Assembly (NCBI GenBank): GCA_964016885.1
Contig: OZ024742.1
Coordinates: 138,198,001-138,262,000, forward strand
Direction of reading: 5' to 3'
Source of the DNA: Eledone cirrhosa
Taxonomy: Eukaryota
Length of the DNA stretch: 64,000 nt
The stretch's first letter is position 1; each line of letters begins with the position of its first letter. The translations under genes and the position numbers were made by a program. The notes beneath the pieces were generated by a model. The model saw only the letters and a list, made by a program, of their open reading frames with translations, had not been told where the DNA came from and ran no database searches. Shown here piece after piece: positions 1-64,000 of the stretch.

Positions 1-2391
1 GTACGCATTAGCCACCTCCGCTCGACCTTTCAGGGATAGCTACCTCTCCGCCCATTTCTGAGTGAGAGAAGCCACTCTGCTCGTCACCTCGTCCCAGTTT
101 TTGTCCGTCTGGAGGTCCGGACCGAACCAGACCCCTAGCAATTTAACCGGTCCGTCCGTCCAGCGTCCGACGACGTTGTTGGTCGGCATGGAACTGCCTC
201 TCCAGGTGCCGAGCTGCAGGCCCACTGACTTTTCCTGGTTGATCATTGCTCCTGTCACCGCTTCGTATTCTCTTAGTGTAGTGCCGATCGCCTCGATGTG
301 TTTGGCGTTCGACACCACTACGGTGACATCGTCCGCATATGCTGACACGGATCTTCCGCATCCTAGTTCACGCGGGACGCCCCTCAACGTCTCCAGTTTG
401 TGCAGTAATGACTCGAGAGTCAATACGTACAAGAGGGACGAGAGGGGACATCCTTGGCGGACCGAGCGCATGATGTTGAACGGTTCCGAAAGGTGATCAT
501 TCACTCTCACCACAGAGCAGATGTCGCTGTGCATGGCAGCGATCCAGCCTCTGAAGATGGGCCCAAAGCCAGCCGCCCTCAGGACTGCCGCTAGGTAACG
601 ATGGTCGACCCTATCGAAAGTTTCGACATATCTAAATTGATCAAGGCCCCACCCGTGCCAGGTTCCCTAGCTACCCTCTCTACGATGTATCGCATGAGGT
701 GGAGGTTGTCGTAGATGGATCTGTCGGAAATGGCGCATGTCTGCGCCTCTCCCACCAAACCACCAACGACAAGCGCCAACCTCTTTGCTAGCACTTTGGC
801 CAAAATCTTGAACTCTGTGTTTAGCAGAGTTATGGGCCTGAAATTATCTATGTTATCCCCCTTGTTCGGATCCTTTCTCAGCAGTGCCACCGCTCCTCGG
901 CAAACAGAGTTGGGAATTCTCCCGTTCTGTTGCCAGTTGCAGTAGACGTCCGCCAAGAGGCCTCCGAACAAGTCTGGCATCTGTACGTAAAGTTCATAGG
1001 GCAGACCATCCAAACCAGGCGATTTACCCCTTGTGCAGCCAGTCATTGCCTCCCTTACTTCAGCGGCTGTTATCGGCTTTTCGCAACACTCCGCCTCAGT
1101 GGCGGAGAGCTGCGGCAGACCGTCGAGGTAGACACTAAAGTCCATCACTCGACCCGGCCCAACGCTGCCCCCGAACAGCTGAGCGAAGTGTCGCTGAAAA
1201 AGCCTCACACATTTTCCCGGGATCGAGTAGCATGCGCCTGTCGTGGTCCATCAAAGAACGGATCGTGGCTTTGTTGCCACGACGCGCCTCCGCCACTTGG
1301 GCCCATTGAACGGCTTTCGTCCCCTCGTGTCTGAGAGCACGCACCCTAGCTCTGACAACGCAGCCTTCGTGCTTTGCATTGAAGAATTGGTCAAGGGCCA
1401 ATTTCGCCGCAAGCACGTCGGTCGCAATGCCTTTGCTAAGCGCCTCGTGTAATTTTCTAACTAGTTTTCCCTCTGCTCTATTTTTCTCTATTGCTAAAGC
1501 CTTACTAAACCTAATGGATTCTATTCTAATCGCTCTTTTCAGAGCAAACCACCACTTGTTGTTGACGATGGCCCCCGTCAACGACCGCTTAACTAGTTCG
1601 CTAATCCGCTCTCTGTAGGCCTTGCGCGCTGGTAAGGACGCGTTTAGCTTCCAGTAGCTGGGTCCTCGTCTATGAAGCCTATCTAAGTCAAGCACACAGA
1701 TCACGAATTTGTGGTCCGTGTAGCTGACTATCTTGAATTGTGGAAAGCCTATGCTAGACCTATCTATTTCCCTACAAAATACTCTATCTAGATATGATCT
1801 GGATGACCCTATGCGATTTGTCCAAGTCCACATTGGCACATTCGGGAAATCCAATCGGTACCTGTCAGACAGTTCAAAACGCCTGAGCAGGTTGGTGAGG
1901 CTCTTGCACCCTCCATCCCTATCCACTAATCCCACGCAGTCCCAGCGTGCATCTAAGGTCCCGTTCCAGTCGCCCACTAACACTAAAGAGCGGGACGTTC
2001 CAAGTAAGGTCTCCAGATGCCGGAAGAAATCAGGCCGCTCTGCTCCTGTCGGGGCATAGACGGCCACTAGCCTAAAAGCTTGCCCGTCTCCGCTGGTCAC
2101 GTCCAGCACCACCAGCTTACCCTCTGGATCCAGGAAGATGGCCCGTATGGCGAAATCCAAACCTCTCCGAAAAAGCACAGCAACTCCTCCCCCCGATCCC
2201 GGACGGCTGGGAGATGCGTACACATCGTAGCCGCCGAAGATCGGTGCGAAGGCACGTGCTTCGGAGATTCTGGTCTCGCTGATGGCCACTACATCTATGT
2301 TTAGTGACCTGAGGTCGTTGAGCAGGTCACCCTGCTTCCATGACGACCCCAAGCCATGCGCATTTATGCTGCCTATTCTGAGTGAGGTCAT
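1..2391 (-). pseudogene. Tx1 ORF2 (APE endonuclease + reverse transcriptase), split by frameshifts near 1200 and 620
   Basis: IGSINAHG, VAISET, LVGDWNG, YLDRVF, TDHK (APE); YWKLN; KSPGLDG, NFRPITLLN, RQGCPLS, AYADD (RT) across ORFs 1135-2391, 591-1208 and 40-534. Confidence 0.95.
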
Positions 2392-2435
2392 GTTTAAAAT
2401 AGAGTGGAAAAGATGGGAAAGATGGGAAAGACCAC

Positions 2436-4571
2436 TTACCGTACTTTTCGTAGAGGAAGGATGGTTTTTCCATCCCTTTTCACTTGATCGTCTGGTGAAG
2501 GGACCGTTGAATCGTCCCTTCGGCTGGTCGTCGGCTCTTCTATGAGTATGTCCGAATATACTCTCCGGTTGAGAGTCCCTCCTAGGTCTCTGAAATCACC
2601 AACTGCGTTGGGGAATTTCGATTTAATGTTTGTGTATTGTTTCTGTGCTATTTTTAGCAGTCTTATGTTAGTTGGCGTTTTGATTGGTGCTGGTATTATG
2701 TAGTCGTGTTGTGAAATGTCTGTGTGTTCAATTATGTAAGTCATTAGTTTCTTGTTGTGTGTATTTATTGCCGTGCATTTGTTTTTCTGGGGGTGGGGTG
2801 TGGTTCTGCTATTTTCGTGTCGTTGTTCCTGGGTGTGTGTGTTTTGTTGTTGTGTTTGCGATGTTGGTGCTTGTGGTGGTAGTGTTGAAGGTGTTGTTGT
2901 TGTTGGCGGTGGGGTTGTCGCCGGTGGTGATGGTGGTGCTAGTGTGGGTGGTGATGGTGTTGGTGGTGTTGCTGCTGTGAGTCTCTTTGCAGTAGCCTTT
3001 ACCCTTTTTTCATTTCTGTCCTCCCTTTTCGAAGGCGACGATGCGCTGCTTCTGCCTTTGTGCCTTCTTACGACCTTTTGCCTCCCTCTCCCACCTCACA
3101 CTCCATGTCTGATTCTGTGAGGTCGGGGAGGGGTACCAGCTCCACTCTTTCAGTTGTTTTTGTTGGTGATGTTTGCACTGGAGTCTCTGTTGCAGCTGCA
3201 TTTGGTATTACTGTTGTTGTTGTTAATATTTCCACTGCTGCTGCTGTTTTTGATTTCCGTGGCGTGGGTATGGGTGCCACGGACCTATCGTTCCTGCTTT
3301 CCACTTGTCCTGTTGCTGATAGCCGTGGAGCCGGTTTCGGAAGGAGGGGGGTTTCTCCTTTCTCAGGGTCTTCTCGTTGCAGAAGGCCCTGAGGTGAGTC
3401 TTCGATCCACAGCGAAAGCATTTCGGGCGTTTGCGCTCAACACTTATGGGCAGTTGAGTGCCGTTATCGAAGTCTATCACATCCGGGATAGCTTCGATGC
3501 ACTCCTGGTTGGTTTCGATTAACATCTCATGGAGGTGCCGACCCAATCTTCTCTTACTTTTTTCTGTACTTGCAGTACAGTTGTTTTGTCCTCGATTCCG
3601 ACGAGGACAGACGCTGCCTGCCAAGAAGGGGCCATCCCGGGGGGGACGTGGGTCAGTTTGACCCTCACAATTTTTTGCCCGCAGTAGGAGGGCACCAACA
3701 CCATTTCCTCGCTCCTTATGGTCACTAAGGATTGAGCCTTTGCCTCCTGGGGTGTGGCAAAAAGCACGTCTACGGTGGCATATTTCTTGCCTCGGGTAAT
3801 GTGCGTTTTCCGCTTCCACACAGACCTTAAGGCTTTTTGTATTTGAGCCTCTGTGGCTCTTTCAACCCTACGGGATTTTGTGCTTACTGTACGGTACGTG
3901 AGTGTACAGTGCTGTTGGGTTTCGAAACATTTTTCGGCTGCCTTGCAGATTGTTCGGTGTCCAGTTTTTGTCATCTTCTTCGCTTCCTCTAATTCCTCAT
4001 TTGTTATGAGGATGGTTTCCAGGTTCTTTGCGATACCTGCAAACGAGATTGGTTTTTCTTTGCTGCTGTTGTTGTTGTTGTTGTTGTCGTCAGAGCTGCT
4101 GTTACTTTTGTTGTTGCTGCATGTACTACGACTACTGCCGCCGCCGCTGTTGCTGTGGTTGTTGTTGCTGCTGCTGCTGTTGTTGTTGCTGTTGCTGCTA
4201 ATGCTGTTGTTGTTTATGCTGCTGCTGTAGTTTTCCTTGTCACTGTTGCTGCTGCTGCTGTTATTACGGCTGCTACTGCTATTATTCTTGACGTCAGACG
4301 AATGAAATGGGTTTTCGTATTTCCCGAACACATTTTTCGTCGTTGTCGTCGTCGTGGAGAAATCTTGCACGCTTTGCACGGGCTTTTTGTTTTCTGGCGT
4401 CGCTTGCGAAAGAGCAGGGAGGGAGAGAGACACATTTAGAGAAGGTAGGGAGAGAGACACATTTAGAGAAGGGAGGGAGAGAGAAAATCTTCTCTCTGCT
4501 GTAGTGACGATTGAGGAAGAAGAAGCCGGAATGAATGGGAGTGACCTATGAAAATTCTTTTTCGTAGCCAT
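2436..4571 (-). pseudogene. Tx1 ORF1 (gag-like, CCHC zinc knuckle, Asn/Ser low-complexity tract), frameshifted
   Basis: ORFs 3519-4607, 3223-3819 and 2436-2744; CFRCGSKTHLRAFC knuckle; SFAGIAK motif; ATG at 4571; stop 45 nt upstream of the ORF2 ATG. Confidence 0.88.
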
Positions 4572-4789
4572 GTTGTTTTTTTTTTGTTTAAAATAAATAT
4601 TGGGCACAAAACCCCAATAAGCGGTTATTTAACCCCGAAGGGCCAAATAACGGGCAGAAAGACCCCTCTCACGAGGAGGAGGGTGTTTTTGTCTACAAGT
4701 TGGTTAAAGTTTTAAACAATTTACAATTGTTATAGCGGTCAAAATTTACAATACCTTACAGAGCCGAGCCTCCGTCAACCATAGCATTC

Positions 4790-4831
<42 letters not shown>
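4790..4831. repeat. (AAT)n microsatellite between two Tx1 insertions
   Basis: Direct reading. Confidence 0.97.
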
Positions 4832-4833
<2 letters not shown>

Positions 4834-6322
4834 TTTCATTTATTAACCACCAGAGCCGACATGTAGGGGACATATAAAGACAGGGACAGTGGGGGTTTAC
4901 AATAAGGTGGAGTAAAAGTGCACAATGGCAAGACTAATTTAACAATGAAAATATAAAAATATAAAATAAACTATGCATAAATATAACAAAATAAATTACC
5001 CGATAGGGGGTGTACGACCCTGGGGTGCTTCAGTTACCCCACCAATCCTGAACCACTCTGCGCTTTTAGGGCACCCAGGGAGAGCACCTCTCTCCTCAAG
5101 TTAGCCAGCCTATAGGCGCATGGTCAGAGTAGGCCCATTCACACGATCCATTCTCGCCACATTCACCCACCTTTTAGCAAATGTACTGTGGGGCAGCACT
5201 TCTCTCTCTACCCTTACCTTCCTTTCCAGGTGAAACTTGAAGAAGTTGATGAGAGATTGGCCGAAGAGAAAAGTGTCTGTCTTTAGTCCTTTCAACCTGG
5301 TTGACCATATAATCTCTTTCGCAACTGCCACCAGACAGAGGAAAATTTTCTGCTCTTCCTGACCTAAGGAAGGCGGTGGATCGATCTTCACTATTGACTC
5401 GGCCGATAGCCGGATTCGTTCCACACCCGACAGTAGCTGTTCGACATAACTCCACAAGTCAGTAATGCACGGACATTGGACAAGTGCGAGCAGAACGGTT
5501 TCGTCGTTCTGTGGGCATCTTGGGCAGGTCCGTCTGACAGCACTTCCGTGCCTGTAGAGTTTATCCCGAACCGGCAGAGCCCCCCGGTAGCACTGCCAAG
5601 CGAGGGATTTCTGGAAATTGTCCATCGTCCCCGGCTCAAAAGTCCTCCGGTACAGACTGGTCAGTTCGACTTCGTCGAGGCCCAAAGCTTCTCCGAGTGC
5701 GTCATCGCACTTGCCCACCACTAATCCTCTATAGAACTCGAGAGTGGAAGTTCCACTGATCGCAGTGCCCGCTTGGTAGAGGGCAGTGAGTGCCTGGCAA
5801 CATTCCAGGTGCCAGTCACCCAGTCTCTGACTCTTCTTGACCCAGGACTGCATCTCAGTAAAAGAAATGAGCTGCGAAAAGGACCGTCTGATAAATGGCG
5901 ACCACACCTGTTCACCGTTGAGGCAGAATATCTGGAGATGTCGCAGCCTCAACGCATGTCTGCGCATCATTAGCCACGGCATGCCCAGCCCTCCGCGTAG
6001 AGGGTGCTGGCAGCAGATGGACCGCCTCACCAACGGAACTTGTCCCCTCCACAAGAATTTGAAGAGGAGCCGTTCCAGCTTGACGAGGCGCGGACGGGGG
6101 CAAGGCACGACGGTCAGGCGGTAGTAGATGACGGACGCGATGTACGTATTCGCCACCTCCGCGCGACCTTTCAGTGATAGCTTCCTCCCAGCCCATTTTT
6201 GGGTGAGACTGGCTACTCTGCTCGTTACCTCGTCCCAATTCTTTTCCACCTGGAGGTCTGGTCCGAACCAAACGCCGAGCAACTTAACCGGTCCGTCCGT
6301 CCAGCGCCCCACGACGCTGTTG
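4832..6322 (-). mobile_element. 5'-truncated Tx1 LINE (ORF2 C-terminus with zf-RVT, plus 3'UTR), flanked by (AAT)n on both sides
   Basis: ORF 5110-6312: VKLLGVWFG, KLSLKGR, RGGLGMP, CPRC..ET..LVQC; its 5' part is homologous to nt 1-180 of copy A. Confidence 0.93.
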
Positions 6323-6336
6323 ATAATAATAATAAT

Positions 6337-8548
6337 TAACTAACCAACTGGAAATCACCAGGCCCAGATGGTGTGCAGGGCTATTATATTAAAAATATAA
6401 CATCCCTCCACCTAAAACTGACAACCATGTTCAATGACTGCTTGATGTAAGGTGAGGTACCAGAGTGGTTGACAAAAGATACCACAGTTCTGGTAATGAA
6501 AGACCGAATCAAGGGTAATGATGTTACCAACTATAGACCTATCACATGTCTGTCCGTAATGTGGAAACTGTTGACAAGCATTATGTCTGAGGAAATCTAC
6601 CATCACCTCCACACAAACAACTTGTTAACGGACGAACAGAAAGGATGCCGAAAGAAGTCCCGTGGTACAAAGGGCCAGTTGCTTATTGATAAGATGGTAA
6701 TGAGGAATTGCAAGAGGAGACACACTGGTCTTGCCATGGGATGGATAGACTACAAAAAGGCATTTGACATGGTGCCTCATTCTTGGATCACCAAAAGCCT
6801 AGAGATCTTCAAGGTGGCAGATAACATCAGACAGTTGTTGGGAAAAATTATGAAGTCCTGGAAAACAGAGTTAACATCAGCTGGAGAATCCTTGGGAGGC
6901 GTGAAGATCAAGAGAAGTATCTTCCAGGGAGAGAGTCTGTCCCCTCTGTTGTTTGACCTTGCCCTGATGCCCCTGACCATTATACTGCGAAAAGTGAGAG
7001 TAGGATACAAGTTGGGAAAGGGAGAGCTTACTATCAATCACCTCCTCTTCATGGACGATCTTAAGCTCTTCGGGAAGAGTGAGAAGGAGTTGGATGTGCT
7101 TGTTGACACTGTCCGTATTTTCACCAATGATATATGTATGCAATTTGGTATTAGTAAGTGTGGAGTCCTTGTGATGAAGAGGGGTAAATTGAGCAGAAGC
7201 AACGGAATCCAGTTACCAACAGGTGAGATGATAAAGGAAATTGACAATGAAGAAGGATACAATTATTTGGGTGTTCTGGAGGCTGATGACATCAAGAACA
7301 AAAAAATGAAGGAATTGATAAGATCTGAATACATTCGGAGAGTAAGGAGCGTATTAAAGTCACATCTGAACAGTAGGAATGCCATAAGTGCAGTAAATTC
7401 CCGAGCTGTGTCTATTATTAGGTACAGTGCGGGAATTCTGAGATGGAATGTTGCAGAACAAAAAGAAATTGATAGGAAAACTAGGAAGCTATTGACTATC
7501 TACAACGTTTTCCCAAAGAGGAATGATGTCGATAGACTCTACTTAAGGAGATCTGAAGGTGGAAGAGGTCTTATCAGGATAGAGGACTGTGTTCAGATGG
7601 AGAAAAACAATCTACACAAATACGTGACTGATAGTAAGGAGCCAATGCTCAGAATTGTACTGAAGGAGAGGACAATAGACCAGGGGATGTCCAAGGAGGA
7701 AATAACAACAAGGAGAAAGAGCAGCCTCCATGAAAAATCCCTTCATAGTACCTTCTTTGAGAAAACTGAATTCAGAGATCCACAGACATGGAACTGGTTG
7801 AAAAAGGCGACAGAAGGAATGCTAATGGCTGCGCAAGAGCAGGCCCTCAAAACGAAGTGGTTGAAACGCCATATCTACAAGGAGGAGGCTAGCCCACTGT
7901 GCAGGATCTGTGGAGAGAGAAGGAGACTGTGGCTCACATTGTATCCGAGTCTAAACACCTAGCCCAGACTCACTATAAAGGCTGGAGACATGATGTGATG
8001 GGCAGGGTGATCCACTGGCACCTATGCAAAGTAAACAATTTACCACATTCTGAGAAGTGGTATGAGCATAAGCCAGAGTCGGTGATAGAAAACGATCAGG
8101 TGAAGGTGCTGTGGGATTTTAGGATACAGACGGACAAGAAACTGGAACACAATAGACCTGACCTAGTGGTTGTGGACAAGGAAAAAAGATCGTGCCTGAT
8201 TGTGGATGTGGCCTGCCCATTCGACACGAGAGTGCAAGAGAAGGAAAGGGAGAAAATTAACCGATACCAGGACTTAAAGTAGGAGGTAAAAAGGATTTGG
8301 AACTGCCATGAAGTCAAAGTGGTCCCGATTGTCATAGGCGCACTAGGTACTATCTCAAACAGTTTACAGGGATGGTTAAAGAAAATTGGCCCCGCCACGC
8401 TCTTTGGAACGCTTCAAAAGGCATGCTTGCTCTGAACAGCAAGAACCCTACGATACGTCCTGAATATCTGAGGCTGCAGGTAGTGGCTTGATATTCATTT
8501 CAACAAACTTTCCAGTTAACTAACATCAATGACTGAGACTCAATGAAC
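6337..8548 (+). mobile_element. 5'-truncated Dong/R4-clade RLE non-LTR retrotransposon (disrupted)
   Basis: [60 protein letters not shown]; stops near 6448, 8280 and 8433 and a frameshift near 7920; (AAT)n on both flanks. Confidence 0.9.

Positions 8549-8600
<52 letters not shown>
8549..8600. repeat. (AAT)n microsatellite
   Basis: Direct reading. Confidence 0.97.
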
Positions 8601-8601
<1 letters not shown>

Positions 8602-11600
8602 GAACAAATTAAAGAAAGGAGCGAAAAAGTGGAGGGAGTGCATGCTCAGGATGAAACTCCAAATGAAAATAATGAGATCGTAAATGATAAAGAAATGAAT
8701 GAGAATGAACTTGCCAACTTGAAGGATGAAATTATGATCGAATGGATGAAAATGAAAGAATCTGACATGGGGGAACGAGACACCCTCCCTAAGATCCAGA
8801 ACTCCAAACAGAACCAAAAGATAATACACAAGACTAACATAATTCTCAAAAACATTATCATCACAAACAAAATAAACATTACTGACTTAAATCATCTCTA
8901 TTATGCATCGGCTAAAGTCACCACTCACTTATGTGGAGTGAAGATGAAAAAACAAAGGAATTCCCACAAGAAATCTACTTGGCAAGATAACATCAATCGC
9001 CAAATAAACCTTCTCCGATCTGACATAGAAATTTTAACAAACTATAAAGTAGGTGAACATGTTAAACAAACTAAACTTAGAAAATTGAAAAAAAAGTACA
9101 GTATAAGATCAACATGTGACATAGACATGCTGATAGAAACAATCAAGCAAAAAGTGTCGGCCAAAGCTGCTCGTATAAGGCGCTTTGAAAAACGATCTAG
9201 ATTCTATAAGGACAATAATATGTTCAAAAACAACCAAAGAAACTTCTACAGAAAAATTGGTAAGTCAACAATAACTGCTAAATCAATACCACCCAAGGAG
9301 GAAGTGCAAGAATTCTGGGAAAAGATCTGGGCCGAAGAAAAAGTTCATAACATACATGCCCCATGGATAGACAGACAAATGAAAGAAACAGCTCACCTTG
9401 AAGAACAAACATGGGAAAATATAACAGTTGAACAGCTGCGCTTGGCTCTAAGAAAAACCAGCAAATGGAAATCCCCAGGAAAAGACAAAATACAAAACTT
9501 TTGGATAAATGCCTTCACAGAGTCTCATGAGCTGTTAGCCCAACTTTACAATGAAATAGTTAAGGAGCCAGAAAAGATACCATCATGGCTAGTTAACGGC
9601 ATTACATTCCTGCTACCGAAGAATGATGAGACAAACAATCCCAAAAATTACAGACCGATAACCTGCTTGACCACAATGTATAAAATTTTAACATCAGTCC
9701 TAACTGAATACACATATGACCACCTGATAACAAATGACCTATTTCCCATTGAGCAGAAAGGGTGTAAACGAGGCTCATATGGCTGTAAGGATCAGCTTCT
9801 GGTTAACAAAATGATACTGGAAGATTGTCATAATAGACACAAAAATCTATCGATTGCTTGGATAGATTATAAAAAAGCATTTGATAGTTTGCCACACAGT
9901 TGGATTGAAAAATGTTTAGAGATTTTCAAAATATCCCCCGTTGTCAGGAGGTTTTTGTCATTCAGTATGAGGACATGGAGAACGACACTCCTTTTGAATA
10001 GTGAAACAAAATCACTGGAAGCTGGAGAAGTTAACATTAATTGTGGAATTTTTCAGGGTGACTCTTTATCACCGCTTTTATTCTGCATCGCACTTATACC
10101 ATTAAGTAAAATGCTCAATGAAACAAAACATGGATATAGAGTCTATGACAAAACCATTAATCACCTGTTCTACATGGATGACCTGAAACTATTTGCAAAA
10201 AATGATGAACAATTGCAAGGGCTATTATCCACTGTGAAGCAGTTCAGTGATGACATTAAAATGGAGTTTGGACTGGATAAATGCGCCAAAGCAACGTTCA
10301 CCAGAGGAAAGCTGCTGAAGAGTTCAGACATTAATCTTGATCGGAGGAACGTGATAAGAGAGCTTGATCAAGAACAAACTTACAAATATCTAGGTGTTTG
10401 TGAAGGAGACGGAATCAAGCACTCGACAATGAGGGAAAGGATAAGGAAGGAATGTTACCGCAGAGTCAGAGCAATCTTAAGAACGGAATTGAATGCAAGG
10501 AATAGGATCGATGCCATAAACACGCTTGCCATACCAGTAGTAACCTACAGTTACAATGTCATCAACTGGTCAAGCACAGAGATCCGTAGGCTCGATACAA
10601 AAATCCGAAAATTCTTAACCATGCACAGAATGCATCACCCTAAGGCAGACATAGATAGAATATATCTCCCTAGGAAAGAAGGAGGACGTGGGTTAATCCA
10701 GTTAGACATTGCGTTGAAAACTGCAACAATTGGATTATCCACATATCTAAGGGAATCAAATGATTGGATGATCAAACTCGTTTTGAAACACGAAAGCACC
10801 AAAAGATCATATTCCATTACAAAAGATGCACAAAGATACAGTAATGGACTACAAATTTCAGAAGTCCCATTTACTGCTGAAATGGAAAACACAGAAAAAG
10901 CAAAGCAGGTAAAAGTAACTGCAAAGAAAGAACTGCTACAGAAACTGGCTAAGAAATGGCAAGAAAAGCCTCTGTATGGAAAATACCCAGAGCGAGCTAA
11001 CAATCCTGATGTTGACAAAACTTTAACCCATCAGTGGTTGGCATCCTCTGGACTGAAATCGGAGACTGAAGGACTGATTATATCCGCACAAGATCAGTGT
11101 CTGCCAACAAAAAATTACCAAGCCAACATAATAAAAAATGGGTGCAGCCCATTATGCCGTGTATGCAAAAAACAACCAGAGACCATTGACCATATAATTT
11201 CAATGTGCAGTCCTATAGCTCCAACCGAATACCTAAACAGGCATGACAGAGCTGCACAATACATACATTGGATAATGTGTAAGCATTTTGACCTGCCCCA
11301 TCAAAAGAATTGGTGGGAGCATCAACCACCTCCCATACTTGAAAAAGATCACATCTCAATCTTGTGGAACTTTAGCATCCAAACAGACCGAAAAATAGAT
11401 GCAAATAGACCTGATATAATATTGAAGGACTTTCAAAGAAGGGTATGCCTGCTAATTGATATGTCTGTTCCAATAGACAAGAATGTATCTATAAAAACAT
11501 TTGAAAAATTGAGCAAGTATAAGGACCTGGAGATAGAAATTGGAAAAATGTGGAAATTGAGAACTAAAACAATACCAGTGGTTGTAGGCGCTCTGGGAAT

Positions 11601-11861
11601 GATACCTAAGGGGTCTAACGACTACTTATCGCAAATCCCAGGAAACCCGCGTATAGGAGAAATACAAAAGATAGTACTAATGGGAACTGCCCATATACTA
11701 AGGAAGATCCTGTCAATATAAGTACATCACAAGTCTAAACACTAAGGATGCATGTGTGAATATGTGTGTTCTTTCTTGAACATGGCGGACCTTGTTGTCT
11801 CTTGAGGTCACTGGTTGTGACTTGGTGATAACTCGTATAAACATAAAGCAAGATAAATGCA
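8601..11861 (+). mobile_element. Dong/R4-clade RLE retrotransposon, second family; 5'-truncated but ORF uninterrupted
   Basis: Single long ORF plus ~140-nt 3'UTR ending in (AAT)n. Confidence 0.93.
8629..11721 (+). CDS. RT - CCHC - restriction-like endonuclease polyprotein (1030 aa open; N-terminus probably lost)
   Basis: KWKSPGKD, YRPITCL, FQGDSLSP, FYMDDLK, CRVCKKQPETIDHIISMC, RHD, RPDIILKD..IDMSVP..KLSKY. Confidence 0.93.
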   Translation: MEGVHAQDETPNENNEIVNDKEMNENELANLKDEIMIEWMKMKESDMGERDTLPKIQNSKQNQKIIHKTNIILKNIIITNKINITDLNHLYYASAKVTTHLCGVKMKKQRNSHKKSTWQDNINRQINLLRSDIEILTNYKVGEHVKQTKLRKLKKKYSIRSTCDIDMLIETIKQKVSAKAARIRRFEKRSRFYKDNNMFKNNQRNFYRKIGKSTITAKSIPPKEEVQEFWEKIWAEEKVHNIHAPWIDRQMKETAHLEEQTWENITVEQLRLALRKTSKWKSPGKDKIQNFWINAFTESHELLAQLYNEIVKEPEKIPSWLVNGITFLLPKNDETNNPKNYRPITCLTTMYKILTSVLTEYTYDHLITNDLFPIEQKGCKRGSYGCKDQLLVNKMILEDCHNRHKNLSIAWIDYKKAFDSLPHSWIEKCLEIFKISPVVRRFLSFSMRTWRTTLLLNSETKSLEAGEVNINCGIFQGDSLSPLLFCIALIPLSKMLNETKHGYRVYDKTINHLFYMDDLKLFAKNDEQLQGLLSTVKQFSDDIKMEFGLDKCAKATFTRGKLLKSSDINLDRRNVIRELDQEQTYKYLGVCEGDGIKHSTMRERIRKECYRRVRAILRTELNARNRIDAINTLAIPVVTYSYNVINWSSTEIRRLDTKIRKFLTMHRMHHPKADIDRIYLPRKEGGRGLIQLDIALKTATIGLSTYLRESNDWMIKLVLKHESTKRSYSITKDAQRYSNGLQISEVPFTAEMENTEKAKQVKVTAKKELLQKLAKKWQEKPLYGKYPERANNPDVDKTLTHQWLASSGLKSETEGLIISAQDQCLPTKNYQANIIKNGCSPLCRVCKKQPETIDHIISMCSPIAPTEYLNRHDRAAQYIHWIMCKHFDLPHQKNWWEHQPPPILEKDHISILWNFSIQTDRKIDANRPDIILKDFQRRVCLLIDMSVPIDKNVSIKTFEKLSKYKDLEIEIGKMWKLRTKTIPVVVGALGMIPKGSNDYLSQIPGNPRIGEIQKIVLMGTAHILRKILSI

Positions 11862-11958
<97 letters not shown>
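11862..11958. repeat. (AAT)n microsatellite
   Basis: Direct reading. Confidence 0.97.
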
Positions 11959-12411
11959 GACCTGATATAATATTGAAGGACTTTCAAAGGAGGGTATGCC
12001 TGCTAATTGATATGTCTGTTCCAATAGACAAGAATGTATCTATAAACACATTTGAAAAATTGAGCAAGTATAAGGACCTGGAGATAGAAATTGGAAAAAT
12101 GTGGAAATTGAGAACTAAAACAATACCAGTGGCTGTAGGCGCTCTGGGAATGATACCTAAGGGGTCTAACGACTACTTATCGCAAATCCCAGGAAACCCG
12201 CGTATAGGAGAAATACAAAAGTTAGTACTAATGGGAACTGCCCATATACTAAGGAAGATCCTGTCAATATAAGTACATCACAAGTCTAAACACTAAGAAT
12301 GCATGTGTGAATATGTATGTTCTTTCTTGAACATGGCGGACCTTGTTGTCTCTTGAGGTCACTGGTTGTGACTTGGTGATAACTCGTATGAACATAAAGC
12401 AAGATAAATGC
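11955..12411 (+). mobile_element. Short 5'-truncated copy of the 8601-11861 element (RLE end + 3'UTR)
   Basis: Near-identical to 11404-11861 with a few substitutions; AATA microhomology at the 5' junction; (AAT)n tail 12412-12448. Confidence 0.93.
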
Positions 12412-12412
12412 A

Positions 12413-12448
<36 letters not shown>

Positions 12449-12449
<1 letters not shown>

Positions 12450-12657
12450 GTTTCTGATTTAGGCACAAGGCCAGCAATTTCCGAGAAGAGTAATGTCGAT
12501 TACATCTACCCCAGTGCATGACTGGTACTTTATTCTGTCAACCCCGTAAGTATGAAAGGCAAACCAACCTCGGCGAGATTTGAACTAAGAAAGTAGAAAA
12601 TTGTCACACTATGCCGCAAAACATGTTGTTCGACGCTTTACCGATTTTGCCAATCCA
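12449..12657 (-). mobile_element. tRNA-derived SINE of octopus type; its 3' end abuts the (ATT)n run
   Basis: A-box-like TTGGCAAAATCGG, B-box GTTCAAATC, core GCCTTTCAT..GGGGT..AAAGTACCAGT, 3' CCTTGTGCCTAAA; homologous to other copies in the window. Confidence 0.8.
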
Positions 12658-13670
12658 GTACCTTAATAATAGAAGAAGAAGAACGATGACATGTTGCACG
12701 TGCTGTTTCATTCGTGGGTACAGTTTGTACAATTTTATATATTTACACCTACGGTCATAGGTCCAAAATGAATTCATTGGTTTCAGTTGGGACCCGAAAG
12801 TCCTGAAAAAATATGCAATAATTATTCGCGTGGAACACACTTTTGGAAGCCGTTCCAACTTTCATCTGCCCCTAATCATTCAAAAAAATTTGAAATGGAC
12901 TTTCCCAAAAGTTCAAAAAAACTTTTGAGAAGAAAGTGGAAGTTAGATGTCAAGTTGGTTAATCGCTGCTAGCAACAATATAAACAGGTTTATACTAGTG
13001 GTGACAGCACTGCGGATCCACCGTAGACTCTTTCGGTCTCTACCCGCTGTCCTCTCGTTACAGTGCCGGCCTCCTTCCACGCCATGCTGCTCTCAACGGG
13101 GTCATAAAGCATGGCTTGGATGATGTAGGTTTCCCCTCCTAGCTCGAGCCTGCGAGGCTGGATCGAGGGGACGGCAAAAGGCCAGGCAGCATGACCATCT
13201 TCCTATTCCGCAGTGTACGACTAACCCAGGCTGTGCTGCACTTCTTGCCGAGGAGGGTAAACTCTCCAAATATCAATCGTTCTCTGACAGTTTTGCGGTC
13301 TATCCCGTATCAATGGAGACTTCTGGTGTCCTTAGTCCTAGGATCAACTCGATACTCACTATCATTGGCACAGAGTTGTTTACCCGCAGGTGTGAAATTC
13401 GCGATCTGGAATGGCTCTTCCAACGCGTCTCCCCCATCATCCTCCATGGAAAAGTGTTCTCTATTCTGTCCGCCGGGGTCGCGGGGTGACCAGCGCGTGG
13501 ACCCCAATTTGCTCATAACAATGAGAGATGGGAAGAGTGACTGTGGATTGGTCAGCTACATACTGGTTAATTTTAACAGCAGTAACTTTCGTTGACCGAA
13601 TCAAGTAGAGCAGTCGACGTCGGAAACGACGGATGTCCAATAGCGTATATAGGTATATATATATGTATAT

Positions 13671-13794
<124 letters not shown>

Positions 13795-13846
13795 TGACAC
13801 CCAAAAGTATTAGAGTCGGCAGTTCTGTTTACATGTTTAGCTTCCA

Positions 13847-16708
13847 TTATCCGGGTCCCTGTCTATGAGTTCTATCAAGGTTGACTACGCAGGTGACTAA
13901 TTTGTGGTCTGAGTAAGTAACCATGTGAATTTCTGGACAGCTTAATGTTTCCTTATATTTCTGTCTAATTAAAAATCTATCTAAATACGATCTAGAAGAC
14001 CCAGTGCGGTTGCCCCACATACACAGTGGTACACTTGGGAAGTCTAGTCGATATCTATCAGCCAGTTGGAATTGGCTGATGAGAATTTTGAGGCTATTAC
14101 ACCCCTCTATTATCACAAGCTCCTACATAGTCCCAAAAGCATCTAAGATGCCATTCCAGTCCCCCGCTAAGACTAAGGAGCGAGACGTTCCTAGGAATGG
14201 CTCCAGACGGTTGGAGAACTCTGGTCGCGATGTCCCAGTCGGGGCATATACGGCCACCAGTCTGAAAGCTCCACCTTCACTACCATTCACGTCCAAGACC
14301 ACCAAGCTGCCCTCCGGGACCAAGTGAATCGTTTGTGCTTTGAGATCCAAGTTTTTTCGAAACAGAACAGCAACTCTCCCTCCATCCCCTGGCTGACAGA
14401 GAGATGCGTAGATCTCAAAGTCATCGAACATGGTGTTTAGCTGCTGCCTGTCGTGAATCCTGGACTCGGTGATGGCTATCACATCTATACAATGTGACCT
14501 GAGATCATTTAAAAGCTGGCCCTGTTTCCAGGGCATGCACAGTCCACGTACATTCAAACATCCAACTTGTATAGTCGCCCTGTTGGTGAAGAAGAGTTAG
14601 GAACAGAAAAGGCAGGAACACTTACCTTTTCATTTCCTGGAGGTCGAGTTGTTCGATCTCCATGTCCAGATTGGTGGTGTTTGGGGAGGGAGGGAATCCT
14701 TTTAGCGGGACACGGTTAAGGGGCTTTTGGCAAAGGGGGCCCACTTTCAATGTTTCATGTTGTAGAGTTGTTACCCTAATCAGGTTGAGGTTTAGGGGTG
14801 GGTCGTTGCTGGGGAAGGTTTTCCCTTCCGTTTAGATAATAGGGTCCTTTTTGACAGTGTCTACCAATTCTTTGTTTGTTGTTTTTATGTATGTGTAATG
14901 TGTTTTGTTTTTTATGTGTGCTGTTCCTGTTTGTAGTTTTATTTTTGTGGTTGGGGTTTGTGATTGTGGTGGTGTGGGTGTTTGTTTTGTTGGTGAAGTG
15001 TTTGGTTGTGTTGGTGGTGATTGTGCCGTTGGTGTGTTTGTCGTTTGTGGCGGTGTATTTATGGTGGGGTTGGGTGTGTGCGTATTTTCTGTAGATGTTT
15101 TTGTTTTTGTGGGGTTTTTTTGTCTCTTTTTTTTTTGTTTTCTGGATTTTTGAGGTTCCTCTTCATTCTCACTTGGAGATGTAGAGGTTCCCGTGTCTGA
15201 GACTTCTGAATCAGAGGTAGATGGGAGGGGTATGTTGTGTGGTGGAGTGTTTGTGCAGGTGTTTGTGGAAGTATTTGACAGGGACGGAGGAGGCAATGGA
15301 GGGTTTTTCAGTGGGATTTTGTGTGTTTGGTTGTCTCTGGTCTGTGGTGGTGTGGGAGTGGTTGTTGCAGATTTTTGTGTTGTGTTTGCTTTGGGGTGTT
15401 GATGTTGGGATTTGGGTTTTGGTAATAACACCTTGTTTATCCTCGGTTTATTTAAGAGAGGGCAAAAGGCCTTTAAGTGTGTGGTTTTCCCACACTTATG
15501 GCGCTGAGGTGTTTTCCCCTCCACTAAAATGGAGATGACATCTTCCTCAAGGACGATCCTGTCCGGTATTTTCTCAACTCTCTCTGGCCTCATCTGTACC
15601 AGAACCTCGATGCAGGTCCCAAACCAGTCATTCCGGTCTGTCCTGTCTACAGATAGGAGGGTGTCCTCAACCTTCTTCAGGATGCAGCGTAGGATCCACC
15701 ATATGTTGACATCTGCTGGGATCCTGGTTATTTTTATTTTGTAGGATCTTGTTCACATGTATGTGGGGAAGAAGATGTGTTGATCCGTTTTTATTGGGTG
15801 AACCGAGTGTTTTTGAGCCAGAGTTTCGCTCTTAAAGAGCACTGACACACTTCCATACTGTTTACCTCTTTGGAGGTATGCCACGTCTGGCTTGATATCT
15901 TTTAGTGCAGCTTCAATAGTGCTTGTTGAGAGCGTTATGGGTTTTTTGGTAGTGATGTCAACTGTTCTATAGATTAGTTTCTTTTTCTGTGTCATCTCTC
16001 TTACTTGTGTGGGTATGTGTATGTGTGAGTGTCTCCCTCAAACGTCACATTGCTGGAAGCTTCTTCCAAATATTGGGACTTTTGGGAAATGCCCATAGGA
16101 TAATGTTTAAAATCCTGTTGCTTAACATGTTATTTTGTTAGAAATGTTATTATTGTTGTTGTTGGTGGTGATGATGATGTCTTATTCGTTGTTTTGCCGA
16201 TGATTCCTTTTCTTGTTTTGTTGTTGTTCTCATTTATTGTGTTGTTGTTGTTGTTGCTGTTTGTGGTGGTGTTAGTATTTGCTATACATTCTTCCTTCTG
16301 TGTGTGGATACATGTGACGTTTGAGGCGTGTTCAGTTGCTTACAAGCAGCTGAAGCTTGTTCCTAAATGTTGAGGCCATAATGTTGGTATTCCTTTGTCC
16401 ATGTATGCTACTACCTGCTGGTCAAGTAGGCATGGCTTTCCCTTCCCAACTTCTTGTATTGACAAAGAAGTAGGTGCCTTTGCTCCAGCAATTTTTTTTA
16501 AAAATTGAAGTGTTTTGCAAAAATATTTTCGAAAATATGTTGGATGTTTTGCCCTGAGGGGCACGATATTTTGGGAGTCTGACCAGATCAAAATTTGATT
16601 TCTCAGTCCCTCTAAAAATTGGTATAAAAATAAAAGTTCACAATGATGAATTTCTAAAGAAATTTAAACAAAACTTACTGAGCAAGTTTAACACATGTCT
16701 CCATCAAA
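13847..16708 (-). mobile_element. Tx1 LINE copy B: 5'UTR, degenerate ORF1 and ORF2 endonuclease; truncated after the endonuclease
   Basis: ORFs 15753-15995, 14832-15593 (HKCGKTTHLKAFC), 14123-14557 and 13847-14116 (GDWNG, YLDRF, SDHK); 5' end abuts (GATA)n. Confidence 0.9.
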
Positions 16709-16744
16709 GATAGATAGATAGATATATCGATAGATAGATAAATA
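16709..16744. repeat. (GATA)n microsatellite; further runs at 17509-17540, 18298-18350 and 19830-19845
   Basis: Direct reading. Confidence 0.93.
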
Positions 16745-17507
16745 AATATATTTCTTTATTACCCACAGGGGCACAAAAGAAGGGGACAAATACAAAGGGG
16801 GAAGTTTACATACAATAAAAACGTGTAAAATGTTATCACAGATGGAATTTAAAAAAGTTAGTCGATTTTCCCCAGTAGAGGGAGACAGTTTATATGGGTA
16901 ACACATACCCCCGAAAAAAAATGTGCAACCCTCATCTCCAGGAGTACGAAGAGCTTGTACTCCTTTCCTCTCCTCCTCCTTTTCCTCAACCTACAGGCTG
17001 ATATAGAGAGAAGGCCCATTCACTCGGGCCATTCTCGCCACTTTCACCCACCTTTCATAAAACTTGCTGGGGTACAGCACCTCTCTCTCCATCTTGATTC
17101 TTCTTCCAAAGTGGTATTTGAAAAAAAGAATCAGTTATTGGCCGGAGAGAAAGGTGTCTGACCTCAGCCCTTTCAACCTTGTCCACCATACAACCTCTTT
17201 CGCCATAGCTATCACACAAAGGAAAACCGCCTCTCCTTCGTTTTTGAAGGAGGGTGGCGGTTTGATCATGACAATGGACTCGGTGGTCAACTGGATTGGT
17301 CCCACCCGCGACAATAGTCGTTCTACATAGCCCCACAGGTCAGTGACGCCCGGGCAGTGTATGAATGCGTGCGCGACGGTTTCTTCGTCTCGCACGCACC
17401 TCGGACAGATCTTTTTTGCAGGGTCCCTGCCCGGGCGCCCATGTCTGTAGAACTTGTCTCGAACTGGTAGAGCTCCTCGGTAGCACTGCCAGGCCAGGGA
17501 CTTTTGG

Positions 17508-17508
<1 letters not shown>
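16745..17508 (-). mobile_element. Tx1 3' fragment in (GATA)n
   Basis: QKSLAWQCYRGALP..CPRC..ETVAHAFIHC; 3'UTR with AATAAA before the (TATC)n tail. Confidence 0.92.
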
Positions 17509-17540
<32 letters not shown>

Positions 17541-18296
17541 TATTTCTTTATTAGCCACAGGGGCACAAAAGAAGGGGACAAATACAAAGGGGGAAGTTTA
17601 CATACAATAAAAACGTGTAAAATGTTATCACAGATGGAATTTAAAAGGTAGTCGATTTTCCCCAATAGAGGGAGACAGTTTATATGGGTAACACAGACCC
17701 CCGAAAAAAATGTGCAACCCTCATCTCCAGGAGTACGAAGAGCTTGTACTCCTTTCCTCTCCTCCTCCTTTTCCTCAACCTACAGGCTGATATAGAGAGA
17801 AGGCCCATTCACTCGGGCCATTCTCGCCACTTTCACCCACCTTTCATAAAACTTGCTGGGGTACAGCACCTCTCTCTCCATCCTGATTCTTCTTCCAAAG
17901 TGGTATTTGAAAAAAAGAATCAGTTGTTGGCCGGAGAGAAAGGTGTCTGACCTCAGCCCTTTCAACCTTGTCCACCATACAACCTCTTTCGCCATAGCTA
18001 TCACACAAAGGAAAACCGCCTCTCCTTCGTTTTTGAAGGAGGGTGGCGGTTTGATCATGACAATGGACTCGGTGGTCAACTGGATTGGTCCCACCCGCGA
18101 CAATAGTCGTTCTACATAGCCCCACAGGTCGGTAACGCCCGGGCAGTGTACGAATGCGTGCGCGACGGTTTCTTCGTCTCGCACGCACCTCGGACAGATC
18201 TTTTTTGCAGGGTCCGTGCCCGGGCGCCCATGTCTGTAGAACTTGTCTCGAACTGGTAGAGCTCCTCGGTAGCACTGCCAGGCCAGGGACTTTTGG

Positions 18297-18297
<1 letters not shown>
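17541..18297 (-). mobile_element. Tx1 3' fragment, near-identical tandem twin of 16745-17508
   Basis: Same 5' truncation point (CTTTTGGA|GATA), few SNPs. Confidence 0.92.
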
Positions 18298-18350
<53 letters not shown>

Positions 18351-18352
<2 letters not shown>

Positions 18353-19828
18353 TTCTTTATTTACCATAAAGGCATAAAAAGAAGGGACAAATACAAAGGG
18401 GGAGTTTACATATAATCGAGTAAAAAGGGTGTAACATGAAAATAATCGAAAATAACCTCAAAAGGGAGGGGACGTGATGGGGGTTGCACACACCCCCGAA
18501 AAAGTGTGCAATCCTTTTCCCGGGGAGCACATGGAGAAGGTGCTCCCCTCTCCTTTACTTCTTTACCTACAGGATGGTATACAGAGAAGGCCCATTTACA
18601 CGAGCCATTCTCGCCACTATCACCCACCTTTCATAAAACTGCCTGTGGCCAAGCACCTCTCTCTCCATTCTTATCCTTCTTCCGAAGTGATATCGGAAGA
18701 AGTAGACCAGACTATGGCCAGAGAGGAAGTTGCCTGACCTCAGACCTTTCAATCGTGTCCACCAAACAACCTCTTTCAACATGGCTATTACGCACAGAAA
18801 AACCGCCTTTGCTTCCTTTGTGAAGAGGGGAGGCGGTTTGATTGTCATCACGGACTCGGCGGTCAATTTAATCGGCGCCACCCGCGACAGCAGTTGTTCG
18901 GCGTAGCCCCACAGATCAGCCACGCCCGGACATTGCACCAATGCGTGCGCTACGGTTTCTTCGTGACGCACGCATCTAGGGCAAATCTTTTTTGAGGGAT
19001 CCCTGCCCGGGCGCCCGTGTCTGTAGAGCCTCTCTCGAACGGGTAGAGCCCCTCGGTAGCACTGCCAGGCCAGTGACTTCTGGAAGTTGTCCATTGGTCC
19101 TGGGCCGAAAGTCCTACCGAACAGGCTGGCCAGTTCGTCTTCTTCCATGTCCAGCGACTCTCCAAGGGTGTCATCGCCCCTGCTAGCCACCAGCCCTCTA
19201 TAGAATGATGAGGTGGATTCTCCACCGATGGTCCGGCCCGCTTGCCAGAGAGCCCTGAGCGCCTGAGCACACTCAGTGTGCCAGTCTCCCAGTTTTGCGG
19301 ATCTTTGCTTGACCCAGGACTGTAGCTCAGTGAGTGAGACGAGTCTCGGAAAGGCTCGTTTCACGAACGGAGCCCACACCGGTTGACCAGTGAGGAATAC
19401 CTGTAGGTGCCGTAGCCTTAATGCGTGCCTACGCATCATCAACCACGGCATCCCCAGCCCTCCTTTCGAAGGTTGTTGGCAGCAGATGGATCTTCTCACC
19501 ATAGGAGGACGCTTCTTCCAAAGAAATTGGAAGAGCATGCGTTCCATGGTGGTGAGTGTTTCCTTAGGGCAAGGCACGACAGTCAGGCGGTAGTAAGTGA
19601 CGGACGCTATGTAAATGTTCGCCACCTCCGCCCGGCCTTTTAGGGACAGCTTACACTTGGCCCATTCTGGGTTAGTGCAAACACCTTGTTCGTAACCTCG
19701 TTCCAGTTCTTTTCCACCTGGAGGTCCGGTCCAAACCAGACCCCAAGCAACTTTACCGGGCCCTCCGTCCAGTGTCCGACGACACCGTCAGGAGGCATCG
19801 GTTTGCCTCTCCACGTTCCGAGTTGCAG
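18351..19828 (-). mobile_element. Longer Tx1 3' fragment (related subfamily) in (GATA)n
   Basis: ORFs 18567-19625 and 19640-19882; (GATA)n at both ends. Confidence 0.92.
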
Positions 19829-20318
19829 ATTAGATAGATAGATAGGATATATATCTGTATTTTCTGTATCCAACTCAACCATTAATTATTCAATTGTCTA
19901 CTTTTGTTTTGTTTTTTCTTTTGATTTTTTGCAATGTATTTTTCTTTCATTTCCTCCTTGAACTATTTCCCATCTACTTTTGTAAGTCCATTTCATCCAT
20001 TCATGTATTTATCTATTTTTAACTGTCATCGAAAGCTTTCCATCACAAATTCTAACCCACTCATACAGACACTCTTCATCACCTACTTCTATTCATATTT
20101 GCTGACCTTACTGAAGGATCAGTGTGCTTACTCTTCTTGTAGGCACCGTTGACAAACACCACCAAACTACATTTCATATCGTGTAGTCACTATTCTCAGA
20201 AGGCAATTCTACCTGCCCATCATCGTGTAGTCACTATTCTGGAAATGCTATTCTACACAGAAAACTTTGAAGATACAAGTGTGTATCTACCTATTTGTCT
20301 CTCCGATGATATATATAC

Positions 20319-20399
<81 letters not shown>

Positions 20400-20527
20400 A
20401 AGTTATATTTAAAATTGTTGGGTTACAACTAGTAAATATTTATAACTGATATAAAAGCACTCGACAAATATTTGGAGTATATTTACAATATTAAATAAAT
20501 GGAAAACTATATTTATAAAACCATATT

Positions 20528-20593
20528 TATTTCATTATATATATTTCGGGGATATCATATTAACAATATGCTATGCCTTCATCAGACAAAATA
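20528..20593 (-). ncRNA. Minimal type I hammerhead ribozyme of PLE type, within an AT-rich element at 20398-20606
   Basis: Minus strand TATTTTGT-CTGATGA-AGGCATAGCATATT.GTT.AATATGATATCCCC-GAAA-TATATATA-ATGAAATA. Confidence 0.65.
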
Positions 20594-20833
20594 CAATATA
20601 AACAGTTTTATAGATAAATATATTCGACATACCGTATTACCCACTCTACTACCCTAAGTGCGTTATATATATATATATATAACGCACTTAGGGTAGTAGA
20701 GTGGGTAATAGGAAAAGAGTCAGGGGACTCCGATGGCTGATATATGGCCATTTCTACAGCTAGATCCGAACTCGGATCTAGCTGTCGAATTTTGCTGACT
20801 AAACCCGGAATACCCATATCTACCTATCTATCT

Positions 20834-23800
20834 TTCTGGGATGGACACACGCGTGAAACTTGTTGGGTAAGTTCAGCCTAAATTTCTATAGACATTCCTA
20901 ACTGTAAACCTTCATTTTTTTACCAATTTGTAGAGGGACTGCCAGGTCAAATTTTGATCTGGTCAGTCTCTCAAAATATTCTACGCCTTTAGGCGAAATA
21001 GTTCACAAAAGTTTTTTTGGGAAAAGCTAACATTTTTTTTTAATGGCTGAAGCTTCTTCACCAACATTCGAAGGAGGAAAGGGGAATATATGCTTATAGC
21101 TACCCCCTGCCACTGTCATAGTAGCAGATTTCAAAGACAAAGGTCAGCCAGAGGAAGGATTTTCTCCACCTGCTGAGCGACAACTTGACGTTGCCATGGC
21201 AACAAACCAAAAGTGTGAAACGATGAACAAAAACAACACAACCAGCGGCACCAGCAACAACAACAACAAAACTGCTATGAACGAAAACAACACCAACAAC
21301 AATAACAATAACAACAACAACAAGACCAATAACTGCAACAAGGAAGTAAACGACAAAATATCGTTTGCGCAAACCGTAAAGAAAACGGAAAGCTACACTC
21401 CGGTAGATATTTCAAATGCAAATGAACTTTTGAATAACGCCAGACAGTACATAACTTTTGGGGAGGACGGATCATTCTCCATAAACTCTCCCCCAGATTT
21501 GCGAAGAGAGGCTGCCGTGAAAACTGTGGTTTTCTGGACAGTCTCAAACAAAACCCGAAAACCGACTCAACTTTCACAAGGCGAAATTGAGTTGGCTTTA
21601 GAAGATGCCTTAAAAGACATTGCTTTCATTCAGAAGGGTAGACTCTACGGGAGTTTATCCATTCTGAAATACTCTGTGTCGTCAATTGTGTCACCGTTGT
21701 TCACCTTTTTCCCCCACTTACATGGGGAAAAGAACACAGAAAATAAAAATCCAAAGTATCACACAAATATTGATATTTGGTGGGTACTATGTGGATTTTT
21801 AAACCTCGAAAAAGACACAATAATATCGGTAGGTAAGTCCTCCGGCGACCTGTTCAGCGGAACTAGCCTGGAAATTCTGGTCCAAATGACACCAGAACGA
21901 ATAGCTAGGATCCCGGAACGTGTGCTGCTGGATGGTCTTATATACATAAAATTTCGGTCGAGGGTAGGCGGCCCTCATGTTACCACTGCCTAAGCAGGGA
22001 TCCCCTGATAGCTTCCTGTCCTCGGCTAACTAGCCAAAAAAGGCATTACTGCTAACACATGCAACACCAGCACAACAATTACCACCACAACCACCACCCC
22101 AACAATAACAATAACATAAAAAAATAGTGACAACAAAACAAACGACAAACACAGTTCCACCCAACCCCTCCCCACCTAAAACAACTCCAGAAACACCCAC
22201 ACACATAACAGATCCCCAAAATTTACCCCTCCCCAACAACACGGATGAGGCCTCATCATCGTCACCCAGTGACGATGAGGGAGAGCCTTTCCGACCAGTC
22301 AAAAGAAAAAAGAAACGGCATAACACAAGCATAAATGCAACAAACACACAAACACCAACACAAGCGACGCAAACAGCACAAACAAAAACACCCCCTCCTG
22401 AAAAGAAAATACCTACAACAAAACGTGAACACACACAAGAACCACAGACAAAAAGCAACACAACACAACAAAAATGTTACACCTACATAAATACTAACAA
22501 TAAAACTTCAACAGCTACCATATATAAAAACCCTTCGGTGTAGACCGAAGGGAAAACTTTTACACACTCTTCGGAGAATCCTAATCTTAAAATGATTAGC
22601 ATCTCCTGTGGACACACATAAACAGTTAAAAGAAAAATTTCATAACGACATGGGTAACCCCTGCGTCAAATCCAATAACGGCGTCCTTTTGAAATGCCCC
22701 CCCCCCCCCGTCACCCCAACCCCACCCCCACCAAACATCTCTGTACCCTCCCCGCCAGAGACCACCACCCCACCAAACAACCCCTCCAACACCTCCATGG
22801 AAATTGTGCAGCCTTCTCCTCAGGAGACGAAAAGGTAAGTGATTTCTTTTCCTCTTCTTTTAACTTTTCAGCACCAACATGGCCAATAACAGAGTTGGAT
22901 GTGTGAATGTACGCGGCCTGGGGATGCCCTGGAAACACACCAAACATCTCCGTACCCTCCCCGCCAGAGACCACCACCCCACCAAACAACCCCTCCAACA
23001 CCCCCATGGAAATTGTACAGCCTACTCCACAGGGGACGAAAAGGTAAGTGATTTCTTTTCCTTTTAACTTTTCAGCACCAACATGGCCAATAAAAGAGTT
23101 GGATGTGTGAACGTACGCGGCCTGGGGATGCCCTGGAAACAGAGCAAACCCTTAAACGACCTCTGGTCGCACAGTATGGATGTAGTAGCCATTTGCGAGT
23201 CCAGGATCCACAGCCAGCCCCAACTGGCCCCCATCTTCGACGACTTTGAGATCTACGCATCTCTCTGTCAGCCGGGAGATTGGGGTGGGGTTGCCATTTT
23301 GCTGCGGAAACACCTGGACCTCGTAACACAGACGGTACATCTGGACTCGGAGGGTCGACTGGTGGTCCTAGACGTTGACGGTAGTGAAGGTGGAGCCTTC
23401 AGGCTGGTGGCCGCATATGCCCCATCGGGGACACCGCGGCCAGACGTCTTCAAACGTCTAGAGACTTTTCTGGGAACGTCCCGCTCCTTGCTGTTAGTGG
23501 GGAACTGGAATGGAATCCTAGATGCACGTTGGGACTATGTGGGAGCATGTCCCGATAGAGGGGGAGTGTAACAGCCTCAAACAGTTAATCGGCCGATTTG
23601 ACCTGGCTGATAGGTATCGACTAGATTTTCCGACTGTGCCACTGTAGACGTGGACTAATCGTAGCGGAACATCTAGATCGTACCCAGATAGGGTTCTAGT
23701 TAGAAAGAAGAATAAGGACATGTTAAGCTGTCCACAAATGTTCATGGTTGCCTATTCAGATCAGAAATTAGTGACCTGCTTAGTCAATCTTGACAAAACC

Positions 23801-25130
23801 CAAAGACCCGGCTACTGGAAGCTGAACTTGTCGTTACCGACATGCAAAACCTACAGTAGACGGATTAGCACTTTAGTTAAGCAACACTTCACGGGCACCA
23901 TTGTCAACACAGATGGTGGTACTCTCTCAAGTGGGCAGATTAGACTCGATAGGTTTTAGTAAAGAATTAGTGTTAGATAGAAATAAGACAAGACCGAAAA
24001 GGAACTGGTAGATAAAGTAGAAGAGGTACTTAGGAGTGGCAACGTAACCAGCGTGCTAGCGAGGAGAACGGCCTTGGACCAGTTCTTCGACGCAAAGCAT
24101 GAAGGCTGCGTTGTCAGAAGCAACCCTCGCCAAAATTGAGCGCGCTCTTCCAATTCCTTTGGAAGAAACGGGCTCCTTTGGTGAGAAGATCCATCTGCTA
24201 CCAACACCCTTCAAACGGAGGCTGGGGATGCCGTGGGTGACGATGCGCAAACACGCGCTCAGGCTGCGGCACCTCCACGTATTCCTCACCGGACAACCGG
24301 TGAGGGGCCCGTTCGTGAGGCGAGCCTTCCCACGATTCGTCTCGCTGACCGAGCTGCAGTCTTGGGTCAAGCAAAGACAGAGGAAAATGGGCGACTGGCA
24401 TATCGAATGTGCTCAAGCGCTCACAGTCCTCTGGAAAACGGACCCGGCGATCAGTGGAGTCTCCACTTCGACATTCTATAGAGGGTTGGTCCGCAGCAAG
24501 TGCGACGACGCGCACGGAAACTGGGCGTAGAGGAGGACGAACTGGCCAGTCTATTCGGTAGGACCTTCCGCCCGGAACCAATGGACAACTTCCAAAAGTC
24601 CCTGGCCTGGCAGTGCTACCAAGGAGCTCTACCATTTCGAGACAAGGTCTACAGTCACGGGCGCCCGGGCAGGGACCCTTCGAAAAAGATCTGATCGAGA
24701 TGCGTGCGCGACGAGGAAACTATCGCGCACGCATTTGTACGCTGCCCGGGAGTTACCGACCTGTGGGGCTATGTAGATCGACTATTGTCGTGGGTGGGAC
24801 CAATCCAGTTGACCACCGAGTCCATTGTCATGATCAAACCGCTACCCTCCTTCAAAAACGAGGGAGAGACGGTTTTCCTATGTGTTATGGCTATGGTGAA
24901 AGAGGTTATATGGTGGACGAGGTTAAAACGGCTGAGGTGAGACACCTTTCTCTCCGGCGAGCAACTGATTCGTTTTTTCAAATATCATTTTGGTAGAAGA
25001 TTCAGGATGGAGAGAGAAGTGCTGTATCCCAGCAAATTTGATAAAAGGTGGGTGAATGTGGCGAAGATGGCCTGAGTGGTTGGGCCTCCTCTCTATATAA
25101 GCCTGTAGGTTGAGGAAAAAGAGGAAGAGC
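20834..25130 (+). mobile_element. Tx1 LINE copy C: 5'UTR, ORF1, endonuclease and ORF2 C-terminus; RT deleted; junction duplicated
   Basis: 5'UTR homologous to copy B; ORF1 pieces 21196-22838; MANKRVGCVNVRG endonuclease; jump from HEGCVVR to post-RT sequence near 24119; preceded by a TATC remnant. Confidence 0.9.
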
Positions 25131-25167
25131 GTTATGGTCCACTTGGTATCTTACCACACCTTCTGTG

Positions 25168-25199
<32 letters not shown>

Positions 25200-25204
<5 letters not shown>

Positions 25205-25391
25205 AACCAGTAAGACCCCGACAGCTGAGCTCAAGCCGTTTCGACGGCTAATTCAGTCCAGAATTAGCCGTCGAAACGGCTTGAGCTCAGCTGTCGGGGT
25301 CTTACTGGTTCCTATTACCCACTCTACTACCTCAAGTATTGAGTACTTTGGTGCGTTATTGTCCACCTGGTTCCTTACCACATTTCCTTCG

Positions 25392-25394
<3 letters not shown>
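25200..25394 (+). mobile_element. Family Z: (TA)n-embedded palindromic non-autonomous element with a hammerhead 3' half
   Basis: Arms 25200-25253 and 25261-25315; GAAAC-GGCTTGAGCTCAGCT-GTC; 3' end TTCCTTCGTT(AT)n. Confidence 0.8.
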
Positions 25395-25449
<55 letters not shown>

Positions 25450-25764
25450 GTATGTATTATGTATGTATATACATACATAAATATGTGTGCCTGTGCCTTA
25501 TAGGTAGATGAATACATAAATGGTTAGATTTACATTCATAAATGAGAGACTGTTGAATGAGGTATAGATATAAATGATAAAAGGAACAACATTAGAAATT
25601 AATATATATAGAGTAAATATTAATAAAATGACAAGCTCTTCTGGAATTTCTTATATAAATGTGTAGTTAAATCTGACAAAAGTATAGCTGAACGGTGACT
25701 AATACACCTCACCAATTCAGGTCTATATTTATAAATTATACATAACATTCTATTACGCTAACAA

Positions 25765-25814
<50 letters not shown>

Positions 25815-25970
25815 AACAGTGCAGGTTTACTTAAGCATATAATAATCATTTATGAATCTAGTTTCCAGATTGTATTTATGAGCAATATGAAAATGCTTAA
25901 ATATGAAAACTCAATACGTCACTTTAAATTAGATAATTTCATCTGTTCATGTAATATTTATGCCGCGTTT

Positions 25971-26064
<94 letters not shown>

Positions 26065-26166
26065 ATATATATAATATATATACATATATACATATATATA
26101 TATATACACGCACGCACCACGCACACAGAGACACACGTACATATACACACACACATATATACACAC

Positions 26167-26217
<51 letters not shown>

Positions 26218-26350
26218 AGTATAGTTATCTTCAACTCGGTTTCCTTCAACGAAACCCTGTTGTAGATAATTATACAATAATATTCTAGCTCTATATATTA
26301 CATAAGGCGCCCTATTTCCTTTATGTGTTCTGCGGAATTATTCACCATTA

Positions 26351-26389
<39 letters not shown>

Positions 26390-26951
26390 TACAAGGTTCT
26401 GCGTCACTCACAAAGATAGTTAAAGAGCCAAATACCTGTTGATAACGTGATATTCCTTGTTCGATCTTGATGCTGAAAGTTTATAGTTTTAAGCAGACAG
26501 TATTATTGATTTCGGTGTCATAGAAAACCCTGCATTTGGATTTTACCATCATTTCCCCTTGGGTCCAGGTCTGTTTATATCATTTATTTTGTTTGGCCTG
26601 TTTAGCTTGACTTGTTTTTTGGCTTAGGTGATTAATGCCTTCTTGACCACTTTTCAGTATGTATGGCGTTTTAACATATTGTTTAGCTCTAGTTTTTCTT
26701 AACTATTGGAGCGCTTGCCAGCATTTCTACGATTTTGCGTTTCGTTTCGCTTTTTCTACCAGCCGAAATACGATTCTCGCTGAATATATATTTATATATA
26801 AATATATATATATAATATATATATATGTGTGTCTGTGTGTGTGTATCTGTGTGCGTGTGTGTGTGCGCGTTCGTGCGTGAGCGTGTGTGTTTGTATGTAT
26901 AAAAAAATACGATCACCAGTCATATGCATACACACACATACACACTCACAT

Positions 26952-27043
<92 letters not shown>

Positions 27044-27270
27044 ACTCACATACGCACACACACACACACACACACGTATATATATATGTATATATACATA
27101 CATACATAATTCATACATTGAGAGACAGGGTCTAAAAATATTGGTTGCCAGGATGAGATGAAGGGACACACTTACAACTACTATGCTATCATTCAATTTT
27201 TATAACAAATAAATAAAATCAAAAAAATTCTTCTCTATTTCTGTGTATGCAAATGACTGTAAAATTGTAA

Positions 27271-28280
27271 ACCACAGCTAGAGTTTCAAAGGCCATTGGT
27301 GCTTTATCACAGCAAAGCCGAAGGAAGATACAGCCACAGAGCCAGAGCTAGAGCTTCCAAGGCGAGCGGTGCTTTATGACAGCGAAGCCCTAGGAAGATA
27401 TAGCCACAGAGCCAGAGCTAGAGCTTCTAAGGCCAGCAGTGCTTTATGACAGCGAAGCCCTAGGAAGATATAGCCACAGAGCCAGAGCTAGAGCTTCTAA
27501 GGCGTGCGGTGCTTTATCACAGCAAAGCCCTAGGAAGATATAGCCACAGAGCCAGAGCTAGAGCTTCCAAGGCGAGCGGTGCTTTATGACAGCGAAGCCC
27601 TAGGAAGATATAGCCACAGAGCCAGAGCTAGAGCTTCTAAGGCGTGCGGTGCTTTATCACAGCAAAGCCCTAGGAAGATATAGCCACAGAGCCAGAGCTA
27701 GAGCTTCCAAGGCGAGCGGTGCTTTATGACAGCGAAGCCCTAGGAAGATATAGCCACAGAGCCAGAGCTAGAGCTTCTAAGGCGTGCGGTGCTTTATCAC
27801 AGCAAAGCCCTAGGAAGATATAGCCACAGAGCCAGAGCTAGAGCTTCCAAGGCGAGCGGTGCTTTATGACAGCGAAGCCCTAGGAAGATATAGCCACAGA
27901 GCCAGAGCTAGAGCTTCCAAGGCCAGCAGTGCTTTATGACAGCGAAGCCCTAGGAAGATATAGCCACAGAGCCAGAGCTAGAGCTTCCAAGGCCAGCAGT
28001 GCTTTATCACAGCGAAGCCCTAGGAAGATATAGCCACAGAGCCAGAGCTAGAGCTTCCAAGGCGAGCGGTGCTTTATGACAGCGAAGCCCTAGGAAGATA
28101 TAGCCACAGAGCCAGAGCTAGAGCTTCCAAGGCGAGCGGTGCTTTATGACAGCGAAGCCCTAGGAAGATATAGCCACAGAGCCAGAGCTAGAGCTTGCAA
28201 GGCCAGCAGTGCTTTATGACAGCGAAGCCCAAGGAAAATACAGTCACAGAAACACAGCTAGAGCTTCCAAGGCGAGCGGT
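27271..28280. repeat. 70-bp minisatellite, about 14 copies
   Basis: Unit GGCGAGCGGTGCTTTATGACAGCGAAGCCCTAGGAAGATATAGCCACAGAGCCAGAGCTAGAGCTTCCAA recurs at 27291, 27361 ... 28271. Confidence 0.97.
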
Positions 28281-28410
28281 TCTTCTTCTACATTTTACCT
28301 CCTAGATGGTAAACATATTTTACATCGTTGGATACCGTGTTCGGTTATTCTATGAAATATCAAAGTCTAATATTTACTTTTATTTATTTATCTAATTTCT
28401 ACAATTAACT

Positions 28411-28543
<133 letters not shown>

Positions 28544-29133
28544 TTATATATGTATATGTATATGCAGACTTAATGATTAATTGATTAATTTAATAAGACA
28601 ATTCTATTGATTGGTTAATTATTAGTGTTTGTTTAATAACGTCTGGTCGTGAGCTTTATTCGGTTTGTGAAAAGGAATTTATTCCTTTGTTCAAAATTTG
28701 AATTTTGACCGCCAAAAACCGGGGGTTACTTCCCTTTTGGGAAAAACATGTGACCGCCAGCAGTGTTTACTGCTAAAATTCACTACCGGCGCGGCTGAGA
28801 ATGGATACCTGTTGAGAAAGTGAATCCTCTGTTCGATCTCCGAAAACCAATAATCTGCATGCCCTGCAAGGGATTTCGGATTTCACAGAAGCCTAGCGGA
28901 TATATTGCATAATATCGACGCGATGGTCGAGGTTTGTTAAATTATCCTGAGTCATTTTTCTCGTTGCTTTAGTCCCTGCGGCTGGCTTACCGGTCGCAAT
29001 CTTCAATTTGCAAAGTTGTCTAAACGTAATGTTATTACTCTAAGGTAAAATACTTTATTGAGTGCTTAGCTGCACATTCCGATTGCATTCATTAGCTTAG
29101 CTGCAGCCAGAACTTTGATTATGCTGTACTTCC

Positions 29134-29166
<33 letters not shown>

Positions 29167-29167
<1 letters not shown>

Positions 29168-30648
29168 GTGCGACGCACCAAGTTACCGGTGCACTTTTAC
29201 AACACGCCATCGGCTCCGGACGCCCTAGACCGCTTCCTTGACCTGGGCCGACGACTAACACATTGGCCGCTAGCACCCGGACAGTTCAGCACACTGGACA
29301 CCTTCGTTGATACCAACCGTAACGCAGTAAACTGATTCGACTTCCACCACCGCTCCAAACGGAGCAACTTCACTCGAGATGAACTCCTCGCTCTCCGCTC
29401 CCTCGGTAACCATGATGAGATCGTCTTCAAACTGGCGGAAAAGAGAGGCCCGTGGCGGTGCGGTGCACTGACCTCTACACGTCTAATGCCCTCAGGCAAC
29501 TCCCTCATCTACCGCCCCCTACCCCTGACCTCACCCCCACTACCACCAACAAGTTTCCTCCGCCCTCCAACACTTCGTCTCTTCCTCCCTTCTACCTCCC
29601 ACCGCCTCCCACCTCATCGTCCGGACCCCCTGCATCCCCACCATCTACTTCCTCCCCAAATCCCCAAATCCGACACCCCGGCCGCCTCCATCTCTCCGCC
29701 TGCAACTGCCCTACCGAACTAATCTTTGCCTTCTTCGACCCCATCATCGGCTCCTTGTCACCACCCTCCCCTCCCACATTTCCAACACCAACCACGCCGT
29801 CCGTCTTTTCGACTCCTCCACCTTTCCAGCCGGAACACTTGCCCTCCTCTTCATCCGTGCCATAAAATCACTTTACACCGTCATCCCCACACCGAAGGCC
29901 TACGCGCCCTCCAACCCTACCTAGATCTTCTCCCCTCCGCCGTCCCTCCACCCCCCAACCCTCCGCCTCGCCGAGCTGGTCCTCACCCCTAACTGCTTCT
30001 TCTTCTCGAGTGAATTTTACCAGCAAGTCACTGTGGTAGCCATCGGCACAAGAATGGGCCCCATCTACACCAACCTTTTCATTGGTGAAGTTGAGGTCCA
30101 GATATTTGACCAATACACTGGTCCCAGCGCCGAACTATACGTTCGTTATATTGACGACTATATTGGTGCCACGACTCTCACCCGCGAACACCGCGGACAT
30201 CTCCGTCGCCAGCAACCCTTCCATCACTGACTCATCACCTCCGCTTTTTTCAAACCTACGGACTCCCACTCCTATCTCAACTTTAGCTCCTTCCACCAAA
30301 AACTCACACCAAAAACTCCATTCCCTACTCCCAACTTCTCTGGATCCGCCGCCTTTGCAGCTGAGATGCGGACTTTGAAAACCAGGCCCTTTCCCTGGAC
30401 CGTCATTTCACCAGGAGGGGTTAATTGTCCACGCCACCCTCACCGGCGCCCGCGCCGTCCACTGCTCTTCCACTCGAGCCCCACGCCCACATCCCCACCC
30501 ACTGTATCCCTTCCCTCTCAACTAACACCCCGCCACCCTACCCCTCCAACGAACCATCCTACGTCTCTTCGGACGCCTCCAGTCAGACCCCTCCATCACA
30601 CCCGAACCCCCCTCTTCAAACGTGCATGCAACCTCCACAACCTGCGAT
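29167..30648 (+). pseudogene. Penelope-like element reverse transcriptase relic (Neptune-like), heavily frameshifted
   Basis: HPGRLHLSACNCPTELI, SLYTVIPH, VAIGTRMGPIYTNLF, YVRYIDD, KPTDSHSYL; (TA)n at the 5' flank. Confidence 0.85.
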
Positions 30649-31921
30649 AGATATATCATCGGCAAAGCTTTAATCGGGTCGTTGGTTTACAAACGAATGG
30701 AATATTATTATTAATGCTCGATATAACCCATACGTACATATGTATATGTATATATATATATATATATGTGTGTACGTATGCAGACTTACCCCCCCCCCCC
30801 CCCCCCACACACACACACAGACATATATATGTATATATATACTCGGTCCCATGTAAAGTTGACCCTAGTATGCTTAATTGTTGTATTTGTTTGTTTTTCT
30901 TTATCTTTTTTATTCTTTCTCCAGGACCTTTTTCTTTGAAAGCAACGTTTTATGTTATGGCGCCCAAAGTACTACCGTGTCCCCCCCGAGGACCTCACTT
31001 GCCATCAGACAAGCTGACGACCTGGCCAGTGCACCAGTGTATATATATATGTGTGTGTGTGTAGATGCATCTGAACATGTATATATTTACATCTATATTT
31101 GTTACACTCATCTAGGTATTGTTGATTTGTGCATATGAAACACAAATATATAAATACACAAGAGAACCCTGGAATCAAGCACAGACATTACACGCATGCA
31201 TAAACCTCTGCATAGATATTATATACACAATAAGTTCTTTACATATTATTTAAGCAATTGTCTGGTTATTGTGTCAATAAATACTGGTCAGACACACTGC
31301 CATTAACAAACACAATTGAACTATCTGCTCTGACACGGAAGAATTTGATTTGTTTGTTGACGTCATTGTGTGATTCATCAGATACGACAGGCAGCTTAAA
31401 CCGTATTACCATATACTGTAGAAAACACAGGAAGCAACGCTCTCACACATCATACACAGCATTTGGAAATAGACAATTGTTCAGTAAATATGAAATAAAT
31501 CTATTGTCTTTGCTTCCAAATCTTTACAGCATTGAATCGTGTACTTAGTTCACGATCAAGTAATTATGTCCGGTAAGGTGTATTTCATTTTGTATATCTT
31601 GTACCAATGAAAGAACGGAAATTTCGTTTGATTTGTAACCTTGCAGAAGAGAGTGCAAAATATCAAAATAAAAAATAGCAGTTAGTTAAAGCAAACGAAA
31701 TACACAGGGGAATAAATCAACAACAAAATGACCGAGCTGAGATATTATATCTCTAGCTCTTGGTAAGCACTTGTCTTCCTCTATATTTAATATTACAATA
31801 TGTTGTTTTATTTTTGAATAGATAATCATTTATTTGCGCTTGTTGGTGTGTTTACGTATGCGAATATACATCTGATAATTGATTATTATGAATCAGCCTC
31901 CCCTCTCTCTCTCTTTCTCTC

Positions 31922-31983
<62 letters not shown>

Positions 31984-32010
31984 ATATATATATATACATA
32001 CAAACACACA

Positions 32011-32060
<50 letters not shown>

Positions 32061-32370
32061 AAGAGTGACAATTACAGATATATACATATATGAGTTCAAA
32101 TCGAGCTATTTTATTTATAAGGGACTATCGTGAGTTTTCAACTCAATATATACTTTTGATATATATCTATATATATATATATATATATATCAATAATATT
32201 AATAAATGGACTTCAGAAAAATCCCGTAGAGTGCTTCGATCCTGTTATAAATAAATTTGTTGAATAACCAACAAATTAAATAACTCTTTGATCATATATA
32301 TATATTGACAAGATGAGAGAACATAGATAAGAAAAAAATAGGGAGAAAAATCATTCGTAAGTATTCAGTC

Positions 32371-32432
<62 letters not shown>

Positions 32433-32544
32433 GACCGGCTGAATACTCACGTGTGATTTTTTGTCCCTAATATTTTTCTCTTATCTTTCCCCGTTCTTTC
32501 ATCTTGTCACTCTTTACTTTCTATTTATCTTCTATTTCTACCTC

Positions 32545-32585
32545 TATTTTCTGATGAAGGACTAGTGTCGGAAACGTGAAGACTC
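32545..32585 (+). ncRNA. Degenerate minimal hammerhead motif
   Basis: CTGATGA-AGGACTAGTGTCG-GAAAC-GTG; stems imperfect; follows an inverted repeat at 32305-32510. Confidence 0.4.
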
Positions 32586-33052
32586 TCTCCCAGCCATTTA
32601 AAGCGTCGATATATATATACATACACTTTTACTCTTTTACCTGTTCCAGCCATCTGGCTGAGGCCATGCTGGGGCGCCGCCCTTATATATATGTATTGTG
32701 AGAGTAAATAAATGTATGGGTAGATTGGTAAGTAGATAAATATGCAAATTACGCACATTAGTGTGTTCAGATGTGTGTGTGTGAATGGGTGCGTTTGGGT
32801 GCATTTGTTTTTGTTGATAAATACCAGTGTATGCATGTATTTGCGTACAATTATGAAGCTAATTTTTGTACGCCTATGTATTTATGTTTTTCACTTCTCT
32901 ACATTTGTTTAAATCGCAAGGGATTGATTATGGTCAAGATATCTAGATGATGTGTTTATAAAAGAAATTCATGATCGTCGTATAAAAGAAATTCATGATC
33001 ATTATTGTCAATTTTCTCGTCGTCCATAACATTAACATCGCCATGAACAAAT

Positions 33053-33306
33053 GGTTTCTTATTTAGGGGGAGGAGAAAGTCGATTAAATTGACCTCAGTG
33101 CGTTACTGGTACTTTATTTTATCCACCCCGTAAGGATCAATGGCAAAGTTAACCTCAACGGGATTTGAATTCAGATCATAAATGGCTGTAACTCTGTGAT
33201 CTGAGTTCAAATCCCGTCGTTCAAATACCAGTCACGCACTGGGTTCGATTTAATCGACTTTTCCCCTGCCCCAAATTTGCTGGCCTCGTGCCTAAATAGG
33301 AAACCA
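33053..33306. mobile_element. Two partial SINE copies in inverted arrangement
   Basis: 33053-33190 (minus) and 33193-33306 (plus, B-box GAGTTCAAATCCC, (ATT)n tail). Confidence 0.7.
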
Positions 33307-34066
33307 TTATTATTATTGCCAGTACCACCACCATCCTCATCCTCCGCCTCTTCCTCGTCATCATCATTAAAAGCAGCAGACTTATAATCGCCGTCATCGA
33401 TATTGTCATTGCTGTTGACATCAGGTCATGGTTGTTATCATATAACATATAAACACTTTCAACAAACCACACAAAACATTTCCACTTCTACATTGCAGCC
33501 CATGATGAAAAAAATAGAAAAAAAACAGAAAAAACATCATATCCACCGAGCATAATACAAGTTTTAGCAAGACTGAAATATCAACGCGTTACTAATAGAC
33601 TCTATCAACACAGTGATTTAGACAACCGGATATTGCCAATAAATCTTAGAGTTGCGCATGTCAATGTTCACAGTTATATTAAGAACGGTGAGTGCTGATT
33701 TTTGGCGTGAATGTGATTATAAAGCCGATGCCAAATTTAACGCGTTAAAAATATAACAATTTCTTCGAAATAAATTAATATATGGAAAGTGTGAAAATTG
33801 TATATATACGGCGATCTGCGTAACATTTCAATAGGTTGAGTATTCATTATCGGCAATACACACACACGTATATATATATGAATATATATTAATAAAAGGA
33901 ATTCCAACTTTGTCTGATTTACTCGTTTTATTTACAATCCTTTAAAATTATAATGATATTATAATGAAATAGTATGGTATTAGTAATTTCATGCTTTCGC
34001 AATCCTCTTGTTCATATTCAGTGCTGACAGTCAAGTTTGCAATTTTCAACTGACTGAATATATATA

Positions 34067-34130
<64 letters not shown>

Positions 34131-34133
<3 letters not shown>

Positions 34134-36064
34134 TTGCTCCCAAATACAGGAAGTCCTCAACCAATTCCAGCGGCTTCCCGCCTACATTAGTGATCCCCTC
34201 TGGCTTCTCAACATTCTCTACCAGATATTTTGTTTTAGTCTCATTCATTCTCAGCCCCACACTCATCGACACAGTCTCAACCTCCCGCATCAAATCCTCT
34301 GCCTCCTTCACTGTATTTGTCACCAAAACTATGTCGTCGGCAAATTCAGCATCCGATACCTTTTTCGCCCAACTCTCCTGCTCTAAGCCGGTGCTACAGT
34401 AAAGCCAGAGTCCTGGTGTTTCTCCAGTGCAAGGCGCATACAATAGTCCACTACGATGATAAAAAGGTAGGGAGCCAATGTATCTCCCTGGAGCACTCCA
34501 GCCAGTATCTCAAAGAACTCTGTCATCCCATCAGGTGTAATGACTTGGGCTTTGGTGTTGGTGTAGAGCAGTGATATCAGGTCCACTATCCTCTTGGGGA
34601 TTCCATAAGCCTGTAAGATCTTCATCAGGCAGTAACGGTCCACAGAATCAAAGGCCTTCCTAAAGTCAATGAAAACCATGACCGCAGGAAGGCACTTTGC
34701 TCTAGCTCCCTCTAATATCCTCCTCAGCATCAGGATGTGACTGGTGGTTGATCTACCCTCTCTGAAGCCGTTCTGGTTGTCCCTGAGCTTCTTCTCCATC
34801 TCAGGCTGGATCCTGTTAAGAATCATCCTGTTGAGGGTCTTTGCCACAAGTGACGTCAGTGAGATCCCCCGGTAGTTGTTGGTGTTAGAGAGATCTCCCT
34901 TCTTTGGCACTGGGACGATGTTACTGATCCTCCACTGATTCGGGGCAACTCCTTTCTCCAGTGCCCCGTTACAGAACCTCAGGATGATATCATCAAAATC
35001 ACACCTCTTCATCACCGCTGATGCCACTCCATCTTCTCCATGAGCCTTGCCCTCCTTGATCTTCTTCTTGGCTCTCTGAAGCTCCTCTCTGGTGAAGGGT
35101 TCTGTCTCAACATCCAGTTCCTCAAACAGCCGCCTGATCTCCCCAGTGCTCTGGGCTGTGGAGGGTGGCTCTCCTAGTAGGGTCCTAAAATGGTCTAGCC
35201 ATTTCCTCTTCCTATCCTCGGGTCCCGTTCCCTGGATCTGACTCGAACACCTTTTCTTCCTCCCTGTGATCTCGTTGATGATCATCCAGCTCTCCTTACA
35301 TCCAGATCTGTCAACCGCTCTCTCCACACTTCTGATCTTCTCTATCAGTGCCTCCTCTCTGACCTCAGTGTAAGCGGTACAGAGCTCTTCCCTCATCACC
35401 TCCACAGTCTCCATCCTCTCCTCCGTAGGATCAGCATAGAATTGGTCCCTGGCAGCTTTTAGGTGTTCTCTGGCTGCACACACTTTTGGGTTTGCAGAGC
35501 TGACGTGCTTCCCTTTGTTCTTTTTCCTCGGAAGATGATGTGGTTGAGAGGAAGAGCAAGGCCTGGGCGGCGTGTCACAGCTTGAGATCGGTGTGGAAGT
35601 CGGACCTTCATAGAGACCTGAAAATCCGCCTCTTCATTGCTGTAGTGGAGTCTGTGCTGCTGTATGGGTCTGAGACTTGGACACTGACCAAGAGACTCAC
35701 TCAGATGGTGGATGGGTGCTACACGAGAATGCTGAGGATGGCTCTGAACATTAATCAGTATACACTGAGGATGAAAAACTCAGAGCTGTATGGGAGCATC
35801 CCAAAAGTCAGCTCAAAAGTGACACAGAGGAGACTGAGGTTGGCTGGACATGCTCACCGACATCCAGAGTTGACATTGCACTCAGTGCTCCTTAGGGAGC
35901 CCCTACATGGACACACTAGAAGAGGAAGACCAAGGTTAACATATGTTGATGCCCTAAGGACAGACACTGGTCTGTTGGAGATGCAGGATATGGCAGCGAT
36001 AATGAGGGACAGCGACCGCTGGAGAGAACTCGTCCATGGATCTCGGGAATTTTACCCGCCTTAG
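34131..36064 (+). mobile_element. RTE-like LINE with inverted 5' portion, in (TA)n
   Basis: Minus 34131-35538: NYRGISL, FIDFRKAFD, QGDTLAPYLF, FADD, FLYLG. Plus 35540-36064: LYGSETWTL, RLRLAGH, RRGRPR. No cysteine knuckle or RLE. Confidence 0.88.
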
Positions 36065-36187
36065 ATAGATATATATATATATATGTACATATAATGAGAA
36101 TAACAAGGGCGGCTGTATAATGGTTTATTTACAGTATTAACAATACATAATATATATATATATATAAAAATATATATATATATATAA

Positions 36188-36372
36188 TTGTTTCTACTTT
36201 AGGCACAAGGCCAGCAATTATCCAGTGCATTACTGGTACTTTATTTTATCGACCCCGCAAGGATGAAAGGCAAAGTCAACCTCGGCGGGATTTGAACTCA
36301 GATCGTAAAGGGACGTAACTATGCTGGAAAGCATGGCGTCCGACCCTCTACCGATACTGCCAATCCACCGCC
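36188..36372 (-). mobile_element. tRNA-derived SINE
   Basis: GGCGGTGGATTGGCAGTATCGG (A box), GAGTTCAAATCCC (B box), conserved core and 3' end. Confidence 0.85.
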
Positions 36373-36490
36373 TATATATATATATATAATATAGTATATA
36401 TATATATATATTTACATACATACTCATATATTAATACATATATACATATATGCATACATACATATATACACATATACATACATATATATA

Positions 36491-37085
36491 TGGTGACTGC
36501 CAACTCGTTTTCGAGTACGGCCACTACTTTATATCCATGTAGGAGAACTCCTACCGATGGGCTGAACGAGTTTGACTTTTTAGTCCAGCCAGCCACTTGA
36601 AAACTCTGGTACAAACACCTACACTTGTGACAATTATTGACACATAGTGCTGGGCCCATGGTACCATGTGACGACAATTGCAGAGAGATCTCCAGATATA
36701 AAGCAATGGCTGTGCCGTGAAGCTTTTATAATGAGCAAAGGCACTGCACAAAGCCAGTCCCACTCTCTTAACCAAGATGATATTTACCAAAAAGAAGAAC
36801 AAGTCAACATAATTGGATACCATCAGAGTTGCAGGTGTTATATCAGAGTTTTCCTTCTCCTAGAATTCTGCCTTGACAAAGGCTAAGGGGTCATCTCTCC
36901 CGGTGATTTTGGATGGCCATTGACTCTTAAGAGCTCCTTTGCCCTTTGACAGGTTTTGTTTTTAGTCCTGCAGGATGTCCAAAGTCACCCTCCTCACCAA
37001 GAAACCTTGGTGGGGTTGCCAGTTTAGTCGCCAACGACCCGACCATGAGACAGGTTGTACTGGGATACTTGTTACCAGTAGCACC
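36491..37085 (-). mobile_element. ~600-bp non-autonomous repeat with RTE-like 5'UTR motifs, in (TA)/(TACA)n
   Basis: GTCGTTGGCGACTAAA and CTAGGAGAAGGAAAACTCTG motifs; partial copies at 37883-38290, 40441-40759, 55828-56172 and 56438-56775. Confidence 0.7.
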
Positions 37086-37319
37086 GTATATATATACATA
37101 TATATATATACATACATACATACACACACATATATTAATACATTCATACGTACATACATATATACATGTATATACATATATACATGTATACATGTATATA
37201 CATATATATACATGTATATACATATATATGTACGTTTGTACGTGCGTATGTATGGATGTATATATGTATATATCTATCTATCTATGTATGTATTAATATG
37301 TGTGTATGTATGTATGCTC

Positions 37320-37850
37320 GTCTGAGTTTATTATTCTATGTTTTCTTTTAAAGAGAGAGAGAGCCGGTTTCTAACATTGGAATGTAAACATCAACTAGGT
37401 AAATAGGAAAGTATGTCAGCATGCATTTGTGAGTGTGCGACTGTGTATGTCAGGATGTGTGTGTGGATGATATTGCATGTGTGGATTTGTATATTTTGAT
37501 TTATATGTGTTCGCGTTCATATGTTTCTGTGTCTGTAAATGTGTATATGCAGTTATTAGATGCAGAATTTTTGGAATGTTTTACATATTTTTACTGTTCC
37601 ATTAATGGATTGTACTTGTAATTTCCTAATTAGTCGTGTTCTTTCTGTTTCTGTGAAGCATAGATTCTCAAGATGTGTATTGAGGCAGTTACTAACATAT
37701 CCCAGTGCCCCAATAATCACAGGCATAAATCTGACGGTGTAATCAGGGTGGAGTATCTGCAGATTTCTCATTAGTTCTGCATAAATATTCTCCTTTTCGC
37801 AAATCTTTGATATTATATTGGTATCTGCTGGGCAGCTAACTTCCACTACT
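37320..37850 (-). mobile_element. 3' fragment of a third RLE (R4/Dong-like) retrotransposon in (CATA)n
   Basis: VVEVSCP..KENIY..PVIIGALG..ICKTF in ORF 37556-38068; (CATA)n on both sides. Confidence 0.78.
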
Positions 37851-38410
37851 GTGTATATATGTATGTATGTATGTATGTATGTCGGGTCACTCTTGAGTGC
37901 TACAGGTAACATGTAACCCAGTACAACCTGTCGCATGGTCGGATCGTTGGCGACTAAACCGGCAACCCCACCAAGTTTACTTGGTGAGGAGGGTGATTTT
38001 GGACACCCTGCAGAACAAAAAACAAAACCTGCCAAAGGGCGGAAGAACTCATAAGTGTCATCGGCCATTTAAAAGTGTGTAAATATGTATATAGACATGT
38101 ACATATGTATGTATCTACATGGGTCCATGTGTATGTATATGCACAGAAATAGTCGGGCTGGACACCCGATCGCACGGTTAAACCACTGCGAGTGAAGGAC
38201 CCCTAGCCTTTGTCAGGGCATTCTTCTAGGAGAGCGCAACTCAGGAAACTGGGATAACTCCAATATAAAATCTGCGGCTCAGTAGTTATCGATGATGTTG
38301 ATCTTTTTTTCTTTTCGGGTTATAGAGTGGGATTGGCTCAGTGCACAGTCTTACCTCACTTTAAAAAATATCTTCACGCACAGTCATTGCACGATAGAAT
38401 GAATTAATAA

Positions 38411-40360
38411 CAACGTGTAACTAAAAAAAAAATGTTTCTCTGTTCCTGGCTTGTAATCACTTTTTTTGTGTTGCTTAGGTCCCAAATAAATAAAAAAAAA
38501 AGTGCTATTAAACAGTTAAAAGTTTGGGTTTGTAAAAATTCTAAGCTATTCACTAGAATTATTTGTATGCTGGATTTTACGTTGTATGTAAGTTTAATTT
38601 AATACGAGTTAAATGATTTTTTTTTGTATATGTTTCAGGTTAAATTAAAATTATAAAATAAAGCGTAATACCTAAAGAAAATTATAAAAGTGCAATAAAG
38701 TATAAAATTGTTAAAAAGTGGATTATTGATACTGGATTTTCGCACCCTGAATAAAGGGTAAGTTGTGTTTTAAGCACGAATTTACATTAGTATGATTAGT
38801 GTTCTTTTATATTATTTAAATATGTATTTCCCTTTCCAATATTTATTTTGTATTGCATGTCAAATTTGTTTTCCAAGACAAGTATACTGATGAAGAGGAG
38901 GAGATGGATGCTGAGGACTTGGATTACCTGCCTGAGGTACCAGAAAAAGTTCCTCACTTCCCAAACCAAAAACAAGTCAATGACTTGGTCAGGGATATGG
39001 GTCTGACCAAGTCCAATGCAGAGCTATTCGTCTCCAGGATAAAATAGTGGAAGTTGATCAAGGAGGAAGTATAGGTGACAAGTCAGAGAAGTCGACACGA
39101 ACCTTTCTCAGGCTTTACACTCTTAGGGATCGCCTCTGTTTCTGCCATGACGTGCGTGGACTGTTTGACGTTATTGGGTGCCGTTTGTGCCCAAGGAGTG
39201 GCGGCTATCTTTTAGACAGCTCCACCACAAGTTTGAAGGCTGTCCTCCACAATGGAAACAAGTCCCCGACACTGCTCCTAGCTCATTCAGTCTGCCTGAA
39301 GGAAGATTACTACAGTGTGAAAGTCCTCTTGGAAGCTCTGCAATACAACCAGTAGAATTGAGAAATCATTGGAGACTTCAAGACGGTGGCTTTCTTGCTT
39401 GGACTCCAAGGAGGCTTTATCAAATTCCAATGCTTCCTCTGCCTTTGGGACAGCAAAGCCACATCTGACCACTACAAAAGAGAGAACTGGGAGCAGCGAA
39501 CAGAATTTGTAGTTGAGACCCTGAACGTCATGTGGGAGCCGCTGGTTGATCCCAGGTTTGTGCTCATGCCGCCACTGCACATTAAGTTGGGGTTGATGAA
39601 GCAGTTTGTGAAGGCTCCTAACCAAGAATCAGCTTTTAAGTACCTTCTTGAGTTCTTCAAAGGTGGAATTTGTGTTATACCTCAGATAAAGAAGGTGTTT
39701 GATTCTACCGAGTTCTCCAATAAGCTCAGTAGGATTGAGAGAACAGCATGGAACTGTTTTAAGGCAGTTGTTAAGGGCTTCCTGGGCAACTACAGAGCTG
39801 AAAATTACCAGTAACTGGCGCAGGATCTGATAAGGGCTTTTGGCGCCATGGGATGCAGGATGTCGCTTAAACTCCATATACTGGACGCTCACCTGGAAAA
39901 ATTCAAGGACAATATGGGCGCCTACTCAGAAGAACAAGGCGAACGATTCCACCAAGATGTGAAAGAGATAGAGTGGAGGTACCAGGGCCACCACAATGAA
40001 CAAATGATGGGGGACTATATCTGGGGGCTAGTGCGGGAATGTGACCTGGACTACAACCGCAAATCCAGGAAATCCAGTCATTTCTGACGTGTATAAGTTG
40101 ATTTATAAGTGTTATTTTTTTTACTTGTTTTGATAAGCTTGTGTAATAAAATAAATATATACTCTGTTGATTTAATTATATGAACTGATAAATTTAAAAA
40201 GAAATGTGTTTTTCTTGAAAAATATGAAAATTTAGAAATATCAAACTCCTGACCACAAACCCAAACTTCTGATTAAATAATAGTGTTTTTTTATAGTAAT
40301 GGGATATAACAAACCATGAAATGACACTTAGAACCGGGGAACAAAAAATGTTACACGGTG
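38411..40360 (+). mobile_element. Chapaev3-like (CMC superfamily) DNA transposon relic
   Basis: Imperfect TIRs CAACGTGTAAC (38411) and GTTACACGGTG (40350-40360); flanks TAA/CAA. Confidence 0.78.
38853..40087 (+). pseudogene. Chapaev3-type transposase, C-terminal part, with stops and frameshifts
   Basis: NDLVRDMGL..AEL, DSS..SLKAVL.HNGN, GLQGGF.KF.CFLC.WDS, PPLHIKLGLMKQF, SLKLH, SEEQGERFHQD, MMGDYIW. Confidence 0.82.
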
Positions 40361-40969
40361 CAATTATTAATAATGGTATATCGTGCAATGGACTTACTCG
40401 ATAACGAGGAGGCATCCATCATGTATGTATGTATGTATGTATGTTGACTTGTTCTTCTTTTTGGTAAATATCATCTTGGTTAAGAGAGTGGGACTGGCTT
40501 TGTGCAGTGCCTTTGCTCACTATAAAAGCTTCACGGCACAGGCATTGCTTTATATCTGGAGATCTCTCTGCACTTGTCGTCACATGGAACCATGGGCCCA
40601 GCACTATATGTCAATAATTGTCACAAGTGTACTGTTTGTACCAGAGTTTTCAAGTCGCTGGTTGGACTAAAAAGTCACACTCGTTCAGCGCATTGGTAGG
40701 TGTTCTCCTACATGAATATAAAGTAGTGGCCGTACTCGAAAACGAGTTAGCAGCCGCCATGTATGTATGTATGTATGTATGTATGCATGTATTTATTTAT
40801 GTATGTATATATATATGTGTATGTGTGTATGTATCCCTGTCTTCCTCCGGTTGCAACGTTTTTTGAAATATCCAGTTCTGCGTTTACAGATTGACTTTGT
40901 TAGTTTCAGAAGATCCCGTTAAGGGTGAAAGCAGTGATTCTTTGCTTAAACTTTAATCTGTTATTTTAA

Positions 40970-41001
<32 letters not shown>

Positions 41002-41109
41002 TAAATTTATCTATATATGCATGTATACATTTATACATTTTCACATATTTACCTATGTATGTATGCATGTATTTATGTATGTATGTATGTATGTATGTAT
41101 GTATGTATG

Positions 41110-41143
<34 letters not shown>

Positions 41144-41161
41144 TATGTCTATGTGTGTATG

Positions 41162-41194
<33 letters not shown>

Positions 41195-41479
41195 ATGTAT
41201 AAATGTATCTATATATGAATGCATACTCACATATTTAGCTAGTGCTACCCACTGTGCTAAAGGTATGATCAGAAAATCTTGAGTTACACTGAAGTATGTA
41301 AACACAGTGGTACCCGCCACATGATAGATGAATTTAGAAGTATATATTTACAACTGTCGGTAACAGTATGTAAATGAATCAAAATCTATCAAAATCTAAC
41401 GAAGATACATAAATTCACTACGCTCGTAACGTTACAAATATCGATATATACATATACAGTACAATATTTATATAATATA

Positions 41480-42013
41480 ATTGTTTGTACTTTTGGCACA
41501 AGGCCAGCAATTATCCTAGTGGTACTTTATTTTATCGACCCCGTAAGGATGAAAGGCAAAGTTAACCTCGGCGGCATTTGAACTCATACTATAAAGGACC
41601 GTAATTCTTTGCTGCAAAGCATGGCTTTCGACTCTCTACCGATACTGCCAATCCACCGCTCTTAGACCTATTTCACCAGTTCGCCGTTGACATTATATTT
41701 ATATAATATATTGTAATATAATATGACAATATCTCTCTCTCTGTATTTCAATAGTGGCTTGCATGTTACCCAACTTGGAGTGTATCTTTCGGATTCCCAG
41801 AAACCAATCGAAGATATTTATATAATTGTTTCTACTTTTGGCACAAGGCCAGCAATAATCCCAGTACATTACTGGTACTTTATTTTATCGACCCCGAAAG
41901 GATGAAAGGCAAAGTTAACCTCGGCGGGATTTGAACTCAGAATGGCAAGGGCCGTAACTCTATGCGTCAAAGCATGGTGTCCGACCCTCTACCGATACTG
42001 CCAATCCACCGCC
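41480..42013 (-). mobile_element. Two tRNA-derived SINE copies (41480-41660, 41826-42013); a degenerate copy lies at ~43690-43835
   Basis: Same A/B boxes and core as 36188-36372. Confidence 0.85.
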
Positions 42014-42356
42014 ATTAGTAATAATAATAATGACAAGAATGTACAGGTAGAGGAGGAAGAGGAGGCAGAAGTGTAGAGGAGGTGGACGATAGATATTATA
42101 TTTATATAATATCTATCGATCAGGTCCGGGTTCGTCTTTTACCTGTTTGTAGTTCCGTTTTTGTAGTGGCAACATGTCTCCGGCCGCAATTTTTACTGTG
42201 TCACACTCTTAACGTATTGTTATTACTTTGAGCTATATTTTATCGATTTATTGATATCGCCGCATTGAGTGCTTCGTGCCTGACTCAGAAGAATGATTTT
42301 CGAAAACTGCTAATCGCTGCTGCAACTTCGATTTTACTCACTATTATATATATATA

Positions 42357-42465
<109 letters not shown>

Positions 42466-42496
42466 GTATATATATGTATATATATATATATGCATG

Positions 42497-42573
<77 letters not shown>

Positions 42574-42793
42574 GGGTATAAGTATCAAAAGAGAGGAGTA
42601 AGCTGAGAGGTACAGAGAGGTGCGATACAGATTACTAAATGCCAATAGCCGAAGCGTGGTGTGCTCAATGCTTGGGTTAGCAGAGTTAACTATTAGAGGA
42701 GGGTAATATTTAGCGTATAGTTTAAGCAGAGCTGGAATAAGAAAATGGGTGAATAACGGAGTTACACACCCTCGAAACAAGTTCTTTATATAG

Positions 42794-42832
42794 CTCTTAC
42801 ACATGTTTCACCCACGCGGGCTCTTCAGAGAA
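42794..42832 (-). ncRNA. Minimal type I hammerhead ribozyme
   Basis: TTCT-CTGAAGA-GCCC(GCGT)GGGT-GAAAC-ATGT-GTA-AGAG: full core, stems I and II paired, 2-bp stem III. Confidence 0.75.
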
Positions 42833-44350
42833 ATAATTGATTATATAATATCACAAGTAATTATAGATACAGTTGAGAATTGTTTCCTCAGCTTTACTTC
42901 ACCCTGCATTATAAGCGAAAAAATGTAAACACAATTCTCAACAGTATCTATACTTACTGATGACATTATATAATTAATTATTTTTTTGAAAATCAGCTAT
43001 ATACGTATTCAATCAGCTATATAAATATGTATTAATGTTTTTAATTAAAGATACGGTATATTGCCAAATATACTATACATACATTCATGTATACATCGCT
43101 ATTTCAGAGCACCAATTCTAATACCTAATTTTTGCTGGACCGGCAATCGCTCTGTATAATCAGCTCCTGATTATTACTGGAATTTTATAAGAATCCAGCT
43201 TCTATAATTTTCGGCGGAAGCCTGTGAGTGCGTGGCTCTGATGTACACCAACCAGCGTTAAACAGACTGTCAGCTTCTCTCACTTCTTTCGCCGAAAAGA
43301 AGTAAGTGACATAGTCACTACTTTAAATCTAATAACATATGACCTTCTAAATGTTTTTAATTTAACATACGGTATATTGCCACATATACTGTACATACAT
43401 TCATATATATATATATATAGATATAGATATATAGATAGATATGGGAGGGTATATGTGTGTGCGTGTGTGGTTATGGCATGTACGTGTGTACATATACGAA
43501 CGTCAACGAGAATCAGCTAAGTGCATGTATGTATGAGCCCCTAACTCCTAAGAGTATCGTAGGGCCGCCATGTTGGCATAGCGTTTCAAGGGCATTTTAA
43601 AACCTGTTGGAACCCATTTTCTCTCTAGTTCTAAATGCAATATATTTCTTCTAGAGACAGATAGAGAGTAGGAAAAGAAGTGAAAATGAAATACAGAGGA
43701 TCAATCGACCCCAGGACTAGAATTGTTTTTGTTTTTTTTTGGTTAAGAAGGATGAAAGGCAAATTGACAGCGACAGGATTTGAAGACAGAGTGCACTGAG
43801 CCGAATCAAATACTGCGAAGCAATCTTTCCGACCTTGTATATAAACACTCAGTAAAGAGGTTCCAATGGTGAGTGCCAAATATCTTACCCATTCAAGATT
43901 TCTCCAACATGTATTCATTAATAGCATATATTTCAAAATATACGATATTATAGAAATACCGTAAAAATAAAATAAAATAAAACAGCTGACTCAGACATAA
44001 TGAATGATATTAACCACACAGAGTCATATGGTTTAGGAGACTCGATCGATAGTTTTCCTGTCTTACGTACAAGCTCTGCAGAGATTGTCTGAAGATATTA
44101 TGCCAAAGTACACTGAAATTAACAATGGGGTCATAGAGAAATGAACAGCTGGAAAGAAATGTGTTTCGGTGACTAGGTTAAATACATTTACATAAATAAT
44201 CTATGTTATTAGGAATGAAAGAACAGTGAAATAATCTTATAGATATCTGGCATAATCTTTGAGAAAAAGTTACAAATTAGATTTATATTTCTGTACCTAC
44301 ACATCACATATTCTCAGTAGTTAATCATTTTTAAAGTCCAGTAACTAATG

Positions 44351-44467
<117 letters not shown>

Positions 44468-44483
44468 ATATCTTCTCTATCTA

Positions 44484-44538
<55 letters not shown>

Positions 44539-44540
<2 letters not shown>

Positions 44541-44741
44541 CGAAGGAAATGTGGTAAGGAACCAGGTGGACCATAACGCACCAAAGTACTCAATACTTGA
44601 GGTAGTAGAGTATGTAATAGGAACCAGTAAGACCCCGACAGCTGAGCTCAAGCCGTTTCGACGGCTAATTCTGGACTCAGTCCAGAATTAGCCGTCGAAA
44701 CGGCTTGAGCTCAGCTGTCGGGGTCTTACTGGTTCCTATTA
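44539..44741 (-). mobile_element. Family Z palindromic element with the most complete hairpin centre
   Basis: Perfect ~60-bp arms around CTGGACT-C-AGTCCAG; (TA)n flanks. Confidence 0.85.
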
Positions 44742-44860
44742 TATATATAAAGAATTAGTATATCTACCAACATATATATACAGCTGCATACCTATGCTAG
44801 CAAATATATAGGTTTTGTCTTAGTAACTTTGTGGTTCAATGCAAGGGGATGCAGAACAAT

Positions 44861-45273
<413 letters not shown>

Positions 45274-45276
45274 ACG

Positions 45277-45364
<88 letters not shown>

Positions 45365-46306
45365 ACCTTTGTTTCTGTAACAGTATAAATGTGTCACACA
45401 CAGCTTCTCCTGAATAAATGAAAGTATGTCAAAGGACATTGTCTGAGGAGTTCATACATTCTGACAGCTTTGTGGGCTGCTGTAATATAGAGTACATAAC
45501 AATGGAAGGGATATATGCAAAAATCAAGAGCCACTAGAATACATAGACCTGGTTGCTGAGGCCTCAGATCAACCTCTGCCATATTAATGATGTGCTGCTA
45601 AAATGGCCTATAAAAGATTTACTGGATTGATCAGGAGCTAAGCAACAAGAATAATATTCTATTTTCACGCATATTAACATATAATTAAATGAATAAATAT
45701 ATTATTATAGTATCGATAGGGATGGGATATAAAATTTGGATACATTGTCACCCTCTACATAGAACTTTACAGCAATACTTACTTGCAAACGAGAGATTTC
45801 TAAGCATGTTTGCCATGTAGTAGGTATGATAGCTTCTGTTCAGTTGCAACAGTATATGGGCGGCTGCAGGATATCAACAAGAGCGAGCCTTGTGAGATGG
45901 AGTATATGTTCCAGTGCGATTCTCTTTCATCCTCCGGGGCAATGTCTTCTCCATCCTGTCTGCCGGGACCAGGAGACGGACAGTTACTTAGTTTGATTTG
46001 TTGTGGTACTTCCAAAAGAACGAGTACGTCGATAATAATATTAGCATGTATATTAGATTGTTACCTTTTATTCAACTTCAGCAAGACTCTTTATTTCATG
46101 GAAACCTGAAAAGTCAACTAGAAAAAAATGAGACATTTCATTCTGATTTTTGTTACACATTGAATTAAGTTAGATATTCGTGAGTTTTACGTTAACAGTG
46201 CACGTGTATGTGCAATAGTCAACTAATTTCATAGGTAGTCTGTCTCCTTGATCAATTATTTCAATACACGTGACGGAACGGCAAAGGCGGAAGTAAAACA
46301 CCGGAA

Positions 46307-46392
<86 letters not shown>

Positions 46393-46676
46393 AGTAAGGT
46401 TGCTTGGATGCGTCCATAGGCGGTATGCCGGTTGAGCACTCTATGCTCAATCAGAGCAGAGTTTAATAATATGGAAAACGAAGTCGCTAGACGTATCTGA
46501 GGAACTTGCGAATTCAGAGTCAGGTTCGATCCACAAATACATCGTACCTCGAGCTGTTCGCCGGAGAAATAATTGTTATACGTTGATAAATTGTGTTTCG
46601 ATGCATCACGCACCACTGATTCTTCGTTTTCATATTATATATATATATCTATATATATGTTTATGTATATATATAA

Positions 46677-46885
46677 AGCATAAGAACTGTGAAACCGGTA
46701 ATGTAAAATAAATAAATATACTTAAAAAGACTCCAGTTGCATTTTCGACTTCTTTTCCCTCTATATATATAAGGAAAAGAAGTCGAAGATGCAACTGGAG
46801 TCTTTTTAAGTATATTTATTTATTTTACTTTATCGGTTTCACAGTTCTTATGCTATACAACCCGGACTCGATAAGGGTTGTATCT
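46677..46885. mobile_element. Tail-to-tail palindromic element centred on (TA)n with a hammerhead 3' half
   Basis: ~80-bp arms; GAAACCGGTA followed by AATAAA. Confidence 0.65.
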
Positions 46886-47202
46886 ATATAATTATATGTA
46901 AACCCATGGAGCAAATATTTATTATTAGTACAATTTAAAAGTTTAAGTCAGACATGTTTGCTTTCACCCTAAACGGTATCATATGGATGCGAGAAAAATC
47001 AATGTCAGAAGTATATATTAAAAAATTGACTTTCGAAAACAGGAAAACATAACCGTAGTCCGTAAGGACATAAACTGCATAAAACATTTATGTATTACAG
47101 CCCAACATTATATCGTAATGGATAGTATGGACACAACACTGATGATATAAGTCATGATGTGGTAGCTAAGAACAATCAAAACTCTCTCTCTCCCTCTCTC
47201 TC

Positions 47203-47311
<109 letters not shown>

Positions 47312-47529
47312 GATAACAAGATATCGTTAGAGGTTGTGAATACTTCTTCTTATGGATAATTTTAGCGTACGGCGTTGTTTGACTCCACAAGAGGTTTACG
47401 TAGATGACGATTTAAATTGAGTGGCACTACTTTCAGTGTTTAGCAATTTTTAGAGAACTCTATCAGTGAAACAATTGTTAGACTATAAATAAATTCCCTG
47501 TTGACCATGTTGTTATTCTCCACTTTTTC

Positions 47530-47614
<85 letters not shown>

Positions 47615-47815
47615 GAAAAATTGAACAGGGACAGAACAGAGAGGCAGTACGATAAATGTTTATTAAATTCACGCTCAGGAGAGTGGGGGGTAGGATACGT
47701 ATATATATATATAAGAAATAAGAGTTCCCTTCAAGCATAGCTTTATACAATATGTATAGAAATTTCGTATTTCTAAAGAAATATATATTCTATAATATAT
47801 ATATATATATCCTAC

Positions 47816-47860
<45 letters not shown>

Positions 47861-47864
<4 letters not shown>

Positions 47865-49856
47865 TATGAAGAGAGAAGAAACATTTAGATATAATTAGTA
47901 ATAAAATGTATCATACCTAAACTGCTCCTAGATTCCTCGACTACGTAGTTTCGTGGCATAAACAAAAACAATACATCATAAAGATATAGAGCCCTTGCGA
48001 GGTCTGCCGACTTATCAAGAGGATACCTCATTTTACTAGTCTCAAGAACGCGTCTACACGACGTGAGAAAGAATCCCAAAAGGCGGAGGGGGAGACAGTC
48101 ACGCGATATAACGGTCGAGAAACAGAGCTAAGCCTCTTATAACCCCGAAGAAAATACCACGGAGGCGGAGGGGGTATTTATATCGAAGCCGTAGAAGAGG
48201 TGGTGAAGGAGGCGAGTAGTATGAGTAATGGAAGCTTTCCAGCAGTCCCCACACTTCAAAGATTGCTCGACCAGAGGGAGTTATTAACAATATATTTAGA
48301 AACACACAGATACATGCGGACACACACATATACATGAATGCATCCGCACCCAACCGTGAGTTAAGGGTGCCAACTTCACCGATGTTGCTCAATGAATGAC
48401 TGGGACAGACCAATCCGGTTGAACTAGACTGAACCAGTATCAGAGTTAAAAATACATTATGAAGAGAGAAGAAACATTTAGATATAATTAGTAATAACAT
48501 GTATCATACCTAAACTGCTCCTAGATTCCTCGACTACGTAGTTTCGTGGCATAAACAAAAACAATACATCATAAAGATATAGAGTCCTTGCGAGGTCTGC
48601 TGACTTATCAAGAGGATACCTCATTTTACTAGTCTCAAGAACGCGTCTACACGTGAGAAAGAATCCCAAAAGGCAGAGGGGGAGACAGTCACGCGATATA
48701 ATGGTCGAGAAACAGAGCTAAGCCTCTTATAACCCCGAAGAAAATACCACGGAGGCGGAGGGGGTATTTATGTCGAAGCCGTAGAAGAGGTGGTGAAGGA
48801 GGCGAGAAGTATGAGTAATGGAAGCTTTCCAGCAGTCCCCACACTTCAAAGATTGCTCGACCAGAGGGAGTTATTAACAATATATTTAGAAACACACAGA
48901 TACATGCGGACACACACATATACATGAATGCATCCGCACCCAACCGTGAGTTAAGGGTGCCAACTTCACCGATGTTGCTCAATGAATGACTGGGACAGAC
49001 CAATCCGGTTGAACTAGACTGAACCAGTATCAGAGTTAAAAATACATTATGAATACATTATGAAGAGAGAAGAAACATTTAGATATAATTAGTAATAAAA
49101 TGTATCATACCTAAACTGCTCCTAGATTCCTCGACTACGTAGTTTCGTGGCATAAACAAAAACAATACATCATAAAGATATAGAGTCCTTGCGAGGTCTG
49201 CCGACTTATCAAGAGGATACCTCATTTTACTAGTCTCAAGAACGCGTCTACACGACGTGAGAAAGAATCCCAAAAGGCGGAGGGGGAGACAGTCACGCGA
49301 TATAACGGTCGAGAAACAGAGCTAAGCCTCTTATAACCCCGAAGAAAATACCACGGAGGCGGAGGGGGTATTTATATCGAAGCCGTAGAAGAGGTGGTGA
49401 AGGAGGCGAGAAGTATGAGTAATGGAAGCTTTCCAGCTCGACCGTTATATCGCGTGACTGTCTCCCCCTCCGCCTTTTGGGATTCTTTCTCACGTCGTGT
49501 AGACGCGTTCTTGAGACTAGTAAAATGAGGTATCCTCTTGATAAGTCGGCAGACCTCGCAAGGACTCTATATCTTTATGATGTATTGTTTTTGTTTATGC
49601 CACGAAACTACGTAGTCGAGGAATCTAGGAGCAGTTTAGGTATGATACATTTTATTACTAATTATATCTAAATGTTTCTTCTCTCTTCATAATGTATTTT
49701 TAACTCTGATACTGGTTCAGTCTAGTTCAACCGGATTGGTCTGTCCCAGTCATTCATTGAGCAACATCGGTGAAGTTGGCACCCTTAACTCACGGTTGGG
49801 TGCGGATGCATTCATGTATATGTGTGTGTCCGCATGTATCTGTGTGTTTCTAAATA
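47861..49856 (-). repeat. ~595-bp tandem array (2.6 units) plus an inverted ~420-bp copy; each unit carries a hammerhead
   Basis: Units offset by 593 and 601 nt; inversion junction at ~49436; (TA)n at the left flank. Confidence 0.92.
49533..49622 (+). ncRNA. Type I hammerhead, U3-A8 core variant (minus-strand copies at 47934-48023, 48527-48616, 49128-49217)
   Basis: TCCTC-TTGATAA-GTCGGCA...TGCCAC-GAAAC-TACGTA-GTC-GAGGA. Confidence 0.7.
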
Positions 49857-49861
49857 CATAT

Positions 49862-50790
49862 ATATAAAATTGTAAGTTTGAAGAACAGTCAGATAAAATA
49901 TATCCAATTTTTCTTCCCTTAGTCCGTAGAAATTAACTAGATAATTAATCATTTAAATGCAGCTAAGTTTAAAATCTATCTTCGAAGAAATAGCAGATAA
50001 ATGACACAGACTATCCCCCCCCCCCCCGCGAGGAACAGTCAGATAAAATTTACCTAGTCTTTCTTCTCAGCCCGTAGAAATTAACTGGACAAATAATCAA
50101 TTAAGTCTAGAATGTATGTTTGAAGAAACAATGTATATAAACTTTACCAAAATTCTTCTAGACTCGCCTATCGGTAGTTTCGCTCCTACTACTTTGTGGA
50201 TATGTCCAATCCTCGTATTTTCCATGAGGTTTCGACCTTCTCAAGTGACCCCTCAGTTAGGACTAAAATTTCTACAGTGATCGCCGCCAGAAATGAATAC
50301 AAAATAGGCAAGAATTATCACGTGGCCAGCGGTCAAAGTAGAAGGTTGTGAAGGGCAGGCCGGATGGCAGGTAGATTGGCTGCTAAAAGGAGCAGTTAGT
50401 TACGGCCTAAGGTTTACTCGACCGAACGGGGGTATAGAATAAATTCATAGGGATATATATGTATATATTTAGACATAGTCACAGATACATATATGAGTGT
50501 GGCTACCTTTCACGGTGTGACTCAAGGAAAAAATTAATTAATCAAATAATTATTAATCAGAGCTATATAAAATTGTAAGTTTGAAGAATAGTCAGATAAA
50601 ATATATCCAATTTTTCTTCCTCTTAGTCCGTAGAAATTAACTAGATAAATAATCATTTAAACAGAGCTAGGTTCAAAATGTAACTTCGAAGAAAAGATAA
50701 ATGACACACACTATTCCCCGCGAGGAACAGTGAGATAAAATTTACCTAGTCTTTCTTCTTAGCCCGTAGAAATTAACTAGACAAAAATAA
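49862..50790. repeat. Direct repeat of ~230 bp (49862-50095, 50566-50785) with an internal subrepeat
   Basis: TATAAAATTGTAAGTTTGAAGAA...CCGTAGAAATTAACTAG occurs twice. Confidence 0.8.
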
Positions 50791-51148
50791 CTAGACATAT
50801 ATATATATATAGGTAAAAGGAAAAGAAAATGCTGACAAATTGTTCCCAGTGAAAAATAGTTTAATTAGGAATAAGTAAAAATTAGTAATAGTATTGGTTA
50901 GTATTGAGTTTTGGTTTTAAGTTTTACCGGATGCGCATTTCTAATGCTTTTCAAAAATAATTTTGAGATAGAACGCCCATGATGTTTGCTCTAATCTATA
51001 TATATATAGGGAGTGTAACTTGGAGTTACTGCAGGTTCACCCGGGTGAGCACTCGATGTTTAGGTTCACTTCTGTGTCGAAGTGTAGAGCTATACAGAGT
51101 GTGTTATATTGAAAAGATAACAAGGACGATTGGTTACTCTTTCATTAA

Positions 51149-51264
51149 ATTTATTGGTAGGTGACGCGCGTTTCGCTACTGATCAGCTCAAGGTTCGATC
51201 TGTATTGATACAGATCGAACCTTGAATTGATCAGTGGCGAAATACGCGTCACCTACCAATAAAT
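51149..51264. mobile_element. Palindrome of two hammerhead 3' halves
   Basis: Arms end GAAAC-GCGC-GTC-ACCTACC-AATAAA; 2-nt centre at 51206-51207. Confidence 0.75.
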
Positions 51265-51915
51265 GTAAAATCTCCCATAAGGTTCAGATGCAATTTAGGC
51301 AATATTGGGCTGCGCTTTCTAGCAATCAGCCCACTCGCCGTAAGGTACCAATCACATTCTTTCTGACTTGACCACTGCCACGTCACAGTTCTTAGCCATT
51401 TTGAATTCGTTTCTGGCGGGGATCATTTAAGAAAATTCTTTGTCCAAGTGAGTTTGTTTCCTGATGAGTTCGAAGCTCGAGAATTTATCCCTGATAAGAT
51501 ATTTCCGAAAGTGATCGAAACTCTAAAGGGTAGAAACGTAATCCTGGTATGTGTATATGCATTTTTTCTTGTAACTTTAATTTTATACCTCATTGTCTAT
51601 GGTTGACGGTATATTTAATCGATTTCCACGTGCTATTGAAATGTTGGGTAAATATTCTATAGCTGTTGATAGCGAATAGATGGTGCCTTTTAATCTTATA
51701 GCCTGGTTTAATTGTTTTTTTTTGTGTGTGGCTGATTATGCTAATTGGGAGTTGAAATGGTGTATATATTTTATCAAATGATTCTATGGACATACTTTAT
51801 TGTATATAGATATAAATATATATATATATAACAAAGGAAATGTGGTAAGGAACCAGATGGACCATAACGCACCACAGTACTCAATACTTATAGTATATTT
51901 ATATATATATATACA

Positions 51916-52345
<430 letters not shown>

Positions 52346-52502
52346 ACATTCGGCTCTGTTAATTTGTTGAGCTATTTCAAATGTCGAGTAAACCTGGTTG
52401 GTATTTTTAGTGGTGTTGGTTTGAGAGACTCGCTAGGATGCCATGTGCGCTGTTTTATATTATGTATAGAGCATACATGGATGCGTCTAGGACACTAATT
52501 CA

Positions 52503-52578
52503 TCACCAACTGATGAGCTTGGATTAGTATTTCTATTCACAATTAACTTTGTGAAACAACAAGAAGTTGTCTGGGTCA
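52503..52578 (+). ncRNA. Degenerate type I hammerhead
   Basis: CTGATGA (52510), GAAACAAC-AAGAA-GTTGTC with 5-bp stem III and GUC site; stems I and II imperfect. Confidence 0.5.
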
Positions 52579-52753
52579 TTGTTAGTTACCACAATTCCGG
52601 TTTGTATTTATTTTCTTAATCTTTTCTTAAATTGAGACTAGCGAACCCAATTGTCTATAGTTAGTATTCTTTTCACCTTAGCGAATCAGGTCCCTTACGA
52701 TTTGAACACATATGTCTATATATCTGTGTTCGTTTTTCTTTTATATTCTATTA

Positions 52754-52871
<118 letters not shown>

Positions 52872-53059
52872 ATATATTTGAAAAAAAAGGTAATAATGTC
52901 TTCACTGGTGGTTGATGTTCTTTAACAATACAAATCTTTCAAATAAGTCGTTATTGATGTTAGTTTTGGTAAGTCTTGGAACTCTCTGGAGAACTTTCTC
53001 GCATGCGGTGCGATTTTCAAACTGATCTTTTGAGTTATGTTTAAGATATATACATATAT

Positions 53060-53430
53060 ATATATATCAATGATATTAATAAATGGAAACTATATTTATA
53101 AATCCATATTCATGTTATTATATATATATTTCCAGGGTACCAAAAAACCTTTGGTACTCTCTCATCAGATAAAATATAAATTGTTTTTTTTAAATAGTGG
53201 CATACCCGATGAACCAGGCCTTATCGGTTCAGGTTCCATTTGGATAGGTGAGAGAGTTCCAAAATTTTTTTGGTACCCTTGAAATATTTATAATAAAATA
53301 AATATGGTTTTATGAATATAGTTTCCATTTATTAATATCATTGATATTATACCCCAGGAAAATCTGGTAGTGTGCTTCGAATCTGTTATAATAAATACAT
53401 TTGTTGAATTACCAGCAAATTAAATATCTC
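53060..53430. mobile_element. Palindromic AT-rich PLE-type element; hammerhead on the minus arm at ~53110-53176
   Basis: TTTTAT-CTGATGA-GAGAGTACCAAA..TTTGGTACCCTG-GAAA-TATATA; same family as 20398-20606 and ~32190-32295. Confidence 0.72.
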
Positions 53431-53619
53431 TGAGAGAGAGAGAGAGATAGAGAGAGAGAGAAAGAGAAGAAGAAGATTGGAGGTCTGAGGGTCTGGAAGT
53501 AGAGTGGTGTAAGAGTGTATGTATAGATGAAACTTTGTAATAAAAATAGAATAAAATTAAATTAAAATTAAAATGTCTTTGTCATTTTTTTAAATGATAG
53601 GGAAATGAAAATAGAGTGA

Positions 53620-54240
53620 GTATGATATTGAGAATGTTGTTGTGATGGTCAGATAGAGATTACCTAAGTGACATCGGGGACTAAAGTGATAGAGTTGAAA
53701 AAGCAATAAAACTGTTGTGTATTTTACAAATAAGGTATATTTTTAATGATAGCTGAGGTTGGTAAGTGATGGCACCTTATTGTAATGGATGCAAGACCAA
53801 AAGGAAGTTAATGAGATAAGTGTATTTCTATTTTATATTGTTGAAACAAAAACTGTAAAAAGGTGGGTAGGTGTTAAGGGTATAATAACAAACGAGTAGT
53901 GAGAATCATGAACATTTAGAGGGAGAGGTAAACGTGTGAGAATGTCTGAACAATTTAGGTGTAAACCAAAATAGGGCATATGTCAATTTTTTATGATAGT
54001 GAAGTGAAAACGGTGATGGTGTGAAAATAATATTGGGGATTTTGTTGTGATGGTCAAATAGAAATAACCTAAGTGACATTGGGAATTAAAGTGATAACGT
54101 TGAGACAGCAATAACATATTTGTATGATTTACAAATGTTTTATGAGAGGCAAGGTTGATTAAACCTTGTTGCAGTGGATACAAGACTAAAAGAAAGTTAA
54201 CGATAAGTTATATTTGAAAAAACTATAAAGCGTTGTGTGT
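53620..54240. repeat. Diverged ~400-bp tandem duplication
   Basis: TTGTTGTGATGGTCA.ATAGA.AT.ACCTAAGTGACAT at 53636 and 54042. Confidence 0.7.
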
Positions 54241-55658
54241 TGGGGATTAGGGGTTTACTTATAAATGAGAGGAGGGTATCATGATGGAAATTTGGAAGGA
54301 AAGGTGAAAACACACACACACATCAACTCACATCGACAACCCCTTACACACATATACACATATCCACACGTAAACACAACACACTCGCACATACATCCAT
54401 ACACGTACACATACATACGGATACACACGCACACAAATATGATATATTAATACACTTATCATTAACTTTCATAGAGAATTATACATTTTCCATAGCAAGA
54501 ATTTGTTATTCTCGCTCCACACAATGACATAATTCTCCTTGCATACATTTCACTCATCTCAAGAGAATGTCCCCACGCACTACCGTTATGTCTTCCTGTT
54601 TTCTAAAGGCAATATTTAATCGTATTTTTTTAAATTGAAAATCTAGCTCTGCGTCTACAGATTATGTCATAAATATAGATAAAAGTAAAATTATTTTAAC
54701 CATATTACACCATAAACAGCTTAATGATTATAAAGTTGAAAAAGAATTGCAGTATTTCATTTGTACAAAATATATTTATATATAATGTGTTAAAAGATAT
54801 CATTGCAAGCAAAGAATACATTAATAATAATTTTATTTACAAACTGCGGTTTCGTACGACTAAGAAAAAAATAACAATTAACATAATTATTTTGGTTAAT
54901 TAGTAAATTAGGTCATTACACATCAGTAAGCATGAAAAAACATACTTAAAGCTTTTTCAAGAGAATTCAAATAAATTATCTTGTGTTAGTTTACAACATC
55001 TAGACAACAAACTCCCTCACAGCAAAACAAGACACGCTTATATTATAAACACCGCGTGATTTTAGCATCAAATTAGTAGGTATGGCGTTAAAAAGTTACA
55101 GTTCATGAGGTAGTTTGAAATAGGTCACATATAATGTATAATAAACTCAGATTGTAAAAGGTCCTATTTTTCTCTTTGTACAATATTTGATAGGCTTGTA
55201 GTACATTTGATTACATATTTCTTCCTGGATTGTCAAGGACTTAGACTGATTAAGCTGAACATCTCAACTCATACGTATGTGTATAGATGTATGCATCTAT
55301 ATTTGTTTGTACGTATGTAATTATGTATATATGTAACCTAATCGTGTATGTTTACATTTATGTGTGCAGGCATATATACAGCCAACTTTATATATATTGG
55401 ATAAAATAGAAATTTTATTAAATATATATAATGTTCTAACAGAGGAAATATATTCAAGAAAAAATGTTCTCGTTATGTGAATGGTGTATTTCAAGCTAAA
55501 AAGTGACATTAGCGAAATATTCCTAAGAATTGTATGAATCTTGAAGCTAACATTTCTAATCATGGTGGTTATAAGCTAAATGCTCCACCGCGTCCATTTC
55601 CCAACCGCCATTTCTCAATGTTCATATTTATATGTATGTGTATATGTGTGTGTGTATG

Positions 55659-55717
<59 letters not shown>

Positions 55718-55798
55718 ATATATATATGTGTGTGTGTATATATATATGTATATATGTATATATATATGCATATGTATATATATATATATGTATGCATG

Positions 55799-55829
<31 letters not shown>

Positions 55830-56343
55830 GGTGGCTGCCAACTCGTTTTCGAGTACGGCCACTACTTTATATCCATGTAGGAGAACCCCTACCGATGCGC
55901 TGAACGAGTGTGACTTTTTAGTCCAGCCAGCGACTTGAAAACTCTGGTACAAACACTACACTTGTGACAATTATTGACACATAGTGCTGGGCCCATGGTA
56001 CCATGTGACGACAAGTGCAGAGAGATCTCTAGATATAAAGCAATGCCTGTGCCGTGAAGCTTTTATAGTGAGCAAAGGCACTGCACAAAGCCAGTCCCAC
56101 TCTCTTAACCAAGATGATCTTTACCAAAAAGAAGAACAAGTCAACATAATTGGATACCATCAGGGTTGCAGGCACCTCCCAATCCATTTCGGTAATCAAC
56201 CTCTCACTCTCTCTTTATATATATAAATATATTGTTCATAGCATAGTCAGTATCTTATTCACCGTAGCAGTTTACGTCCCTTATGATTTTCACGTATATA
56301 TGTATGTATCTCTGTTAGTCTCTCTTTATTATATATATATGTA

Positions 56344-56441
<98 letters not shown>

Positions 56442-56956
56442 AGGTCACCAGTTGGTGCTACTGGTAACATGTATCCCAGTACAACCTGTCTCATGGTCGG
56501 GTCGTTGGAGACTAAATTGGCAACCCCACCAAGAGTTTTCCTTCTCCTAGAATTCTGCCTTGAGTGTGTATATGCGGTGATTTTGGATGGCCATTTACTC
56601 TTAAGAGCTCATTTGCCCTTTGACAGGTTTTTGTATTTAGTCCTGCAGGATGTCCAAAGTCACCCTCCTCACCAAGAAACCTTGGTGTGGTTGCCAGTTT
56701 AGTCTCCAACGACCCGACCATGAGACAGATTGTACTGGGATACATGTTACCAGTAGCACCAACTGGTGACATGACATACATATATATATATATGTATACA
56801 TACATAGATATATGTATATATATATGTAGATATATGTATAGATATATGTATACATATATATATATATGTATACATACATAGATATATGTATATATATATG
56901 TAGATATATGTATAGATATATGTAGATATATGTATAGATATATGTATATATATATG

Positions 56957-57026
<70 letters not shown>

Positions 57027-57470
57027 TACATATATATGTATGTATGTGTAAGTGTGTATATGCGCGTGAGTGAGTGTGTCTGCGTACGTGCGATTTATGT
57101 GGACGGGGGATTGAGTAAGTTATGTATAAAGCGTATGTGTATATTTATCTGTGTACAAAAAAAAAAAAGCATGAAATTGAAATTCATAAACTACAGAAAT
57201 AAATTAAATATGCTAGCTTTATCTTTTTTTACATTCTATGAAATTGTCATTTTGCTGTTGTAAATATAGATTTCGGTCTACGGATGCAGCTATTAATATT
57301 CCACAAAGCTACCAACTGCCGGACCAGAGGAAAATTGAATTACTACAAAATTTGAATATCAATTCATGTTTTGTTCTTCCTCTATCTATGAAATCCTGGT
57401 TTACTTGCCTGCTTGCTTTTATAATAGTTGATGTTGCTTATGATTATGTTGTCATCATTTTTTTCTTTAG

Positions 57471-57503
<33 letters not shown>

Positions 57504-57581
57504 GATAGATAGATATATGTATATGTATGTGTATTTGTGTGTTGCATGTGTGTGTGTGGGTATAGTATATATATATATATA

Positions 57582-57762
57582 TAGGAACGAGTAGGACCCC
57601 GACGGCTGAGCTCAAGCCGTTTCGACGGCTAATTCTAGTCCAGAATTAGCCGTCGAAACGGCTTGAGCTCAGCCGTCGGGGTCCTATTACCCACTCTACT
57701 ACCCTAAGTATTGAGTACTTTGGTGCGTTATGGTCCACCTGGTTCCTTACCACATTTCCTTC

Positions 57763-57766
<4 letters not shown>
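57582..57766 (+). mobile_element. Family Z palindromic element; other copies at 58931-59080, 51830-51890, 25131-25170 and 20635-20810
   Basis: GAAACGGCT-TGAGCTC-AGCCGTC perfect stem III; (TA)n flanks. Confidence 0.85.
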
Positions 57767-57831
<65 letters not shown>

Positions 57832-58867
57832 AGATAGATAGATATAGATGTAGATATATGTGCGTATGTAGGTGAGTGTGTGCACGGAACTGGGATTGTA
57901 TGCGTTTATACATGTGTTTTAATGAGATCAGGTATGTATGTGTTCATAAGTGTTTAGAGATATGTACGCTGTTCGTTTTTCGCTTTTTTGTATTTTTGTT
58001 TTTTGCCATATGTGTTTAGGGAATTATGGAATATTTATTTACATTGCTATTCTGTATGTCTCAGTATATATGATTATCTCATTATATGCGGGTATGTTTA
58101 CGTGTGTATGTGTGTTTGTTTTCTTGTCTTTGAGATGCAGGGGAGGATTTTGGCCATCTTTCGATTCTTTGTATCAACTGTACAAGATTTTCCTTAATTT
58201 ATGTATATATGCACATATGTATGTATATGTGTCTGCATAAATGTGTGTATCAATCTATCATATAGTTATCTATTTCTTTTAAACACCCCTATCTCTTTCT
58301 TTCTCCCTGTCTTACTCCCTCTTCCTCTCTCTCTCGCTCTCTCTCTCCCAATATATATATATAATATATATATATATATAATATATAATATATAATATAT
58401 AATATATATATAATAAAGAGAGACTAACAGAGATACATACATATATACGTGTAAATCATAAGGGACCTAAACCGCTATGGTGAATAAGATACTGACAATG
58501 CTATGAACAATATATTTATATAAAGAAAGAGAGAGTGAGAAATGGATTGGGAGGTGCCTACAGTTAAAGAAAGTACTCAACACGTTGGTAGAGTATAAGC
58601 TGCTTCATTTTTTATAGAAATGACTTTTATGGGATTATAACTGTTTCATTCGTATGAAATCACTAATAATATTATGATGATTTCATATGATTGGAATATG
58701 AGATTTTGATATTTGCGTGTATGTTTACACACAATTCTAGGTTAAATATGTAACCGGTACCTAAAGATATATGAATTCTCTACCAGTAAATTATTCAAAC
58801 TTGTTTTCTAGGAACATTTACTCAACAACTAAATATTTATTTGACACACAGACGTTCCCACTCACCC

Positions 58868-58932
<65 letters not shown>

Positions 58933-60319
58933 CGAAGGAAATGTGGTAAGGAACCAGGTGGACCATAACGTACCAAAGTACTTAATACTTAGGGTAGTAG
59001 AGTAGGTAATAGGAACGAGTAGGACCCCGACGGCTGAGCTCAAGCCGTTTCGACGGCTAATTCTGTCCTACTCGTTCCTATATATATAGACCCCTTCTTC
59101 CCCCCGTTAGACCTGTGCGAAATTCCTTCCTTGCTCACATTTCAACCAGGTTTGATGGTCATTATTCTCTCGTTCACGATTTCACCGAATTTAAATTCAT
59201 AGAAATCTGGGACTTGTCTCTTTCTTCATCACTTTCTGTTGCTTAAACCATTTTGTTTGTTTACCTTCGCGTCCCCTTTATTTACGTGTCCCAACGACTT
59301 TTTTTAGCCGTTGCTCGCACCAACCGGAGGTATATGGTCTTTAAAGCGATGAAATGCCTATGATGGTTGGAAGATCACTGATGAAGGACAAACTTTTTCA
59401 TATGTAACCCATTTGCAACGCCGCAGCTCCATTATTATCATATTTACATATATATATATATAGGTGAAGTCATACTGCTATATTGATTATTACCGCCAAC
59501 GCCAGCCAGTTAGCCGCGGCTGCTGTCATTTTCTGACCGACTAGCAGTTGAAGTCACACGTGGGATACCGGCACCAACTTGAAAATGTTGTAGTAAGGTC
59601 GGTTTTCGGAAACCCTTCATAGGATTGCTGATCAATGAGAATTTCCTTGTCCGGTATTTGCTGGTTATATATTTATTATTAATCGATGACCAGCGGATTT
59701 GAAGCAATACTGAACCAGCTTAGACCTGGATGTTTGTACTCCGGCGGATTTTTGTGTGGTAAAATAGCCTGTTTCAATTGATGAAATTCTGAGTACTTTA
59801 ATGTTTTCATATGTTAATCTGTTGATTGAATAATTACAATATTTTCATAGCTTGGGTTTCTACCTGAGAATGTTTTATTATCTTATGCGTATGTATGCTC
59901 CAAATGAATTTGTGGAACAAATTCTAAACTATAGCATCGAAATCACTGGATAATTCTAAACCCTTATTATAATATGTATATTCGTCTGTGCTTATAAATA
60001 CACACCCGTTCATATGTGTACATTTATAAATATATTTATTTATACAATTATACTTTATTGGTTGTAATTTAACAGTTGATACTGCAGCGACGAATTTTCC
60101 TTCGAAATGTCTTAGTAAATTTCATAAGAGTTTGCTAAGAATATTTGATACTTTCCTCATACTTAACTAAGCTCGTATTGAACACTTTTGCAATTATGTA
60201 TATATATATGTGTGTATGTATATATGTATATGTGTGTGTGTGGTGTGTGTGGTGTGGGGGTGGGGGTGCGGGGGTGCGCGCGCGTGTGTGTGTGTGTGTG
60301 AGTGTTTTAAGGAATGCTT

Positions 60320-61030
60320 AGATGATAAATTTATAACCCTCACTATGTACTCCTCCTATGTAGATGACATAAACATCGTAGTGAAAACACCCCAAAGGAG
60401 AACAGTCAGGAATTAGAGAAGAACACCACGGAAAGCATCCAAAAAATAGTTAACTTCATTCGCATTATGCCAAGCACATGACCTTCAAGTACCTGATCCA
60501 CCGTAAATCAGCTGTTTCAGATAACATGAAAATCAATATACTGATTGCGGATTTAATAAGAGTGATGTGCAATCTTAAAGAATTATAGAGGCACATACAA
60601 CACTTCATCCACCGCATACAGTTCTTTGGCTACAATCAGAGAGACAAGATCAGGGTATATAAAGGGACCAGGAGCAAATAGGCAAAGATTGTAGAAAATG
60701 ATGCAAATGGGACTTGCCCCATGTAGAGGAACAAATATTGGAATAAAATAGAAAGGATTAAGGAAAAGACAAATAAAATCAACTCATGTTATGATAGCAA
60801 TAATTACCAGAGTGTAATGTTAGTCAATCCAACCTCCAGAGGCGAATTAGCTTACAGATTTAGAAGAGCTCTAGACAAGGTAAAATTGAATATTAAGATA
60901 GTTGAAAGACCAGGTATTTCCATAAAAACGCTAATTAGTAAAAGTTATCCGTTTCAAGATGGTTTAGTACAGAACAGGGGCGAAACACAAAATAAAAACC
61001 AGTCACTGAGGAGGTCACAGAATGTGTGAC
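60320..61030 (+). pseudogene. Penelope-like element relic (RT motif C to thumb/linker); clade uncertain
   Basis: YSSYVDDINI, YLIHRKSA, VNPTSRGELA..IKIVERPGISIKTLISKSYPF. Confidence 0.65.
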
Positions 61031-62647
61031 AAAAGAGCTTTGACAATATATAAACAACCATCCGGTTACCGAACCCACCAACCAGCCAAACGGAAATTTA
61101 TAATAAATTAAAATGAAAACCAACAGGTGCGTGTGTTTTTATTGGCAGAATGACCCTCCCAAAGTATAACAATATCTGTTTCAACACACGTATGCAGAGA
61201 AGAAATCTGGCAAAACAAATTCAAAAACGAAATATATATCGATGCCTTCGTCCATATTATAAACATTCTTGTTAAAGATATTGTTTATATGATATAGAAA
61301 TAGATTCTGTTGTTCTGTGAATGATGAAATACGAAAATAAAAATATGAACCTCATGAGAACATTGATATATGTTTCTTGAAATGTTTAATTTGGTTGTTT
61401 AATTTTATATTCTCTCTCGTCTTTGTTTTTGAAATTACCATTTTATAGAAAGATTCATTCCAATTCTCCTCTGCAATCATTCTTAAATTTCGTTGATGTT
61501 TCATTATTATTTTCTAATATTATTATAATTTTAATTATTATTTCTTTTTTGGTACCTCTTTACGTTTTCAAGTCATGCAAGAGAAAGGTTTTAACATCTT
61601 CGCAGAATGCTGAAAGATTTATTTTAATTTCATTCCGTGTCTTTGTTATAATTTTTTATTGCTGGTGTTTGGGCTTACTTAAAATTCTACCGCCATATTT
61701 TTTAGCATTAATTACCACTTATAACCAATTCAGTGTTCAGTGTTACCAATTAAACCACACGATCATTCATTTATCGCAGCATCGAAACACACTTGCAAGG
61801 AATATATTTTAAATGTCTCACAAAGTTGGTTTAATAACTTATGCACTGCATGTTTCTCATGAGAAAAATGAATGCATATATGTATGAATGTCCGTGTGTA
61901 TTAGTATGTGTGTATGTATGTGCATTTAAATGTATGCATAATAATCAATGATGAAATATGTTTTATATGAATATAAATTAATATACACATTCTATATATT
62001 AGACACATAAAATTATATGAATGTGTATACAAAAGTTATATATACTAGGACAAATATATATTACTGGCTGATATTCTACGAGTTTCTGTGACTAAGTAAG
62101 AACAGGTTCTAACACGATGTAACATAATAAGGAACGGGTATATATTCCAATGATAACAGGGTTGCCACCTAGATAGCCATTAATTATTGAAACCTCATTC
62201 AATATGATCTTTGCCCATCTCTCGTTTATTAGTTTCATAACTTTTTTCTTTCAGCTTCTAGATATTATAGTATACACCCGATCCGGTGTGAAGAATTCTG
62301 ACCTTAAATATATAATGTCTACCATTATACCATGCTGAATATAACTGCTTAGGCTGGCTTCATAGAAAATTCATTGCGATGTTATTCAAGACGAGAAATG
62401 TGGTGTACTTAGTATCAAACAGTTGGATCCTGCTTTGCTCTCATGAAATAACCATCGGCTCAATCAAATAGTTATGTAAGCTTAAGTAGATAGTGTGCTA
62501 CTGCAATGTTCATTCATTCTTAAGAGCCAAATTTATCAAAAGTAACAGAATGTATAACGGTCAGAAAATGTATGGTGGTTACATTTCATAAACATGCCGA
62601 TTTTGTATATTCCTATCTATGAGATATGTGTTTGTATAAAACACACT

Positions 62648-62832
<185 letters not shown>

Positions 62833-62903
62833 CATATAGAAAGGAGTTAGCCGAACGAGGATATACGAAATGTACATTACGGATTGTTATTGATATACGC
62901 ACA

Positions 62904-63035
<132 letters not shown>

Positions 63036-63049
63036 ATAGAAAACGACAA

Positions 63050-63373
63050 ATCAGTGATGCAGCTGAACTCAATTTATTGTGTGTTACAATTATTTCGCCG
63101 GCGGACAGTTCGAGACGTGATCATTGTGTGGATCTGTCAGAGTGAGAGAATATGCTCTGAAATGATTAGACGTGTCCGTCGAACCTGCGGGTCCAGAATC
63201 AGACAGATCCACGCAATGATCGCGAATCTAGCTGTCCGGCGGCGAAACAATTGTAACACACAATAAATTGATTTCAGATGCATCTGATTTTTCGTTTTCT
63301 ATACTATCATACTCTGCTCTGTAAGAGCATACATTGCTCAACCGGCATACCGCCTATGGAAGCATCTTAGCTA

Positions 63374-63380
<7 letters not shown>
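63050..63380. mobile_element. Diverged palindromic element with a hammerhead 3' half; relative at 46387-46635
   Basis: GAAAC-AATT-GTA-ACACAC-AATAAA at 63244-63267, mirrored at ~63070-63097. Confidence 0.65.
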
Positions 63381-63435
<55 letters not shown>

Positions 63436-63480
63436 TATATATACATATATATATATACAGTATATTTATATATAATACTG

Positions 63481-64000
<520 letters not shown>

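Follow-up and report, generated by a model that had tools for sequence, protein, structure and literature searches.

Introduction

The prevailing view is that L1-type elements translate ORF2p from RNA that has not been spliced, and that splicing harms them; as summarised in PMC5860796, the proteins of L1 act preferentially on the RNA that encodes them, and insertions of spliced L1 RNA are dead ends. L1 keeps a conserved 5' UTR donor despite this harmful splicing (SpIREs); the donor is used with several acceptors, and its retention is accounted for by a RUNX3 site that overlaps it (PMC5860796). Introns are also kept in the transcripts of Tad, kangaroo-1, Penelope and Athena, and the antisense introns of TART (53–67 nt) are similar in size across diverged subfamilies (PMC1636488). 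The TART introns and the promoter-linked L1 donor indicate that conserved splice signals need not mean a splice-dependent ORF2. Nor would a missing ATG force splicing, since L1 ORF2 translation is AUG-independent (PMC4091050, PMC11485995). Within the Tx1 clade, the insertion targets of Kibi and Koshi are (TC)n and (TTC)n (PMC4494074), and L1-Tx1 families have recently been active in Octopus vulgaris (PMC13282606). The summary descriptions of Kibi, Koshi and the crocodilian Tx1 families report no conserved splice signals, and none are described for the Tx1 ORF1/ORF2 junction in the literature covered here, largely at abstract level. Repeat libraries in published supplements could already describe the families presented below.

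Here, a 64,000-nt stretch of the Eledone cirrhosa genome (contig OZ024742.1, positions 138,198,001 to 138,262,000; hereafter the window) is analysed, with positions counted from its first letter. Three of its retrotransposons, copies A, B and C, each represent a different family. Like the Tx1 elements Kibi, Koshi and the crocodilian families, they have two ORFs with APE, RT and zf-RVT domains in ORF2, and their 5' ends adjoin microsatellites, with repeat units other than those of the microsatellite-targeting members ((TATC)n/(TTA)n here). As in mammalian L1, the organization is bicistronic with a short spacer (63 nt in L1, 35–44 nt here), and the endonuclease is homologous to that of L1 ORF2p (E about 4e-6). 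Unlike L1, the three families conserve both ends of a fixed 67-nt segment and carry a second donor on the ORF1 stop. The TART introns are antisense and non-coding, whereas the signals seen here have sense orientation and keep the phase of ORF2. In SART1, RNA structure near the ORF1 stop is implicated in ORF2 expression (PMC5972666), which resembles the situation here, but the present elements have no overlapping stop-start and their predicted hairpin spans the stop itself.

An earlier note on this DNA had observed that ORF2 of copy B starts with AGG in place of ATG, and had proposed that acceptor turnover made ORF2 splice-dependent, with a single T>G mutation after insertion as the alternative. 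The evidence bearing on these two readings, and on the splice-type signals that surround them, is set out below.

Retrotransposons of the window

Several L1/Tx1-type pieces lie amid microsatellites in the first 25 kb of the window, and three of them include the 5' half: copy A (~4790 to 1, minus strand), copy B (~16710 to 13830, minus) and copy C (~20835 to 25130, plus), the last with an internal deletion near 24120. ORF2 starts with an APE endonuclease, for which the Pfam family Exo_endo_phos scores above cut-off in A and B and reaches E 0.0015 in C, and the top PDB matches are L1 EN structures. RVT_1 is found in copy A and zf-RVT in neighbouring 3' fragments. A separate ORF1 with a CCHC knuckle ahead of ORF2 is typical of Tx1; the knuckle is intact in A and damaged in B and C, and a Pfam search of the ORF1 pieces gave no match. 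Judged by their sequences, with an APE endonuclease, an RT, a C-terminal zinc motif and a separate ORF1, the three copies classify as L1/Tx1-type non-LTR retrotransposons. A search of protein representatives gave a named protein of Argonauta hians as the best match, suggesting a clade of octopod type. A Tx1-like placement is plausible; the 15 clusters looked up included no named Tx1 reference sequence.

The 5' end of each of the three copies adjoins (TATC)n or (TTA)n, and so do four 3' ends, a pattern that may reflect a target preference but comes from few copies. In addition, 5'-truncated 3' ends of related elements are stacked in (TATC)n/(TTA)n directly upstream of B (16710-19830, minus) and of A (4810-6320, minus), two of them identical at 750/761 positions, which suggests repeated insertion into the same microsatellites. 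The window also contains an uninterrupted RT ORF of 1039 codons (8602-11721, plus), whose C-terminus we take to resemble a restriction-like endonuclease of the Hero/NeSL type. The end of this ORF is duplicated over 494 nt at 98.6% identity (11404-11897 and 11955-12448), and a related partial RT lies upstream of it (6451-7962, plus). A further RT ORF fragment with a Pfam RVT_1 match is located at 34383-35633 (minus), a 70-nt tandem array of about 14 copies at 27272-28284, and direct and inverted duplicates of 97-99% identity at 47859-49859. A search of positions 1-26000 against Rfam returned nine matches, every one under the gathering score.

The ORF1/ORF2 junction

On the minus strand, copy B reads TCTTCTT-CACCAAC-AGG-GCG where copy C reads TTTTCAG-CACCAAC-ATG-GCC, exactly as the earlier note had it. 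The AGG (14579..14581, minus) occupies ORF2 codon 1, which is ATG in C and A, and the AG within it (14581-14580) is a candidate phase-2 acceptor. The preceding CACCAAC (14582..14588, minus) is a start-codon context with A at -3, in line with the start-context rule. The junction of copy C is present twice through a tandem duplication (22729-23149, plus; copies 22729-22945 and 22938-23149), here called C1 and C2, with the ATG at 22879 and at 23083; the duplicates differ at some 10 substituted positions and by 5 nt deleted from the spacer, and both keep the donor, AG and ATG. Since B and C1 are colinear and gap-free from the donor motif into ORF2, with 40 nt from the stop to codon 1 in both, the AGG is the positional homologue of the ATG.

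The ORF1 stop TAA of copy B (14624-14622) is overlapped by AAG/GTAAGT (14620..14628, minus), which matches the donor consensus at 9/9 positions. Such a perfect match occurs three times in 128 kb (both strands), at the junctions of B, C1 and C2, and the copy A junction has ACG/GTAAGT (8/9), so that all three families keep a strong donor motif at the ORF1 stop. The remaining details of the earlier description also held. The AG of copy B ends 46 nt from the donor and that of C1 37 nt from it, which amounts to a shift of 9 nt with phase 2 in both, and a CTAAC fitting the branch consensus (14596..14600, minus) lies 28 nt from the donor, with its branch A 17 nt before the AG end. This branch-like motif predates B, as C1 has a homologous TTAAC, also 28 nt from its donor. 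With a 9/9 donor, CTAAC, 76-79% pyrimidine and CAG, the signals of a U2-type intron are present at the B junction. The candidate intron, which would begin with the donor at 14625, measures 46 nt, of which 28 nt separate the donor and the branch motif; both values approach the smallest known to work. For comparison, a 43-nt human intron is spliced at low efficiency and the shortest known intron is 30 nt (PMC4675715).

In A, B and C alike, the first AG after the donor is in the frame of ORF2, although it lies at three non-homologous positions (p about 0.02-0.04). Copy B has three AGs in the first 104 nt after the donor, of which only that of the AGG is phase 2; the in-phase AGs of A and C are located elsewhere, and both are absent from B. 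In C1 (22832..22892, plus) the donor is at 22835, the AG ends at 22871 and the AG of the Arg-5 codon at 22892; the corresponding positions in C2 (23041..23096, plus) are 23044, 23075 and 23096. In copy A (2378..2442, minus) the donor sits at the ORF1 stop, the ATG at 2391, and the first AG, again phase 2, ends at 2378. The upstream AG of copy C is doubtful as an ancestral acceptor, for the branch A is no more than 8 nt away and the resulting introns would measure 37 or 32 nt. The Arg-5 AG, which would give introns of 58 nt (C1), 53 nt (C2) and 62 nt (A) and lies 29 nt from the branch A of C1, fits better as the more natural homologous acceptor; copy B has CAA at this codon and therefore not that AG. 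When eight in-silico splice junctions were compared with the window, none (0/8) matched in spliced form, and the sole match was the unspliced C2 copy.

The purine-rich end of ORF1 is predicted to pair with the pyrimidine spacer in a hairpin of 9+5 bp in copy B (14599..14638, minus), which would cover AG/GUA of the donor and most of the pyrimidine tract. Equally stable structures arise in 5/2000 spacer shuffles. A hairpin is likewise predicted in copy A (2450-2408, minus) over the ORF1 stop and donor (29/2000 shuffles), while that of copy C is weaker and not significant (335/2000 and 1043/2000 shuffles for its two junctions). The predicted hairpin thus offers a structural explanation for the pyrimidine tract in two of the three families.

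Ancestral state of the ORF2 start codon and decay of copy B

The endonuclease tree, built from 19 sequences, places B and C as sisters (99/99), with A, P0001 and P0004, all of which have Met at codon 1, outside the pair. The window copies A, C1 and C2 have ATG at codon 1 and are free of gene-calling bias. Together, these observations show that ATG is ancestral at ORF2 codon 1 and that AGG arose on the branch of B. That A and C have both retained the ATG is, taken by itself, weak evidence of constraint (p about 0.14 under neutrality). Fifteen database relatives were inspected, 13 of them from the 150 listed among 4398 HMMER matches to ORF2 of A (at least 33% identity, match reaching query position 8), together with P0001 and P0002 from a protein word search. 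Met occupies the exact codon in 8/15 and lies within two residues in 14/15, counts that are biased because gene callers require a start, write GTG/TTG as M and truncate startless proteins. The exception, P0073, has Thr at codon 1; it is a long-branch, frameshifted and decayed protein that does not group with B, which shows that decayed copies do lose this codon. The 9-residue leader of P0073 loosely resembles the 5' ATG-led stretch of B, but this is probably chance, and P0073 was rejected as a spliced relative of B on account of its frameshifts, long branch and position in the tree.

Searches for closer relatives of B found no family-B copy in the proteins and the bacterial and archaeal genomes covered, the nearest identities being 61-75%. 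A word search with the B endonuclease matched 5/58 candidate proteins at 61-72% identity, a search of longer proteins matched 1/999 (75% over half of the query, with no fusion), and a 75-aa query from the same domain confirmed 0/1 candidates. A scan of bacterial and archaeal genomes matched 92 patterns, none of which was confirmed. None of the close matches among the 150 listed of 4398 HMMER hits has an ORF1-sized N-terminal extension; as gene calls ignore splicing, this is weak evidence against an ORF1-ORF2 fusion.

Copy B is decayed. Its ORF2 fragment (13835..14581, minus), which encodes the APE endonuclease and is broken off at about 13830, has two frameshifts near 14140-14100 and one further stop, and its decayed ORF1 (14622..16492, minus) has four in-frame stops, at least one frameshift and no first Cys in the zinc knuckle. 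The ORF1 start (16492-16490, minus) reads ATT-GCT compared with ATG-GCT in A and C, and the next codons are conserved. Four stops in 759 codons (three without the stop common to C) correspond to 3-5% substitutions per site, with a 95% range of about 1-13%. At this level of decay a given ATG is lost with a chance of 9-15%. Neutral divergence of B after insertion (~0.03-0.05), compared with 0.56 between B and C, implies that most of the neutral branch of B predates insertion. CACCAAC is identical in B and C at 7/7 positions, whereas four-fold sites of the two copies agree at 60% (p about 0.03) and the early spacer at 7/20. The conservation of CACCAAC suggests that it was maintained as the context of a start codon until not long ago.

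As a separate observation, B (~14834, minus, TAA) and C (~22541, plus, TAG) share the position of a stop codon, some 70 codons short of the end of ORF1. This shared stop is followed by the conserved GAAGGGAAAAC, and an in-frame ATG, also shared, lies 13 codons before the ORF1 end. The stop may reflect coincident decay, a true earlier stop or read-through.

A fixed-length segment near the 5' end

Within about 35 nt of the 5' end of each family, a GTAAG opens a segment that ends in ACCAA..TAG and is exactly 67 nt long in 3/3 families. It lies at 16612..16678 (minus) in B, after a 26-nt ATG-led stretch (16704-16679), at 20867..20933 (plus) in C, again after 26 nt (20841-20866), and at 4693..4759 (minus) in A, after 23 nt (4782-4760). 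The ATG-led stretch ends in phase 2 in all three. In comparisons of A with B and C, conservation of the segment is confined to its two ends. Matches between A and C amount to 4/26 upstream, 5/6 in the donor, 13/46 in the middle, 13/15 in the last 15 nt and 21/60 downstream, and end conservation is significant for A and C (p 5e-5, AG excluded) and for A and B (p 0.012). Shuffling each 5' end yields a loose donor-acceptor pair of this type about 2% of the time, and no unusual folding is predicted for the 5' segments. The segment, which the earlier note does not mention, is thus a candidate 5' leader intron, and its profile of conservation makes it probable that the intron is real.

Translation of the leader as an extension of ORF1 was considered and set aside. 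In A and C the leader is in frame but has one stop each (shuffle p 0.32 and 0.28), and the leader of B, though open (p 0.05), misses the frame by one base. A join from the donor of the 67-nt segment to the junction AG would keep the ORF2 frame in each of the three families, which removes the objection to splicing posed by the short junction intron, although such a join would skip the nearer acceptor and pass the perfect donor at the ORF1 stop.

Origin of the AGG codon

The balance of evidence leans towards a private mutation of copy B after insertion, a single T>G change that the earlier note had offered as its alternative and that is favoured by the ancestral ATG, the decay of the copy, the ATT at its ORF1 start and the intact start context. 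Copy B would then be an old and defunct insertion of an L1/Tx1-type retrotransposon that is associated with microsatellites; its family most likely began ORF2 at an ATG, like its relatives, from unspliced two-ORF RNA. By analogy with L1 and SART1, ORF2 was probably reached by re-initiation past the ORF1 stop. The T>G change, presumably later than the insertion, would have turned ATG into AGG as one among many neutral lesions, and the in-phase AG would be its by-chance product. Against this reading stands the low chance of T>G at the middle base of codon 1 by decay alone (about 0.7-1.4% per copy); the change also yields the only phase-2 AG in the first 104 nt after the perfect donor of copy B. 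The small post-insertion share of the neutral branch of B, the bias in the database Met counts, the limited weight of ATG retention in A and C and the lack of a significant hairpin in C likewise count against it. Separately, the clade keeps splice-type signals, comprising the ends of the 67-nt 5' segment and the ORF1-stop donor, the latter partly masked by the predicted hairpin. As genomic copies derive from unspliced RNA, these signals probably serve a minority of transcripts, or act as U1 or structure elements. The weight given here to each competing reading is a matter of judgement and was not computed.

The proposal that family B fixed the AGG and made ORF2p from spliced RNA is unlikely, though it is the strongest competitor. 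Its splice-like setting is real and conserved, and this part of the earlier proposal stands; the step to a family-level change in B is not the best reading. ORF2 could be reached by an ORF1-ORF2 fusion through the 46-nt intron, or by joining the 5' ATG mini-exon to the junction AG over ~2.1 kb, both in frame. The perfect donor, the phase-2 first AG at three positions in 3/3 families, the branch motif at 17 nt and the lack in B of another in-phase AG nearby agree with this proposal, as do the phase-2 ATG-led stretch that joins the junction AG in frame in three families and the intron-like conservation of the 67-nt segment. Both internal start codons of B are absent, as expected were a 5' exon to supply the start. 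However, the other window copies retain the ATG, B is decayed and has also lost its ORF1 ATG, and CACCAAC is intact; being A-rich, it makes a poor pre-acceptor tract, the same as in C. An intron of 46 nt whose branch motif follows the donor by 28 nt is close to the lower limit of PMC4675715, the predicted hairpin also offers an explanation for the tract, and the AUG-independence of L1 ORF2 translation suggests that a lost ATG would not call for splicing. Joining the 5' exon to ORF1 in B would miss the frame by one base, with 119 nt up to the ATT at 16492. All 3/3 insertions are unspliced at both sites; for L1, spliced insertions are described as dead ends in PMC5860796. An extended form of the proposal is comparably improbable. 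In it, the clade would make ORF2 by alternative splicing, from the 5' ATG exon or the ORF1 end to the phase-2 acceptor, and copy only unspliced RNA; in family B, with its internal ATGs lost, the start codon would have become the sole usable acceptor and the family obligately spliced. If true, family B would be an obligately spliced two-ORF LINE escaping cis preference.

Less likely still is an AGG fixed in family B with no splicing, where ORF2 would be translated by AUG-independent re-initiation past the ORF1 stop, helped by a stop-codon hairpin. Human L1 sets a precedent, as its AUG-independent ORF2 translation requires an upstream ORF (PMC4091050); changes to the start codon are tolerated in the re-initiation of caliciviruses, and SART1 makes use of RNA structure (PMC5972666). 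The hairpin is predicted in B and A; on the other side, relatives keep Met at codon 1 and copy B is decayed. A consensus or sequencing error at the codon 1 base is very improbable, for although B and C show indels in homopolymer runs, the change is a substitution outside any run, and the uninterrupted 1039-codon RT ORF nearby indicates that the local sequence is not error-rich.

Implications

The sequence, positions, phases, conservation, decay and ancestral ATG are shown here, and a conserved splice architecture in this octopod-type, Tx1-like clade is a plausible reading of them. The lasting value of the locus would appear to lie in this splice-type architecture of the clade more than in the AGG itself. 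If the AGG is private to copy B, it is an ordinary decay lesion, and the conserved splice architecture still matters. If it is shared by the family, a LINE would here have dispensed naturally with the start codon of ORF2, via splicing or AUG-independent initiation. A clade that combines a 5' intron of constant length with a perfect donor at the ORF1 stop would allow a direct test of how the ORF1p:ORF2p ratio is set and of how the RNA to be copied is protected.
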